This document shows, piece by piece, positions 1-52,196 of a stretch of DNA of 52,196 nucleotides. The translations under genes and the position numbers were made by a program. Within the stretch, counting starts at the first letter, position 1, and each line of letters opens with the position of its first letter. Under the pieces are notes generated by a model, which saw only the letters and a program-made list of their open reading frames with translations, was not told where the DNA came from and did no database searches. The DNA is from a virus (taxonomy: Duplodnaviria; Caudoviricetes), in the IMG/VR virus record IMGVR_UViG_3300047552_000351, positions 1 to 52,196 of that record. One strand, 5' to 3'.

Positions 1-23
1 CAGTTCGATTCTGTCAGCGCGCA
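1..23 (+). tRNA. 3' fragment of a tRNA (T-arm plus acceptor 3' strand), truncated by the window start
   Basis: CAG-TTCGATT-CTG(TC) T-arm followed by AGCGCGC-A. Isotype cannot be determined. Confidence 0.45.
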
Positions 24-47
24 TCTGGTGACACGGTTCCACCCTTT

Positions 48-146
48 TGGACCCGCACTGATAGCAGTGACCAAAGTGCAAATGGCGTAGCTATCGACGC
101 GCATAAGGTAACAGGTAGCCTGTGAAATTCCGGCACGGGTCCACCA
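48..146 (+). ncRNA. tRNA-like structured RNA candidate
   Basis: Terminal stem TGGACCCG/CGGGTCCA followed by CCA. Internal hairpins: CACTG-ATAG-CAGTG, an interrupted stem at 70-109, and T-arm-like GCCTG-TGAAATT-CCGGC. Confidence 0.45.
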
Positions 147-161
147 CAAACGGGGAAGACA

Positions 162-410
162 ATGACTCTTTTCGATGAATTCAAGAAAAAAGCGAACGAT
201 GCAGTATCAGACGCAGGCGAGATATTGCGAGCTACTGATTATCATCACGAATCTAAACACTTGCGATGGGGCCGTGCCTGCGACACTTCAGTAGACGCGG
301 TAAGGCGAGCAGAGTATGTAGCCCAGGCGGAACGGCTTGTGATACAAGAATGCAAGGAGGAAATTCTGAAGCTGGCTGCGAGACTCGCAATCGAGTCAAT
401 CGGGATTTAA
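162..410 (+). CDS. hypothetical early protein
   Basis: ORF with a GGGGA RBS, co-oriented with the early operon. Confidence 0.65.
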   Translation: MTLFDEFKKKANDAVSDAGEILRATDYHHESKHLRWGRACDTSVDAVRRAEYVAQAERLVIQECKEEILKLAARLAIESIGI

Positions 411-444
411 GCCCCGGACGGGTCTACCAAATAGGAGGAATGAA

Positions 445-636
445 ATGACTTTTGATGAATGGTCTGCAATTAACGGTCTACAGCATTGGAACAGTGCTGC
501 GATCACAATGATGGAAGATGCATGGCGATCAGCCGACCGAGCTGCCCGCGAGGAATGCGCGGCTATCGTTGAGTCAATTGGAGATATTGAACCGGCATCA
601 TACGTTGCAGAAAAAATACGGGAGACGATGAAGTGA
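445..636 (+). CDS. hypothetical early protein (REECAAI family)
   Basis: AGGAGG RBS, coupled to the next gene, paralogous to 633..896. Confidence 0.75.
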   Translation: MTFDEWSAINGLQHWNSAAITMMEDAWRSADRAAREECAAIVESIGDIEPASYVAEKIRETMK

Positions 637-896
637 ACATTGATATTTTTGCCGCTGAACTGAACGCTGCGATCCATCTAAGCTCTGCCGATGAACGGCT
701 AAGTGCCATACAGGCATTGTATGAAAGGACTCGGCGCGAAACAGCCAAGGAATGCGCGGCGATTTGCGATGATCGCGTAATAGAGTGCGAGATAATGATC
801 ACCTCCGAGTCTGACGAAGACGAAATAACCGAACTAAGATCACTTGCTTGGCAGTTTTCAGTATTGGCATCAAGGATACGGGAGACGATTAAATGA
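633..896 (+). CDS. hypothetical early protein (KECAAIC family)
   Basis: GTGA overlap with the previous gene. Shares ECAAI and IRETxK with 445..636. Confidence 0.75.
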   Translation: MNIDIFAAELNAAIHLSSADERLSAIQALYERTRRETAKECAAICDDRVIECEIMITSESDEDEITELRSLAWQFSVLASRIRETIK

Positions 897-1225
897 ACCA
901 GATTGAGCGCGTTGCGCGTGCGATATGCACAGCCTGCGAAGAAAACCCAGATCACACGGGAGACGCTCGCGGTAACGCATTCCGCTGGCAAGACTACGCG
1001 GACGTAGCACAAGCCGCCATCGATGCGGTGGATAGATGGGAGCCGATTGAGAGTGCTCCACATGACACTGACGTGTTGCTGTATTGCCCTTTACGGCACG
1101 AGACGAACCCGGAACGTATAGAGATCGGAAAGGCAACGCGCGGTGAACGTACCAGCATAAAAAGCACCTATTCTTCTCACGCATGGGCAACACACTGTAT
1201 GCCATTGCCGGAGCCGCCAAAATGA
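893..1225 (+). CDS. hypothetical protein with a DUF551-like C-terminus
   Basis: WEPIESAP...ATHCMPLPEPP motif typical of phage DUF551-like proteins. Confidence 0.7.
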   Translation: MNQIERVARAICTACEENPDHTGDARGNAFRWQDYADVAQAAIDAVDRWEPIESAPHDTDVLLYCPLRHETNPERIEIGKATRGERTSIKSTYSSHAWATHCMPLPEPPK

Positions 1226-1434
1226 CAGAACCTAAACCATGCCCGTTCTGCGGGTCTACAAAAGTCGAGATCGTTGACGGTTCATCGTTTCGATGGGTTG
1301 CCGCCGAATGCTCCGAATGCGGCGCTCGTTCCGGGGAGGTCAGAATCCCATCGTATGCCAATGGAACGCCAGATGAACGAATTGCAAAGGCGACACAAGC
1401 CGCAATCGAAGAATGGAATACGAGGACAGTATGA
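1222..1434 (+). CDS. lar: Lar-family restriction alleviation protein (Zn finger)
   Basis: PKPCPFCGS...CSECGA...AIEEWNTR. ATGA overlap places the start at 1222. Confidence 0.75.
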   Translation: MTEPKPCPFCGSTKVEIVDGSSFRWVAAECSECGARSGEVRIPSYANGTPDERIAKATQAAIEEWNTRTV

Positions 1435-1619
1435 TTAGACTTGAGCCAGTTAAAATTGAAGCTTACGACGATGAGTTACAAGAACACGCGTTCACGGTCG
1501 AATGCTTCGACGATTGTGCTGCCATTGTTGCTCTTTTCCGTACATGTCACACGGTCGAATCGTGGGAAGAAATGGCAGCGGCGATTACAGAAGCGCTGAA
1601 ACGGCTGGAGCTGAAATGA
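1431..1619 (+). CDS. hypothetical protein
   Basis: GAGG RBS, ATGA coupling at both ends. Confidence 0.65.
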   Translation: MIRLEPVKIEAYDDELQEHAFTVECFDDCAAIVALFRTCHTVESWEEMAAAITEALKRLELK

Positions 1620-1801
1620 TTGAACCACTGTGGACGATAGACGACGTGCGCCGATTCCTTGCCGTAGAGTCGCAGACTACAGCGTACAAGGTCGCGGCGC
1701 GGCCGGATGCGCCGAAGTCTGTGAGGATCACGCCAGGGGCACGTAGGTGGGTGCCTGACCATTGGCGAGAGTGGGCCATAAGGCGTGCGCGTAGCGAGTG
1801 A
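1616..1801 (+). CDS. xis: excisionase / AlpA-like DNA-binding protein
   Basis: 61 aa basic winged-HTH-like sequence (LWTIDDVRRFL...PKSVRITPGARRW) immediately before attP and int. Confidence 0.7.
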   Translation: MIEPLWTIDDVRRFLAVESQTTAYKVAARPDAPKSVRITPGARRWVPDHWREWAIRRARSE

Positions 1802-1802
1802 G

Positions 1803-2017
1803 TTACGCCAAAACCGCGCCACTATGCCGCCAATGGCGCGCAACCATTGGGTAGTCTGGTGCCTCGGGCCGGACACGGCACGATTTTGCACGATCCTACA
1901 CCAAGCTCCACAGTTGACCAAACGCCAGCAAAATGACGACACTACGCCCCGGCGAATTTACGCCAGACACCAAGCGGGGACAAAGTGGCGCACGAAAGTG
2001 CCGCCACGATTACGCCA
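1803..2017. repeat. putative integrase arm-type sites
   Basis: TTACGCCA direct repeats at 1803, 1958 and 2010 on both sides of the core, plus degenerate copies. Confidence 0.6.
1857..1873 (-). other. attP core, matching the 3' end of a tRNA-Leu
   Basis: Minus strand reads TCCGGCCCGAGGCACCA, resembling the leuX-type end TCCGGCCTTCGGCACCA. Located between xis and int. Confidence 0.75.
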
Positions 2018-2018
2018 G

Positions 2019-2999
2019 ATGGCAACCATCTACAAGCGCGGCAAGCGATGGCGTGCTGAAGTGCGCCGGCTTGGTGTGTACCGCAGCAAATCATTCCCGC
2101 GGCGCCTGGACGCGCAAGCATGGGCGGCAGAACTTGAACGCGAAATCGAGATCGGCAACGGACAAGTCCGAGACCGGCGCACCCTCCGAGATGTCTGCGA
2201 GCAATACGCCCGCATTGTCTCGCCAGCAAAACGCGGGTGCCGCTGGGAACAAATCCGACTTGCGGCGATCTGCAGCGATCCTCTGGCGGATCTCGATGTT
2301 GGCGCACTTGGCCCGCGAGAGCTTGCTGGATGGCGCGACAGACGATTACATGCAGTATCGGCGGGAGCTGTGCTACGCGACATCACGCTACTGTCGGCTG
2401 TTTTCGAATACGCAAGGCGAGAACTTAGGTTAGTCGATGCGAACCCAATTCGCGACATGCGGAAGCCCCCGGCGCCTAAACCACGCACCAGACTCCCGAT
2501 AGATGACGAGGTGGATCGTATATGCTTGGCGCTTGCATATGACCCGGATGGTCCGGTCGTCACCAGACAAGCGCAAACTGCTGTTGCGTTTCTCCTGGCT
2601 ATCCAAACCGCAATGCGTGCGGGGGAGATTTGTGGTCTCACCTGGGATAGAGTCGATGAGGCGCGGCGCGTTGCTATACTCGAAACGACGAAAAACGGGC
2701 ACGCTCGGGAGGTGCCTTTGTCGGCAGAAGCGATACGCCTGCTAGGCCAGTTACGCGGCATTGATCCTGTGCGCTGTTTCACGCTGACCAGCGGCACACG
2801 CGACACGCTGTTCCGTCGCGCCCGCGATGCGTGCGGAATTGTCGGCTTGACCTTCCACGACTCCAGGGCTCTTGCGCTCACAAGGCTTTCGAAGATCCTC
2901 GACCCGTACCAGCTCGCCAGGGTTGCGGGGCACCGTAGCCTTGACCAGATTATGACGTACTACCGGGAGAGCGCGGAGGATATAGCGAAGAAACTTTAA
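2019..2999 (+). CDS. int: tyrosine integrase
   Basis: Catalytic motifs TAMRAGEI (R), TKNG (K), FHDSR (HxxR), GH...YY. Likely start MATIYKRG at 2019. Confidence 0.95.
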   Translation: MATIYKRGKRWRAEVRRLGVYRSKSFPRRLDAQAWAAELEREIEIGNGQVRDRRTLRDVCEQYARIVSPAKRGCRWEQIRLAAICSDPLADLDVGALGPRELAGWRDRRLHAVSAGAVLRDITLLSAVFEYARRELRLVDANPIRDMRKPPAPKPRTRLPIDDEVDRICLALAYDPDGPVVTRQAQTAVAFLLAIQTAMRAGEICGLTWDRVDEARRVAILETTKNGHAREVPLSAEAIRLLGQLRGIDPVRCFTLTSGTRDTLFRRARDACGIVGLTFHDSRALALTRLSKILDPYQLARVAGHRSLDQIMTYYRESAEDIAKKL

Positions 3000-3709
3000 G
3001 GTGCGAACACCCCAGACGGTCTATAAGACACCGAGTCAAACGCCACAAGAACATGGCGCACAAAGTCGCTGCGCACGATATCATCGTTAGTATATTCAAC
3101 ATGGCATACCCCTGGAATGCAGCGAGTCAAGTGGATTGCTTCGCGCAGTCCGCTGTCACGAGTCATAGACTGTTGCGTGTCTCCGGCTAGAAATATCTTA
3201 GTGTCTTGTCCAATTCTAGTTAATAGCATCTTCAGCTCTTGAAGCGTAGCGTTTTCGAACTCGTCAGCGAGAACGATTGAGTTATCAAAACTCATGCCTT
3301 GCATATACTGCAGTGGCACAGCTTGGATTCGTTCTGACTTTAGTAGGTATTCGTAATACGTTTTTCCGAGCGAGAAATAAAACCCCTTAAGGAATGGCCA
3401 CAACCATGGGGCGAACTTTTCAGACATATCTCCTTTTAGAAATCCTAATTTACTTGCTCCAGCCTCAACGGTTGGTCGCGTCACTACAAGTGTCTCTATT
3501 TCACGATCTCGCAGCTTTGCGGCTGCATACGCCGCCATGAGAAACGATTTTCCAGTCCCAGCCGGTCCTGTAGCAAACACGCATGTTTGCGATTTAAGCG
3601 CTGCTAAATGCGATCCTTGCGCCTTGTTTAGTGGCTTGAGTATTTTTCCGCATGGAACTGCGTGTTCAGTTTCTTTTTCATCATCATGAACTGCGCGGCG
3701 CTTTGCCAT
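2996..3709 (-). CDS. phoH: PhoH-like ATPase
   Basis: GPAGTGKS Walker A; VTRP, LGFLKG, ADEFEN, LTRIG, GDTQQ and DIVRS motifs. Confidence 0.92.
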   Translation of the reverse strand: MAKRRAVHDDEKETEHAVPCGKILKPLNKAQGSHLAALKSQTCVFATGPAGTGKSFLMAAYAAAKLRDREIETLVVTRPTVEAGASKLGFLKGDMSEKFAPWLWPFLKGFYFSLGKTYYEYLLKSERIQAVPLQYMQGMSFDNSIVLADEFENATLQELKMLLTRIGQDTKIFLAGDTQQSMTRDSGLREAIHLTRCIPGVCHVEYTNDDIVRSDFVRHVLVAFDSVSYRPSGVFAP

Positions 3710-3710
3710 G

Positions 3711-4079
3711 TCACCATCCAGATTGTAAGTTGATAAGCTGCGGGTTTTCTGATTCGTTGATCTCGTCTTTTAGCTCAAAACTCCTACCATAAATAGCCTG
3801 TTGGTGCGCGAGCATGGAAGCTGCAAGACCGCTAATCGATGATTGGCTATGTGAGACGCTTACGTTATCTGCAGTGCGCCATGTAATTGTTTCTGGTGAG
3901 ATTCCAGCGGCAATCGCAGACACTACTGCGGTTATGTTAGCAACGCTAACGTCGTCTGTGTCGTACGTATGCCCGTCGTATTCTACCCCGCTTTTAAGCT
4001 TGTCTCTGCGTATGTCATTAACGAGAGAGCATAGCAACGGTCGAAGCTTATCAATTGGTACTGACGCCCTATACTGCAT
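3711..4079 (-). CDS. DUF4376-like tail-associated protein
   Basis: GVEYDGHTYDTD...ITWRTADN pattern, at the end of the tail module. Confidence 0.7.
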   Translation of the reverse strand: MQYRASVPIDKLRPLLCSLVNDIRRDKLKSGVEYDGHTYDTDDVSVANITAVVSAIAAGISPETITWRTADNVSVSHSQSSISGLAASMLAHQQAIYGRSFELKDEINESENPQLINLQSGW

Positions 4080-4470
4080 GTATTACGGCCTCATAGTCAA
4101 CGAATGGAAAACTAATTACTTTTACGTAGTAAGTACCAGGAACAGATGCGAAAAACTCTAGTTGTCCGTCGAATACTGCGACAGTTTCTTCTCCGATGGT
4201 TTCATTATACACAGTAACTATGCTAGGGACTGGCATGTCTGAAAACGTAGCAGCATCAGAGCCAGATGATAATATAGTCGTTTTGTCTAGCGTAGTTTCT
4301 TGTAGTGGGCGTTCTTTTGGTTCGTCGTTATCGAAGTACCACGACCTACTGTTATACTCAGTATCGCATATTCCCATTTGCGGCCTTGTATTTAGCGAAA
4401 CGAAATCATCGTCCGAATTTGCGATGTACTTTAGTATCTCCCCGCTTGCTTTATCGTAAACAGTTTTCAT
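4069..4470 (-). CDS. putative tail fibre-associated protein
   Basis: VYDKASGEI N-terminus, coupled to the tail tip gene. Confidence 0.6.
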   Translation of the reverse strand: MKTVYDKASGEILKYIANSDDDFVSLNTRPQMGICDTEYNSRSWYFDNDEPKERPLQETTLDKTTILSSGSDAATFSDMPVPSIVTVYNETIGEETVAVFDGQLEFFASVPGTYYVKVISFPFVDYEAVIHAV

Positions 4471-5894
4471 CGCTTCAATTCGAACACTGCGATAGAGTAA
4501 TCAACTGATTTTGTTGTTTGTGGATATGAGTAATGTCCGCAGTATAACTGATACGTGACTGCTCCACCACCTGGAGACGGGTCATAAAACGCAGTCGTCA
4601 TTCCCGGCTTGATGCTGAAGCCAGATGGAGGCGTGTAAGTATTATTTGATTGCGCCTGGCCAACTCCACCTTTCGCTAAAGTTATACCAAACCACTGAGG
4701 AAGCAATACACCGCTCCCAGAATCTACCCAATACGAAAAAAAATCATTAAATGCCACTGTGCCAATAACAAAGATAGGGCCTCTGTATGAACTTGCTGGA
4801 ACTGTTATTGTTCCTATTTGCGTCTGTGTTCCACTAGTGTTCGCAACGTTAACGGTTGCCTTCACAGCGTTTGAGTAAGTAACAGAGTTTGCAATGATTG
4901 GCCCTGTCGAAATCGTGTCATTTCCAAACCGTAGAGCTGATATTGTTCCGGCCTGAAGGTTTGAAGCGTCTAGGTTCCCCCTAACAGTGACGTTTCGAAA
5001 CTCCGCTGACCCGGCGCCATCAATTGACCACCCAGACGACCCTGCTACGTAGTTTGAAGACTTAATAATCGACCCACTACCACCCAATATGATTGTTTCG
5101 CCGGTAATTGTGCCGCTCTTAAGCTTTTCGACCACAAGCGTTGCGTCTTCAACCTGCGATCCGTCGATGGCAGAATCAACACCAGAGTATTCGCTCGGAT
5201 CTGTGCCAGATCCGATCTGAGCTTCCAGCATGTTCGAGTCGACAAGAACATCAGCGCCAGACGCGGCAAGCTTTATGCCTAGTGTTCCGGTTGCGCTTGA
5301 GTCTCCGCGCAGATCAAACACGCCAGATACGCGCGTAAATTGCCCGGCTACGCCACTTGTTGCGACAGGAACTAGGTATGTATTGGTTGCAGTGTAGAGT
5401 TGCAGATAGCACGTTCTGACGACTGACGTTGGAGTCGCCAGGTAGGCTGACACTATCCACCTACTGTTTGGAGTCAGCTTGACGTTCTTGTCTGTTGTCT
5501 TGCTTGCCGAGTACCACACTTCGGCGTTAGATGTTGCTGCGATGATGCGAAGGCAGGATGCACCATGGAAACCGCTTGGATATTGCGCCACGGTCGCAGA
5601 GACCGTAGACAGTGGCGGCAACCCATCTTCTTCGAAGGATTGATATCGCGCTGGAGCGATGTTGACACCTGACCCAGACAAGCCGGGAGGGCCAACATCA
5701 TCTGGATAAGACGTGGTAGGCTGCAGACTCGGATGCCACGTAGATGTCTGACCATAGGTATCGAGTTCGCGCCACCAATTGACGCGATTCGTAACCGTGT
5801 CAGTCGGCTGTGCTGTAATTGCCGTATATCCGGCGCCTGGATTGCTTGCAAACTCGCACAGGAATCCTGTCGAATTTTGTCGGTACAATGCCAT
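4467..5894 (-). CDS. tail tip/fibre protein with a carbohydrate-binding-like domain
   Basis: IKSSNYVAGSSGWSIDGAGSAEFRNVTVRG resembles the C-terminal region of lambda J-like proteins. Beta-rich; fits position. Confidence 0.7.
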   Translation of the reverse strand: MALYRQNSTGFLCEFASNPGAGYTAITAQPTDTVTNRVNWWRELDTYGQTSTWHPSLQPTTSYPDDVGPPGLSGSGVNIAPARYQSFEEDGLPPLSTVSATVAQYPSGFHGASCLRIIAATSNAEVWYSASKTTDKNVKLTPNSRWIVSAYLATPTSVVRTCYLQLYTATNTYLVPVATSGVAGQFTRVSGVFDLRGDSSATGTLGIKLAASGADVLVDSNMLEAQIGSGTDPSEYSGVDSAIDGSQVEDATLVVEKLKSGTITGETIILGGSGSIIKSSNYVAGSSGWSIDGAGSAEFRNVTVRGNLDASNLQAGTISALRFGNDTISTGPIIANSVTYSNAVKATVNVANTSGTQTQIGTITVPASSYRGPIFVIGTVAFNDFFSYWVDSGSGVLLPQWFGITLAKGGVGQAQSNNTYTPPSGFSIKPGMTTAFYDPSPGGGAVTYQLYCGHYSYPQTTKSVDYSIAVFELKR

Positions 5895-6646
5895 TACAAA
5901 AGCTCCGTAAACACGAGCGATACGCCGTTTACGTTTAGGTATGGATTGCTCAATTGGTCAAGCTGTTTAAACCGCGCTAGGTATTGACGGAACGCGCGGT
6001 AGTTGGTGTCTGCATCGTCGTAAATCAAATACACTTCTTGGCTTATATCGTGCGATCTTAACATTGGAAGAAGCGTCAGCAACGACTCGTTATCTGACAG
6101 CCACGAAAACTTAAGGGTAGTTACTCGCCTGTTTGGCAACTCTTCTACGTATTCAGGTCCACCAAGAGCGCGCGCAATTGTAGAACTTGATTCTATCTGG
6201 TATTGAGTCCCCCAATCCGCGTGCGTCGTAAACTGGATTCTGCGGCCAATAAACACTCGCCCGATTTCAACATATGAAAGCGTTGCGTCGGTAACAGTGA
6301 TTCGCCAGTATCGGTACGTTTGATCGCTGAATGATTTCGCAATGTCCGCCGAACCATACGATGCGATACTTCCAGACGAATAGCCAATGCTCGTGTAGTT
6401 AGAAACTGCGGACCCTTCAATCAGCATCGTAGCTGATGTAGATACATTTGTAGCAATAACAGCTACACACCCAATTGACATTGGCGATCCAAGGTCAATC
6501 TGAATCGTCGCGGTTGTTGTCGTGCTTCGCGATTTTTCAAAAAGATATTTTGATTTTATATTAGCCAGAGGATACGATGCATTCCAAGACCCTCCGCTAA
6601 GAGTGACATTATCAATTTGATTATATGCGCCAATTGCTAGAGTCAT
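5894..6646 (-). CDS. minor tail protein (discoidin-like N-terminus)
   Basis: IQIDLG and YRYWRITV...YVEIGRVFIG; tail module position. Confidence 0.7.
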   Translation of the reverse strand: MTLAIGAYNQIDNVTLSGGSWNASYPLANIKSKYLFEKSRSTTTTATIQIDLGSPMSIGCVAVIATNVSTSATMLIEGSAVSNYTSIGYSSGSIASYGSADIAKSFSDQTYRYWRITVTDATLSYVEIGRVFIGRRIQFTTHADWGTQYQIESSSTIARALGGPEYVEELPNRRVTTLKFSWLSDNESLLTLLPMLRSHDISQEVYLIYDDADTNYRAFRQYLARFKQLDQLSNPYLNVNGVSLVFTELL

Positions 6647-6650
6647 TGGA

Positions 6651-8993
6651 TCACCCGAATAATATAAGATCCATTATACCGCGCTGATAGTCGATATAAA
6701 TGCCAGTTACAACGAAGTATTTTTGATTGTAGTTTAGACGTGTGCTTGTAATCTCAACGATTGATCCGATATCGACTTGGCCAGCATATTTAATTGCTCC
6801 ACCTATTGAAACAGACACGATGTCCCGACGTACTCCGAAAACCGAAACCCGACGCGCCGATTCTGCGTACGCTTGAGATATCGAAGCAAACAATGATTGA
6901 TCGTTGGTTTTTTCCTCAGCCAATAGCCGAGTCGTCTTGATAGCTGAACTAGCGTATGTCTGCGCCCTCGAAGCCTCCGAAAACCACGCAGCCTTATCAT
7001 CTGTCACAACTCCTGCTAGTGTTTTTTTGTCTTGTACCGCGTAATTGATATCCGCAGCCGTTGTAATTTGCCAGATTGGGTACTCCGCATCTGGTCTCTT
7101 TTCAATGTTAATGATATGGTTATCGTTGAATACGGCTGACGGCGTAGCTGGAGGATCGTCTATCCGTGCGATTCTGAATCTATTAAGATTATCGAAACCC
7201 CACCACGCGCCGACAGTTGAGCAAATTCTATCGATAACGCTTGCAATAGTTTCCTCTTGGCTGACTATAACACCAAGCGGCGCAGCGCACTTTTGATCTA
7301 ACGTCGTGAAGTCGGACTCTACCCAATCAACGTTGGCGGCATACCCTTGCTCAGTTAGGATTCGCTTGATAATGCCTGATGCGCTGCAATCAGTATGGTC
7401 CCAATCCTCAGCAACGCACGCGCTGACCGTGCCGTACGGACTGCTGCCAAGTCTGAAAAATGTACCTTCCGATCCAGAGTAGCACTTAAAGTACCCAGCA
7501 CCAGGACCCTGGCCAGCGGCTTGTAAATTGGTCGCGTTGGTATAATCTGGCGTCGATCTGAAGTATTGCGCACCAGCATCGAACACGTTAAGTACCGCGC
7601 CCGTAATTGGCTTGTCTGACACTTGGTAGATTAGGTGTGACGTGTTGACAAGTACCGGAGACATCAGCGATATTCGCCCATAAATTCTCGGCTTTGACTG
7701 CCCTTTGATATCGTCTGGCGTTCCTTCGATCCCTAATGGAAGCGCATTAGTGCCTGCATATTTTGCAGTCGAAAGCGACTTGTCGAGCGTGTTGGCGCGG
7801 TCTTTTAGTCGCACAGAGACCCGTTGCCGTTCGAACGACACGGAGTCAATGGTAGCTTTTAGGACTGTCGTAAAAAGTCCATATGAGTCTGTTCTGTCGC
7901 CATACTTAAGCGTAAGCGTGCGACCGTCGTAATAATCATCGGCAAGGTACGCAAGCGCACCGTCAGTGTTTATAAGCGTCAACTCGCCTAGCGATACCTG
8001 CTGACGACCTCCAACAACTACGCCCCCGGCATCGCGTCGGAATGTGGCAGGATTCTCGATCCTGGGCGCGTAAAACGTCCCGCTGTTGTCGTACCCTCGC
8101 CCGCTAGAAAACCGATGCGTCACAACACTAGACGTGCCCGGATCGTAGGCTTCGATTTCAGCCAGGAATATGTAGCGCGCAAGTTCTGTTCCAGGTGTCA
8201 CTGGTATCGTGACCGTTCCCGATGCTGTAGCAACTGCTGATGCTGCTCCGGCAAGCTGTACTGATGTCGTAAGCGCTCCGGTCGCAGTCGCAACTGCAGA
8301 TGCTGACCCAGCTACGAAAATTGGCTGCGAAATAACAGTACCGCTTGCGGCCGCAACTCCGGACGCTGCGCCAGCCATAGTTATTGACGTTGTAAGAGAT
8401 GCTGATGCGGTAGTCACTGCGGTTGCGTTTGACGCTGCCGTAATCGATGTGGTCAGCCCGCCAGTAGCAGTGGCAACGGCAGATGGTGATGCATTAAGGA
8501 CAATCAGAGGAGTGTAGTAGACGGTAACGCTGACCGCATCTACCTGTGCGTATCCCCCTGCCGACAAGTTGGCCGAAAACAGAACTCCGAAATCGTTAGA
8601 ATTGACTTGTGCGCCTGTTATTTCTTGGCCCCATGTGTCTGACGATCCGCCATATGTCTTTACGGTATCGGTCGTCGGCCAGTTAGTACCCGTGTCGGCC
8701 TTATCGTCTTCCGACAACGAGCCAGGGCTTCCGAGCTTGATCCTGACGGATGAATCAACGATAGTTCCGGATACACGATTTCGCTCTACGTTGACCTCCA
8801 CGCCGTCAACACGCACGTCAGTTGGCAGACTAAATCCGTACGTGTCTGTTAGACAGTAATTAGTGTCTCCAGACGTTACGCAGTAGGTACGTTGGTCGTT
8901 TGAAGTTAGAACATTAGAAACTAACTGCCACGCATTTGCACCATACTGCGTGTCATTCGCAGCGGCAGACGGCGAGTTAGTGACTGATGCCAT
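6651..8993 (-). CDS. tail tip/baseplate hub-like protein with N-terminal Ala/Thr/Ser repeats
   Basis: GELTLINTDG, KYAGTN...EGTPDDIKGQSKPRIYG, SVGAW-like motifs; downstream of the tape measure. Confidence 0.75.
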   Translation of the reverse strand: MASVTNSPSAAANDTQYGANAWQLVSNVLTSNDQRTYCVTSGDTNYCLTDTYGFSLPTDVRVDGVEVNVERNRVSGTIVDSSVRIKLGSPGSLSEDDKADTGTNWPTTDTVKTYGGSSDTWGQEITGAQVNSNDFGVLFSANLSAGGYAQVDAVSVTVYYTPLIVLNASPSAVATATGGLTTSITAASNATAVTTASASLTTSITMAGAASGVAAASGTVISQPIFVAGSASAVATATGALTTSVQLAGAASAVATASGTVTIPVTPGTELARYIFLAEIEAYDPGTSSVVTHRFSSGRGYDNSGTFYAPRIENPATFRRDAGGVVVGGRQQVSLGELTLINTDGALAYLADDYYDGRTLTLKYGDRTDSYGLFTTVLKATIDSVSFERQRVSVRLKDRANTLDKSLSTAKYAGTNALPLGIEGTPDDIKGQSKPRIYGRISLMSPVLVNTSHLIYQVSDKPITGAVLNVFDAGAQYFRSTPDYTNATNLQAAGQGPGAGYFKCYSGSEGTFFRLGSSPYGTVSACVAEDWDHTDCSASGIIKRILTEQGYAANVDWVESDFTTLDQKCAAPLGVIVSQEETIASVIDRICSTVGAWWGFDNLNRFRIARIDDPPATPSAVFNDNHIINIEKRPDAEYPIWQITTAADINYAVQDKKTLAGVVTDDKAAWFSEASRAQTYASSAIKTTRLLAEEKTNDQSLFASISQAYAESARRVSVFGVRRDIVSVSIGGAIKYAGQVDIGSIVEITSTRLNYNQKYFVVTGIYIDYQRGIMDLILFG

Positions 8994-8995
8994 TA

Positions 8996-9430
8996 CTAGT
9001 TATCAATCTGAATGGTCAGCGCACCGGCTTGGAACATTGGCGCTGGGTCTCCGTTGTTAACGGTTTTGGATGCGGTTAGCGCGGCCCATACAAGCAGATT
9101 GCCTGACGTTGACGCGTCGAACAGACCAAAGTGTGTTACGGTTCCCCAATTCGCGGTAGGGGTAGGAAAAGTAATGGATGCTGCGTTCGAAACAGTCCCG
9201 CCAGTTCCGCTACTGTTCCCGGTTGTTGTTCCGTGCGTTCCGTTCCATGACGCATCTGCCTTTGTTACTGAAACACGCGCATATGATCCACCGCTAACTT
9301 CAGTGCCACCGCCCGTGTCGCTTGGAGCAGCAGTAAATAGGCCAACGTACATAGTGCCTGGCGTATACGCCGTTGCGCGGAACAGATGATCTGCTAATTT
9401 ATTTTCAAGGTAATTAGTAAAACTAGCCAT
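8996..9430 (-). CDS. minor tail protein
   Basis: YLENKL..., YVGLFTAAPSDTGGGTEVSGGSYAR and WGTVTHFGLFDA are typical of a conserved virion protein family. Confidence 0.7.
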   Translation of the reverse strand: MASFTNYLENKLADHLFRATAYTPGTMYVGLFTAAPSDTGGGTEVSGGSYARVSVTKADASWNGTHGTTTGNSSGTGGTVSNAASITFPTPTANWGTVTHFGLFDASTSGNLLVWAALTASKTVNNGDPAPMFQAGALTIQIDN

Positions 9431-9458
9431 GCCTTAATTCTCCAAAAGTAAAATTATA

Positions 9459-12400
9459 CTATGCTGAAAGCCTAGCATTTCGCTCAATCGTTGATAATCT
9501 ATCGTCCATACGCTCTAGAGATTGCACCATTCTTGGGTATGCCATTGCGTTACTATTGACGATTGCCTGCAGTTCTGTTTTAAGTTCGCCAATCGCTTTA
9601 GTTATCTTCTCGTCATCCTCACTGGTCATGATCCGCTTACTATTATTTGCATCGATGACTTGTGCTGGCTTTGCGAAATTAACGAGTTCCGGTCCCTTCT
9701 CTCCTACAAGCGCCAACCCGGCGCCGAGATAACCGCCAGATGCTGCTGCAGGAACGACATCGACGCCCATGTTTGCGGCCATCTTGTTAAGCTGCCGCAA
9801 CTGTGCTCGGTTCAATATGTTCAGGCCTTTGACTTCATCAATCAGAGTTGCCATCTGATTAACGGCCCGAGTTCGCTCGTATGCAAGCAGTTCGTTAAGC
9901 CGTTCGAGTTTTGCTATCGTCCGATCACGCAGCGTCTTGAGTGCTAGATTCTTTTCAGGGTCTGACAAGTCTTCGATGGCTTTTTGCGCCTTCGCCTGAG
10001 CCTTCGAAACTTTCTTGTCGTACAAGTCGTTGATATCCTGGCGTTGATTGTCGAACTGCTTAGAAATCCGCGTTAATTTGTTGTCGAGTGTGTCGTTGAC
10101 TGAATCAATACGAGATTGGAATGACTCGCGAAGTCGATCCATTTCGTCAGACTGTGCGCGTGATAATGCTCGGCTTTCAACCTGGAACGTGCGTTCCAGC
10201 GCCTTCATATCAGCGCTTTGCTGTTCCTTTAGTTGGTCGATCTTGCTTTGTACCGATACCTCGTTTGTCTGTGTATTTCCAAGCGCTTCGAGTTCTTTCT
10301 GGATGCGCTCGAACTCGGTAGCGTATGCCGTCGATCCGCCGAAGTATTGACGCAACAGGTTAAGCAATACATCTGCCTGACCGCTTACCTTTCCAGCTGC
10401 TTCAGCGTCACCACCTTTCGCAAGAGCAACCAACGTTGCATACTGTTGGCGGGCTTCCTTGATCTTGTCTTCCGGAGACAAACTCGACAGCGCGCCGGTC
10501 TTAAGTCCTTCGGCGTACTGCTTGATCTGAGCAAACGCGGATTTGAGTTGGTTCGCTATGTTTAGCTGATCCTGAAGCGCTTCCATTTCCGCATTCTGGG
10601 TTTTCTGTAGCGCGTCACGGCGTGCAGACTGCTGATCCTCAAGCGACCATGTGGCCTCTTGTTGGCGGTCCTCTAGCTGCCGCTCCGCACCCTTTAGGGC
10701 AGCCTGTATCGCGTCAATGCGTGCCTCTGCGGCGTCCCTAGCGGCGTTAGTGCGTGCTTCCTCTGCGCGGTCTACTGCGGCAAGCTTTCGATCACGCCTG
10801 ACGTTGATCGTTTCAATATCAGATTCCAACTGCTTGTTGATCGCGTTGGTTTTCCGCTGGATGCCCTTTTGTATTCTCTCAACTTGTTGATCATATACTG
10901 ACATGATGTTGTTAATCATGTCAGTAATGAGTTCTACGCCCTTTTGCGGATCATTAACGCCAGATTTGCGGTATTCCCTATATGCGTCAGTGGATGCTTG
11001 CAACTGCTGTTTGGCAAATTGTAACGGAGCGTTCCCTCCCTTTAGGTCGGCAATCTTGGAAGCGATGGTATTCTGCAGGTCTTCAATACCCCGGATCATA
11101 TCGTTCCAGAAATCGCGCAGCGAACTAAGCAGCACCTCGCCCTCTTGTCGGAGTATGCGCTTTCGTTCATCCGTCAGCGCTTTAAGCTTTTCGCCAAGTT
11201 GCGCAGAATCTATGTCTGCGCTGTTCTTGGCCATCTGGTCGATAATGCCTTGAATCTGCGTGTTGATGCTGTCGATTTCTTTCTGTTTTGCCGAGAGGTC
11301 GCCGCGCAGTATATCGGCCTGGGCGTTAAGATCTCCAAGTTGTTGACGCCACGACGCTACGTATTGTGCAGCCTTCGGCACGCCTTCCCAGCGCGCGATA
11401 AGGTCTTGATACTTGCTGATTTCTGAAAGCGTCGTATTCAGGAATCCAAGATTGGTATTTATCTCGGACTGCCGGATACTGCGATAAGCAGTTAACTTAT
11501 CGACATCGGCTTGCAGTGGGTCATTGACTGCTTTTTTGGCAAGAGCGGCACGGTTTGCAAAGTCTGATTCTACTTGCCCTAGCTTTGCGTCTAATATGTC
11601 TTTGAAATCATCGACAATTGTCTGAAGCTGTTCAGCATACGTCCCAAGCGGATTGATATAGTTTTTATACTTCTTTTCGAGTTCGTCGGCTGCGTCGGCT
11701 GCATCTGCGAATGCTCCAGACAACGCGACAACACGCGCAAACAGTTTTTGACCTTCTTCGGTAGTCGTGTCGATGGATAACGCGAGTTCGCGGAACCCTT
11801 CTTTGCTCGTCGGAAGTACTAGCCCGAGTTCTCCAAACTGTCGAGATATAGTGACCAGCGAGTTAGCATACTGCTCGCCAGCACTGAAGAAATTGGAGTT
11901 GAAATCCTCCATTGCGTTGCGTAGATTAGCAACTCCGCCAACAGCTTCAGTCATTGCTCTGGTAAGCGCATTCGCCTCAATGCCCATACCCGTGAACAGG
12001 TCACGCACCGCAACAAGGTCTTGATATACGGCAACGAGGTCGTCCAAGCTTCCTACAGCGTCTTCCATGAACTTGCCAACGCTAGACCCTGCCTCGCGCA
12101 TGATGATCGACTGGCGAACGATTTCTGCGCCTACGTCTTCGGCTTGACGGTTAACTACATCCTTGTACGACACTGCTGCAATGTTGAGTTGTTCTAGCGC
12201 GCCTTTTGCCTGGTTAATGCCAGATGCAACGCGAGTTAGAGTCTCGAACATTCCTTCGCCAACACGATTAAATGACTCTAGCTCGTCAATGTTTAAGGCT
12301 TTCGCCATGCGATCCGCAATCGCGCTAAACTGAGCAGAAAGGGCTTCCTGTAGTTCCTTTCCGGTTAGTTTCTTTCCGTCAGTGCCTTTCAGGCTTTGAG

Positions 12401-15400
12401 GATCAATGGAAACTGTGAACTCGGCAAGGCGCTTTTGGAATTCCATGCTCGAAATGCCGAATGCTTTTGCGCCCTCCTGTACCGCATCAGCGAGTGATCG
12501 GATCACCTTAGTGAATGCATCCTCTGTTTCCTGAGCAACTTGGCCTAGATACGTTTTTGTCTTAGACGATAGCGTCATACCGAATAGCTTAGTGGTCGTC
12601 GTGACATCGGTATAACTCTTTAGTTCTAACCCGCTTTTCAATACTTCGCTTAGCAGTTGCGGGTTAAGCGTCCCAATACCGAAGTCTGTTATTTTAGAAC
12701 GTGTATTCATGAACAACGTAGGCTCGCCAAACAATCCCTTATTGTTGTTGACCCATTTAACGTTTTGTCCAGTAAGAGCAGTCAGTGCGTTGACATTTAC
12801 GAGTAGGCTAGTAGTAGCGCCCTTAAGCGACGCGTCGATATTCTCTAACGCTTTCGTCATCTTGGCGCTATAGTCAAGATCCGCGCTGCTATTGTTCTTC
12901 AGTATTTCGAGACTATTCGAAATGCTTTGACTCTTGGCTGCTTCGTCGCCCGTAACGGTGCCAGTATTGACCGCAGTCGTTTTACCAACCGCGCCTTGCT
13001 TGCCAGGATTACCACCTCCCATGCCTACGCCAAACCCAAGCGCTGCCATTGTTGCCGCCATAGCGGCCATGCGTATCCAGGCAGAATAAGGTTCTCCGTT
13101 TGCTTGATTAGCAACGCCTACTGCTGCCGCAGCTTGTCCTTGCATCTGCTTTTGCGCTACGTCTTGTCCGGTAAACGTCCATCCAGCAACAGCCATCTGG
13201 ATATAGTTCGAAAGCGTCAACGCTAACTCGATCATGCGGAACGCTTTAGTAGCAGCCTGCATCGCGTTATAACCGCTCGTTCCTTCCTCGAAGAACGATC
13301 CAGCGGCTTGCGTTAGGTTGCCGTATTGGTGAATCTGCGCGCTTAACTGGTTCGACTGCTCGCGCTGAATAGCCGTCATCTTTTCAGCGTCTGGCATCGT
13401 CTTGTCGCTTTGTATCGACTTGATGCGCTGCTCGGACTGGTACATCGTCTCGTTATACTGAGCCAATCCTGCCACGACTTGACCAATAGCCGCGCCAGTC
13501 TTACCAAACGCTTCCGCCATTCCTTGCGCGCTCTGCTGAGCTTGGCGGACCATAGTTTGATAGTATTGGCCCATGCGGAGCACTTCGTCCTTTACCGCTT
13601 TTTCGGAGTCCGCTTGTTCCTTCTTGGCGGCGTTTAGTGCTTCGATTTCCGCCAGTTTCTTTTTTGCGGTCGCCTCTACTGCGTCCGCCTCTTCGTTGCT
13701 AAGCCCAACCAAAACCTCGCGCAAACGCTGTTCCTCGGACAGCAAGTTGTTTTGATCCTGCAACGCTGCAATCTGGTCGTCCAATGATTGGAGATAGTCG
13801 GCAATCGCCTGCGCGCTTCGTACCTTTCCGTCAGTTTCTTGCTGCTGCGCAGACGCGATGTCGCTCGCAAGTTGCGACGCCTTAGTGCCTGATTGGATCT
13901 CAAGTTGTGCGCGTTGTGCGCTAAGTTGTGCTAGATTCGCCTCGGCTTGCTCGCGCTGACTGGTCAGTTGTAAATGCTGTTGCTCAGTTAGTTTGTACTG
14001 GTTTTCTGCGGCAATGATTGCGTTAATGTTGGCCAGCTTTACGCGAGCGTACGTTTCTTCGTTGGAAACCTTAGAAAGTTGCAAGCGCAGCAATTCCTGC
14101 TGCATCGCCTTTTCTTGCTCTGCGGCTTGCGTCAAATAAGCGACTTTATTAGCACCTGTGGCTTGACTAGATTCGCGCGAAACGGTCGCGTCGAATTCCT
14201 GGATGCGCGCTTTTTGTTTCTCTATTTGAGTATCGATCTCAGCATTGCGCTTATCCATCGCGGCTTTAGTCTTCGCTTCCATTGTGTCAAGTTCAGCGCT
14301 GAATGTCTCAAATTGGGATCGCGTTAACTGCTCCTGCTGCTTTGGCGATAGCGTGTCTGCTAGTAGCCCATTCGGGTACTTTGCTTTAAGATCGCGAGCG
14401 GCCTTGTCGTATGCTGCTAGATAGTCCTTAACCCATCCTGCACCAGTGCCGTATTTTGCTAGATTGCCTTCCCCGCCATTGTATGCGGCAAGTACTCTAA
14501 CAAGGTCTCCATCATACTTCTTATACAGTCGCGCAAGTTCTTCGACTCCGATTCTGATATTTTCCATTGCATTGTTGATATTCCCTTTATTGCCGAAGTA
14601 TTTCGGCATCAACTGCATAACGCCAGTCGCGCCTTTGTCTGATACTGCCCCCTGGTTAAAGTTAGATTCGAGTTTAGCGACAGTCACCGCAAGCTGTTCA
14701 GGTATGCCAGCCTTTCTAGCCGCCTGCGCAATTGCTGCGATGGTATCCTCTGCCTTCTTTCCGACGTTTTCTATCTTATAGCCAACGTCTCCAAAGCCTT
14801 TAGACATCTCTGTTGTTTGCGCAGTGACTTGCTTTTCTTGTGCAATCATCTGTTGGAGAAGTTTGTCGGCTTCGTCAAACTGCTTTTGTGCGAAGTCGAT
14901 ATCCCCTATTCCAGCGCCTCTAGCCTTAAGCGTTACTAACTTGGTTCCAAGTTCATTAACCAGTTGCGCTTGTTCCTTTAGCGTATTCGTGCTGCCAGTC
15001 GATCGCCATCGGTCAAAATACGACGCAAGCGAGTTCATACCGTCAGCAAGCGTTTTGACCATTCCGGATGCCGTCGCAACCTCCGCCATGAATGCCTGCA
15101 AGCTTGTCGTTAATCGCTGGAATGATTGCCCAAACGTTGACGGCAATGCGCGCGCCTGTTCGTCAAACGATTGGCGCATTTTTACCATTGCGTCCGCTAT
15201 TGTGTCAGCGGTTAGCTTTCCCTCTGTTGCGAGGCTTTTAAGCTGGCCTATAGGCACTCCGATTGCCTTGGCAAGTTCTGCCATCAGCGTTGGCGCATTC
15301 TCCATTAGGCTTCTAAACTCTTCGCCTTGGAGTTTGCCTGACGCCATAGCCTGCGAGAATTGAAGGATTGCGCTTTGCGCCTCTTGAGTAGAAGACCCAG

Positions 15401-15866
15401 AAATGCGCAGCGCTTGTGCCATTGTCTTGACAATCGCGAGCATGTCAGCCGCGCTTCGTCCTGTTCCTTCGAACGCACGCGCCATGCGCGTATACAGCGC
15501 TACGTTAGACTCTAGGTCGCTTGCTGTTTCTTGGCTGATTCTGAACAGTTCACGATAGACGCCAGCAAACTGCGTTGCGCTATTCGACACAAGACGCAGA
15601 CGGCCTTCTAGTAACTGGAATCGGTCGGCAGCTTCAATGGCAGCGCGTGTTGCAGCGATTGCCGTCCCTACCGTCACATACGCAGCAGCCGTAGCCGCAG
15701 CAGTTCGGCCAAGAGAAGAAAGCGAACGCTCTTGATTGGAAGCGGAAGAGGATGAGTTTTTTAGAGACCGATCAAGCTTGTTGACTTGATTGTCTAAATT
15801 GGCAATCTCAGCGGACGCATTCTTGCCATCCGCCGAGATTTTAATCGTAAGTCCTAAATCTGCCAT
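9459..15866 (-). CDS. tape measure protein with a lytic transglycosylase (SLT) domain
   Basis: 2135 aa, Ala-rich helical. Tape-measure domain QFSQAMASGKLQGEEFRS. SLT motifs ESNF, GVMQLMP and LAAYNGG. Confidence 0.95.
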   Translation of the reverse strand: MADLGLTIKISADGKNASAEIANLDNQVNKLDRSLKNSSSSASNQERSLSSLGRTAAATAAAYVTVGTAIAATRAAIEAADRFQLLEGRLRLVSNSATQFAGVYRELFRISQETASDLESNVALYTRMARAFEGTGRSAADMLAIVKTMAQALRISGSSTQEAQSAILQFSQAMASGKLQGEEFRSLMENAPTLMAELAKAIGVPIGQLKSLATEGKLTADTIADAMVKMRQSFDEQARALPSTFGQSFQRLTTSLQAFMAEVATASGMVKTLADGMNSLASYFDRWRSTGSTNTLKEQAQLVNELGTKLVTLKARGAGIGDIDFAQKQFDEADKLLQQMIAQEKQVTAQTTEMSKGFGDVGYKIENVGKKAEDTIAAIAQAARKAGIPEQLAVTVAKLESNFNQGAVSDKGATGVMQLMPKYFGNKGNINNAMENIRIGVEELARLYKKYDGDLVRVLAAYNGGEGNLAKYGTGAGWVKDYLAAYDKAARDLKAKYPNGLLADTLSPKQQEQLTRSQFETFSAELDTMEAKTKAAMDKRNAEIDTQIEKQKARIQEFDATVSRESSQATGANKVAYLTQAAEQEKAMQQELLRLQLSKVSNEETYARVKLANINAIIAAENQYKLTEQQHLQLTSQREQAEANLAQLSAQRAQLEIQSGTKASQLASDIASAQQQETDGKVRSAQAIADYLQSLDDQIAALQDQNNLLSEEQRLREVLVGLSNEEADAVEATAKKKLAEIEALNAAKKEQADSEKAVKDEVLRMGQYYQTMVRQAQQSAQGMAEAFGKTGAAIGQVVAGLAQYNETMYQSEQRIKSIQSDKTMPDAEKMTAIQREQSNQLSAQIHQYGNLTQAAGSFFEEGTSGYNAMQAATKAFRMIELALTLSNYIQMAVAGWTFTGQDVAQKQMQGQAAAAVGVANQANGEPYSAWIRMAAMAATMAALGFGVGMGGGNPGKQGAVGKTTAVNTGTVTGDEAAKSQSISNSLEILKNNSSADLDYSAKMTKALENIDASLKGATTSLLVNVNALTALTGQNVKWVNNNKGLFGEPTLFMNTRSKITDFGIGTLNPQLLSEVLKSGLELKSYTDVTTTTKLFGMTLSSKTKTYLGQVAQETEDAFTKVIRSLADAVQEGAKAFGISSMEFQKRLAEFTVSIDPQSLKGTDGKKLTGKELQEALSAQFSAIADRMAKALNIDELESFNRVGEGMFETLTRVASGINQAKGALEQLNIAAVSYKDVVNRQAEDVGAEIVRQSIIMREAGSSVGKFMEDAVGSLDDLVAVYQDLVAVRDLFTGMGIEANALTRAMTEAVGGVANLRNAMEDFNSNFFSAGEQYANSLVTISRQFGELGLVLPTSKEGFRELALSIDTTTEEGQKLFARVVALSGAFADAADAADELEKKYKNYINPLGTYAEQLQTIVDDFKDILDAKLGQVESDFANRAALAKKAVNDPLQADVDKLTAYRSIRQSEINTNLGFLNTTLSEISKYQDLIARWEGVPKAAQYVASWRQQLGDLNAQADILRGDLSAKQKEIDSINTQIQGIIDQMAKNSADIDSAQLGEKLKALTDERKRILRQEGEVLLSSLRDFWNDMIRGIEDLQNTIASKIADLKGGNAPLQFAKQQLQASTDAYREYRKSGVNDPQKGVELITDMINNIMSVYDQQVERIQKGIQRKTNAINKQLESDIETINVRRDRKLAAVDRAEEARTNAARDAAEARIDAIQAALKGAERQLEDRQQEATWSLEDQQSARRDALQKTQNAEMEALQDQLNIANQLKSAFAQIKQYAEGLKTGALSSLSPEDKIKEARQQYATLVALAKGGDAEAAGKVSGQADVLLNLLRQYFGGSTAYATEFERIQKELEALGNTQTNEVSVQSKIDQLKEQQSADMKALERTFQVESRALSRAQSDEMDRLRESFQSRIDSVNDTLDNKLTRISKQFDNQRQDINDLYDKKVSKAQAKAQKAIEDLSDPEKNLALKTLRDRTIAKLERLNELLAYERTRAVNQMATLIDEVKGLNILNRAQLRQLNKMAANMGVDVVPAAASGGYLGAGLALVGEKGPELVNFAKPAQVIDANNSKRIMTSEDDEKITKAIGELKTELQAIVNSNAMAYPRMVQSLERMDDRLSTIERNARLSA

Positions 15867-15878
15867 CGCGCGCGTACC

Positions 15879-16169
15879 TTATTTTGGTTTGTTCAATATC
15901 GGGAGCGCTGCCATTTCCATTATCTGCAAGTCCCGAAATATCTCATTCGCTCGCCTCGCGCGATGTCCAAAACTGCGAATTACTATATCAACGTCTGTAT
16001 ACCTTAGCCCGTGGTAAAGAATGGTGCCGCTCATCGCTGGAATTTCACGACGCCAGCATGTGCAGCAGGATAGGAAAACTAGAACAGAATCCCAATTCTC
16101 ATCGAATACTTCAAAGTGAATAGACTCGTCTTCTCCTTGCGTTTCTTCAACAATACCGAATATTCGCAA
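15879..16169 (-). CDS. tail assembly chaperone, T-frame (DUF1799-like)
   Basis: ENWDSV..F....T.WR...GLRY...LQIMEMAAL. The frame stays open back to the slippery site at 16250-16256. Confidence 0.8.
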   Translation of the reverse strand: MRIFGIVEETQGEDESIHFEVFDENWDSVLVFLSCCTCWRREIPAMSGTILYHGLRYTDVDIVIRSFGHRARRANEIFRDLQIMEMAALPILNKPK

Positions 16170-16246
16170 TGATTCGGCCCCGTCGTCGTCATCTTCAACA
16201 CTCGCGCTACTTAGTTTTGGCTGTGCCCAATACCTAGCAGCGCCCT

Positions 16247-16621
16247 CTAGTTTTTTACTCGCGCGCCTCCCGATAGCGTCGCTTCAAAGAATGCGGACGT
16301 GATCTTTGATGCCGCGTTTGGGAATTGATCCAATAGCGCAAATACAGCATCACGAACAAATGGGACAGGTTTACCATCTTCGTCGCTAATATGCCTCCAA
16401 TCTTTTGCAATGTTCATGACGTAATCAACATCAGCTTCCAGCGTGTCGCCGGAATCGCTGCGGTTCTTTGATTCGTCAAACATGCGGTTAACTTCAGATC
16501 GCGAAAACCGATTAAACAACATTTCAAAACTGAACGTTCTTGACCCTCCGGTCTCAGTTACTACAGGAATCTCTACCTTATACCAGAACGGTTTATCTTG
16601 TTTGGCTAGAACGAAACTCAT
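16247..16621 (-). CDS. tail assembly chaperone (G-like)
   Basis: Between the major tail and tape measure genes; ends GTA AAA AAC TAG. Confidence 0.85.
   Translation of the reverse strand: MSFVLAKQDKPFWYKVEIPVVTETGGSRTFSFEMLFNRFSRSEVNRMFDESKNRSDSGDTLEADVDYVMNIAKDWRHISDEDGKPVPFVRDAVFALLDQFPNAASKITSAFFEATLSGGARVKN
16250..16256 (-). other. -1 programmed frameshift slippery site A AAA AAC
   Basis: A -1 shift gives KKLEGAARYWAQ...SLRIFGIVEE, in frame with the ORF ending at 15879. Confidence 0.85.
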
Positions 16622-16640
16622 AAGTTACTCGTGATTAGTT

Positions 16641-16676
16641 AAAAAGAAAGCGGCACAGTTATTTTACCATGCCGCT
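16641..16676 (-). terminator. Rho-independent terminator after the major tail gene
   Basis: AGCGGCATGGT-AAAATA-ACTGTGCCGCT followed by TTCTTTTT. Confidence 0.75.
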
Positions 16677-16703
16677 AAACATTACCACACAAAGCGAAAC
16701 TTA

Positions 16704-17876
16704 TTAACTAACAGTAAGCACGACTTCATCGTTGCCGCTATTCGGGAGCGCGATCAAGTCGGCATCCATCATGACAACACCATCAGAGTCAGAGTATTTC
16801 GGATTCTGCATCTGACCCTTCGGCAGAACAATCGTCGTGATATTGCCAGCGGTCGAACCGTTACGAACAGCAACAACGCCAGTGGTATTGCCTTGGACCG
16901 TACCGAAAACGTCCAATTCTGCCACTAGCGGCATTTCGAAGGAAATTGACCCCTTCGGAGCGCGGCCAGTGAATACAACACCAGACGTACCAATCAACTG
17001 GCGGAACTTGATATCGTTCGCCATATCCATCATGAACTTAGACAACTGCAGACCAGACGCGCCACCCGTCAGTGCCTTACCAAAGAAGTAACCGCTCGTA
17101 TTCGACGTGATAACCGCAGGCGGAATCTGCCAAGCGGTAAGCGTCGTGGAAGCAACTGCGGCGTCCGTTACGGCGTTATACACGCCGGTAAACGTGAACT
17201 TCATGGAAGGACGTGCGCCAGACGAAAGCTCAAGAGATACCGTACCACGGCACCCGGTGAGCTTATGCAGCACACCGCCACGATAGAAGTAAATCGTACA
17301 AGACGGCGGGGAATCCGTGAGCGGCTTGTACTGGTTATGCGCTTCGATGCTGTATGCGCTTGTATTGTCAGGTGCAAGCGCCATACCAGCAACAGTTGCA
17401 ACGCGCGTGCTGCCAACGTATCCGGTGATTATGCCTGATCCGAAGTTAGTTCCAGCCGTACGCGTAATCTTCGAACCAACATAATATCCGTCAACAGATG
17501 ACGCACCAACAGCAAGCGTGATCGTGGTGGACGATCCAGCAGTAGCAGTGCCGGTTACAGCCGCTGCTACATTAGTAGCAGCAAAACCACATGAAAGCAA
17601 AGCAGCTTCCCACGGGGGTGCGGTACCAGCGGCAGACGAACCTGCCAAGTCGATAGTAAAAGAACACTGCGCATTCTGCGCGACGATAATCGACGGACTC
17701 GAACCGTAGTACGGACGAATATAGTCAAGCGATACCGTCTGAATTTGCAGCGGGTCAATGGACAGCTCCGAAACCAAAAGCGCATTAGATGCACCTGTTG
17801 GCGTCGGGTCCGTCCCTTCAGTAACTTCCTGCTTGAGCAGGATCGCGGCTTTCCGCGTATACAATCTAGTAGACAT
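16704..17876 (-). CDS. major tail (tube) protein
   Basis: TEGTDPTPTGASNALLV, IRPYYG, LHKLTGCRGTV and YSDSDG motifs; position before the chaperones. Confidence 0.88.
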   Translation of the reverse strand: MSTRLYTRKAAILLKQEVTEGTDPTPTGASNALLVSELSIDPLQIQTVSLDYIRPYYGSSPSIIVAQNAQCSFTIDLAGSSAAGTAPPWEAALLSCGFAATNVAAAVTGTATAGSSTTITLAVGASSVDGYYVGSKITRTAGTNFGSGIITGYVGSTRVATVAGMALAPDNTSAYSIEAHNQYKPLTDSPPSCTIYFYRGGVLHKLTGCRGTVSLELSSGARPSMKFTFTGVYNAVTDAAVASTTLTAWQIPPAVITSNTSGYFFGKALTGGASGLQLSKFMMDMANDIKFRQLIGTSGVVFTGRAPKGSISFEMPLVAELDVFGTVQGNTTGVVAVRNGSTAGNITTIVLPKGQMQNPKYSDSDGVVMMDADLIALPNSGNDEVVLTVS

Positions 17877-17879
17877 TTG

Positions 17880-18044
17880 CTAAACCTCGCTAAACTTTTT
17901 GGACGCAGGTCTGCCGCGTTTCTTTTCTGCGCGCGGCTCTTCGCTTTCGGCAACGGCTATTTCTTCGATTGGCTGAGCCGGTTCACTAGTAACCGGCTTT
18001 CGCCATTCGGGAATCGGCACGTTTATAAATGAGATCATTCCCAT
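17880..18044 (-). CDS. small 54 aa protein with a KKRGRP (AT-hook-like) motif
   Basis: Hand-translated MGMISFINVPIPEW...KKRGRPASKKFSEV; fills the gap between capsid and tail genes. Confidence 0.6.
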   Translation of the reverse strand: MGMISFINVPIPEWRKPVTSEPAQPIEEIAVAESEEPRAEKKRGRPASKKFSEV

Positions 18045-18064
18045 TGTTTTGCGTGCTATACCGT

Positions 18065-19036
18065 TTATGCCAATTTGTGCTTGAAAGCGATTGCGCGAAT
18101 AGCCTTGTTTTCGTAAACGCGCGACCAGTTCGTTCCAGTTGCAAGTTCAGCCAAGGTCGGATGCCCGCTTGATGCGTCGCCAGTCGAGATTTCAGCCGTG
18201 CCAACCCACTTAACGCCGCGCATATGGAGCACGAAGTGCCGACGGTTAATCAACACGTCATAACCTGCCAAGCTGTTGCGGTCGTTCTCTACCGGATACT
18301 TCGGCATGCCTTCTGCATAGGCGATTGCGCCAGGGCCAAACATATACGTCGTATAAGTGCCGCTCGATACAGGCAGCGAGTCGTCAGTAATGACGCGCTT
18401 ACCCTGGTACGTTGAGAACGTAGCGCCGTCTGCGCCCTTTTCGGTATCCAGCAAATCATCCTTATACAGCTTGGTATACGTAGCCGAGTGCATCGCAACC
18501 GCAGACAGTCCGCCTGCCGCATCGCCCAACTTGAAAGCCGCGTCTGCAAACGTGTTCTTATCGATAACCGCTGCGTCACCGCTGTTGCCGCTGATGTCGT
18601 GGACGTTGCCGCTCATGGAAGCAGCAGCAAATGCGCCTTTGATAACGTTCAGCAATCGTTTCTGCATCTGGCGCGACCACCATTCGGCAACCAAATCACC
18701 AATAGCGCGCATCGGGTCTGCGCCTGCCAGTGCGTATGCCAAGTCATTCGAGCCGAAAGCTTTACCAAGAGCCTGCACAACGCTAACGTCCTGGCTGGTG
18801 CCAATCGCATTAACGGTCAGCGACTTTTGGTCGGACAACTCTTCGGCATCGCCGGTCAGGTCGTTGAAGAAGGGCATGTTGACGGTTTCGCCGCCTGCCC
18901 GCGTGCCTGGAATAACGCGGCCATCAGATGCAACAATGCCGCTCTGCCAAAAAGCGGAAAGTTCGGTCGAACGCTGTACTACGTAAGGTTGGAAAATCTC
19001 CGGTACAATGATATCGGAAATGCGTGTTTCTGCCAT
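18065..19036 (-). CDS. major capsid protein
   Basis: TRISDIIVPEIFQPYV, GGETVNMPFFNDL, DPMRAIGD; GAGG RBS; follows the scaffold gene. Confidence 0.93.
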   Translation of the reverse strand: MAETRISDIIVPEIFQPYVVQRSTELSAFWQSGIVASDGRVIPGTRAGGETVNMPFFNDLTGDAEELSDQKSLTVNAIGTSQDVSVVQALGKAFGSNDLAYALAGADPMRAIGDLVAEWWSRQMQKRLLNVIKGAFAAASMSGNVHDISGNSGDAAVIDKNTFADAAFKLGDAAGGLSAVAMHSATYTKLYKDDLLDTEKGADGATFSTYQGKRVITDDSLPVSSGTYTTYMFGPGAIAYAEGMPKYPVENDRNSLAGYDVLINRRHFVLHMRGVKWVGTAEISTGDASSGHPTLAELATGTNWSRVYENKAIRAIAFKHKLA

Positions 19037-19055
19037 TTTAGTAACTCCTCAATAA

Positions 19056-19751
19056 TCAACTGGAGGCTGCAGCAGCCCTTAGCTGTTCAGCCAGTTGTGG
19101 GTTGTCTTTCATCAAGCGACCCTGCTCCGTCAAATTCAACGAATTTTTCGCAAACGGATTCGCCTGTCTATAAGCATTTGCCCCGCTCGGGTTATACCCG
19201 GAGCCGCCCGCTCCAGTCGATTTAAGAAGTGCTGGTTTTTCCTGCGCAAAGAGTTTCACACCCTCTTCGATTGAAATCGCACCCTTTTCAGTTTCATAGT
19301 AAGGCTCATCGTCAGCCCAACTAATCCGCGATTTAATCGCCATTTCGACGACATCGCGGTCTACCCATTCGTGTGACGACAGCGCTTTAGTAAGTGCCGA
19401 AGTCTGTAAAGAGTCCCTATACTTTTTAGTAATGGTATCTAGCGATGACCCTTTCTCCGCGAGTTCTCTTTCCATTCGTTTGAGTCGCGCTTCGAACGCT
19501 TTCGTCGCTTCCGCCTGTCCTCTGAAGTCTGGGAGGTTTTCGAGTTCTTCTTCCTCGCTAATACCAAGCCTGTCGAATAATTGTTCACGCAGCGCCCTTA
19601 ATCGTTCAACTTCTGACTTAAGACCCTTTCGTCCGTTGATTGACTCGTTCCGAGCGCTATCGCGCTGGCCCACTAAGTCTTTAATGTACTGTTCCAATCC
19701 TTCGAAATCGTCGCCAAGCTTCTCTTTTAGTGCCTCAAGTTCAAAAGCCAT
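19056..19751 (-). CDS. capsid scaffolding protein
   Basis: Charged coiled coil, GAGGSG linker, C-terminal NPF...NLTEQGRL motif. Confidence 0.85.
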   Translation of the reverse strand: MAFELEALKEKLGDDFEGLEQYIKDLVGQRDSARNESINGRKGLKSEVERLRALREQLFDRLGISEEEELENLPDFRGQAEATKAFEARLKRMERELAEKGSSLDTITKKYRDSLQTSALTKALSSHEWVDRDVVEMAIKSRISWADDEPYYETEKGAISIEEGVKLFAQEKPALLKSTGAGGSGYNPSGANAYRQANPFAKNSLNLTEQGRLMKDNPQLAEQLRAAAASS

Positions 19752-19781
19752 ATTAGCCTCACGCTATAGTTAAAAATGAAG

Positions 19782-20156
19782 TTATGCTGAAACCTCAAAT
19801 TTCGCACACATAACCTTGTAATCGTCTAAAACATCTTCATCGAAAATCGTTTCTGTCCACTGCGCTGCGTACTTTGTTGACGTTTCCAGCTTATCTACTA
19901 TCGTTTCTTCCAACGAGCACAAGTCTTCGTATACATCCTCTAATCCGTTATCTGATTCAGCCGCAGCCATTCCGAAAAATACGTATGCCATCAGCTTCTT
20001 TCGCGTCAACGCGGCCGCATGTGTTGCGCTTTGCGGTACTACACGAATCATCGGGTAGTCAGCCGGACTTAAGCCACTTTCAATTCCTATCTTGCATGTC
20101 GTGACGCCTGCAATCGTTGCAAGATCGTCGCGCATGTTGTCCAGTATGCTAAACAA
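19782..20156 (-). CDS. putative tail terminator / neck protein
   Basis: 124 aa, acidic, DYPMIRVVP motif; size and position. Confidence 0.6.
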   Translation of the reverse strand: MFSILDNMRDDLATIAGVTTCKIGIESGLSPADYPMIRVVPQSATHAAALTRKKLMAYVFFGMAAAESDNGLEDVYEDLCSLEETIVDKLETSTKYAAQWTETIFDEDVLDDYKVMCAKFEVSA

Positions 20157-20157
20157 A

Positions 20158-20472
20158 TTAGGCGCGCTCTATCGGTATAGAGAAGATTGGCAACGTCACC
20201 GTAGGATCTGCCAACTGCTGCGCCCTCTTAGCCATTGGCAATGCCTCTTTCCATTCGTCGCGATACTGTTTAAGCTTTGCCGAGAATGTATCATCTGACT
20301 TTCCGCCAAGTTCTAAGCATGCAAGAATGTACGCACGCAATATCTCTAGCTTGTCTGTCCATTCGTCTGGAAACTCGCCATAATCCGCAACATCAGCAGC
20401 CGCGCGCGTTTCTATATCTTCTGTAATGCGCGTCTTTAGATAAGCGTCGTTATACGTGTGCGTTAGTGCCAT
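20158..20472 (-). CDS. putative head-tail adaptor
   Basis: 104 aa, helical, in the neck gene group. Confidence 0.55.
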   Translation of the reverse strand: MALTHTYNDAYLKTRITEDIETRAAADVADYGEFPDEWTDKLEILRAYILACLELGGKSDDTFSAKLKQYRDEWKEALPMAKRAQQLADPTVTLPIFSIPIERA

Positions 20473-20481
20473 ATACTTCCT

Positions 20482-20964
20482 TTATTCTGCTACGCTATTA
20501 TACCATGATTTATTAGCTTGCATTTTGAGTATAATTGATTCGAATAATAGTTTCGCCTTTTGCGCTGATCTGACTAAGTACGGATCGGCTTTAGTACCTG
20601 GATGCTTAACGAACTTCGCGAATATAAACCCAACACCAGACGCCCAACGCAATGAGCGTCTGTTTTTCGGTCTAATCTCGTGCGGTCTTGTCCCGTACAG
20701 CACATACCTCGCATAGTCTGCAATCTTCGGATCGTGCCCAACTTCCCACGAATCATTAGATGCCTTGCGCTTGTATAGCGACTGCCATAACCTTCGAGTC
20801 GGATTAGCACGCCCAGGCTTTGGAACTTCGTGTGGCGCAACGCCTTTTTCTACATCCTCGTACACTGCCTGTGCGAGTTTCGCAAGCGCTACATTTTGTA
20901 GGCGCGGCACCATCGAACGGAACACCGCGCGCACCTCTTCATCGCCTGTGAGTTCAATCCTCAC
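20482..20964 (-). CDS. HK97 gp10-like neck/tail-completion protein
   Basis: YARYVLYGTRPHEIRPK...VKHPGTKADPYL; GTGA overlap start at 20964. Confidence 0.75.
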   Translation of the reverse strand: MRIELTGDEEVRAVFRSMVPRLQNVALAKLAQAVYEDVEKGVAPHEVPKPGRANPTRRLWQSLYKRKASNDSWEVGHDPKIADYARYVLYGTRPHEIRPKNRRSLRWASGVGFIFAKFVKHPGTKADPYLVRSAQKAKLLFESIILKMQANKSWYNSVAE

Positions 20965-23900
20965 ATTCTGCCCCGTTTTCGTTTTCCGGTTGTAACTGAG
21001 AAGTCTACCTGTTTGTCGGCAGATACATTGCCGTACGCATCCTGACAAGCTACCCATCTGTGATAAACGCCACCATCTTTTACAGCGATTGACGTGCTGT
21101 GCGATGTCGATCCGGTAGAACTAAACGCTGATTTAGCGGCAAACGATACGCCAGACTGTGACGCATATTTGCATGTTGATGCCTCATTCGTTGTCGCTGA
21201 AATCGTTGCTGACGTTGTACCGCGAGGAAGCAGAACGTCAGGCTCGGTTATCGTAACCACTGGAGGCGTTATGTCCGCGCTATTTGTAGTTGCTCCAAAA
21301 TAAGACGAATAAGACGAGTTGTTACCTGCTGCGTCATATGCAAGCACACGATAACGGTACGCCGTAGCTGGCGACAATCCAGTATCGCTATATGTAGTTC
21401 CGGCTTGGTTAACAAGCAATGCGAACGATGTACACGATACTCCAGCACACCTATCAACTCGGTATCCTGTCACGCCTACAGCATCAGTTGACGCATTCCA
21501 CGATATGTTAATCTGGGAATCACTAACTGCCGTTGCGGATACGCCAATCGGGATAGTTGGAGGAGTTGAATCTATTCCAACTGTAGTTGCTTCGAATATA
21601 GCAGAATAAGCAGAATTATTGCCTGCTGCATCAGTCGCGCGCACTCTATACCGATAAGTCGTACCAGAGGAAAGACCGGTATTGTTATATGTCGTTCCCG
21701 CCTGCGTAACTAGCGCCGCGAATGACGAGCACGCTGCTCCAGTACAGCGCTCTACGCTATACGTTGAAACGCCAACATTGTCAGTGCTAGCAGTCCAAGA
21801 TAAGTTAATCTGCGACGTGCTTACAGCTGTAGCGGTTGGCGCGGTTGGTGTGCTTGGCGCTGTTCCGTCAAGCGTCGTTACTGTGGATACAGTCGAATAA
21901 GACGATGCGTTCCCGATTGCATCCTTTGCACGAACCGCATAGCGGTATTCTGTAACATCTGACAACCCAGTATTGCTATAAGAGTTAGTTGTCGGAGTTC
22001 CTACAACCGTTGTAGGCGTACACCATGCACCTGTACACCGCGCTACGTCGTAACCAGTGACGCCAACCGTATCACTCGATGCAGTCCACGTTAGATTGGC
22101 CTGAGATCCACCAACAGGCGAACCGGATAGCCCGCTCGGAACGCTTGGCGCGTTGTTGTCTACAGTCACCGATACTGCGCTAGACGTAGTGCTATTGGTT
22201 GCGTTATCTCGCGACGTTGCAGTTAGCGAGTGCGCGCCATCGCTACCAGTCGTCGTGTTCCACGTAACGCTATATGGCGAAGTTGTGTCTTCGCTTCCAA
22301 GGTTTGAGCCGTCAAGTTTGAACTGGACCCCAACAACCCCAACGTTATCAGTAGCGGTAGCAGATACAGCAACGCTTGAACCTTGTACTGACGATCCGTT
22401 GGTTGGTGCTGTAATGGTTGCAGTTGGGGGAGTCGTGTCTGTCGAATCTAGCCCGGTCGGACAGTAATACGATCCGGTTGTTGATCCTGACAGCGTTACA
22501 GCAACGAAGTTGTTAAGCGTGGAAACAGTAGATTGGTCGGATCGGAATGCGTAGTTGCTCGCAACCTGCGTTTCTGCCCCGCCATTGTCTGATATGTATA
22601 CGCTGTAAGTCTTGGCTGCCACGTTGACGACCATTCGTACGTCGTATTGGTGATTAGCGCTGTATGCGTACGTCCCGCTGTATGCTGCGCCGTTGCGAAC
22701 ATCTACAACGCCAGCGGACGAAAAGCGAACAGTGGTTGCGTAGCTCGTATATGCCGACCATGCGCCGTTAGTGTGGCCAAGCGTAAGATCGTGAGTCGTC
22801 GCAACTGGAATAACCGAAAATCGATAGGTAAACGTCCCCGTCTGCGCGGACATAGCAGTCGTCGCGGTACTCGCTGGCTGCAATGCACAAATCGACGCGA
22901 TGTAATCCGCAACAACCGTACAGTTTGCAGTGATTGCATTTGTGGTGTACGTAGTGCCAGATAACGACCCGCCACACGTGCCGCTAGCAAGCGCCGTATA
23001 TCCTCCGCTTGGCGTAATGCTAAACGTCGTCGTATTACCCTCTGTAATGCTTTGTGCGCTGCTTGGGTTTATTACGCCGCCATTATGGTTCAGTCGTTCG
23101 CTTGGAGTTGCTGTGTAAGTTGCTGGGGCGCTTGTCGTTGCTTGGGCAATAGACGAGTAGCTTGACGTATTGCCTACGCCATCCTTTGACCGCACGTCGT
23201 AACGGTAAACCGTGGAAGCAGTTAACCCCGTATTGCTGTATGTCGTGCCTGTTCCTACAGTGCTTGCAATAATCGTGGACGGAGTACAACCTGCACCAGA
23301 ACATCGCCTGATGTCATATCCCGTCACAGCAACGTCATCAGTGGATGCAGTCCACGATAAGTTGACTTGAGTTGCGCCGGTTGCGAGCGCGGTAAGTCCT
23401 GTCGGAGTAGTTGGAGGCGCAGTATCTACTGGAGCCGAAATGCGCGCGCCAACGTCAAGCCCATCGGATGCGGCCGCTTTGCCAGGCGATCCGACCGCTA
23501 GAGCGTAACCGCCGTAAGTGGTCGGGTTAGATCCGCCAACGAAAACAGGAATCCCGTTAAAGTTAGTTCCGGTCGCTCCGCTTCGGAGCATGTTCTTATT
23601 GTTTACGGATGCGGTCGATCCGTTTTCAAAAGAGAGAAATACGGCAATGTTGTCGTAAATCTGAGTTCCGCTACCAGGCGTATCCTTTGTGTCTAAAGTG
23701 ATGCCCCCGCAATTGATGTTATAAAAGCACCCCTCGGCCACGGTATGATAAACAACAGTGTTATGCCTAACAATTGAATTTGTGTCTTTGTATAGCTCGA
23801 TTCCCCATGGGCGGCTAATGACATCGATTACGTTGTCCTCGATAAGGTTCCCACTAGTACCATCGAACGCGCCGATTACCTGCGTTTCGCCTTGTATTGT

Positions 23901-24527
23901 CTGCTTAAAGTAGTTACCTCGAACTACTGCATTTGATCCGCCATAGAACTGAATGTTGTCAGTGTGATTGCCGCTACCATCGTCAATGATGTTTAGAAAC
24001 GTATTGTTTAGTACGTTTGCAACTGCGGTCCCTCCTAGCCGAACGCCATCCGATCCGCACCCTTCCAGTAGCGAGTTTTGTATCGTTCCCGGCCCCTCAA
24101 ACAACACACGCCACGACGATTGATTGCCACAGATATTCTTATGGTTGTTTCCATCAAGCAATATGCCTGCGCCTGTCCCTAAAACCTCCATTGCCCCATT
24201 AAATGTAGAGTTTTTAATTGTAATGTTTGACGCCGTTCCAGTCGTCTGCCCGTTAACGCCAGACATGCCGTCAATTGTGAATCCTGTATCACCGGAACCA
24301 AAATCGACAGCCATATTGCACGTCGCCCCGGAATTACACTGGATCGTAACGGCTTTGTTGGTGCCAGTAAACGTGCCGTAATTGCCTGCCGCTAGACATA
24401 TCGTCTGTCCCGTGGTAGCAGCTGCGAGTTCGGTAGAAAACGTCGATGTCGTCGCATTACGGTCGCAAGCTGCGTTTGCTTGCGCAGCAATCAATAACAT
24501 GATAAGACCAAATAGTAAATGCATCAC
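20961..24527 (-). CDS. signal-peptide protein: parallel beta-helix, four FN3 repeats and Ig-like domains
   Basis: N-terminus MMHLLFGLIMLLIAAQANA; Asn-rich beta-helix; repeated NLSWTASTD..VTGY..RC.GA.C..YRYRVRA.DAAGN. Confidence 0.85.
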   Translation of the reverse strand: MMHLLFGLIMLLIAAQANAACDRNATTSTFSTELAAATTGQTICLAAGNYGTFTGTNKAVTIQCNSGATCNMAVDFGSGDTGFTIDGMSGVNGQTTGTASNITIKNSTFNGAMEVLGTGAGILLDGNNHKNICGNQSSWRVLFEGPGTIQNSLLEGCGSDGVRLGGTAVANVLNNTFLNIIDDGSGNHTDNIQFYGGSNAVVRGNYFKQTIQGETQVIGAFDGTSGNLIEDNVIDVISRPWGIELYKDTNSIVRHNTVVYHTVAEGCFYNINCGGITLDTKDTPGSGTQIYDNIAVFLSFENGSTASVNNKNMLRSGATGTNFNGIPVFVGGSNPTTYGGYALAVGSPGKAAASDGLDVGARISAPVDTAPPTTPTGLTALATGATQVNLSWTASTDDVAVTGYDIRRCSGAGCTPSTIIASTVGTGTTYSNTGLTASTVYRYDVRSKDGVGNTSSYSSIAQATTSAPATYTATPSERLNHNGGVINPSSAQSITEGNTTTFSITPSGGYTALASGTCGGSLSGTTYTTNAITANCTVVADYIASICALQPASTATTAMSAQTGTFTYRFSVIPVATTHDLTLGHTNGAWSAYTSYATTVRFSSAGVVDVRNGAAYSGTYAYSANHQYDVRMVVNVAAKTYSVYISDNGGAETQVASNYAFRSDQSTVSTLNNFVAVTLSGSTTGSYYCPTGLDSTDTTPPTATITAPTNGSSVQGSSVAVSATATDNVGVVGVQFKLDGSNLGSEDTTSPYSVTWNTTTGSDGAHSLTATSRDNATNSTTSSAVSVTVDNNAPSVPSGLSGSPVGGSQANLTWTASSDTVGVTGYDVARCTGAWCTPTTVVGTPTTNSYSNTGLSDVTEYRYAVRAKDAIGNASSYSTVSTVTTLDGTAPSTPTAPTATAVSTSQINLSWTASTDNVGVSTYSVERCTGAACSSFAALVTQAGTTYNNTGLSSGTTYRYRVRATDAAGNNSAYSAIFEATTVGIDSTPPTIPIGVSATAVSDSQINISWNASTDAVGVTGYRVDRCAGVSCTSFALLVNQAGTTYSDTGLSPATAYRYRVLAYDAAGNNSSYSSYFGATTNSADITPPVVTITEPDVLLPRGTTSATISATTNEASTCKYASQSGVSFAAKSAFSSTGSTSHSTSIAVKDGGVYHRWVACQDAYGNVSADKQVDFSVTTGKRKRGRM

Positions 24528-25240
24528 GCCCCCTTGAATGCTGCCGTTATGGCTAGGTATTGATCTGCCGTGTTAGTCGTTGAGAAGTTTCCGCCAGGGT
24601 ATGAGCCGGTAGAAGAAACTATCTTGTCAAACATGAATGGCGTTGTCCCATTAAGCCGCTTGTTAAAGCTATTGGCCGCTGTATGCGTCTTGTTCCCGTC
24701 CCAATCAATACCAGCGCAAACGATTAGTGAGTTTGCGTTTGCGGTTGTGATATTCTGAGTTGTTCGGCTAGTTGACGATGTCGCAAGCGCCGTACACGTC
24801 GCGTCATTACATGCCGCAGTGTCGAATGCGCTAGACGCTGCAATACCGCTATAGCATGCCGCTGCTACGCCAACGAAGTTAATGGCATTATTTGCTGTTG
24901 ACGTATCTATAACAAACGTTGCAGCCGAATTAGCTGAACAGTTTGATTTATACAACAACCTGATTCTGTACTTTTCGCCTGCAACATAACTAGAATGTGC
25001 TAGCGTTAATGCCTGGCCCCCGATTGACTCAGCATCCGGCAACGTCTCATCGAACGAGTAATAAGCGACAAGCACAACAACGAAATCACCCGACGCAATA
25101 TTGAGCGTTCCGGTTGTTGTAAACGTTGTTGCAGACGCGTCTGGGAAGTTTTCTACAAACGAGTTTTTGTATGTAATTGCTCCACCGCCACCGCCGCCAG
25201 ACTCCTTTTTAAGGTTGAACCCAAACGGTTGTACTATCAT
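24524..25240 (-). CDS. putative fibre-tip/adhesin protein
   Basis: Short N-terminal anchor, poly-Gly linker, Ser/Thr-rich beta domain. Confidence 0.6.
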   Translation of the reverse strand: MIVQPFGFNLKKESGGGGGGAITYKNSFVENFPDASATTFTTTGTLNIASGDFVVVLVAYYSFDETLPDAESIGGQALTLAHSSYVAGEKYRIRLLYKSNCSANSAATFVIDTSTANNAINFVGVAAACYSGIAASSAFDTAACNDATCTALATSSTSRTTQNITTANANSLIVCAGIDWDGNKTHTAANSFNKRLNGTTPFMFDKIVSSTGSYPGGNFSTTNTADQYLAITAAFKGA

Positions 25241-26151
25241 GCAAACGTCACCTTATCAGCTGCTGCAGTTTTGACGGCATGGATAACGGTTGCAGACTCT
25301 ACAAATACCGTCATCACATCCCCTGTTGCCATTGCGGCAGAAACGGTGCCATTAAAAGTCACGGTATGCGCGCCGCCTGCGATAATTACGCAGTTAAATC
25401 CAGCAGTCGTAGGTACGGTCACGTTTCCGCTCGTTTTTATGATGCACCCGCTATGCGATGTCGTCGTAAGAGTCCCGGTAACGCTGGTCACAACACGGTT
25501 AAGGCATCGCCCGATTTCCTGGCCTCCCCCGTCAATAGTTCCGCTTAAATACGTTGCTGCCAGGGTTTTGTTAGAAAGAGTTTGCGTTCCGCTTACTGTT
25601 GCTACAGTAACGCCCTCGACTGCAATAACACCAGCACCAACGCGTGAAATAGTTGTATCAGACGCATGTCCTAGTTCGATAGTGCCAGTACTAAATGCTG
25701 CAGACGTAGAAGCCGCTATTCCGGAAATCGGGAGATTAGTACAGTTCGTCAAAGTGCCTGACGAAGGAGTTCCTAAAGCCCCGCCAGATACAACTGCGGT
25801 TCCTGCCGGAAGGGTTGCGTCGCCGGAAAGTGTTAGCGTGCGGCTTGCATCGCCGGTTGTGATCGTCAAAGTGCGAGCTGCAGTCAGGTCGCTACCTGCC
25901 GCTATCGTCAACGGATGGGTTGCGTTCGTGTCCGCGATCTTAAGCCCCGTATTCGGGAACGTAAGCCCCGTTGACAGCGTGCTGCCGTCCGCTACTCCTG
26001 CTCCTGTTGCAGAAATAGCAATACCGCCTGCCGTTGACCCATCGCCGCGATAAAATTTCTTTGTGTCCGTAGTCCAGACAAATTCTCCGTCTGCTGGAGT
26101 ACCTGCCGCTCGCGTTGCGTCTGTAACTGCTGAAAACTTGATATTAGCCAA
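25237..26151 (-). CDS. fibre protein with an Mtd_N/hyaluronidase-like N-terminal domain
   Basis: [25 protein letters not shown]; GGAGG RBS 9 nt before TTG at 26151. Confidence 0.7.
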
Positions 26152-28921
26152 CGGTAGTACCCTCCACAAAATAGCAACCCATAGTACCGCCTATTGTAGT
26201 CGCCTCGGTTATAACTAAGCCTGCTGCAACGCCAGATGATCCGGTTGCGTTAATCGTCGTGCCGCTGATCGAAAGGTTAGTTCCTAACGACAGCCATGCC
26301 CATGCGTTTGCGCTATCATCCCAAAACGCTATTCTGTCAGCGTTCGGATCTGTAAGTGATGCAATCGATGCTAGATTACTATTATATGCCTGCACATCTG
26401 ATCCAATCGCGACGCCCAAAGTCGTGCGCATTGCAGACGTTGACGCGTCGTCAAGAACAGTAGCCGCAGCAGTGCTTATGCTTACATCGCCTCCGCTTAA
26501 ATCTAGAGTTCTATCGGCGTCGCCTGTACGTATCGTCAGGATACGGTTAGCAGTGATGTTGCTACCTGGCTTAATCGCCAAAACATGCGACCCGTCAGTA
26601 TCCTTAACCTGCAATCCAGCGTTAGGAAAAGTCAGGCCGCTTGCAAGCGTCGAGCCGTCAGCTATTCCTCCGCTTCCGCCATCAGACGATATTGTTGTGC
26701 CGCTTATAGTGATCCCTGTCCCTGGAGTTAGCCATGTAACAGAACCCGCAGAATCGTCCCAAAACATAATTGCATCCGTATTCGGGTCTGCGAGACTTGC
26801 CCCAGTTCCTCCGTCAGTTAGTGCTAGGTCCTGCCCACTCCAGTTCGCACCGTTCACAGTTGATGCGGTTGCTAAACTCCCAAGACCAATGGCGGTACGA
26901 ATTGCCGTATTATCTGCAGCTCCAATAACCGCACGCCCTGCTGAAGTGCATGGTATTTCCTCGACAACACCAGCTCCAGCAGTAGATCTGCCCAGAACGC
27001 GGTTAGTTGCGGATACATCCTGTATCTTTGCATAGGTTACTGCCTTATCATTAAGCTTTGCAGTCGTTGCTGCATTATCATTAAGCGTCCAAACAGTGCC
27101 AGTGCCAGAAACGGTAACGCTTCCCTTATCTCCGTCAGATATAGCCTGCGTTTCCAATGGAGCATTATTGCTTACATACCAGTTAGTGCCTCCATTAGGC
27201 GTATCAAGCCACATTATTGTTGGGGTGCCGTCGGTATATGTATACTGAGGCGAAATAAGCGTTACGCTTGACGGCCAATCGATTGCGTCGATAGTGTGCG
27301 TGCCGTCAGACGTTGCGATGATTGTTGCGCGAACCGCTCCAGATGGAACGTTAGTAAAACTAATTCCGTTCGCTACGATGTCAGCATTAAGAGGCACGAC
27401 AAAGCAAACATCGTTTTTGCTTGCAAAGTCGAGAGTCAGGGTATTGCTAACAATACTGACATTTGAAGACACTAACGAACCTGCGGCTCCCGCCGCACCC
27501 TGCGGCCCAGTGCTTCCGGTTGCTCCGGTCGCACCAGTATCTCCCTTATCGCCTTTTGCGCCTACAATGCTAACGCCAGATGGCCAAGCTCCTGTAGCCT
27601 TTGGACCGAATATCGTTTTAGACGCAGTATTGATGTAGAAATCGCCGTTGTTTCCAACGCCTGAAGTTGGATCACTAGTACCTGAAAGTAGGGTATTTCC
27701 GTTAGCACCCGCAACACCCTGAACACCCTGTGTTCCTTGCGGACCCGTCGCTCCTACTAGTGACTTAGGAGCCCCCCAATCGCCAGCGGTTTTTGGTCCG
27801 TATAGTTGTGACGTGTCGGTCTTATAGTACAGATCTCCATTAACGCCAGTACCGGTTGACGGAGCTACAGTACCGCTAAGAATCGTGTTTCCGTTAGTCC
27901 CTGCCGGTCCTGTTGCGCCAGTAGCCCCTGTTGCGCCCTGAAGTGATACGCCGGTCGGCCACGATCCTGCTGCCTTTGGGCCGAATATGGTCTTGCTGGA
28001 CGTGTTGTAATAGAAATCACCATTCGCACCAGTACCGCTAGTCGGGTTTACGGTGCCTGAAAGAATGGTATTACCGTTAGATCCTGCTGGTCCTTGTGGG
28101 CCTGTTGGTCCGGTAGCCCCTGCTGGTCCAGTTGCACCCGTAGCGCCTGCCGGACCTTGCAGACCTGTTGCGCCAGTTGCTCCAGTCGATCCGGTCGCAC
28201 CAGTGGGTCCGACCAACGACGTGCCCGACGGCCAAACGCCTGCGGCTTTCGGTCCGAATAGCGTTTTGCTAGTAGTGTTAATGTAAAAGTTTCCATTAAC
28301 ACCTGTTCCGCTGCTTGGATCTGTGGTGCCGTAAAGCACGGTATTGCCTGCCGCACCCGCTGCACCTGCGGCACCCTGCGGGCCTTGCGGGCCTTGCGGT
28401 CCAGTGGCGCCAGTCGGACCCTGTGCGCCGGTACTTCCGGCTGGACCTTGCGGACCCTGCGGACCAGTCGGACCGGCTGGACCCTGCGCGCCCTGGAGTC
28501 CCTGCGGACCTCTAATTGGTCCTGTATTCTGCCATCCTGACCCATTCCATACGTATCCATTGCCGTCTGCAGTGACGACGTACAAATCGCCTACTGTATT
28601 GCCAGACGACGGAAGCGCAACGGCGGTCGCTACACTGCCTTTTAGCGTAATCGACGTCCCTGCTGGTCCTTCTGGACCGGCATCTCCCTGCGGACCTTCT
28701 GGGCCGGTCGGGCCGGTCGGGCCGCGTATAGTACCGATGTCTACCCACGCACTTCCAGTCCACGTATAGCCGTGCCCGTTCGCGTCAACAACATACGTAT
28801 CGCCGGCGGTTAGTCCTGAAGATGGGAGTGACGCATAATCAGCCGCAGTCCCTTTTATTAGGATTGAAGCGGTGCCAGCTTGATCAACTTTCCCGGTAAA
28901 CGGGTTTAGAACGTAACTCAT
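26144..28921 (-). CDS. collagen-like (Gly-X-Y) fibre protein
   Basis: Long GPT/GPQ/GAT triplet runs punctuated by four GNT.LSGT..P....G.NGD.Y modules. Confidence 0.9.
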
Positions 28922-29181
28922 AGCACCGTCACCGCTCGGCTAGTCGGTCGGCCCTCTTCGTCGTATGCGATGGTCATGGTGGCAACCGTATCGCCAGACG
29001 ATCCGCCTTGCTTATAGGTAATCGTCGTCAGATTTGATCCTGTGTATCCATACGACTCGTAGTCGTGGTGAGGGATGCTTAGGTCTGCCGACGTTTCTAC
29101 TCGTAGGCAACCCAACTCGGTAAGCTGTAATGGTTTAGTCGATGCGTTGCTATCGAGTACAAACGTTCTTGACCTAATCAT
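28918..29181 (-). CDS. hypothetical virion-associated protein
   Basis: GGAG RBS; [18 protein letters not shown] motif; coupled to the collagen gene. Confidence 0.6.
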
Positions 29182-29209
29182 TCGTATACTCCAATAATCT
29201 ATTTAGTAA

Positions 29210-29563
29210 TTATAACTTAGTTAATCCGAGTGCGTTTAATACTTCATTTGTATGTTGCTGTGGGTCCGCACCCTCACGACAGCTCACGACCATGCGAGAA
29301 AGGGCCAGCATCGCTTCTTCCATCGTTAGGCCCGCCGCTTCCCAATCACCCTCGGGCGGCTGACCGCTAGACAGCCCATTAACCCATCCATCAAACACTT
29401 CGTTGCACCATGCGTGACAGTACAAGTGCGTGATGTCCGTGCCGTTACTCGATGCTGGAAGCGTGAAGTTGTTAAGCCCGTGACCGATTGCGACGCTCAC
29501 TTTGTCAGCGTTTTCGAGTTGGTCGGCTGGGGTAATCAGAACTGCGGAGTATGTGTAGCTCAT
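29210..29563 (-). CDS. hypothetical protein, probable partner of the 822 aa protein
   Basis: ATGA coupling, GAGG RBS. Confidence 0.65.
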   Translation of the reverse strand: MSYTYSAVLITPADQLENADKVSVAIGHGLNNFTLPASSNGTDITHLYCHAWCNEVFDGWVNGLSSGQPPEGDWEAAGLTMEEAMLALSRMVVSCREGADPQQHTNEVLNALGLTKL

Positions 29564-32028
29564 GTGATGATTACCTCGCGGACGGATATGTTATCAATTA
29601 GGTAATTATTCCCAGATGCGTATGCAACAGTCTTAAAAGCTATAGTGTTACTAACTGCTGTGATTATTATCTGATTTGTTCCGCTGCGTAGCGTAACCGT
29701 ATTATTAGTGTTTAATGCAATGAAAAACGTGCCTGGTGAAGCTATTAAATCTCGAATATCGTATGAGATAATGTAAGTCTTCCCTGATACCGCGCCTATG
29801 TTTTGGTTTATTTCGGATGATCCTGATCCTGTTCCAGTAAATAGTATTCCTCCACCACTTGCTGCCGCAGCCCCTACTAATGTCCACCCCGTCGTTCCGC
29901 TACTGAAATTTCCATTCGTCACCAAATCCGGCCCAAGCTGATAAGTCCTGCCGCGCTTACCGTCGAGATACTTGATAATCTTCGCGTCGTTTGCAGACGG
30001 CGCTTTCAGCACGACCCGCCCGTAATCGTACTTCGGTGTCGTGTAGTTAGTTGCGCCCGAAAGGATCAGATTGGAATCTTTCGTGGTGTAGTCGCCTGAT
30101 GCGGTGTAGATGACGCCTGTTGACGTGAGGTTTGTTGCCCAAGTCACCGGCAGGTTGTCATCACTCAAATCCCTTTCTAGATACCACTTCCCATTCCCGT
30201 CGAGCCGCAGCGTCGGGCGTGCTGCGTCGGAGGGCGCGGTGGCGTGGTAGCCGGGGATTTCTTTTGCACTTACATTATCGTATACATGAGTGTGCGTATA
30301 CGCTGGCCCATAGAAGTTTAGCCATGTCGTGCTTGATGCTGCGCGCACGATATACCGCGACGTTCCGTTGTTTATTGTCTGATCAGGTAGCACATCTGTT
30401 CCACCTGCCGTTGTGCCCATGTTAAAACCGGAGGCCGCTAAGGTATATCCGGTGACATTAAAAGAAACGCCGTAACAACGCCCTGCGACCGTCTGGAACG
30501 AAACACGCATTCTAGCGGTCCCAGAAGACGTTCGTGCTAATACGCCCGTGCCATCAGAGGATGTAAACGTTGCTGGTGCCGTGCTTGCATCCGTCCAGCC
30601 GGTCGTTCCATTACTGAAGTCGCCATTCGTCACCAACTCTGGTCCCAGCGCCAGACCTTCACTCTGATCCAGCATCACCCGAACCGGATCATCCGGCCCA
30701 TACGTCGCCACAGACCCTGCTGCGTCGGAGTACATGCTGATCGGGTAGCCTGCGGCGAGGGCGAGTGCGGTGTAGGTTGCGGCCCAGGAGGTGCCGACTT
30801 CCTGGTACGGAGTGGCTAAAGCTGCTCCAAGTACAGGTGATGAAAACGTAACATTAGCCGTATCGTTACTTGCTGTACCGACACCAAACCTAAACACTGT
30901 AGAAGTCGAATTCGTAGTAATCGCAATCCCTAAAACATGCGTCCCCGTAATTACAGTAGAGGCTGATGATACTGATCCGTCTAAATAATAGTTAGCGACG
31001 GCCCCGCCTGCTGATGTGTAATAAATTAAATTGTTTAGTACAGGAGAGCCACTGTTAACAGTGACGGTTATGTAAAAATAATAAGTGTATCCGGCTGCCG
31101 TTGTTACTGCTTGATTAGCAAAATGTCTAGCAGCTGTTGCGCTATATGTAATAGCCCCTGATCCTGGTATTTCGGTCGTCCCGCCGCTGCTGCCATACGG
31201 CCAGGATGTCGGCGCGGTTCCCGGAGTACCCGCGACTGCTCCTGAAAACGTCGTATTGAGCAGCATATTCCGCCGCAACCACGGTACATTCTTCTGTGCT
31301 GCCCAGGCGTACTGTTCGGTCGTCCAGTCGGTGACGCGCTGGTAGGATTGGTCGGTTGTGGAGGCGAGAGCGTGCATAGGAAAGCACACATAAATCCCTT
31401 TTGTGCCGTCACTTGTTGACGAAGTTGAGTTCCAAACCCACAACACTATGTAATACGTTGTGGCTGTTGGCACGTTAAAACTTAGTTTTACCTGATAGTA
31501 TCCAGTCGCGCCTATTGCTGTTATGGTTTGCGTGGCGCTCGTAGTAGATGTGATTTCCGAGCCGTTACTGATATTTATCAGTCCACTTGAATAACTCACA
31601 CTACCAGCAGACGATGACGTGCCTATCCTAATTTGTACCCCGTTATATTCTCCCGACTTTAGATTAAAATATAAGTTGTGAGACCCAGCGGAAAAGGATT
31701 GCGAGTAAGACAAAACGTACCCGTTAGCGTAGTAATAGTTCCCGGCCCCCGCGCCACCAGATGTAAGCGCGACTCCGTTAGGGACTGCTAACTTAAACGC
31801 TTTAGTTCCTGAAACGCTATCTGTTTGACCAGACGTAATAGTTAAGTCGCTAGTATGTGCATTCCACGCAGCGTTCGACAAATCCTCCGTATACGTCAGC
31901 AGATTCCTTCGCGGCAAGAAATCCGCAGCGCCCCAGATTGCGGACGGGTCTTGGATCAGGGCGCAGTTGGAATCCTTGACCAGCGTCTTGAGGCTGAATG
32001 GGGGCTTTACTCTTCGAAATAGTGCCAT
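29560..32028 (-). CDS. modular virion protein with four carbohydrate-binding-like inserts (head spike/fibre-like)
   Basis: Two RRN(L/M)L modules and two GP(E/D)LVTNG(D/N)FS.GTTGWT modules within a scaffold. Confidence 0.7.
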   Translation of the reverse strand: MALFRRVKPPFSLKTLVKDSNCALIQDPSAIWGAADFLPRRNLLTYTEDLSNAAWNAHTSDLTITSGQTDSVSGTKAFKLAVPNGVALTSGGAGAGNYYYANGYVLSYSQSFSAGSHNLYFNLKSGEYNGVQIRIGTSSSAGSVSYSSGLINISNGSEITSTTSATQTITAIGATGYYQVKLSFNVPTATTYYIVLWVWNSTSSTSDGTKGIYVCFPMHALASTTDQSYQRVTDWTTEQYAWAAQKNVPWLRRNMLLNTTFSGAVAGTPGTAPTSWPYGSSGGTTEIPGSGAITYSATAARHFANQAVTTAAGYTYYFYITVTVNSGSPVLNNLIYYTSAGGAVANYYLDGSVSSASTVITGTHVLGIAITTNSTSTVFRFGVGTASNDTANVTFSSPVLGAALATPYQEVGTSWAATYTALALAAGYPISMYSDAAGSVATYGPDDPVRVMLDQSEGLALGPELVTNGDFSNGTTGWTDASTAPATFTSSDGTGVLARTSSGTARMRVSFQTVAGRCYGVSFNVTGYTLAASGFNMGTTAGGTDVLPDQTINNGTSRYIVRAASSTTWLNFYGPAYTHTHVYDNVSAKEIPGYHATAPSDAARPTLRLDGNGKWYLERDLSDDNLPVTWATNLTSTGVIYTASGDYTTKDSNLILSGATNYTTPKYDYGRVVLKAPSANDAKIIKYLDGKRGRTYQLGPDLVTNGNFSSGTTGWTLVGAAAASGGGILFTGTGSGSSEINQNIGAVSGKTYIISYDIRDLIASPGTFFIALNTNNTVTLRSGTNQIIITAVSNTIAFKTVAYASGNNYLIDNISVREVIIT

Positions 32029-32039
32029 TGCCGTTAGTC

Positions 32040-32645
32040 CTAGTTATTCTCAGCCATCAGCGCAACCCAGATGTTGTGGTTCGCAGTTGGCACAGCTCCG
32101 GTAGCAGTAAGTTCGAGGATTCCATACAGGTTGCGGCTATCCGACGCACACTTAAACGCAAGCGGCAAATCGACCCATAGCGACGCGGAACTATCCGACC
32201 CTGTACCCTCGGTAGTAGTCGCAGGGAAATCGATAAATCCGATTCGTTTGTCGCGGTTAGCGTAAAGCAAAGCAAACGGAGAGTTATCTGCTATCGCAGT
32301 CGGAGCCGTGTGATAGAGGTGCAGGCGGAACGTAGCGCCAAGCATAGCCGTTGCGCTATCTATAAAGATCCGGCCTTTTACGATGTTCCCGCTTCCGCCA
32401 TTGACGCGGGCTATATTCGTAAATGTCAGCACAGTTGGCGTAGACGTGCTGTCAGAAACAACATCTTTCGCGGTATACGCCGTGTTGTTGTTAGGACGCG
32501 CAAAAGTCGCGCTTACTTCGGAAACAGAAAGCCCAACAGTGCCAACAATCGATCCATCTGAATTGACCTGGATCTCGGTTACTGTTCCACCAGATGTTAC
32601 GCCAGCGATTCGCCGGATTCGGTCTGCTTTTGTACGATCAACCAT
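32040..32645 (-). CDS. hypothetical virion protein
   Basis: FARPNNNTAYTAKDVV motif; overlaps the portal stop. Confidence 0.65.
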   Translation of the reverse strand: MVDRTKADRIRRIAGVTSGGTVTEIQVNSDGSIVGTVGLSVSEVSATFARPNNNTAYTAKDVVSDSTSTPTVLTFTNIARVNGGSGNIVKGRIFIDSATAMLGATFRLHLYHTAPTAIADNSPFALLYANRDKRIGFIDFPATTTEGTGSDSSASLWVDLPLAFKCASDSRNLYGILELTATGAVPTANHNIWVALMAENN

Positions 32646-34017
32646 TTTGATTTACCCCGTTAGTTTGGCCGTCGTCCGGCGTTTGTGGCTCTTTCGCATT
32701 GTCGATTGCGTCGATCATGTCGTTGAGTATCGCGTCATCTGAGTTGCTATACTGAAGACCGACAATCGTTTTCTGCTGCTGTTTAATAACTTCTGGGGGC
32801 ATTCCAGAAAGCTGCATCTGTTGGAGGATTGATAGTTCTGTCGATATGTCAGACAGTTCGAAAGACTTCGACCATTCGATCTTGGGCTGATTAGCAACTC
32901 CCAACCATCGGCACACTACGTCCCATGCCCTGCGCTCTAAGTCTTCCATACGCCTTGCGTAAGAAGTTAGCGCTCCGTTCAACTCTTGGAATCGAATAGT
33001 CAACGCAACGCCAGACTCTGCTGCCGTAGGCTCCTCAACGGTCATAGCTATTCGCTTTATGTTGTCCTCAATATTCTGCATTACCTCGCCGTACACCTGT
33101 GCTGGTCCGCTGTCAGGTGCAATAAACGATGGATCGGTGCCTTGGTAAATAAGCATGTTGTGAGTACCAATCGCCTCGGCCACGCTCGCAGCGTCGAATC
33201 CCTGCTGCTCTGGCGGTACTTGGTATGTCAGAAGGCTAAATGTCTGCGATCTTAGGATTTCGTCACGTTCGCTGGCACAATTGAAATATCGACGCGACAG
33301 GTCCGCGATCTGGGAGAAATCACCGTAATACGGAAAGTCGCCAGATTCGGTAAACAGTAATACAGGATTGACTCCAATGGAATACGCCCCTTCGGACAGT
33401 ATGGAGCCAGCCCCGCCGAGCGCACCAGGCCTCTGAATCCACCACTGGTCCTTTGTCCACACGCGCCATATTGGTTCATTGTTTTCGTCATAGTCTGATA
33501 TAGCCACAATATCTAAACGCCCCTGATCGTCTAGCTTGTATTCCATAATTCGTTCTGGTGCAATCATTACGAAGTACGGAACGCTACGGCTTGTCATCTG
33601 TTCGCCTAACGTGTACGGCACCTGTTTCGGCATATCAACCAACAGCAGCATCGATCCGCGCGCTTTGGCCTCGACGCTGAACTGCTGCCAGAATACGTCC
33701 ACGTCATTACCGCGCCAGTCGCAATCGTCCACAACTTTTTGCAGCAGCGGATTATTGATTTCACGCATAGGCGGCTTTTTTGAAAGGTATCCACTAAACC
33801 TCAAACACGCCGGACGCAAGAACGCACGATGCCACGAAACCTGATTACGCCTTGCGAATTTCTCAACAGATTCACGCGGATACCTCACCAGATAAGACGA
33901 GCCATTCAGTACCGGGCTTGATCCATCAGCATTCGTTACAACTTTTGGCGCAAACCCGCCGCACGAATACAATTCGTCTGCGATGAACTTATACCGTGAC
34001 GTGTCTAGAATCTGCAT
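32638..34017 (-). CDS. portal protein
   Basis: 459 aa directly after TerL; YLVRYPRES and AESGVALTIRF motifs (SPP1-like). Confidence 0.9.
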   Translation of the reverse strand: MQILDTSRYKFIADELYSCGGFAPKVVTNADGSSPVLNGSSYLVRYPRESVEKFARRNQVSWHRAFLRPACLRFSGYLSKKPPMREINNPLLQKVVDDCDWRGNDVDVFWQQFSVEAKARGSMLLLVDMPKQVPYTLGEQMTSRSVPYFVMIAPERIMEYKLDDQGRLDIVAISDYDENNEPIWRVWTKDQWWIQRPGALGGAGSILSEGAYSIGVNPVLLFTESGDFPYYGDFSQIADLSRRYFNCASERDEILRSQTFSLLTYQVPPEQQGFDAASVAEAIGTHNMLIYQGTDPSFIAPDSGPAQVYGEVMQNIEDNIKRIAMTVEEPTAAESGVALTIRFQELNGALTSYARRMEDLERRAWDVVCRWLGVANQPKIEWSKSFELSDISTELSILQQMQLSGMPPEVIKQQQKTIVGLQYSNSDDAILNDMIDAIDNAKEPQTPDDGQTNGVNQNG

Positions 34018-35253
34018 CTATAGCGCGCTCGCATTGAATGTTAATTTGCCGCTATACGATGGTTTAATATAACCATCTAGCGCGTATCGGATAGCGTCCA
34101 TGCAATGATTATTCTTGTCTATTATATCACTCAAAATCTCTCCTGTTTTCGAGTCAGTTTTGTACGAGTACAATCGCGCCTCTTCTGCTGTATGCTTGCA
34201 CCGCTCATGAATAACGATTTTATCGAACGAACGCAGAAACGCTATACCGTCTTCAACGCTACCTGACCACTTGCGCGCTGCGGCTATATTGAATCCGCGC
34301 CTTCGCATGAATGAGATTGTTTCAGGTCTAGCTGAATCCGCCTTGATTGGCCATCGTTCAATTTCTGGAACGCGCATAAACATTGACGGCAAGTCCTCAA
34401 GTTCGACGCCAATACCCCATGCTTCGCGATCTATAAACAAGCATCTATCCTTGATGTAACAGCGCACAACTGCGCTTGGGTCTTGACTAAAGCCCCAATC
34501 TGCGCCGATGAATATGCGCCCCGCATCGCTTGGCGTGTCAAACTGATCTATGATGTACTTGCCTTTAAGCACCTGAGCATCGGTATGCTTTCGGCACTCG
34601 CCTAACCATACGTGAGCGTATGAGTCTGGATCGGTGCGCTGCATCCATGCTCGCTCTGTTTCTAGCGATGTCTCGCTAAACCATGGATTCTCATCGTAGT
34701 TTACTTTGCGCACGACTGACCCAGGGGGAGGATCAAGAGCAAGTGTATAGATTGGGTCCGTTTCCTGGTCTGGGTTAAACGTTGCCCAGATTTCAGCGTT
34801 CTTTTTGCGAATCGTTGGCGTTAGCGTCTGAAGGCTGCGAGACGATACTGTTTGTGCTTCTTCCAGCCAGCATATATCTACGCCTTCCAGTGATTTAAGG
34901 GCGCTGGCATCATTAGACATGCCACGCAAGCCCTTAAACATGATCTCTGCGCCAGCACGGCTGTAGATGCGCTGCGACTGCACGTCGAACACAGACGAAA
35001 GGCCCAAAACCTTTATCTGGTCGCTTAAGAGCGTATAAACGGAGTCATTGATACTGTTCTGTAGCTCACGCGCACAAAGCGCCCTTACGGGCCTTACAGA
35101 GGACCTTACTACCAGCATTCGAGCGAATGTATATGACTTGCCGCTACCTCTCCCGCCGTAGGCTATCTTGTATCGCGTGCCTGGACGTGACGGTAGGAAT
35201 TCAAGCGCCCATGGCGCGAATATAGAATCACCAGCCGAGTTTTTCGATGTCAA
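34018..35253 (-). CDS. terL: terminase large subunit (PBSX family)
   Basis: GGRGSGKS, WLEEAQ, TFNP, GADWGFSQDP, NHCMDAIRYA. Confidence 0.96.
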   Translation of the reverse strand: MTSKNSAGDSIFAPWALEFLPSRPGTRYKIAYGGRGSGKSYTFARMLVVRSSVRPVRALCARELQNSINDSVYTLLSDQIKVLGLSSVFDVQSQRIYSRAGAEIMFKGLRGMSNDASALKSLEGVDICWLEEAQTVSSRSLQTLTPTIRKKNAEIWATFNPDQETDPIYTLALDPPPGSVVRKVNYDENPWFSETSLETERAWMQRTDPDSYAHVWLGECRKHTDAQVLKGKYIIDQFDTPSDAGRIFIGADWGFSQDPSAVVRCYIKDRCLFIDREAWGIGVELEDLPSMFMRVPEIERWPIKADSARPETISFMRRRGFNIAAARKWSGSVEDGIAFLRSFDKIVIHERCKHTAEEARLYSYKTDSKTGEILSDIIDKNNHCMDAIRYALDGYIKPSYSGKLTFNASAL

Positions 35254-35653
35254 TCGGATCGCCGTTTATGTTGAGCTGGACCGGCCCACCACCCGGACCA
35301 GACACTTCGACTTGATCGATAAACGCGCGCGTTGACTTGCCTAGCAGCTCTGCCGCCTTGAGCCTGTCGCGCATCGATGTCGGGCGGTCGCCGTCCATTT
35401 CCTCGCCGTTTGCAACGCGAGTCCAGAACTCGCGCAGTTCTGCGACGGTCATAATCGTGCGCTTTTCCTGCTTCGCATTAAGCATCTCAAGCTGTTCTTT
35501 CACATAGGGTAATTTTAGGAGGTCGGTTGCCGTTGTATGGGCAGACTTTGGCGAATAGCCAGCATCGATAGCTGACTGGCGAGCGTTCATAGTTTCGAAG
35601 TATCGGAGCGCGAACTTTCTGTATCGTTGGCGCGCGCCTTTAGTATCTGACAT
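35228..35653 (-). CDS. terS: terminase small subunit
   Basis: NARQSAIDAGYSPKSA...DRLKAAELLGK. Confidence 0.92.
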   Translation of the reverse strand: MSDTKGARQRYRKFALRYFETMNARQSAIDAGYSPKSAHTTATDLLKLPYVKEQLEMLNAKQEKRTIMTVAELREFWTRVANGEEMDGDRPTSMRDRLKAAELLGKSTRAFIDQVEVSGPGGGPVQLNINGDPIDIEKLGW

Positions 35654-35988
35654 TAGAAATGCTTTATAAAGCCTACGTTTTCCAGAAGGGTTAAAATGCC
35701 AATGATCGTACCGATTGCGATTGAAGATCCTTTAACCATAGTTTGAACGCGGGTAATCTTCTCCATGATACGCTGCTCCTTTTCGCTGTCCCTATCAACG
35801 TGCTTTGATAGTGCGCTCATCCACTTTTCATGGGTAGAATCAAGCTTATACGCTATCGTCTCAAAGCCACGATCTAGCCTATCAGATAGCAACGCGACCT
35901 GTGCGCCTAGATTTGACACATCGCGCTCCGTTCTATCTGTTTTTGCTTCCAAGACCGCTAACCGTGTTGGGATACTATCATCGCTCAT
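35653..35988 (-). CDS. coiled-coil protein with a C-terminal TM helix (holin/antiholin-like)
   Basis: RLAVLE coiled coil followed by a hydrophobic C-terminus. Confidence 0.6.
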   Translation of the reverse strand: MSDDSIPTRLAVLEAKTDRTERDVSNLGAQVALLSDRLDRGFETIAYKLDSTHEKWMSALSKHVDRDSEKEQRIMEKITRVQTMVKGSSIAIGTIIGILTLLENVGFIKHF

Positions 35989-36107
35989 TGCCGCGCCTTA
36001 TGTTATAGAATAGACCAATTGACCGGAAAGCCCCCAACACCGCCGGATAAACCTATAGATAGTATAACACATGATATAATGGTACCGAATAACTATGGAG
36101 AAATCCG
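35989..36107. promoter_or_regulatory. divergent promoter region
   Basis: Non-coding gap between divergent genes, with TGATATAAT and a GGAG RBS on +. Confidence 0.45.
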
Positions 36108-36395
36108 ATGGGCGTTTATAACAAATTCAACGCAGCGTTGGAGGCGTTGCAGGCTGGAAAGGAATTAGCTAAAGCCGAAACGTGGGCAAATCGTGCCAAT
36201 CTAGTTGCGTTGCTTACTGTTCTAATCACATCATGCATCGGATTGGCGCGTGAGTTTGGGTACGACCTACACGTGACTGGCGTCGATATCGCACAGGTTG
36301 CGTTAGGATTTGCGACTGTTGGACAAATCGTATCTTCACTAATCCATACTGCGGCGAACGAAAAGGCGCAGTTAGTTCCCAAGAAACGAAAATGA
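36108..36395 (+). CDS. putative holin (2 TM)
   Basis: Two hydrophobic segments and a basic C-terminus PKKRK. Confidence 0.6.
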   Translation: MGVYNKFNAALEALQAGKELAKAETWANRANLVALLTVLITSCIGLAREFGYDLHVTGVDIAQVALGFATVGQIVSSLIHTAANEKAQLVPKKRK

Positions 36396-36547
36396 CAACC
36401 GTTGACGATTATGTAGAGTCGATGCCGGATTACGACAACTTCGACTTTATGTATCGAAAGCTATACAAAGTATTGGAAGACGAGAAGAAAAAAACAGAGT
36501 CAATCGAACTTATTAAACTTCGAGGTAACAAATGCAAAACGCGATAG
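36392..36547 (+). CDS. small hypothetical protein (51 aa)
   Basis: Hand-translated; ATGA overlap. Confidence 0.45.
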   Translation: MTTVDDYVESMPDYDNFDFMYRKLYKVLEDEKKKTESIELIKLRGNKCKTR

Positions 36548-36771
36548 TAGTTGCGGCTATTCAGATGGTCGCCCGTCTTATTCTTGGTTCCGACGTATTC
36601 GGTCGCATCCTTATGACTGTCGAGCGATGGGCTCAGAAGAAGATCGAAGGCGCAGAGAAGCGCGCTGGCGTACTGGATGAACTGGAAGTCATCGGACTGA
36701 AGCTGGCCGAGTCTGCCGCACGTCTTGGTGTAGAGTTGGCTGTTCAAGTAGTCAAGCGCAAGGCCGAATGA
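36532..36771 (+). CDS. hypothetical protein, possibly membrane/lysis-associated
   Basis: GAGG RBS; hydrophobic N-terminus; GAEKR motif as in some holins. Confidence 0.6.
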   Translation: MQNAIVVAAIQMVARLILGSDVFGRILMTVERWAQKKIEGAEKRAGVLDELEVIGLKLAESAARLGVELAVQVVKRKAE

Positions 36772-36772
36772 T

Positions 36773-36895
36773 GTGAACGAAAAGCCGCATGGCGAGACTT
36801 GGAAGTCAAGACTATTTCCAGTTCTCGCCTTTGTGGTTTGGTATATCGTATGGGCACTCATCATGCCAGTCACCGTATATTATTTTAGGCTATGA
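36773..36895 (+). CDS. small 40 aa single-TM protein
   Basis: Hand-translated MNEKPHGETWKSRLFPVLAFVVWYIVWALIMP...; stop overlaps the next ATG. Confidence 0.45.
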   Translation: MNEKPHGETWKSRLFPVLAFVVWYIVWALIMPVTVYYFRL

Positions 36896-38121
36896 TTCAC
36901 CCCGATGTAGAACAAGAAGTTCTCGCCCGCTACTCACTACAAATACGACAAGCCGCGTTCGCTGCATACGACCGGATCATTCAGGCTATTATTTCTGGTC
37001 AAGACGCACGCGGAGCGATATCTAACGAACTAATAAACGCTGCGATTTCAAAGTCTACTGGAGAATTCGAACGTGACTTCTACGAATCGTTCTCGTCTGC
37101 ACTGAGCGAAGTTCTTTCGCGCTCAATTGGATCTGAGCAAGTCAATAATCTTGCTGTTGGTGAAACCACGCTAAGCAACTCGCTGTACCACAGCCTATAC
37201 GAAGTCCAGGCTACGACCAAGGCGGCGCTGCAACTGCATGTTGCTGGAGTCATGCAAGCGCGTGGTTTAGCTCTGGCGCTGTACAGTGGTTATGGTATCG
37301 AAGCGCAGGAAGGACGAGATCCGATACTCAGTATCGTAGGAAAGATGGGTGGCTTTCGCGCACCTGGCAACCCGTCGTATATGGCTGGCCCGTGGGGACA
37401 CTTGAACGATGAGCAATTGCTAACACGAGTCCGTTCTGTACTCCGCACCAATCATCCACGACGCGAATTCATGGCACTGCATGAGATCATGCGAGATCCG
37501 TTCGCCAAAGCAAACTTGGAACGCATCTACAAATCAATCCAGGCCGGCGGACTCAAGACACCCGCACTACGAGCGGCATACTTACAGCGCATTACCGCAT
37601 GGGCAACGCATGATGCTGGGCGCGTTCGAGACAACGCAGTGCGTGTAGCGTACGAGGAAAAGTGCCGTTACTTCGCAAATCGGATTGGACTAACTGAGCT
37701 TCACAAATCATATAGCGAAGCATTGGCGCGTGACTACTCGGATGATGAATCAATCAAGTATGTTCAGGTTCGAGCGGCTCCGGGCCATGTCATAGACGTG
37801 TGCGATATCCACCTACAGGCTAACCCAACAGGTCTTGGAAAGGGAATCTATCTTAAAGGCAAGTGCCCTGTTCCCCCCTACCATCCGCACTGTTTTTGTA
37901 AGATGCTTAACCGCGAAGATGTCGAACTCGACAAGCCAGGACAACGCTCGTCATCGCGCGATTTCCTGAACTCTCTGGACGAAAAAGAAGCGGCCCGCGT
38001 TGTAGGTAGTCGTGCAAAGCTTGCACGAGTCCAATCAGGCGAGCCGATAATGGAGGTATTGAACGAAGGAAAGCCGGATGCTTATAAGACGAAGACTATC
38101 AAGCAACTCATTGAATCTTAA
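36892..38121 (+). CDS. minor head / head morphogenesis protein (Mu gpF / SPP1 gp7-like)
   Basis: RIGLTE...DVCD...GKGIY...PPYHPHCFC. Confidence 0.75.
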   Translation: MIHPDVEQEVLARYSLQIRQAAFAAYDRIIQAIISGQDARGAISNELINAAISKSTGEFERDFYESFSSALSEVLSRSIGSEQVNNLAVGETTLSNSLYHSLYEVQATTKAALQLHVAGVMQARGLALALYSGYGIEAQEGRDPILSIVGKMGGFRAPGNPSYMAGPWGHLNDEQLLTRVRSVLRTNHPRREFMALHEIMRDPFAKANLERIYKSIQAGGLKTPALRAAYLQRITAWATHDAGRVRDNAVRVAYEEKCRYFANRIGLTELHKSYSEALARDYSDDESIKYVQVRAAPGHVIDVCDIHLQANPTGLGKGIYLKGKCPVPPYHPHCFCKMLNREDVELDKPGQRSSSRDFLNSLDEKEAARVVGSRAKLARVQSGEPIMEVLNEGKPDAYKTKTIKQLIES

Positions 38122-38635
38122 ACCGTACTTTAGGCAACTCTGCGCAACTTACTGGTGCAAAGTTGAACAGCCCAACACCATCGTTTCCGCGAGGCACTTT
38201 CTTACCGTCAATAGTTGGCTGATACATCTTGTTGTCGTTAGCCGTTTCAACCTGCCCAACGCTTCCATCTGTCGGCAAGGTAATATGCCGCATAATGTTG
38301 TAATACGGTTGCGGAGGATCGATCCACGGTTGCGTGAACTGGCGAAGAATGCCGGTGATTGAAATCACGCGATTGTATCCAATCGTCAGCTCCGTTCCTG
38401 TCATTGGTGCAATGTCACCAATTGGATTATAGACGTACCCGTTAACCTGTCGAATCGACTCCGACCCAGGTATGCGCGTGAAAATCAGCGCATAGTATCG
38501 CCCGCTATACTCGTGAACCGAAGTCTCGCCGTCTTTATAGTGTGTGAAGCACTCCAGTTCTGACTGGTCGTTAGCCTCGAATCCTGAAGCCGTGCTAGTC
38601 GCCAGAAGAATAAACAAAACCCATAATGCGTTCAT
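38108..38635 (-). CDS. exported protein of unknown function
   Basis: Signal peptide MNALWVLFILLATSTASG. Confidence 0.65.
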   Translation of the reverse strand: MNALWVLFILLATSTASGFEANDQSELECFTHYKDGETSVHEYSGRYYALIFTRIPGSESIRQVNGYVYNPIGDIAPMTGTELTIGYNRVISITGILRQFTQPWIDPPQPYYNIMRHITLPTDGSVGQVETANDNKMYQPTIDGKKVPRGNDGVGLFNFAPVSCAELPKVRFKIQ

Positions 38636-38639
38636 TTCA

Positions 38640-38855
38640 TCACCTATTTGCTAATCGTCCGAGAAGCTCTGCAACTCGACGTTTTACGTCGTTTGCCACA
38701 TCTTCGGGTGCCATCCCGAAATCGTCTGCTATTCGCCTGATGTGCTTGTATGTACCAAGAACCTTCAAAAGGTTGTTACCCCTTAACACTCCTTGCGCAA
38801 CGATGCGCTTTATTCGTGTTTCGTAACTTTCCTGTTGTTCTTCCCATCTAGCCAT
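38640..38855 (-). CDS. hypothetical protein
   Basis: ORF starting MARWEEQQ. Confidence 0.55.
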   Translation of the reverse strand: MARWEEQQESYETRIKRIVAQGVLRGNNLLKVLGTYKHIRRIADDFGMAPEDVANDVKRRVAELLGRLANR

Positions 38856-38964
38856 AGATAAGCGGCCCAAGGAGTCCAACAGCGATGATCACTGAAACGA
38901 TCCAGAACACGCACAGCGTTGCAATCAGCTTCAACCCGTCCTTTTCTCTAGCTGTCAGTTTCAT
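38848..38964 (-). CDS. small single-TM protein (38 aa)
   Basis: Hand-translated MKLTAREKDGLKLIATLCVFWIVSVIIAVGLLGPLIYG; GGAG RBS. Confidence 0.45.
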   Translation of the reverse strand: MKLTAREKDGLKLIATLCVFWIVSVIIAVGLLGPLIYG

Positions 38965-39046
38965 CACATGCTCCGAGTTCTTCTATTAGTTCGTCAACTT
39001 CCTGCTGCGACAGGAATTCAAGTTCGTACACGTTTTCGTCGTCCAT
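38948..39046 (-). CDS. very acidic 32 aa peptide
   Basis: Hand-translated MDDENVYELEFLSQQEVDELIEELGACDETDS; GAGG RBS. Confidence 0.45.
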   Translation of the reverse strand: MDDENVYELEFLSQQEVDELIEELGACDETDS

Positions 39047-39047
39047 C

Positions 39048-39182
39048 TTAGTACGTCCTCACTTCGTAATAGTTCGCATGCGCAACCCATAAGACATCAG
39101 TTTCGAACCCTTCACGCTCAAGCTCTGCTGCCTTGTCTTGCGCTTCGCCAAGCGTACCGAATACGTAAGTTGTTGCGTCCAC
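39048..39182 (-). CDS. small hypothetical protein (44 aa)
   Basis: AGGAG RBS followed by GTG; hand-translated MDATTYVFGTLGEAQ... Confidence 0.5.
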   Translation of the reverse strand: MDATTYVFGTLGEAQDKAAELEREGFETDVLWVAHANYYEVRTY

Positions 39183-39245
39183 TGAATTTCTCCTGAAGTA
39201 CGGCTATAGTATTTCAGAAGTTGCGCAAGATGTACAATAAAAATT

Positions 39246-39797
39246 TTATGCTGGACGGTGCGCAACTAATGGCACGTTCTTATGAATCCACTGAAGCCAC
39301 TTGATCGCAAGAGCGGCTATCTTGGCGGCCCGATCAGTTCCATTTATGCACCTGCGCGCGTTGTTCCAGTCCGTATGTCCTGGCCGGATGTAGTCGCTGA
39401 TTTTTTTGCCAGTGAAATGCCCGTCTTTGAACCCTTTAACCAATATATCTACGGACGTATCCCATTCAAGCGCAAGATCTGGATCTTGAGTCAATGGAAC
39501 TCCAAGCAAGCGCTCGAACTTCGCATAATTCTCCTTCCATGTGATCTGAACAAGTCCGCGCCCGTACCATGGGTAATAGCGAAGCCTTCGTTTACGCCAC
39601 CATTCCGGCAACCAATACGCCTCGCGCACTGGCTCAAACGTCCCATTCGTTTCATGTTCTACGGTAGCAACCGTGTATGCGCACTGCTCGTCTGTGAAGC
39701 CTTCACCACGGCATGCCTCGATGATGTCTTTAACTCGTTCGATTTTATCCACTGCAATAATCCCCCGTATTGCAAACGCCAACAGATACGCAGACAC
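39246..39797 (-). CDS. endolysin, glycoside hydrolase family 19-like
   Basis: AY..AT..HET...P..E, YGRGLVQITWKENY, NARRCINGTDRA. The real start may be GTG at 39752. Confidence 0.88.
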   Translation of the reverse strand: MSAYLLAFAIRGIIAVDKIERVKDIIEACRGEGFTDEQCAYTVATVEHETNGTFEPVREAYWLPEWWRKRRLRYYPWYGRGLVQITWKENYAKFERLLGVPLTQDPDLALEWDTSVDILVKGFKDGHFTGKKISDYIRPGHTDWNNARRCINGTDRAAKIAALAIKWLQWIHKNVPLVAHRPA

Positions 39798-40015
39798 TAG
39801 TCATGTCCGTCATCTGCAACTTCAAATCCATTTACAATGCTTGCAGCTTTAGAAAGACCGGTTGCAATCCCTGGAGGCGAGCACGGACCTATGAACGTTG
39901 ACATCTTGTCATAGATGGATTGACTTGCGGCGACTAACGCCGCATTCCACGCGCGCCTCTCTGCGTCCTCGTCTACTAACTTAAACTCGTTTTTATAATC
40001 TTGAAACGTCACCAT
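39797..40015 (-). CDS. hypothetical protein
   Basis: GGAGG RBS, coupled to neighbours. Confidence 0.6.
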   Translation of the reverse strand: MVTFQDYKNEFKLVDEDAERRAWNAALVAASQSIYDKMSTFIGPCSPPGIATGLSKAASIVNGFEVADDGHD

Positions 40016-40581
40016 TAGACCTCCAGCTTTCGCGCGATGAACTGCGCTGATTGTTGTTTATAGGTTTTGTGTGCTACACCACGACCGCACAGCTTAAGCG
40101 CCCGCTCTAGTGCGACCTGCATCCATGTGAACTCTTCCGGCTCGTCTTCCACTTCGTCCAGTAGCTCTATTCGGAACGCGTCTACGCCTAAACCTGTGTT
40201 AACGTCGAACTTACTAGCCACCATAACCGCATCGACTGCTGTGCCTCCGAGGTGCATGGTCGCAATGGCGAAGTCACGTCCGCATCCAATCGCGTGCGGC
40301 TTTGATGGATCGAGTGGCAGCATTTGCATACCACCTTGCAGCAAGTACGGAAGCCCATCAAAGTCGATCAAAATAGCTGAAAACTCTTCAAGGTTTCCAG
40401 GCTCAGCGCCTTCGCCATTGAGCCACGAAACAACGTCGTACGCGTCATTAAACGACCCTGCGAAGGCAAGCATTCGGCCGTCTTGAAGCGTAAATATCTT
40501 GCGGGCTTCTATTGGCATCCCTTGGTCGTTTGCAAGTCGATCCGCTGCGAGTATCTTTCCGTCCCACGCTACGGTGGTCAT
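40015..40581 (-). CDS. HslV/proteasome-beta-like Ntn-hydrolase
   Basis: M-TTVAWDGKILAAD, K..., AFAGS, AIGCG (canonical AIGSG), D..TG. Confidence 0.8.
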   Translation of the reverse strand: MTTVAWDGKILAADRLANDQGMPIEARKIFTLQDGRMLAFAGSFNDAYDVVSWLNGEGAEPGNLEEFSAILIDFDGLPYLLQGGMQMLPLDPSKPHAIGCGRDFAIATMHLGGTAVDAVMVASKFDVNTGLGVDAFRIELLDEVEDEPEEFTWMQVALERALKLCGRGVAHKTYKQQSAQFIARKLEV

Positions 40582-40829
40582 ATGTATGACTCCTTTTCCA
40601 TGTGTCCTATGCGTGACTCATGGTCAACGATAACTTTTCCCATCTCTTCTATGATGTAAATGCTCATATACTTAGCTTCGTTGTACACCCAGACACACGT
40701 CAGAAAGTTTATGACTAGAAGGAGCATTGCTGTGACGAACACCATACGAGCACTCATGGCTCTTGGAACCTTTGCACGATATGGCGACGAACACGACGCA
40801 ACATCAAAGAGTTCCCAACGTGTAGCCAT
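40578..40829 (-). CDS. membrane protein, hypothetical
   Basis: One TM segment; GAGG RBS. Confidence 0.55.
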   Translation of the reverse strand: MATRWELFDVASCSSPYRAKVPRAMSARMVFVTAMLLLVINFLTCVWVYNEAKYMSIYIIEEMGKVIVDHESRIGHMEKESYI

Positions 40830-40956
40830 TTTGTATCATCCTCTTTTGCGCGCTTGGACAGAAGCATTTCATCTTCTTCCATCTCGTCAACAAGGTGCAG
40901 GACTTCGCCTAGCATATCCTGGCGACAGCCACGGCATGCGCAGTCTGATAATGTAC

Positions 40957-41250
40957 TCATTTCAGCACCTTTCTGAATCCGTAATCTAGGACGAAATCAA
41001 ACAACCACCACGGTTTCTTGCGCACTTCAACAACGCATGTGTGCAGTGGGCCGATATTAACCAAGTACGCGTCGCCTTCGCACTTTCCGGTAAATACCCA
41101 CCGCATTGCAATACCTGTTGAATTTGGCGGAAGTTCTATTACGTTGACTCCAAGTACGCGAGCCAAGTTATCAATCTCTCCGGTCGTGTTCGGATCGTTG
41201 ACGAAACGCGCGTACTGTTGATCTGTTAATGGATACCTGAAGATAGTCAT
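40957..41250 (-). CDS. hypothetical protein
   Basis: GAGGTG RBS before MTIFRYP. Confidence 0.6.
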   Translation of the reverse strand: MTIFRYPLTDQQYARFVNDPNTTGEIDNLARVLGVNVIELPPNSTGIAMRWVFTGKCEGDAYLVNIGPLHTCVVEVRKKPWWLFDFVLDYGFRKVLK

Positions 41251-41257
41251 TTTCACC

Positions 41258-41635
41258 TCAATTAAGCGGCACATGGCCACGGTTGCGCATACAGTTAGTG
41301 TATACCGTGCGATACACGTCACCACTTCGAAACACGCCTGAGACACCACCAAGTGCTGATCCTATTGCTGACCCTGGGACGCTTGCGATGCCGAGCCCTG
41401 CTATTCCGCCAACGATCGCACCGCCTGCGAGTCCGTAAGCGATCTCATCGGCTCCGATGCCTGCGTATGCCGCAGCGATGATTCTGCACTGATCCAGATC
41501 TTTGCGGATCGATCCGGGCTTCGCATCTGTCATGTGGTCTAGTGCTGGCTCGAATCCTGACAGCTGCGCAAGTCCGCTACACCCTGCGCACAGTGTACCA
41601 CACATTGCGATACTTAAAACCCAAAAAGATCGCAT
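41258..41635 (-). CDS. glycine-zipper lipoprotein
   Basis: Lipobox-like LCAGC; DLDQCR...GxxxG zipper...NCMRNRGH. Confidence 0.75.
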   Translation of the reverse strand: MRSFWVLSIAMCGTLCAGCSGLAQLSGFEPALDHMTDAKPGSIRKDLDQCRIIAAAYAGIGADEIAYGLAGGAIVGGIAGLGIASVPGSAIGSALGGVSGVFRSGDVYRTVYTNCMRNRGHVPLN

Positions 41636-41946
41636 TGGGAGTTGATTGGCTTTAAGTTATTTGCAATTCTAGCCATGTCAACTATACGAATTTGCTCTGA
41701 CCATTCTATTGTTTGGAATCCTAGGGAGTGCATTTGAAGGTCGTTTTTAAGGATAGCAATTGCAATTTGTTTGTAGCTTGGCGCTCTGCCTGACGCAGAT
41801 ACTTTTTTTGGTACTTCGTCCGGTATATCGCTAGAATAGCACCGCTTGCGCCATGTGTTGACGTATTGACTTACCCTCTCGCTTGCGCAGTTCCCAGGAC
41901 TGAATTGCTCTTTCCGCCTCTGCATTTGCCAGTAACCGCTGCTCAT
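41614..41946 (-). CDS. small protein resembling the C-terminus of IbrA/DUF3440
   Basis: W..R.Y..DIPDE...APSYKQIAIAILKND...LGF. Confidence 0.7.
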   Translation of the reverse strand: MSSGYWQMQRRKEQFSPGNCASERVSQYVNTWRKRCYSSDIPDEVPKKVSASGRAPSYKQIAIAILKNDLQMHSLGFQTIEWSEQIRIVDMARIANNLKPINSQCDLFGF

Positions 41947-42247
41947 CTGTAAGGAATCCCCATGCTTGTCGTGTTATATCTTCTGGACATCTAATTGCCA
42001 ATGCGCAAGCCGCATGACCTACCCACGCTTTCCTGTTCATCTGGTAATCAGTCAATGCGTTGTCGCAACTGTTAGGCCATTCGTAAATTACCCTCATCAT
42101 ATAAGATCCATACAATACATGATCTCCGGTAAATTTAATTGCTTTTTCAAGCATTTGTTTTCTGTTGTCTACATCCCCCCACATGTTGTGCCTAATCTCT
42201 TCCCACTCGTCGATGCTAACCCAAACCCTCTGAAGGTTCCTCATCAA
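41831..42247 (-). CDS. hypothetical protein of the Ibr cassette
   Basis: Trp-rich 138 aa ORF overlapping both neighbours. Confidence 0.7.
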   Translation of the reverse strand: MMRNLQRVWVSIDEWEEIRHNMWGDVDNRKQMLEKAIKFTGDHVLYGSYMMRVIYEWPNSCDNALTDYQMNRKAWVGHAACALAIRCPEDITRQAWGFLTDEQRLLANAEAERAIQSWELRKREGKSIRQHMAQAVLF

Positions 42248-43154
42248 GTTGGTCCTCTACGTTGTCCATATTCTCGACATCCCAAGACTTGGAAAAGTCT
42301 TTGCCTAAGAAAAGAGAAGCCAAACCAGTTATCTGTTTCAGTCGTAGTAGTTCATCTGGGCTCATTCCAATGTGTTTGCATATCCATGCGTCGCCTTTCC
42401 CCATTTCGACAAGTTCGGCAACAATCACAGACATCAGTTCGACGTTGTGCGTTCCACGCGCTCTGTTGTGCCTGATTGTTGACGCCATTCTGTCGTGGAC
42501 TTCTTTTTGAAGCACAACAACAGGCAACATTCCGTTTTCACGCTCTACAAGCGCCTTATTGTTCTTAAGGGTAAGGTATCGGTGAAATCCGTCTACAACG
42601 ACATACATATCACGATCTGGATCGTACACAGTGACGACTGGCTGCGTGTACCCATCCTCCATGATGGATGTTTCTAATAGAGCCATTTCTGGAGGAGCGA
42701 CGCGGTTCGGGTTGTAGTCGTTTGCGGTCACCTTTTCAATTGGAACCGGCCTGACGAAGTAAACCGGAGACTTCCACGGTGCTGCGTATGATCCGTCTTC
42801 CTGATGCAATTCCTTCCCAGACAACGGAGGGTTGAATACGCAAATTAGCACAGTTTCAACGTACGCAGTAAATACATGCGCGTCGTGCTGGTCTAACACG
42901 TACGTCGTATCTGGCTCAATTTCGAATGTTTCTCCTGTTGATTCGTTAAGTATTTCGCCGTGCCCGCTAACACAAAAGCAAGACTCCAGATGGTTCTTAT
43001 AGTGCCATCTCCACGAACCAGGATTAACCACTGTTTTAGTAAGAGTGTAACCCATTCCATCAGATTCGAGCAATATCCTATTGCTAACAAACCCCCCTTT
43101 TTGGCATTCTACAACTCGGTCTTTTTGAAGTTCTGAAACTTTTACAACTTTCAT
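42216..43154 (-). CDS. ibrB: ectoine-synthase-like cupin fused to an IbrB/ParB-like domain
   Basis: aa 1-124 EctC-like (SNRILLESDGMG, HYKNHLE, YVLDQHDAH, CVFNPPLSGKELH). Remainder ParB/IbrB-like (ANDYNPN, SIMEDGYTQP, VDGFHR, STIRHNRARG). Confidence 0.88.
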   Translation of the reverse strand: MKVVKVSELQKDRVVECQKGGFVSNRILLESDGMGYTLTKTVVNPGSWRWHYKNHLESCFCVSGHGEILNESTGETFEIEPDTTYVLDQHDAHVFTAYVETVLICVFNPPLSGKELHQEDGSYAAPWKSPVYFVRPVPIEKVTANDYNPNRVAPPEMALLETSIMEDGYTQPVVTVYDPDRDMYVVVDGFHRYLTLKNNKALVERENGMLPVVVLQKEVHDRMASTIRHNRARGTHNVELMSVIVAELVEMGKGDAWICKHIGMSPDELLRLKQITGLASLFLGKDFSKSWDVENMDNVEDQLDEEPSEGLG

Positions 43155-44479
43155 TTGTGCGGTCTAAGGATAGATGAGTACTTGCGTTGGATAGCGCGTT
43201 GACGCTTTTGCTGCTCTTGAGTCTGAGACAGTCCCAAGTATTTACACGTATGGTCGTTCTTTAGGATTGTGATTGCAAATCGTTTCCAGCTTGTCACCAT
43301 GCTGTTATGGAACGGAAGAGAATCAAGGTGATCTGGCGGGACTTTAATAACAACTCGTCTGAGTTCGTTTCCTCCGTGCGGAGTTACGCCATTAAAGTGA
43401 AACCGTGTTCCTGTTTTGTATAGTTCTGCAATTACATTTTCAGGCAATCCGCGCCCCACCCTACCCCAGAACATTATCGATTGGATGAAGCGCGATTTAA
43501 AATTTACCGCTGACTGCCTTGGAAGAGTTGCAAGTAAGAATTTTACAAAGCTTTTCCATGTATGTCCTTTTGGTAGCGTAAACGACGAGTAGTTGAGCTG
43601 CTTTCCGTAAGTTGCGATAAAGTTAGCGCCTCCGACTCTAGCGCACAGCCTTGCCCAGATTGGCGCATCTATCACCCGGTACATACCGAGGCTTGACTTT
43701 GATTCAGACATAAAAGGACTGGCAACTCGCATTTTCTTGATTGGGACGCCAGCCATATAGAACACGTCGTACAGTTTGTTATAGTCCCATCCGAACTTAG
43801 CGTTTGCTGTCCATATGTCTTCAGTCTTCCAATCGTATATTGGGTAGCAGTTGTAGGTATGGTCCGTGTTTTTCTTTGTCCACATCGCACCTTTCATCGT
43901 TTCCTTTTGCTGATTCATGATCGCTCTGAAACGGTTCAATGATTCAGCCGTACGGATTCCTATTAGGTTCGCACAGGATACATCTTGACTGTACCATTCC
44001 GCGAACATGTCCCAGAACTCATCGTAGTTCATGCCTGGTATAAACTTTTCACCGAAAGGATGATTAGACATGTTGACGATGTAGTCGTCTTCAGGCATTG
44101 GGCGAATCCACCGATGCTCATCGTCAATTCCCCAGCACTGCCACGCTATTTCATAGCTTGACACAGTGCATGGGAGAGTGATAGGCATGCAGCACCAATA
44201 GATGTCTAGGTACTGCCTGTTGTCTTTTAGTATTCGGTGCATGAACTCATACGAGTGCGTGTAGTTCGCCTCGTTGTCGAGAATCTGCACACCTATTTTT
44301 TTGTTTATGTTGTTAGCTTTTACGTAATCAAGGACAAGGTTAAGAAGAACGCCACTATCTTTTCCGCCAGAAAAAGACACGTAGACGCGCTCGAAGTTTT
44401 CAAAAATGAACTTTAGTCGTTCTTGGGAAGCGTCATAAACGGACGTTTCGTTGAACGACCGATAAGCTGAATTGCTCAC
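43151..44479 (-). CDS. ibrA: IbrA/YbdN-like PAPS-reductase-family protein (DUF3440)
   Basis: SFSGGKDS PP-loop, GIRTAESLNR, YPIYDW..EDIW, MRVASPF, ILKND; GAGAGG RBS. Confidence 0.9.
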   Translation of the reverse strand: MSNSAYRSFNETSVYDASQERLKFIFENFERVYVSFSGGKDSGVLLNLVLDYVKANNINKKIGVQILDNEANYTHSYEFMHRILKDNRQYLDIYWCCMPITLPCTVSSYEIAWQCWGIDDEHRWIRPMPEDDYIVNMSNHPFGEKFIPGMNYDEFWDMFAEWYSQDVSCANLIGIRTAESLNRFRAIMNQQKETMKGAMWTKKNTDHTYNCYPIYDWKTEDIWTANAKFGWDYNKLYDVFYMAGVPIKKMRVASPFMSESKSSLGMYRVIDAPIWARLCARVGGANFIATYGKQLNYSSFTLPKGHTWKSFVKFLLATLPRQSAVNFKSRFIQSIMFWGRVGRGLPENVIAELYKTGTRFHFNGVTPHGGNELRRVVIKVPPDHLDSLPFHNSMVTSWKRFAITILKNDHTCKYLGLSQTQEQQKRQRAIQRKYSSILRPHK

Positions 44480-44504
44480 AAAGACCTCTCGTCTAAAATG
44501 AAGC

Positions 44505-44536
44505 TACACAGTACCATACTGTGCGAGACTTTTCAA
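44505..44536 (-). promoter_or_regulatory. putative sigma70 promoter with overlapping inverted repeat for the Ibr cassette
   Basis: TTGAAA-17 nt-TACTGT with TG extension; inverted repeat CACAGTA-cca-TACTGTG at 44507-44523. Confidence 0.5.
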
Positions 44537-45405
44537 GCGTATTTACGGCGCAGGAAGTCCAGGCTAACGACGCACTCATCGAACTGACCGTTATGCACTT
44601 CGTTTAGAACGAAGATCCCGCGAAAGTGGTTGTTAGCTTGAGGGCCCAGATAATCCTCGTCGTGCAGGTAGCACGATCCAGCTATGATCCCGGTTAGCTG
44701 GCCCCCATCTGCTTTTGTCGCGTAGGCGATAGCTTTTCCTTGTTGGTGCCCTGCTATGCAGCTCTGATGCTTCTTAGTCAAAAGCGTTGCGGCGCTTGTG
44801 ATTGGACGCCCCATAACGCCAGAAACGAAGTAATGACTAAAGCAAATCCCGTCTAGTTCGACAACCTGCAAGAATTCGTAAGTTGTCCATCCTGCGGCAT
44901 CGTATCCAAGGTCATCTAGGCATAGCAAACCATCAAGTTCTGGCTGAAGTTCTGTTGCACGGCATATTCTGTGTTCATGGTTTCCGTACAAGATATTGCG
45001 TGACTCTACGCCAGCGCCAATGCACGCAAACCCGAGACGCTTTGCAACGTCAGACGCGATCTTAATATCTTTCTTGTACCTCCTGCCTTCGAACGACTTT
45101 TTGCCCTTATCATATGACGACAGGCTTGGCATGTCCGCCAGATCTCCAAGTTGGACGACGGCGTATGGCTTCTTTTCCTTGATATATCGACATATCCAAT
45201 CGATGTGTCGCAGGTCTACTCCTTCTTTAACCTGTAGGTCTGGAATGATGATGTACCGCTTAAACAGATGAGAACTGAAGTTCTCGCATGGTGCTGGCTT
45301 CAGCCTACGCGCAACGCCTCGCCTATCAATCCCAAACCTGCGAGCGACTGCACCATAAGACCCTAGTTCGGAATAGGCGTCTTCTAGGTCAGATAATTTA
45401 ATCAT
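44533..45405 (-). CDS. calcineurin-like metallophosphoesterase with an N-terminal HTH
   Basis: PDLQ, GDLAD, GNHE, SH and GHQQ motifs; N-terminal GAVARRFGIDRRGVARRL. Confidence 0.85.
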   Translation of the reverse strand: MIKLSDLEDAYSELGSYGAVARRFGIDRRGVARRLKPAPCENFSSHLFKRYIIIPDLQVKEGVDLRHIDWICRYIKEKKPYAVVQLGDLADMPSLSSYDKGKKSFEGRRYKKDIKIASDVAKRLGFACIGAGVESRNILYGNHEHRICRATELQPELDGLLCLDDLGYDAAGWTTYEFLQVVELDGICFSHYFVSGVMGRPITSAATLLTKKHQSCIAGHQQGKAIAYATKADGGQLTGIIAGSCYLHDEDYLGPQANNHFRGIFVLNEVHNGQFDECVVSLDFLRRKYA

Positions 45406-45625
45406 CTGTTATGTGTTCGTAATTATTTGCAACTCGCCTAATCTTGCAATCGAAAATTTCTATTGCGTCATTTTCTTTTCTACCAATGACGAGAGAATCT
45501 CCAGACATTTCAAATATCACATGATGTATTGCTGGCGAATCAGAAAGATCGATAAAAATATCCTTCGCCCACCTTTCGCGCGTTGATCTCTTCATCTTCA
45601 ATCCTAGCCACTTTCTAAACTCCAT
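45398..45625 (-). CDS. hypothetical protein
   Basis: GGAG RBS, overlapping neighbours. Confidence 0.5.
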   Translation of the reverse strand: MEFRKWLGLKMKRSTRERWAKDIFIDLSDSPAIHHVIFEMSGDSLVIGRKENDAIEIFDCKIRRVANNYEHITDD

Positions 45626-45893
45626 AATCTTCTCCGGCACACTCTGCAGCCAACGCGCAATACGCAACGTCGTCAAGGTAATCGTCTGCTTTATATGCGC
45701 CTCCAGCGCTTCGCGCTTTTTTTAGGATAGACATAAATTCCCATCCTTCGGTCGTCGTGAGGTTGTGTCCAAACAGGGCGTTAAACGCCATGACTGTGGC
45801 ACGCATAGACCTTTCTCCGCCTTCTCTGTCGCGCTCTTTTGCGCGGTCGTCGATGGTGTGGTATGCGTCGATTAGTATTTCTTGAGCGTTCAT
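45615..45893 (-). CDS. DUF6378-like protein
   Basis: DR...D...GERSM...FM..LK.AR......DDY.D..AY.ALA.E. Confidence 0.7.
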   Translation of the reverse strand: MNAQEILIDAYHTIDDRAKERDREGGERSMRATVMAFNALFGHNLTTTEGWEFMSILKKARSAGGAYKADDYLDDVAYCALAAECAGEDYGV

Positions 45894-46045
45894 TTATGCT
45901 GCACCACTTCAGTCTCAGAACGTGGGTATCCAAGATCAAGGACAACGTAATTCATAACGTCCTCGTGGCTCATCTCGATTGGCAATAGTTCATCCTCGAC
46001 AAACTCACCAGAAACGTAGAACGACCATTTGCGGAATTTACTCAT
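45890..46045 (-). CDS. small hypothetical protein (51 aa)
   Basis: Hand-translated; overlaps both neighbours. Confidence 0.45.
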   Translation of the reverse strand: MSKFRKWSFYVSGEFVEDELLPIEMSHEDVMNYVVLDLGYPRSETEVVQHK

Positions 46046-46232
46046 CTTTAAATTCCATCATCTGCAGTTCATCCATTAGCGCTCTATGCTGTTCCTCTAT
46101 CGCCTGCTGTGATTCGACGTAATGGACAATGCGCAGCGCGAACACCATCCAACCCATAGTGGCCAGCACAAACAGGATCATGACGACAAACGCGCGAGCG
46201 ATTGACTCGTCGCGTTCATAGTTTGGTTTCAT
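46038..46232 (-). CDS. small membrane protein
   Basis: One TM segment; starts MKPNYERDE. Confidence 0.55.
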   Translation of the reverse strand: MKPNYERDESIARAFVVMILFVLATMGWMVFALRIVHYVESQQAIEEQHRALMDELQMMEFKDE

Positions 46233-46393
46233 CTCCGCGTCCCCATCACGTTCGAGCATTCCATGGATGCCCACTTATCGATGCATTTGTGTCTTTGGTG
46301 AATACGGTAAAACGTATTCCCAAGACAGAACGCGACCAACACGACCACGACGACGAACAAGGCATAAACGTCATTGTGATTTTCTTTCTTCAC
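46229..46393 (-). CDS. small membrane protein (54 aa)
   Basis: Hand-translated; GTGA/ATGA coupling; one TM segment. Confidence 0.45.
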   Translation of the reverse strand: MKKENHNDVYALFVVVVVLVAFCLGNTFYRIHQRHKCIDKWASMECSNVMGTRR

Positions 46394-46755
46394 TGTAGAT
46401 CCTCAATTCTCAAACAAACGGAACCTGCTTTATGCGGGTCTGGGTAGATTGACCAGTCAACATACAAACGTTTCACCTGGCTGTCGTCTTTCCAGACTCC
46501 TGCGTGCGTTAGCGCATCGAAAACACACTTAAGATAATTATCGATGTCACGCACCCTCCTATCTGGCGGTATGTAATGAACGTCTACCTGTAGATACTGT
46601 TGTTTATCACAGTATCGCCCGCGAAACTCTTTAGCCAGCATAACAGCATCCTTGCGGTACTCGCGACCACGCTCGGACAGGATAGTGCGGCCGTTTACAG
46701 CCCTCCAATAGCTATTAACGCTTGGAGGAAACGGAAGATGAATGACCGTACTCAA
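46390..46755 (-). CDS. rusA: RusA Holliday junction resolvase
   Basis: LPFPPSVNSYWR, PPDRRVRDIDNYLK..FDALT.AGVW.DDSQV. Start uncertain (46755 or 46791). Confidence 0.92.
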   Translation of the reverse strand: MSTVIHLPFPPSVNSYWRAVNGRTILSERGREYRKDAVMLAKEFRGRYCDKQQYLQVDVHYIPPDRRVRDIDNYLKCVFDALTHAGVWKDDSQVKRLYVDWSIYPDPHKAGSVCLRIEDLQ

Positions 46756-46991
46756 TTCGCAAACCCGCGATTTGCTGGCTGGACGTTCCACTCGTCAGCA
46801 ATTCGAAGGTATGCGTAATTAAGGACCATCAGAGCTGCTGTAATACGATCCTTGTCATAAATCAACTGGTCTCCGTTCACCATTTCTGGATGATTGATTG
46901 ACTGCCATACCCGTTCAATCAGTTCCATGGTAGTCATATCAGCGAGTTGCGCTGCTATTTTTTCGGCTTGTTCTGTTTGTTCAACTGACAT
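46752..46991 (-). CDS. hypothetical protein
   Basis: ATG overlaps the upstream TGA. Confidence 0.55.
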   Translation of the reverse strand: MSVEQTEQAEKIAAQLADMTTMELIERVWQSINHPEMVNGDQLIYDKDRITAALMVLNYAYLRIADEWNVQPANRGFAN

Positions 46992-47436
46992 CAAAGTGCT
47001 TCCCATAACAATTTTTGACCTTGCAATAGACTTTTTGTGTCTATTCTTGGACGTGATTTTGTATTCCAATTGCCTCCACCTGCAAAACCTATTAATCTCC
47101 ATCCCGCACCCCTTAGGCTTGCCCCGCCTTCGTCAGGTAATGTGTAAGTTATCAGTCGTTTATACCCTAAATTCTTTGCAACTCTCCATGCTGCTCCATA
47201 CAACATTGAACATGCGTTTTTGTGCCGTCCGTGCAGACTCTATTAACTTCAAGAGTCCATCCGTCATCGTTACCCCTAGCAACAGGCCTTCCAATTATCG
47301 CAACTCCTCGCACTATCGAGTTTTCATCACTAACAGCCAAGCAGAACTTGCACCCAGGGACTGGAGCGTGATGCCTATGCTTAGTTTCAACAAAAGCATT
47401 TGCCTCGTCTAGGTTTATTGGCGTTATTTCGAGCAT
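46991..47436 (-). pseudogene. XF1762-family (Mom-like, GNAT fold) gene split by a 1-nt frameshift
   Basis: ORFs 47167..47436 and 46991..47206 join as ...EVNRVCTDGTK|NACSMLYGAAWR...ITYTL..E.GASLR.AGW if one A is added to the A5 run at 47217-47221. Confidence 0.8.
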
Positions 47437-47469
47437 GTTTAATGTGTCGTTTTGTCCAGTCTACCACAC

Positions 47470-47769
47470 TCAGCAGCCGTGATTATGACTGTCGATGTCG
47501 ATTGCTTCCACTTGTGCGCGGTACTCTAACAGGAACATCGCACGATCCCACAATGGCAGAATCGCCTCTATGATACGAAGCAATCTAGCCTTTTCCTGAT
47601 CCACGTCGTAAGACTCGATGCAGCTCGCCCACTTCAGATAGTCCGTTGCTGCTTCGATCAGATGAGCGACTAGCCATTCTGAAGGATGCTCATCGTCGTA
47701 TTCGTGGATCGGATCGTGCTGAGCAAGCGCGCCAACCAGGTCGTCTAGTGCTTTGTGAGTTGTTGCCAC
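47470..47769 (-). CDS. hypothetical acidic protein
   Basis: AGGA RBS, GTG start. Confidence 0.6.
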   Translation of the reverse strand: MATTHKALDDLVGALAQHDPIHEYDDEHPSEWLVAHLIEAATDYLKWASCIESYDVDQEKARLLRIIEAILPLWDRAMFLLEYRAQVEAIDIDSHNHGC

Positions 47770-47859
47770 TGTCTTTGTCCTATTTCTAAATCGTTTCTAC
47801 GTTGTTATACACGCCACTACGTATTGCCACTTTATGCGCCCTCTGTTTAAGTTGCGCGT

Positions 47860-47890
47860 AGTGTAGCACACAGTACGGCAGAGATGTCAA
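47860..47890 (-). promoter_or_regulatory. putative promoter
   Basis: TTGACA-19 nt-TACACT with TG extension; spacer longer than ideal. Confidence 0.4.
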
Positions 47891-47894
47891 GCAA

Positions 47895-48230
47895 AACGAT
47901 GCGAAAAAATTGAAAATTTTGCTAGTAAATTCATAATTCACTATCATTAAATTGTTGTGATAGTACAACAAAATTGCGACATGAGGCTTTCTCAGCTCCC
48001 TATTAAAGAAAAAATGGTGATAACTAATAAAGTGAGAAAGAACACACTCTATTTTCTCATTATATTATATTATTAGTATTATATTGTTCGGTGTGTGGTG
48101 AGAATAAGCAAACGCTAATATACGAAATGCACTAATATGGTGCATGTTTTGTATTAACAAAATGATGAAAAGTTCAATGCCGTAAACGCTGCGCTTTATC
48201 ACGTTTTGAACCTTTAACAACATCGCATGT
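47895..48230. other. AT-rich non-coding region, putative replication origin
   Basis: Most AT-rich stretch of the window; TGAGAA/TTCTCA and TGATA/TATCA repeats; directly downstream of the primase-helicase gene. Confidence 0.55.
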
Positions 48231-48240
48231 CTAAGCGCGC

Positions 48241-48265
48241 AAAAAAAAGCCGCCCGAAGGCGGCT
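48241..48265 (-). terminator. Rho-independent terminator after the primase gene
   Basis: GCCGCC-TTCG-GGCGGC followed by T8. Confidence 0.9.
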
Positions 48266-48281
48266 CAATTACGGAGACAAT

Positions 48282-50345
48282 CTAATCACCAGGGCCAATG
48301 GCCCAAGATCCGAACATTCCGCGCGGCTGATGAATTTCTCCAGCCTTGCGCAGTTCTGTCAGCCTTCTTGCCGCAGTTGGATCAGATACAGCGAATTCGA
48401 GCTTTATGGCGTTTTTGATGTCGTTTCCTGACATTGTACCAGCACCAAGAAGATTCAAAACGAAGTCCTTCATTTCTGTCGCCGTGTCTCGTACGTCTTT
48501 CTGTCCTCCTCCGTTGCCGTTCCCTGGCAAACCATCCGCTTCGTCTGCAAAGTCCTGAGCCCGCCCATGATCGACCGACAGAACGTCGATTCTTGATGTT
48601 GCAACTTCGACCAGAGTTTCATCCTCGCCGTTCCAGTGCCGTGATAGGACAGAATGCCCGACAATGCGGTACTTGAAACACGTTGACCCAACCGGGTAGT
48701 TGTTGAACTTGCGAGTGAACATTCTAAACGTTTGGTCAGTTGGCTCGCTGTTCTTCTCTTCCATGCACACCAACACGCCGCGACTCATGTTACCAATTGC
48801 TCCGGCCCCAGCGATCCGCTCTAGCGGATCTTGCCCTTGCGAGCCCTTCTTGAAGTGAGACACGAACAGAATCGCCATGTGGATCTGCTCTGCAATGTGA
48901 ACCAATGGCACAAGTCGCTCGCGGACCTCGCTATTTTTATGAGAGTCAACACCGCTCAACGCTTCCGAAACGTTGTCGATAATAAGCAGCTTCGGGCGCA
49001 GCTCGTTGCACGCCGAAACAAGTGTTTTCATATCCTTACCTGGAATGAACTGCTTGCGCCGGTCATCCTGCATGACTGCCGTGATGATGCGTATGCGGTC
49101 CAGGTCCGCGCCAAACGCGATCAATCGAGGAACGATAACCTCTTCGTAGTTATCCTCTGACGAGTACAGGATAACGTCACCAGGTTCATCCATTTCGTGC
49201 CCGTCTGGAAACCCGCCTCCACGAGAAACGCACGCAGCGATGAAGAATGACCATGTGGACTTACCAGTCCCGGCCATGCCGGCTAGGATTGTCATCGCCC
49301 TCAACTGGATACGGCCAGGCCATAGCCAATCAGTGTTCCTGATCCTAACGTTGGAAGCCTTGATCGTTTCGAGTCCGCAGATAACCTCGCGCTTGTCAGG
49401 GTCCACCAAGTCTATGATGCTGGCATCGTCTGCGCACGACAGGTCCATACTGTCAAGGTCAAACTCGTCGGCTTTCTTCTTCGACTCCTTTGCTATATGA
49501 AAAACTGATTCGTAGCTGATACCAGCTCCAGGCTTGAAATCGTTCTGCCACTTCCATCGTGTTTCACCTGGCCGGTACTTCGAAGACTGCCGCGACCAAC
49601 CATCCCATAGCACGAACCCGACGTCGCCAAGCTCACGCAGTGCCATGCCGACTCTAACCCACGTATCCCGGTCGTCAGCGTCACAGTCTCGCAACGCTTC
49701 GCGAAGTTCTGATTGCAACACCGCATCGGCATACCGGAGACCTCCAATTGGCGCGTCTGATTGCTTACGCTCGATGGCGAGATCCCTGATCCAATCCGGC
49801 AATGGTCCTGGCGCGTTGCCATCGGTCGGATCGCTGGACGCCTCCCACTCGTACTGTCCGCCGCTCTTATGGTTGCTTGGCTCCAGCAAGACATACTTAT
49901 TTAATAGCATGTCCACGCCAGGTCCGAGCGTGCCTGGTATCCCGTCCGCCGATTCTGGCCTTAAGAAAAAGAAATGCTGGCCGCCCCCACCGCTGTATTG
50001 GTGAACGTCTGTCTGGAACTTTCCGCGCTCTGTCTCCAGACGTTCCAGTGTTTCGTTGCCTCCATTCCTAGGATCGATGTCAACGCACGCAAGACCGGAC
50101 AGCGCTAGGTTGCATCCTATGTTGGCTTCCGGGTACGACGCCCACCATTCCTCAATGAGGTCAACGTCGGTCGTCGCATCGCCCATGCCTTTTGGCGCTT
50201 CGCTCCCGATTGGATGTTTGCCAGGAGACGAGCAGCTAGCGCGTCCGCACGCGCATTGCCCCGCTTCGTTGACCCACCACACAGGGAACACATGCCATCC
50301 TAGCTCTGCGTAAGCCTTTGCAGCTTCTAGCTTTTTCGATATCAT
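48282..50345 (-). CDS. bifunctional primase-polymerase with PriCT-2 and AAA (RepA-like) helicase domains
   Basis: GWHVFP, CACG..SC..PGKHP, VDIDPRNGG, WVRVGMAL...WDGWS, GMAGTGKST, LLIID. Confidence 0.92.
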   Translation of the reverse strand: MISKKLEAAKAYAELGWHVFPVWWVNEAGQCACGRASCSSPGKHPIGSEAPKGMGDATTDVDLIEEWWASYPEANIGCNLALSGLACVDIDPRNGGNETLERLETERGKFQTDVHQYSGGGGQHFFFLRPESADGIPGTLGPGVDMLLNKYVLLEPSNHKSGGQYEWEASSDPTDGNAPGPLPDWIRDLAIERKQSDAPIGGLRYADAVLQSELREALRDCDADDRDTWVRVGMALRELGDVGFVLWDGWSRQSSKYRPGETRWKWQNDFKPGAGISYESVFHIAKESKKKADEFDLDSMDLSCADDASIIDLVDPDKREVICGLETIKASNVRIRNTDWLWPGRIQLRAMTILAGMAGTGKSTWSFFIAACVSRGGGFPDGHEMDEPGDVILYSSEDNYEEVIVPRLIAFGADLDRIRIITAVMQDDRRKQFIPGKDMKTLVSACNELRPKLLIIDNVSEALSGVDSHKNSEVRERLVPLVHIAEQIHMAILFVSHFKKGSQGQDPLERIAGAGAIGNMSRGVLVCMEEKNSEPTDQTFRMFTRKFNNYPVGSTCFKYRIVGHSVLSRHWNGEDETLVEVATSRIDVLSVDHGRAQDFADEADGLPGNGNGGGQKDVRDTATEMKDFVLNLLGAGTMSGNDIKNAIKLEFAVSDPTAARRLTELRKAGEIHQPRGMFGSWAIGPGD

Positions 50346-50354
50346 AAGAACAAC

Positions 50355-50363
50355 TTATCCACA
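50355..50363 (+). promoter_or_regulatory. consensus DnaA box
   Basis: TTATCCACA; single copy. Confidence 0.35.
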
Positions 50364-50368
50364 GATTA

Positions 50369-50402
50369 TTGACAGGTAAAGCAAATAGGACTAATTTAGT
50401 CC
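50369..50402 (+). promoter_or_regulatory. repressor promoter and operator
   Basis: TTGACA-17 nt-TAATTT, with the palindrome GGACTAA-T-TTAGTCC (50388-50402) over the -10. Confidence 0.65.
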
Positions 50403-50443
50403 ACAACGCAACATTGCGCGATTAGCCCAAACGGTGGCACAAT

Positions 50444-51067
50444 ATGAATACGCAAACTGCGATTTTGTATCACAAAGAGACGCCTAAGTCCATTAAAGTA
50501 TCGCACGCCATGACAACAACTAAACGGGACCGATACGAAGGATTCGCGCCTACTGAGTTCGGCAACCGCGTCAAGCGGCTGCGCAGGATCAAGGGAATGA
50601 CCCTGGAAGAACTCGGCAAAAAGTGCGGCGTCAAAAAAACGACCGTCAGCCAGTGGGAAACCGGACGCATCAAAGCACCAGAAGGAGGAACGGTTATTGA
50701 CCTAGCCAACGCGCTAGGCGTAAGCCCGGAGTGGCTGATCTACGGACGCGAGGATTACACTGGCAGCGTCGTTCCGAAGCACGCGGTATTGCCGGAACCG
50801 ACTGGCCCATCGGAAGAGTACGCACGCGATCTATTTAATAAGCTTGACGGCCTACCAATGCGTCAGCGCGTTCCTATCCTGGCCGCGCTTCAGCAGATGC
50901 TAGACAATGCACAACGCGTAGATGATGTCAAGGAACTACATCACGGCAATGGAGTGGCACGAGTTATAGACTCGCCACAGATTCGAAGCGACTCAATCAC
51001 ATCAACTTTTTCAGGGCCATTTAGAAGGAAGACCGACAGCAATGATGAATCGGGTAGTGGCGTTTAA
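50444..51067 (+). CDS. CI-like XRE HTH repressor
   Basis: FGNRVKRLR...MTLEELGKKCGVKKTTVSQWETG...LANALGVSPEWLIYG; no S24 peptidase motif seen. Confidence 0.88.
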   Translation: MNTQTAILYHKETPKSIKVSHAMTTTKRDRYEGFAPTEFGNRVKRLRRIKGMTLEELGKKCGVKKTTVSQWETGRIKAPEGGTVIDLANALGVSPEWLIYGREDYTGSVVPKHAVLPEPTGPSEEYARDLFNKLDGLPMRQRVPILAALQQMLDNAQRVDDVKELHHGNGVARVIDSPQIRSDSITSTFSGPFRRKTDSNDESGSGV

Positions 51068-51293
51068 CCGTACGTGGGCACATGAAAACGACGAAGCAAT
51101 AGCGGAGCTTACCGAGCTGCACAACTCTGGCGACATCCTTGGCCTGGCGTACATCGCAATCGGGCGGAACGGGATTCACACCGTCAGGGCAAGCGGTCAA
51201 GCGGTAACGCACCCGGAGATTGTGATTGGCCTCGCTATGCGGATGATGTGGGCGCTGATTGCAGATAAGGAATGCACTTGCCGCAATCGATAA
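51042..51293 (+). CDS. hypothetical protein
   Basis: ORF overlapping the repressor end. Confidence 0.6.
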   Translation: MMNRVVAFNRTWAHENDEAIAELTELHNSGDILGLAYIAIGRNGIHTVRASGQAVTHPEIVIGLAMRMMWALIADKECTCRNR

Positions 51294-51295
51294 GC

Positions 51296-51326
51296 AAAAA
51301 GCGCCAGGTTCCCATGTCTGGCGCTT
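51296..51326. terminator. hairpin terminator, possibly bidirectional
   Basis: AAGCGCCAG/CTGGCGCTT stem with a U-tract on the minus strand. Confidence 0.55.
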
Positions 51327-51421
51327 AAACTTTTATGATTCTGGTATTGCAAAGTTTCGCGCGTAGTGGGACACTATACCCACGCTGAAGGATTGGCCTG
51401 AAGCGGGAACTGGAGAAAAAC

Positions 51422-51730
51422 ATGAACAGAACTACTACAATCCTACTCGCCGCGCTACTAGCAGGATGCAGCGTATCACGCGGTACGAACTTCGAATGGC
51501 GGGATGCGAACAGCATTCGCAATGGCATGACGCGAGAACAAGTGATAGGCATCATTGGCGAGCCTAACAGCGCGGCTGGCGACGGATCGTACCTGATCTG
51601 GTCGTATGGAAGCGCCAACATGATTACTGGCTCGAATCAGTCCAAGGCTGTTAAGTTCTCATTCGATGAGAACGGAAAGACGTATGGTATCAAAGGAAAC
51701 GAATTAAAGTACCTAGTTGACCAAGAGTGA
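51422..51730 (+). CDS. lipoprotein with a SmpA/BamE-like domain
   Basis: LLAGC lipobox; IRNGMTREQVIGIIGEP...WSY...FDENG. Confidence 0.8.
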   Translation: MNRTTTILLAALLAGCSVSRGTNFEWRDANSIRNGMTREQVIGIIGEPNSAAGDGSYLIWSYGSANMITGSNQSKAVKFSFDENGKTYGIKGNELKYLVDQE

Positions 51731-51924
51731 TAGCCATGCATTACAACATCTGTTCCGGCCCAGGCGAATTCCACGTTGTAACGCGAGAGCCAGCACGTAA
51801 CACACGCGACATCTTAGAAATCGAGAACCACAGACGGTCTCGCAGGATCGACGCGCTCGAACTGTTGGCCTGCGGGTTGCGTGTGCGATATGATTCAACA
51901 CTTAGCGCATTTGAGGAAGTTTAA
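51727..51924 (+). CDS. hypothetical protein
   Basis: Overlaps both neighbours. Confidence 0.5.
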
Positions 51925-52196
51925 TGGACATTAAAAATGTTTTGCGATTGCATAAGTTATGGCTTAATGGCGATAGTTTTGGTAATCGTGCCGACTTGCG
52001 CGATGCCAACTTGAGCGGTGCCGACTTGCGCGATGCCAACTTGAGCGGTGCCGACTTGCGCGATGCCGACTTGCGCGACGCCAACTTGAGCGGTGCCAAC
52101 TTGAGCGGTGCCAACTTGAGCGGTGCCAACTTGAGCGGTGCCAACTTGAGAGGTGCCGACTTGCGCGATGCCAACTTGAGCGGTGCCGACTTGCGC
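51924..52196 (+). CDS. pentapeptide-repeat protein (partial, runs off the window)
   Basis: [16 protein letters not shown]...[11 protein letters not shown] repeats; GAGG RBS. Confidence 0.88.
51990..52196 (+). repeat. 15-bp tandem repeat encoding A(D/N)L(R/S)(D/G)
   Basis: Units GCCGACTTGCGCGAT and GCCAACTTGAGCGGT. Confidence 0.9.

Follow-up and report, generated by a model that had tools for sequence, protein, structure and literature searches.

The window, that is, the whole 52,196-nt stretch of DNA that was analysed, carries a temperate phage cassette of four minus-strand genes (A to D, positions 41614-44479 in the ORF list), in which an IbrA-like enzyme adjoins an IbrB-type protein fused to an EctC-like cupin and is accompanied by two small proteins, C and D. 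We tentatively read this cassette as a clamp-tethered, DNA-directed multi-protein enzyme acting at or behind the replication fork, which seems possible at somewhat less than an even chance. The four overlapping genes described in the original prediction were all found, with overlaps of 4 nt between A and B, 32 nt between B and C and 116 nt between C and D. Their features are as follows.

43151..44479, minus strand: A, IbrA-like enzyme of 442 aa, with a PAPS-reductase/PP-loop domain and DUF3440
44354..44371, minus strand: SGGKDS PP-loop motif, IbrA residues 37-42, invariant in two IbrA alignments
42216..43154, minus strand: B, EctC-cupin::IbrB(ParB/Srx) fusion of 312 aa, from the ORF and family matches
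42780..43154, minus strand: EctC-like cupin domain, B residues 1-125, from Pfam, NCBIfam and PDB EctC matches
42216..42770, minus strand: IbrB-type ParB/Srx region, B residues 129-312, from phrog_2159 and the motifs DGFHR and RMASTIRHNRARG
41831..42247, minus strand: C, Trp-rich protein of 138 aa (137 aa if translation begins with the ATG at 42244), of an unnamed family
41614..41946, minus strand: D, overlapping gene of 110 aa, a miniature of the C-terminal half of DUF3440
41623..41637, minus strand: QCDLF, D residues 104-108, putative clamp-binding-like motif by fit to the consensus
44506..44524, minus strand: hairpin within the 53-nt gap that precedes IbrA, with a weak T tail, scored as terminator-like only

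The cassette had also been described as AT-richer than its flanks, and its G+C fraction is indeed 0.452 against 0.501 in the record, with 0.8% of equal-sized segments as low. The predicted promoter of its own was not borne out: promoter-like sites numbered 7 against 7.2 expected and none lay in the gap at 44480-44532, whose sole contents are the hairpin and a GAGAGG ribosome site ahead of the GTG start of IbrA. In the window, genes for RusA and a NinI-like phosphoesterase come before the cassette and lysis genes come after it. No near-identical DNA was found among the phages or E. coli genomes searched.

Protein A has the makeup of an IbrA-type enzyme, with a PAPS_reduct N-domain (PF01507, 1.1e-9), the SGGKDS PP-loop and a C-terminal DUF3440 (PF11922, 1.9e-52), and it matched phrog_2302 at 9e-110. 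The sequence SGGKDSG is invariant across the IbrA alignments. Identity reaches 67-68% with Gaia gp103 and the XCL1123 PAPS reductase, ranges from 69 to 93% among the viral loci and falls to about 40% with plain phage IbrA. In the tree, the EctC-linked IbrAs form one clade (support 100/99), within which the cysteine set CC-x6-C-x10-C is invariant. These cysteines were rejected as a general Fe-S site because only C97 of the four is kept in the IbrA of lactic-acid-bacteria phages. The IbrA profile retrieved nothing below E 0.4 from the PDB, and a model of DUF3440 alone was of low confidence (pLDDT 56.7) and unusable for fold search. With PADLOC, A showed weak DndC and BrxP similarity only, and B, C and D had no match.

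The first 125 residues of B matched Ectoine_synth (PF06339) at 1.8e-39, with 135 bits against a cut-off of 27, and NCBIfam NF009806 with 137.2 bits against a cut-off of 128, which places this cupin in the EctC family. Matches to PDB EctC structures 5bxx and 5onm were at about 1e-24, and identity to Paenibacillus lautus EctC is about 44% (45/103 aligned positions). Residue roles for iron, substrate and product were taken from PMC6344544. Compared with EctC (5bxx, 5onm-5ono), the cupin fold and the Fe ligands Glu57, Tyr84(85) and His92(93) are kept, the corresponding E57, Y85 and H93 being invariant in 26/26 fusion proteins, as are R26, T41, Y52, S24 and F107; the lid at the C-terminus is retained too, as are Ser23 and Phe106, which bind the product. 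Four of the six N-gamma-ADABA ligands (Trp21, Arg25, Asn38, Thr40, Tyr52, Glu57) are identical, namely Arg25, Thr40, Tyr52 and Glu57, whereas the other two carry changes that are fixed in the family, Trp21 to Phe22 and Asn38 to Thr39. Given these two replacements, the substrate should not be plain N-gamma-acetyl-DABA. B further differs from EctC in being fused to a ParB/Srx region and in having no ectA or ectB nearby, as no TIGR02406 or TIGR02407 match occurred within the 52-kb record.

The remainder of B matched the ParB-like phrog_2159 at 7e-78, and residues 101-295 are 58-62% identical to proteins annotated as IbrB in Streptococcus and Lactobacillus phages. The motifs DGFHR and RMASTIRHNRARG are invariant, with a putative helix-turn-helix predicted downstream of them. 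Profile matches to ParB (4umk), Noc (7ol9) and SbnI (5uje) were weak. With this phrog_2159-type part, and with a gene that adjoins IbrA by the 4-nt overlap and is translationally coupled to it, B corresponds to an IbrB partner. Canonical ParB CTPases carry a GERRxRA-type arginine patch. B instead has DGFHR, and its match to ParB_N (PF02195) is weak and below the cut-off (0.0011, 19.4 bits against 26.3), which sets it apart from that group; among the scanned ORFs of the record, none stood out as a ParA partner. The domain calls of the original prediction were thus recovered by the HMM searches, with PAPS_reduct, DUF3440 and Ectoine_synth matched by their Pfam models and ParB through phrog_2159.

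Protein D, the product of a true overlapping gene, is paralogous to the C-terminus of IbrA. Its resemblance to the end of DUF3440, suspected earlier, was weak and below the cut-off with Pfam (4.4e-5) and clear with hhalign (93.4%, E 2.5e-7). The ATG aligns to residue 1 in 79/79 loci, the overlap with C spans 113-143 nt in 77/79, and D has its own ATG immediately after an in-frame stop in 78/79, which makes a C-D frameshift fusion unlikely. After a variable linker, D ends in QCDLF, a short terminal peptide of the QL[SD]LF-like kind, which along with the hexapeptide QLxLxL typifies clamp clients; the clamp-binding consensus is given as QL[SD]LF and as Qx[D/E][L/M]F in PMC12867686. The motif occurred in 14 of 15 sequence clusters against 0.51 expected, a count that 0/2000 shuffles reached, and of 48 further D clusters, which form an independent set, 26 had the strict motif and 12 nothing like it. 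Short terminal peptides of the Qxx[LM]F type are shared by clamp-binding phage regulators and clients (Mu MuC/Mor, Pol II, Pol IV, Hda, MutS); D has no similarity to Mor or MuC, is a DUF3440 fragment, and would bind a clamp only putatively. In one locus (L082), the D ORF is fused to a phrog_947 sliding-clamp homologue, and in another (L088) D is fused to IbrA.

Protein C contains 7 Trp in 138 residues, and no match was found in the family profile libraries. Its family comprises 543 clusters at 90% identity and 735 at 50% identity, and is absent from plasmids. The AF2 model is all-helical with a pLDDT of 91.8. Fold searches gave no match in the PDB with Foldseek (best E 2.1) or with VIA wide (best Z 4.7, rmsd 3.9, 83 aligned) and no usable match in Atlas; in BFVD, only a 116-aa protein was retrieved, a close sequence relative of C (65% identity) that is probably the XCL1123 orthologue. 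C as a copy of the DUF3440 N-half was rejected (hhalign probability 0.1%). The C-terminal QAVLF of C was set aside as a clamp motif and left uncounted, because the same bases encode the invariant Arg-Cys-Tyr of D.

To survey the neighbourhood, 80 IMG/VR loci were fetched through C, which is therefore present in all of them as the query. The ParB gene was present in 80, where it adjoins C each time, D in 79, IbrA in 77 and EctC in 77, counts that are not independent as the loci represent about 17 lineages at 80% identity, one of which holds 69 of 87 sequences. All missing genes lie at contig ends except in one locus (L067). The four-gene set is kept in MAGs of several phyla, and also in two loci (L077 and L078) where the order is B-C-D-A. 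The suggestion that the four genes are conserved together is thus well supported, with co-inheritance far beyond chance in the 80 viral loci and in MAGs. In 50 of the 72 loci with room for it, D is followed within 150 nt by the start of an SF2 helicase gene, and this is also the case in Pseudomonas phage Amjad_SA. Phage clamp genes lie within 6 kb of the cassette in 10 loci, and its flanks contain primase, exonuclease, Erf, Sak4 and methyltransferase genes.

Among known systems, the E. coli pairs IbrA/IbrB (ECOR-9) and YbdN/YbdM (K-12) are alike by family matches in that a PAPS_reduct and DUF3440 protein adjoins a phrog_2159-type ParB/Srx protein, and E. coli gave a DUF3440 match among the control genomes; the cassette adds the EctC cupin fused to IbrB as well as C and D. 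The K-12 ybdNM operon is repressed by YbdO (PMC9068703). The same four genes are found in Mycobacterium phages Gaia and Nebkiss (gp103-107) and in Pseudoalteromonas phage XCL1123, with identities of 67-68% for IbrA, 63.5-64% for the fusion, 58-62% for C and 44-47% for D. In Gaia, a GIY-YIG-like gene lies between B and C, and D is annotated from a later start, without the clamp-like tail; in XCL1123, B is split into two CDS and D is unannotated. We know of no modified base in Gaia or XCL1123. The view that this architecture is uncharacterised stands as far as function is concerned, as the literature searches brought up no characterisation of the four-gene cassette or of its Gaia/Nebkiss and XCL1123 versions, but the fusion itself is already labelled 'ectoine synthase/ParB multidomain protein' in the GenBank records of Gaia and XCL1123. 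New here are the invariant EctC iron ligands with most of the substrate ligands, the C family with its all-helical model, D as an overlapping gene with a clamp-binding-like tail, and the helicase partner. The tail and the frequent helicase, which were absent from the original prediction, suggest that the cassette acts on replicating DNA.

A mechanism can be proposed in which the ParB/Srx and helix-turn-helix part of B would bind DNA and probably a nucleotide too. IbrA, as a PP-loop ATP pyrophosphatase, would adenylate a carbonyl or carboxyl, to which a nucleophile is then joined. EctC chemistry is the cyclodehydration of an amide plus an amine, and the EctC-like cupin, with its iron site and lidded small-molecule pocket, could by cyclodehydration make or reshape an N-acyl-diamino-acid-like group, either as the piece to attach or as one already attached and flipped out. 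D may bind an IbrA-type partner through its DUF3440-like fold and hook the complex onto the sliding clamp, and C would be the third core subunit. Together they would leave nascent phage DNA with a covalent mark. Co-inheritance, the constrained catalytic residues, the tail and fusions of D, and the helicase and replication neighbours all support an enzyme directed at DNA. Against it, the tail motif is missing from Gaia D and from the 12 D clusters noted above, the window has neither an SF2 helicase nor a clamp gene, and the set of loci is dominated by one lineage. Moreover, the closed, lidded EctC pocket fits a free small molecule better than DNA, and the only family genetics, attributed to Sandt in 2002, reportedly concern the activation of prophage gene expression by IbrA/IbrB, not modification.

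The main rival, which we regard as unlikely yet serious, is that the cassette switches on late or prophage genes in step with replication. IbrB would bind DNA as ParB/KorB-type regulators do, the clamp would be recruited by D, and the enzymes would tune or license the activation. T4 gp33 and gp55, which act with the gp45 clamp, offer a precedent. Late transcription by Mu MuC needs near-consensus clamp motifs (QHDLF, QPDLF; PMC12867686), and the QCDLF tail of D fits the MuC-family consensus Qx[D/E][L/M]F. Activation would also suit the place of the cassette in the window, which is that of lambda Q (between the RusA/NinI-like genes and the lysis genes), as well as its position just upstream of the portal gene in XCL1123. 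The window revealed no other late regulator, and SbnI is an example of a ParB/Srx protein that combines the roles of enzyme and regulator. However, most loci place the cassette inside a replication/recombination module and not at the early-late border, and if it were a plain activator there would be little reason for the strict conservation of three enzyme active sites. In addition, the search around the cassette turned up neither a convincing parS-like repeat nor a palindromic binding site that recurs, and no promoter-like target was identified.

A pathway to a metabolite, either a small molecule or one derived from a nucleotide, is distinctly improbable. Here the ParB/Srx part would be the kinase for an amino-acid-like substrate, which the cupin would cyclise and IbrA would ligate or activate; the resulting molecule could serve as a signal, as a protectant or in anti-defence. 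The retained EctC pocket and lid residues agree with such a route, as does the one relative in which a 1-Cys peroxiredoxin replaces the cupin, and orphan EctC-type proteins with unknown substrates exist (PMC6344544). SbnI and SerK, ParB/Srx-fold serine kinases to which B is weakly similar over the DGxHR region, are precedents that make small-molecule chemistry possible in this fold; the E-values are only 0.0025-0.4, and ParB and Noc score slightly better. DNA is the target suggested instead by the clamp-like tail, the partner helicase, the DNA-binding relatives of ParB type and the replication context. EctA and EctB are missing from the record, and the Thr and Phe replacements in the cupin argue against the usual ectoine precursor.

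Phosphorothioation of the Dnd/Ssp kind, with IbrA as DndC/SspD, IbrB as DndB and sulfur supplied by a host cysteine desulfurase, is very improbable. The combination of a PAPS-reductase-family PP-loop enzyme and a ParB-like partner, often with a motor ATPase near, recalls DndC/DndB and SspD/BrxP, that is, Dnd, Ssp and type 4 BREX (PMC12839542). The weak DndC similarity of IbrA residues 172-240 and the invariant cysteines of the EctC-linked clade would fit, but A scored 25.6 bits with the DndC equivalog TIGR03183, which covered residues 172-225 only, against a cut-off of 290.4, only C97 is kept outside that clade in lactic-acid-bacteria phages, no desulfurase, DndA, DndD or DndE homologue was noticed in the gene list of the record, and the cassette has DUF3440 together with a cupin, C and D that are without counterpart in Dnd or Ssp. 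Least credible of all is an RNA or tRNA modification, of the sort made by many PP-loop enzymes (TilS, TtcA, ThiI), that alters the translation of phage genes. It would match the weak PP-loop similarity of A to TtcA and LarE, and by affecting gene expression with no mechanism at the promoter it would suit the old IbrAB phenotype, but no RNA-binding domain was detected and the partners are DNA-related (ParB, SF2 helicase, clamp motif).

The clamp-tethered, DNA-directed enzyme can be taken one step further, with a small chance of being right. IbrA/IbrB would then be clamp-riding writers of an undescribed DNA hypermodification, in which IbrA adenylates a base or carboxylate, a cupin-made cyclic-amidine (ectoine-like) or related amino-acid-derived group is joined to fresh phage DNA, D is the clamp hook, C is an essential subunit of new fold, and the mark licenses late gene expression. 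If true, this would explain the old 'co-activator' phenotype. IbrA/IbrB (YbdN/YbdM) are among the most widespread phage and enterobacterial pairs without known biochemistry, and this variant offers handles on them: an accessory enzyme of understood chemistry, an unnamed third subunit family and the overlooked overlapping gene D. With them, the cultured phages Gaia (on M. smegmatis mc2 155) and XCL1123 allow a long-standing question to be put to the test: whether the cassette, coupled to replication, modifies DNA, activates genes in the manner of Mu MuC, or does both.

The open reading frames and family matches of the cassette are as originally predicted, with four overlapping genes on the minus strand:

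43151-44479, minus: gene A (IbrA, 442 aa), PAPS_reduct and DUF3440 domains, with SGGKDS
42216-43154, minus: gene B (312 aa), full-length ectoine-synthase (EctC) domain, then an IbrB-type ParB/Srx region
41831-42247, minus: gene C (138 aa, Trp-rich), no family match
41614-41946, minus: gene D (110 aa), weak match to the end of DUF3440

The overlaps are 4 nt (A/B), 32 nt (B/C) and 116 nt (C/D). The ectoine-synthase domain of B scores above the NCBIfam curated cut-off, and the similarity of D to the DUF3440 end was confirmed by profile-profile comparison (93.4%, E 2.5e-7). The cassette is indeed AT-richer, with a G+C content of 45.2% compared to 50.1% for the record (just 0.8% of windows of the same size reach so low a value), which agrees with an acquired module. 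The promoter of its own that had been proposed for the cassette was not found; in the 53-nt gap upstream of A there is a hairpin, and a good ribosome site precedes the GTG start.

The record (52,196 b, completeness estimated at 78%) is a temperate siphovirus-like genome with its structural genes on the minus strand. It also encodes RusA, primase and repressor genes, together with the following features:

1785-2999, plus: integrase
2996-3709, minus: PhoH-like gene adjoining the integrase
9459-15866, minus: very long tape-measure gene (2135 aa)
34018-35653, within the structural genes: terminase
39246-39797: endolysin
40015-40581, minus: HslV-family peptidase (phrog_1040), between the cassette and the endolysin gene
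41258-41635, minus: lipoprotein-like ORF (125 aa), signal peptide with Cys, glycine-zipper-rich
44533-45405: NinI-like metallophosphoesterase
46991-47436, minus: Mom-like gene (phrog_1384), broken into two ORFs that overlap in different frames

The cassette sits between the NinI-like gene and the lysis region, which is the place of Q in lambda. Neither an SF2 helicase nor a clamp gene was found in the window. The lipoprotein-like ORF shares 22 nt with the end of D. None of the 80 related loci described below has it, which marks it as local cargo outside the cassette; the phosphoesterase neighbors the set in only one of them. The two parts of the Mom-like gene match profile positions 20-99 (47167-47436) and 105-166 (46991-47206), reflecting a frameshift, a sequencing error or a decayed gene.

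A gene-neighborhood survey established that the four genes are conserved together elsewhere, both in IMG/VR loci and in the phages Gaia and XCL1123. Among cultured phages, tblastn found the full-length fusion only in Mycobacterium phages Gaia and Nebkiss and Pseudoalteromonas phage XCL1123 (63.5-64% identity to B of the window), where it is adjoined by IbrA (67-68%). Gaia and XCL1123, whose GenBank records label the fusion 'ectoine synthase/ParB multidomain protein', also possess C (58-62% identity) and D. The latter is without annotation in XCL1123 (locus L002, 5213-5518) and has a later annotated start in Gaia (locus L001, 5549-5836, gp107). The cupin-ParB region of XCL1123 (L002, 3998-4928) is present as two CDS in different frames, broken at the domain border. 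In protein databases, each of the 120 best-matching relatives of B had the EctC domain, and the relatives of C numbered 543 when clustered at 90% and 735 when clustered at 50%. Scanning IMG/VR with a profile of C gave 195 confirmed stretches, from which 80 loci were kept; these are not independent, as ParB and C form 17 clusters at 80% identity, the largest holding 69 of 87 sequences. All 80 loci contain ParB and 79 contain D; IbrA and EctC each occur in 77. Missing members fall at contig ends, except in locus L067, in which a separate 1-Cys peroxiredoxin gene (3868-4617; AhpC-TSA and 1-cysPrx_C) replaces the EctC domain. This gene is flanked by IbrA and by an IbrB that lacks the cupin, a curious position beside a protein of the sulfiredoxin fold (ParB/Srx). 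All four genes also remain together in two loci where they are arranged B-C-D-A (L077 and L078), and relatives occur on seven MAG contigs representing diverse phyla. In the IbrA tree, 18 EctC-linked proteins and the peroxiredoxin variant form one clade (support 100/99).

Gene C is also present, arranged as ParB-C-IbrA, in three MAGs, Microcystis phage Mwe-JY13 and Pseudomonas phage Amjad_SA, where IbrB is without the cupin and IbrA is distant (33-39% identity). IbrA, IbrB and C therefore make up a wider core, to which one clade added the cupin and D. Phages of lactic acid bacteria carry an SNF2-like helicase with IbrA and IbrB, without C or D. The PP-loop of IbrA does not vary even in comparison with these phages, and nor do its GIRxxES, YPIYDW and ILKNDHTCKY blocks, whereas the cysteine set CC-x6-C-x10-C is invariant in the cassette clade only. 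IbrB keeps DGFHR and the RMASTIRHNRARG block. Compared with solved structures, its profile matched ParB and Noc, with a weaker match to SbnI, which is a serine kinase and a regulator; no solved relative of IbrA was found. In a few D-less variants, other proteins end in clamp-motif-like peptides (IbrA of locus L087, ...QGGLFDA; C of Mwe-JY13, ...QADLY).

An SF2 helicase gene (ResIII and Helicase_C) starts at most 150 nt from the end of the D match in 50 of the 72 loci with enough sequence to show the gene beyond D, and is often followed by a methyltransferase gene. Primase-helicase, exonuclease, Erf, Sak4 and RecE genes occupy the wider flanks. Ten loci have a clamp gene no more than 6 kb from the cassette; in locus L083 it is immediately upstream of IbrA. 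Just 3' of the helicase in locus L058 is a second, different PAPS-reductase-family gene (7959-8747, phrog_424).

Gene D, rarely called by gene callers (48 clusters compared to 543 for C), is a genuine overlapping gene. In all 79 loci the ATG aligns at residue 1, with an in-frame stop before it in 78, and the overlap with C spans 113-143 nt in 77 of the 79. Within this overlap, the conserved residues of each protein occupy complementary halves. The protein has a DUF3440-like part, a variable linker, then a terminal invariant Gln and near-invariant Leu. It ends with QCDLF in the window and with QLELPL, QLELF, QIDMF, QMNLL or QISLF elsewhere. PMC12867686 gives QL[SD]LF as the bacterial beta-clamp-binding motif and Qx[D/E][L/M]F as the Mor/MuC family form; judged by its sequence, the D tail has the shape of both. 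Of 76 D ORFs, 71 show the strict pattern within the last 12 residues and another four end in a QLxLx[LI]-type peptide. The remaining one (locus L082, 4074-5333, 420 aa) is an in-frame fusion to a sliding-clamp homologue (phrog_947). After clustering at 80% identity, the motif was present in 14 of 15 clusters, while shuffling the last 35 residues gave a mean of 0.51 clusters and none of 2000 shuffles reached 14. An independent database set contained the strict pattern in 26 of 48 clusters; about ten more had xLF-type ends, as read by eye from the list, and 12 had nothing similar. The D protein of Gaia does not have the clamp-like tail. In a Chlamydiae MAG (locus L088, 6335-7900), a 522-aa ORF joins D to the N-terminus of IbrA. 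Both this fusion and that of L082 may be assembly or frameshift artefacts.

Protein C yielded a confident all-helical AlphaFold2 model (pLDDT 91.8, alignment of 21 sequences). Approximately 47 columns are invariant, many of them polar, including Cys61, His78 and Cys87. The fold had no match in the PDB with Foldseek (best E 2.1) or in a wide VIA-align search (best Z 4.7, rmsd 3.9, 83 residues aligned). Its single match in BFVD, a 116-aa close sequence relative (65% identity), is probably the XCL1123 orthologue. Comparison led us to reject C as a DUF3440 relative.

The cupin was aligned to solved EctC structures, with residue roles taken from PMC6344544. The three iron ligands are all retained. 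So are four residues of the substrate site (Arg25, Thr40, Tyr52 and Glu57), two of the product site (Ser23 and Phe106) and the conserved lid at the C-terminus; none of these varies among 26 fusion proteins. The cupin differs from EctC by two fixed changes, Trp21 to Phe and Asn38 to Thr. No ectA or ectB was found in the window record. We interpret the cupin as a functional cyclodehydratase acting on a small substrate that is related yet distinct, and hence as an orphan EctC-type protein as PMC6344544 uses the term.

Taken together, the evidence is best fitted, if tentatively, by a DNA-directed, clamp-tethered enzyme complex, in which IbrA would adenylate and the cupin would carry out cyclodehydration. 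The main rival, replication-coupled gene activation, is less probable. The only genetics of the IbrA/IbrB family, reportedly that of Sandt in 2002, speaks for it. So does the new precedent of Mu MuC and the clamp, as presented in PMC12867686. Gene activation and the DNA-directed enzyme complex could both be true. A free metabolite pathway appears improbable, a phosphorothioation system very improbable, and an RNA modification system slightly more so.

The IbrA/IbrB pair is known but unsolved, and annotation of the fusion dates as far back as the Gaia record; the openly searchable literature, outside subscription papers and bioRxiv supplements, offered no characterization. What is new here is that the pair has obligatory partners in C and D, that D carries a clamp-like tail and occurs in fusions, and that the EctC active site is retained.
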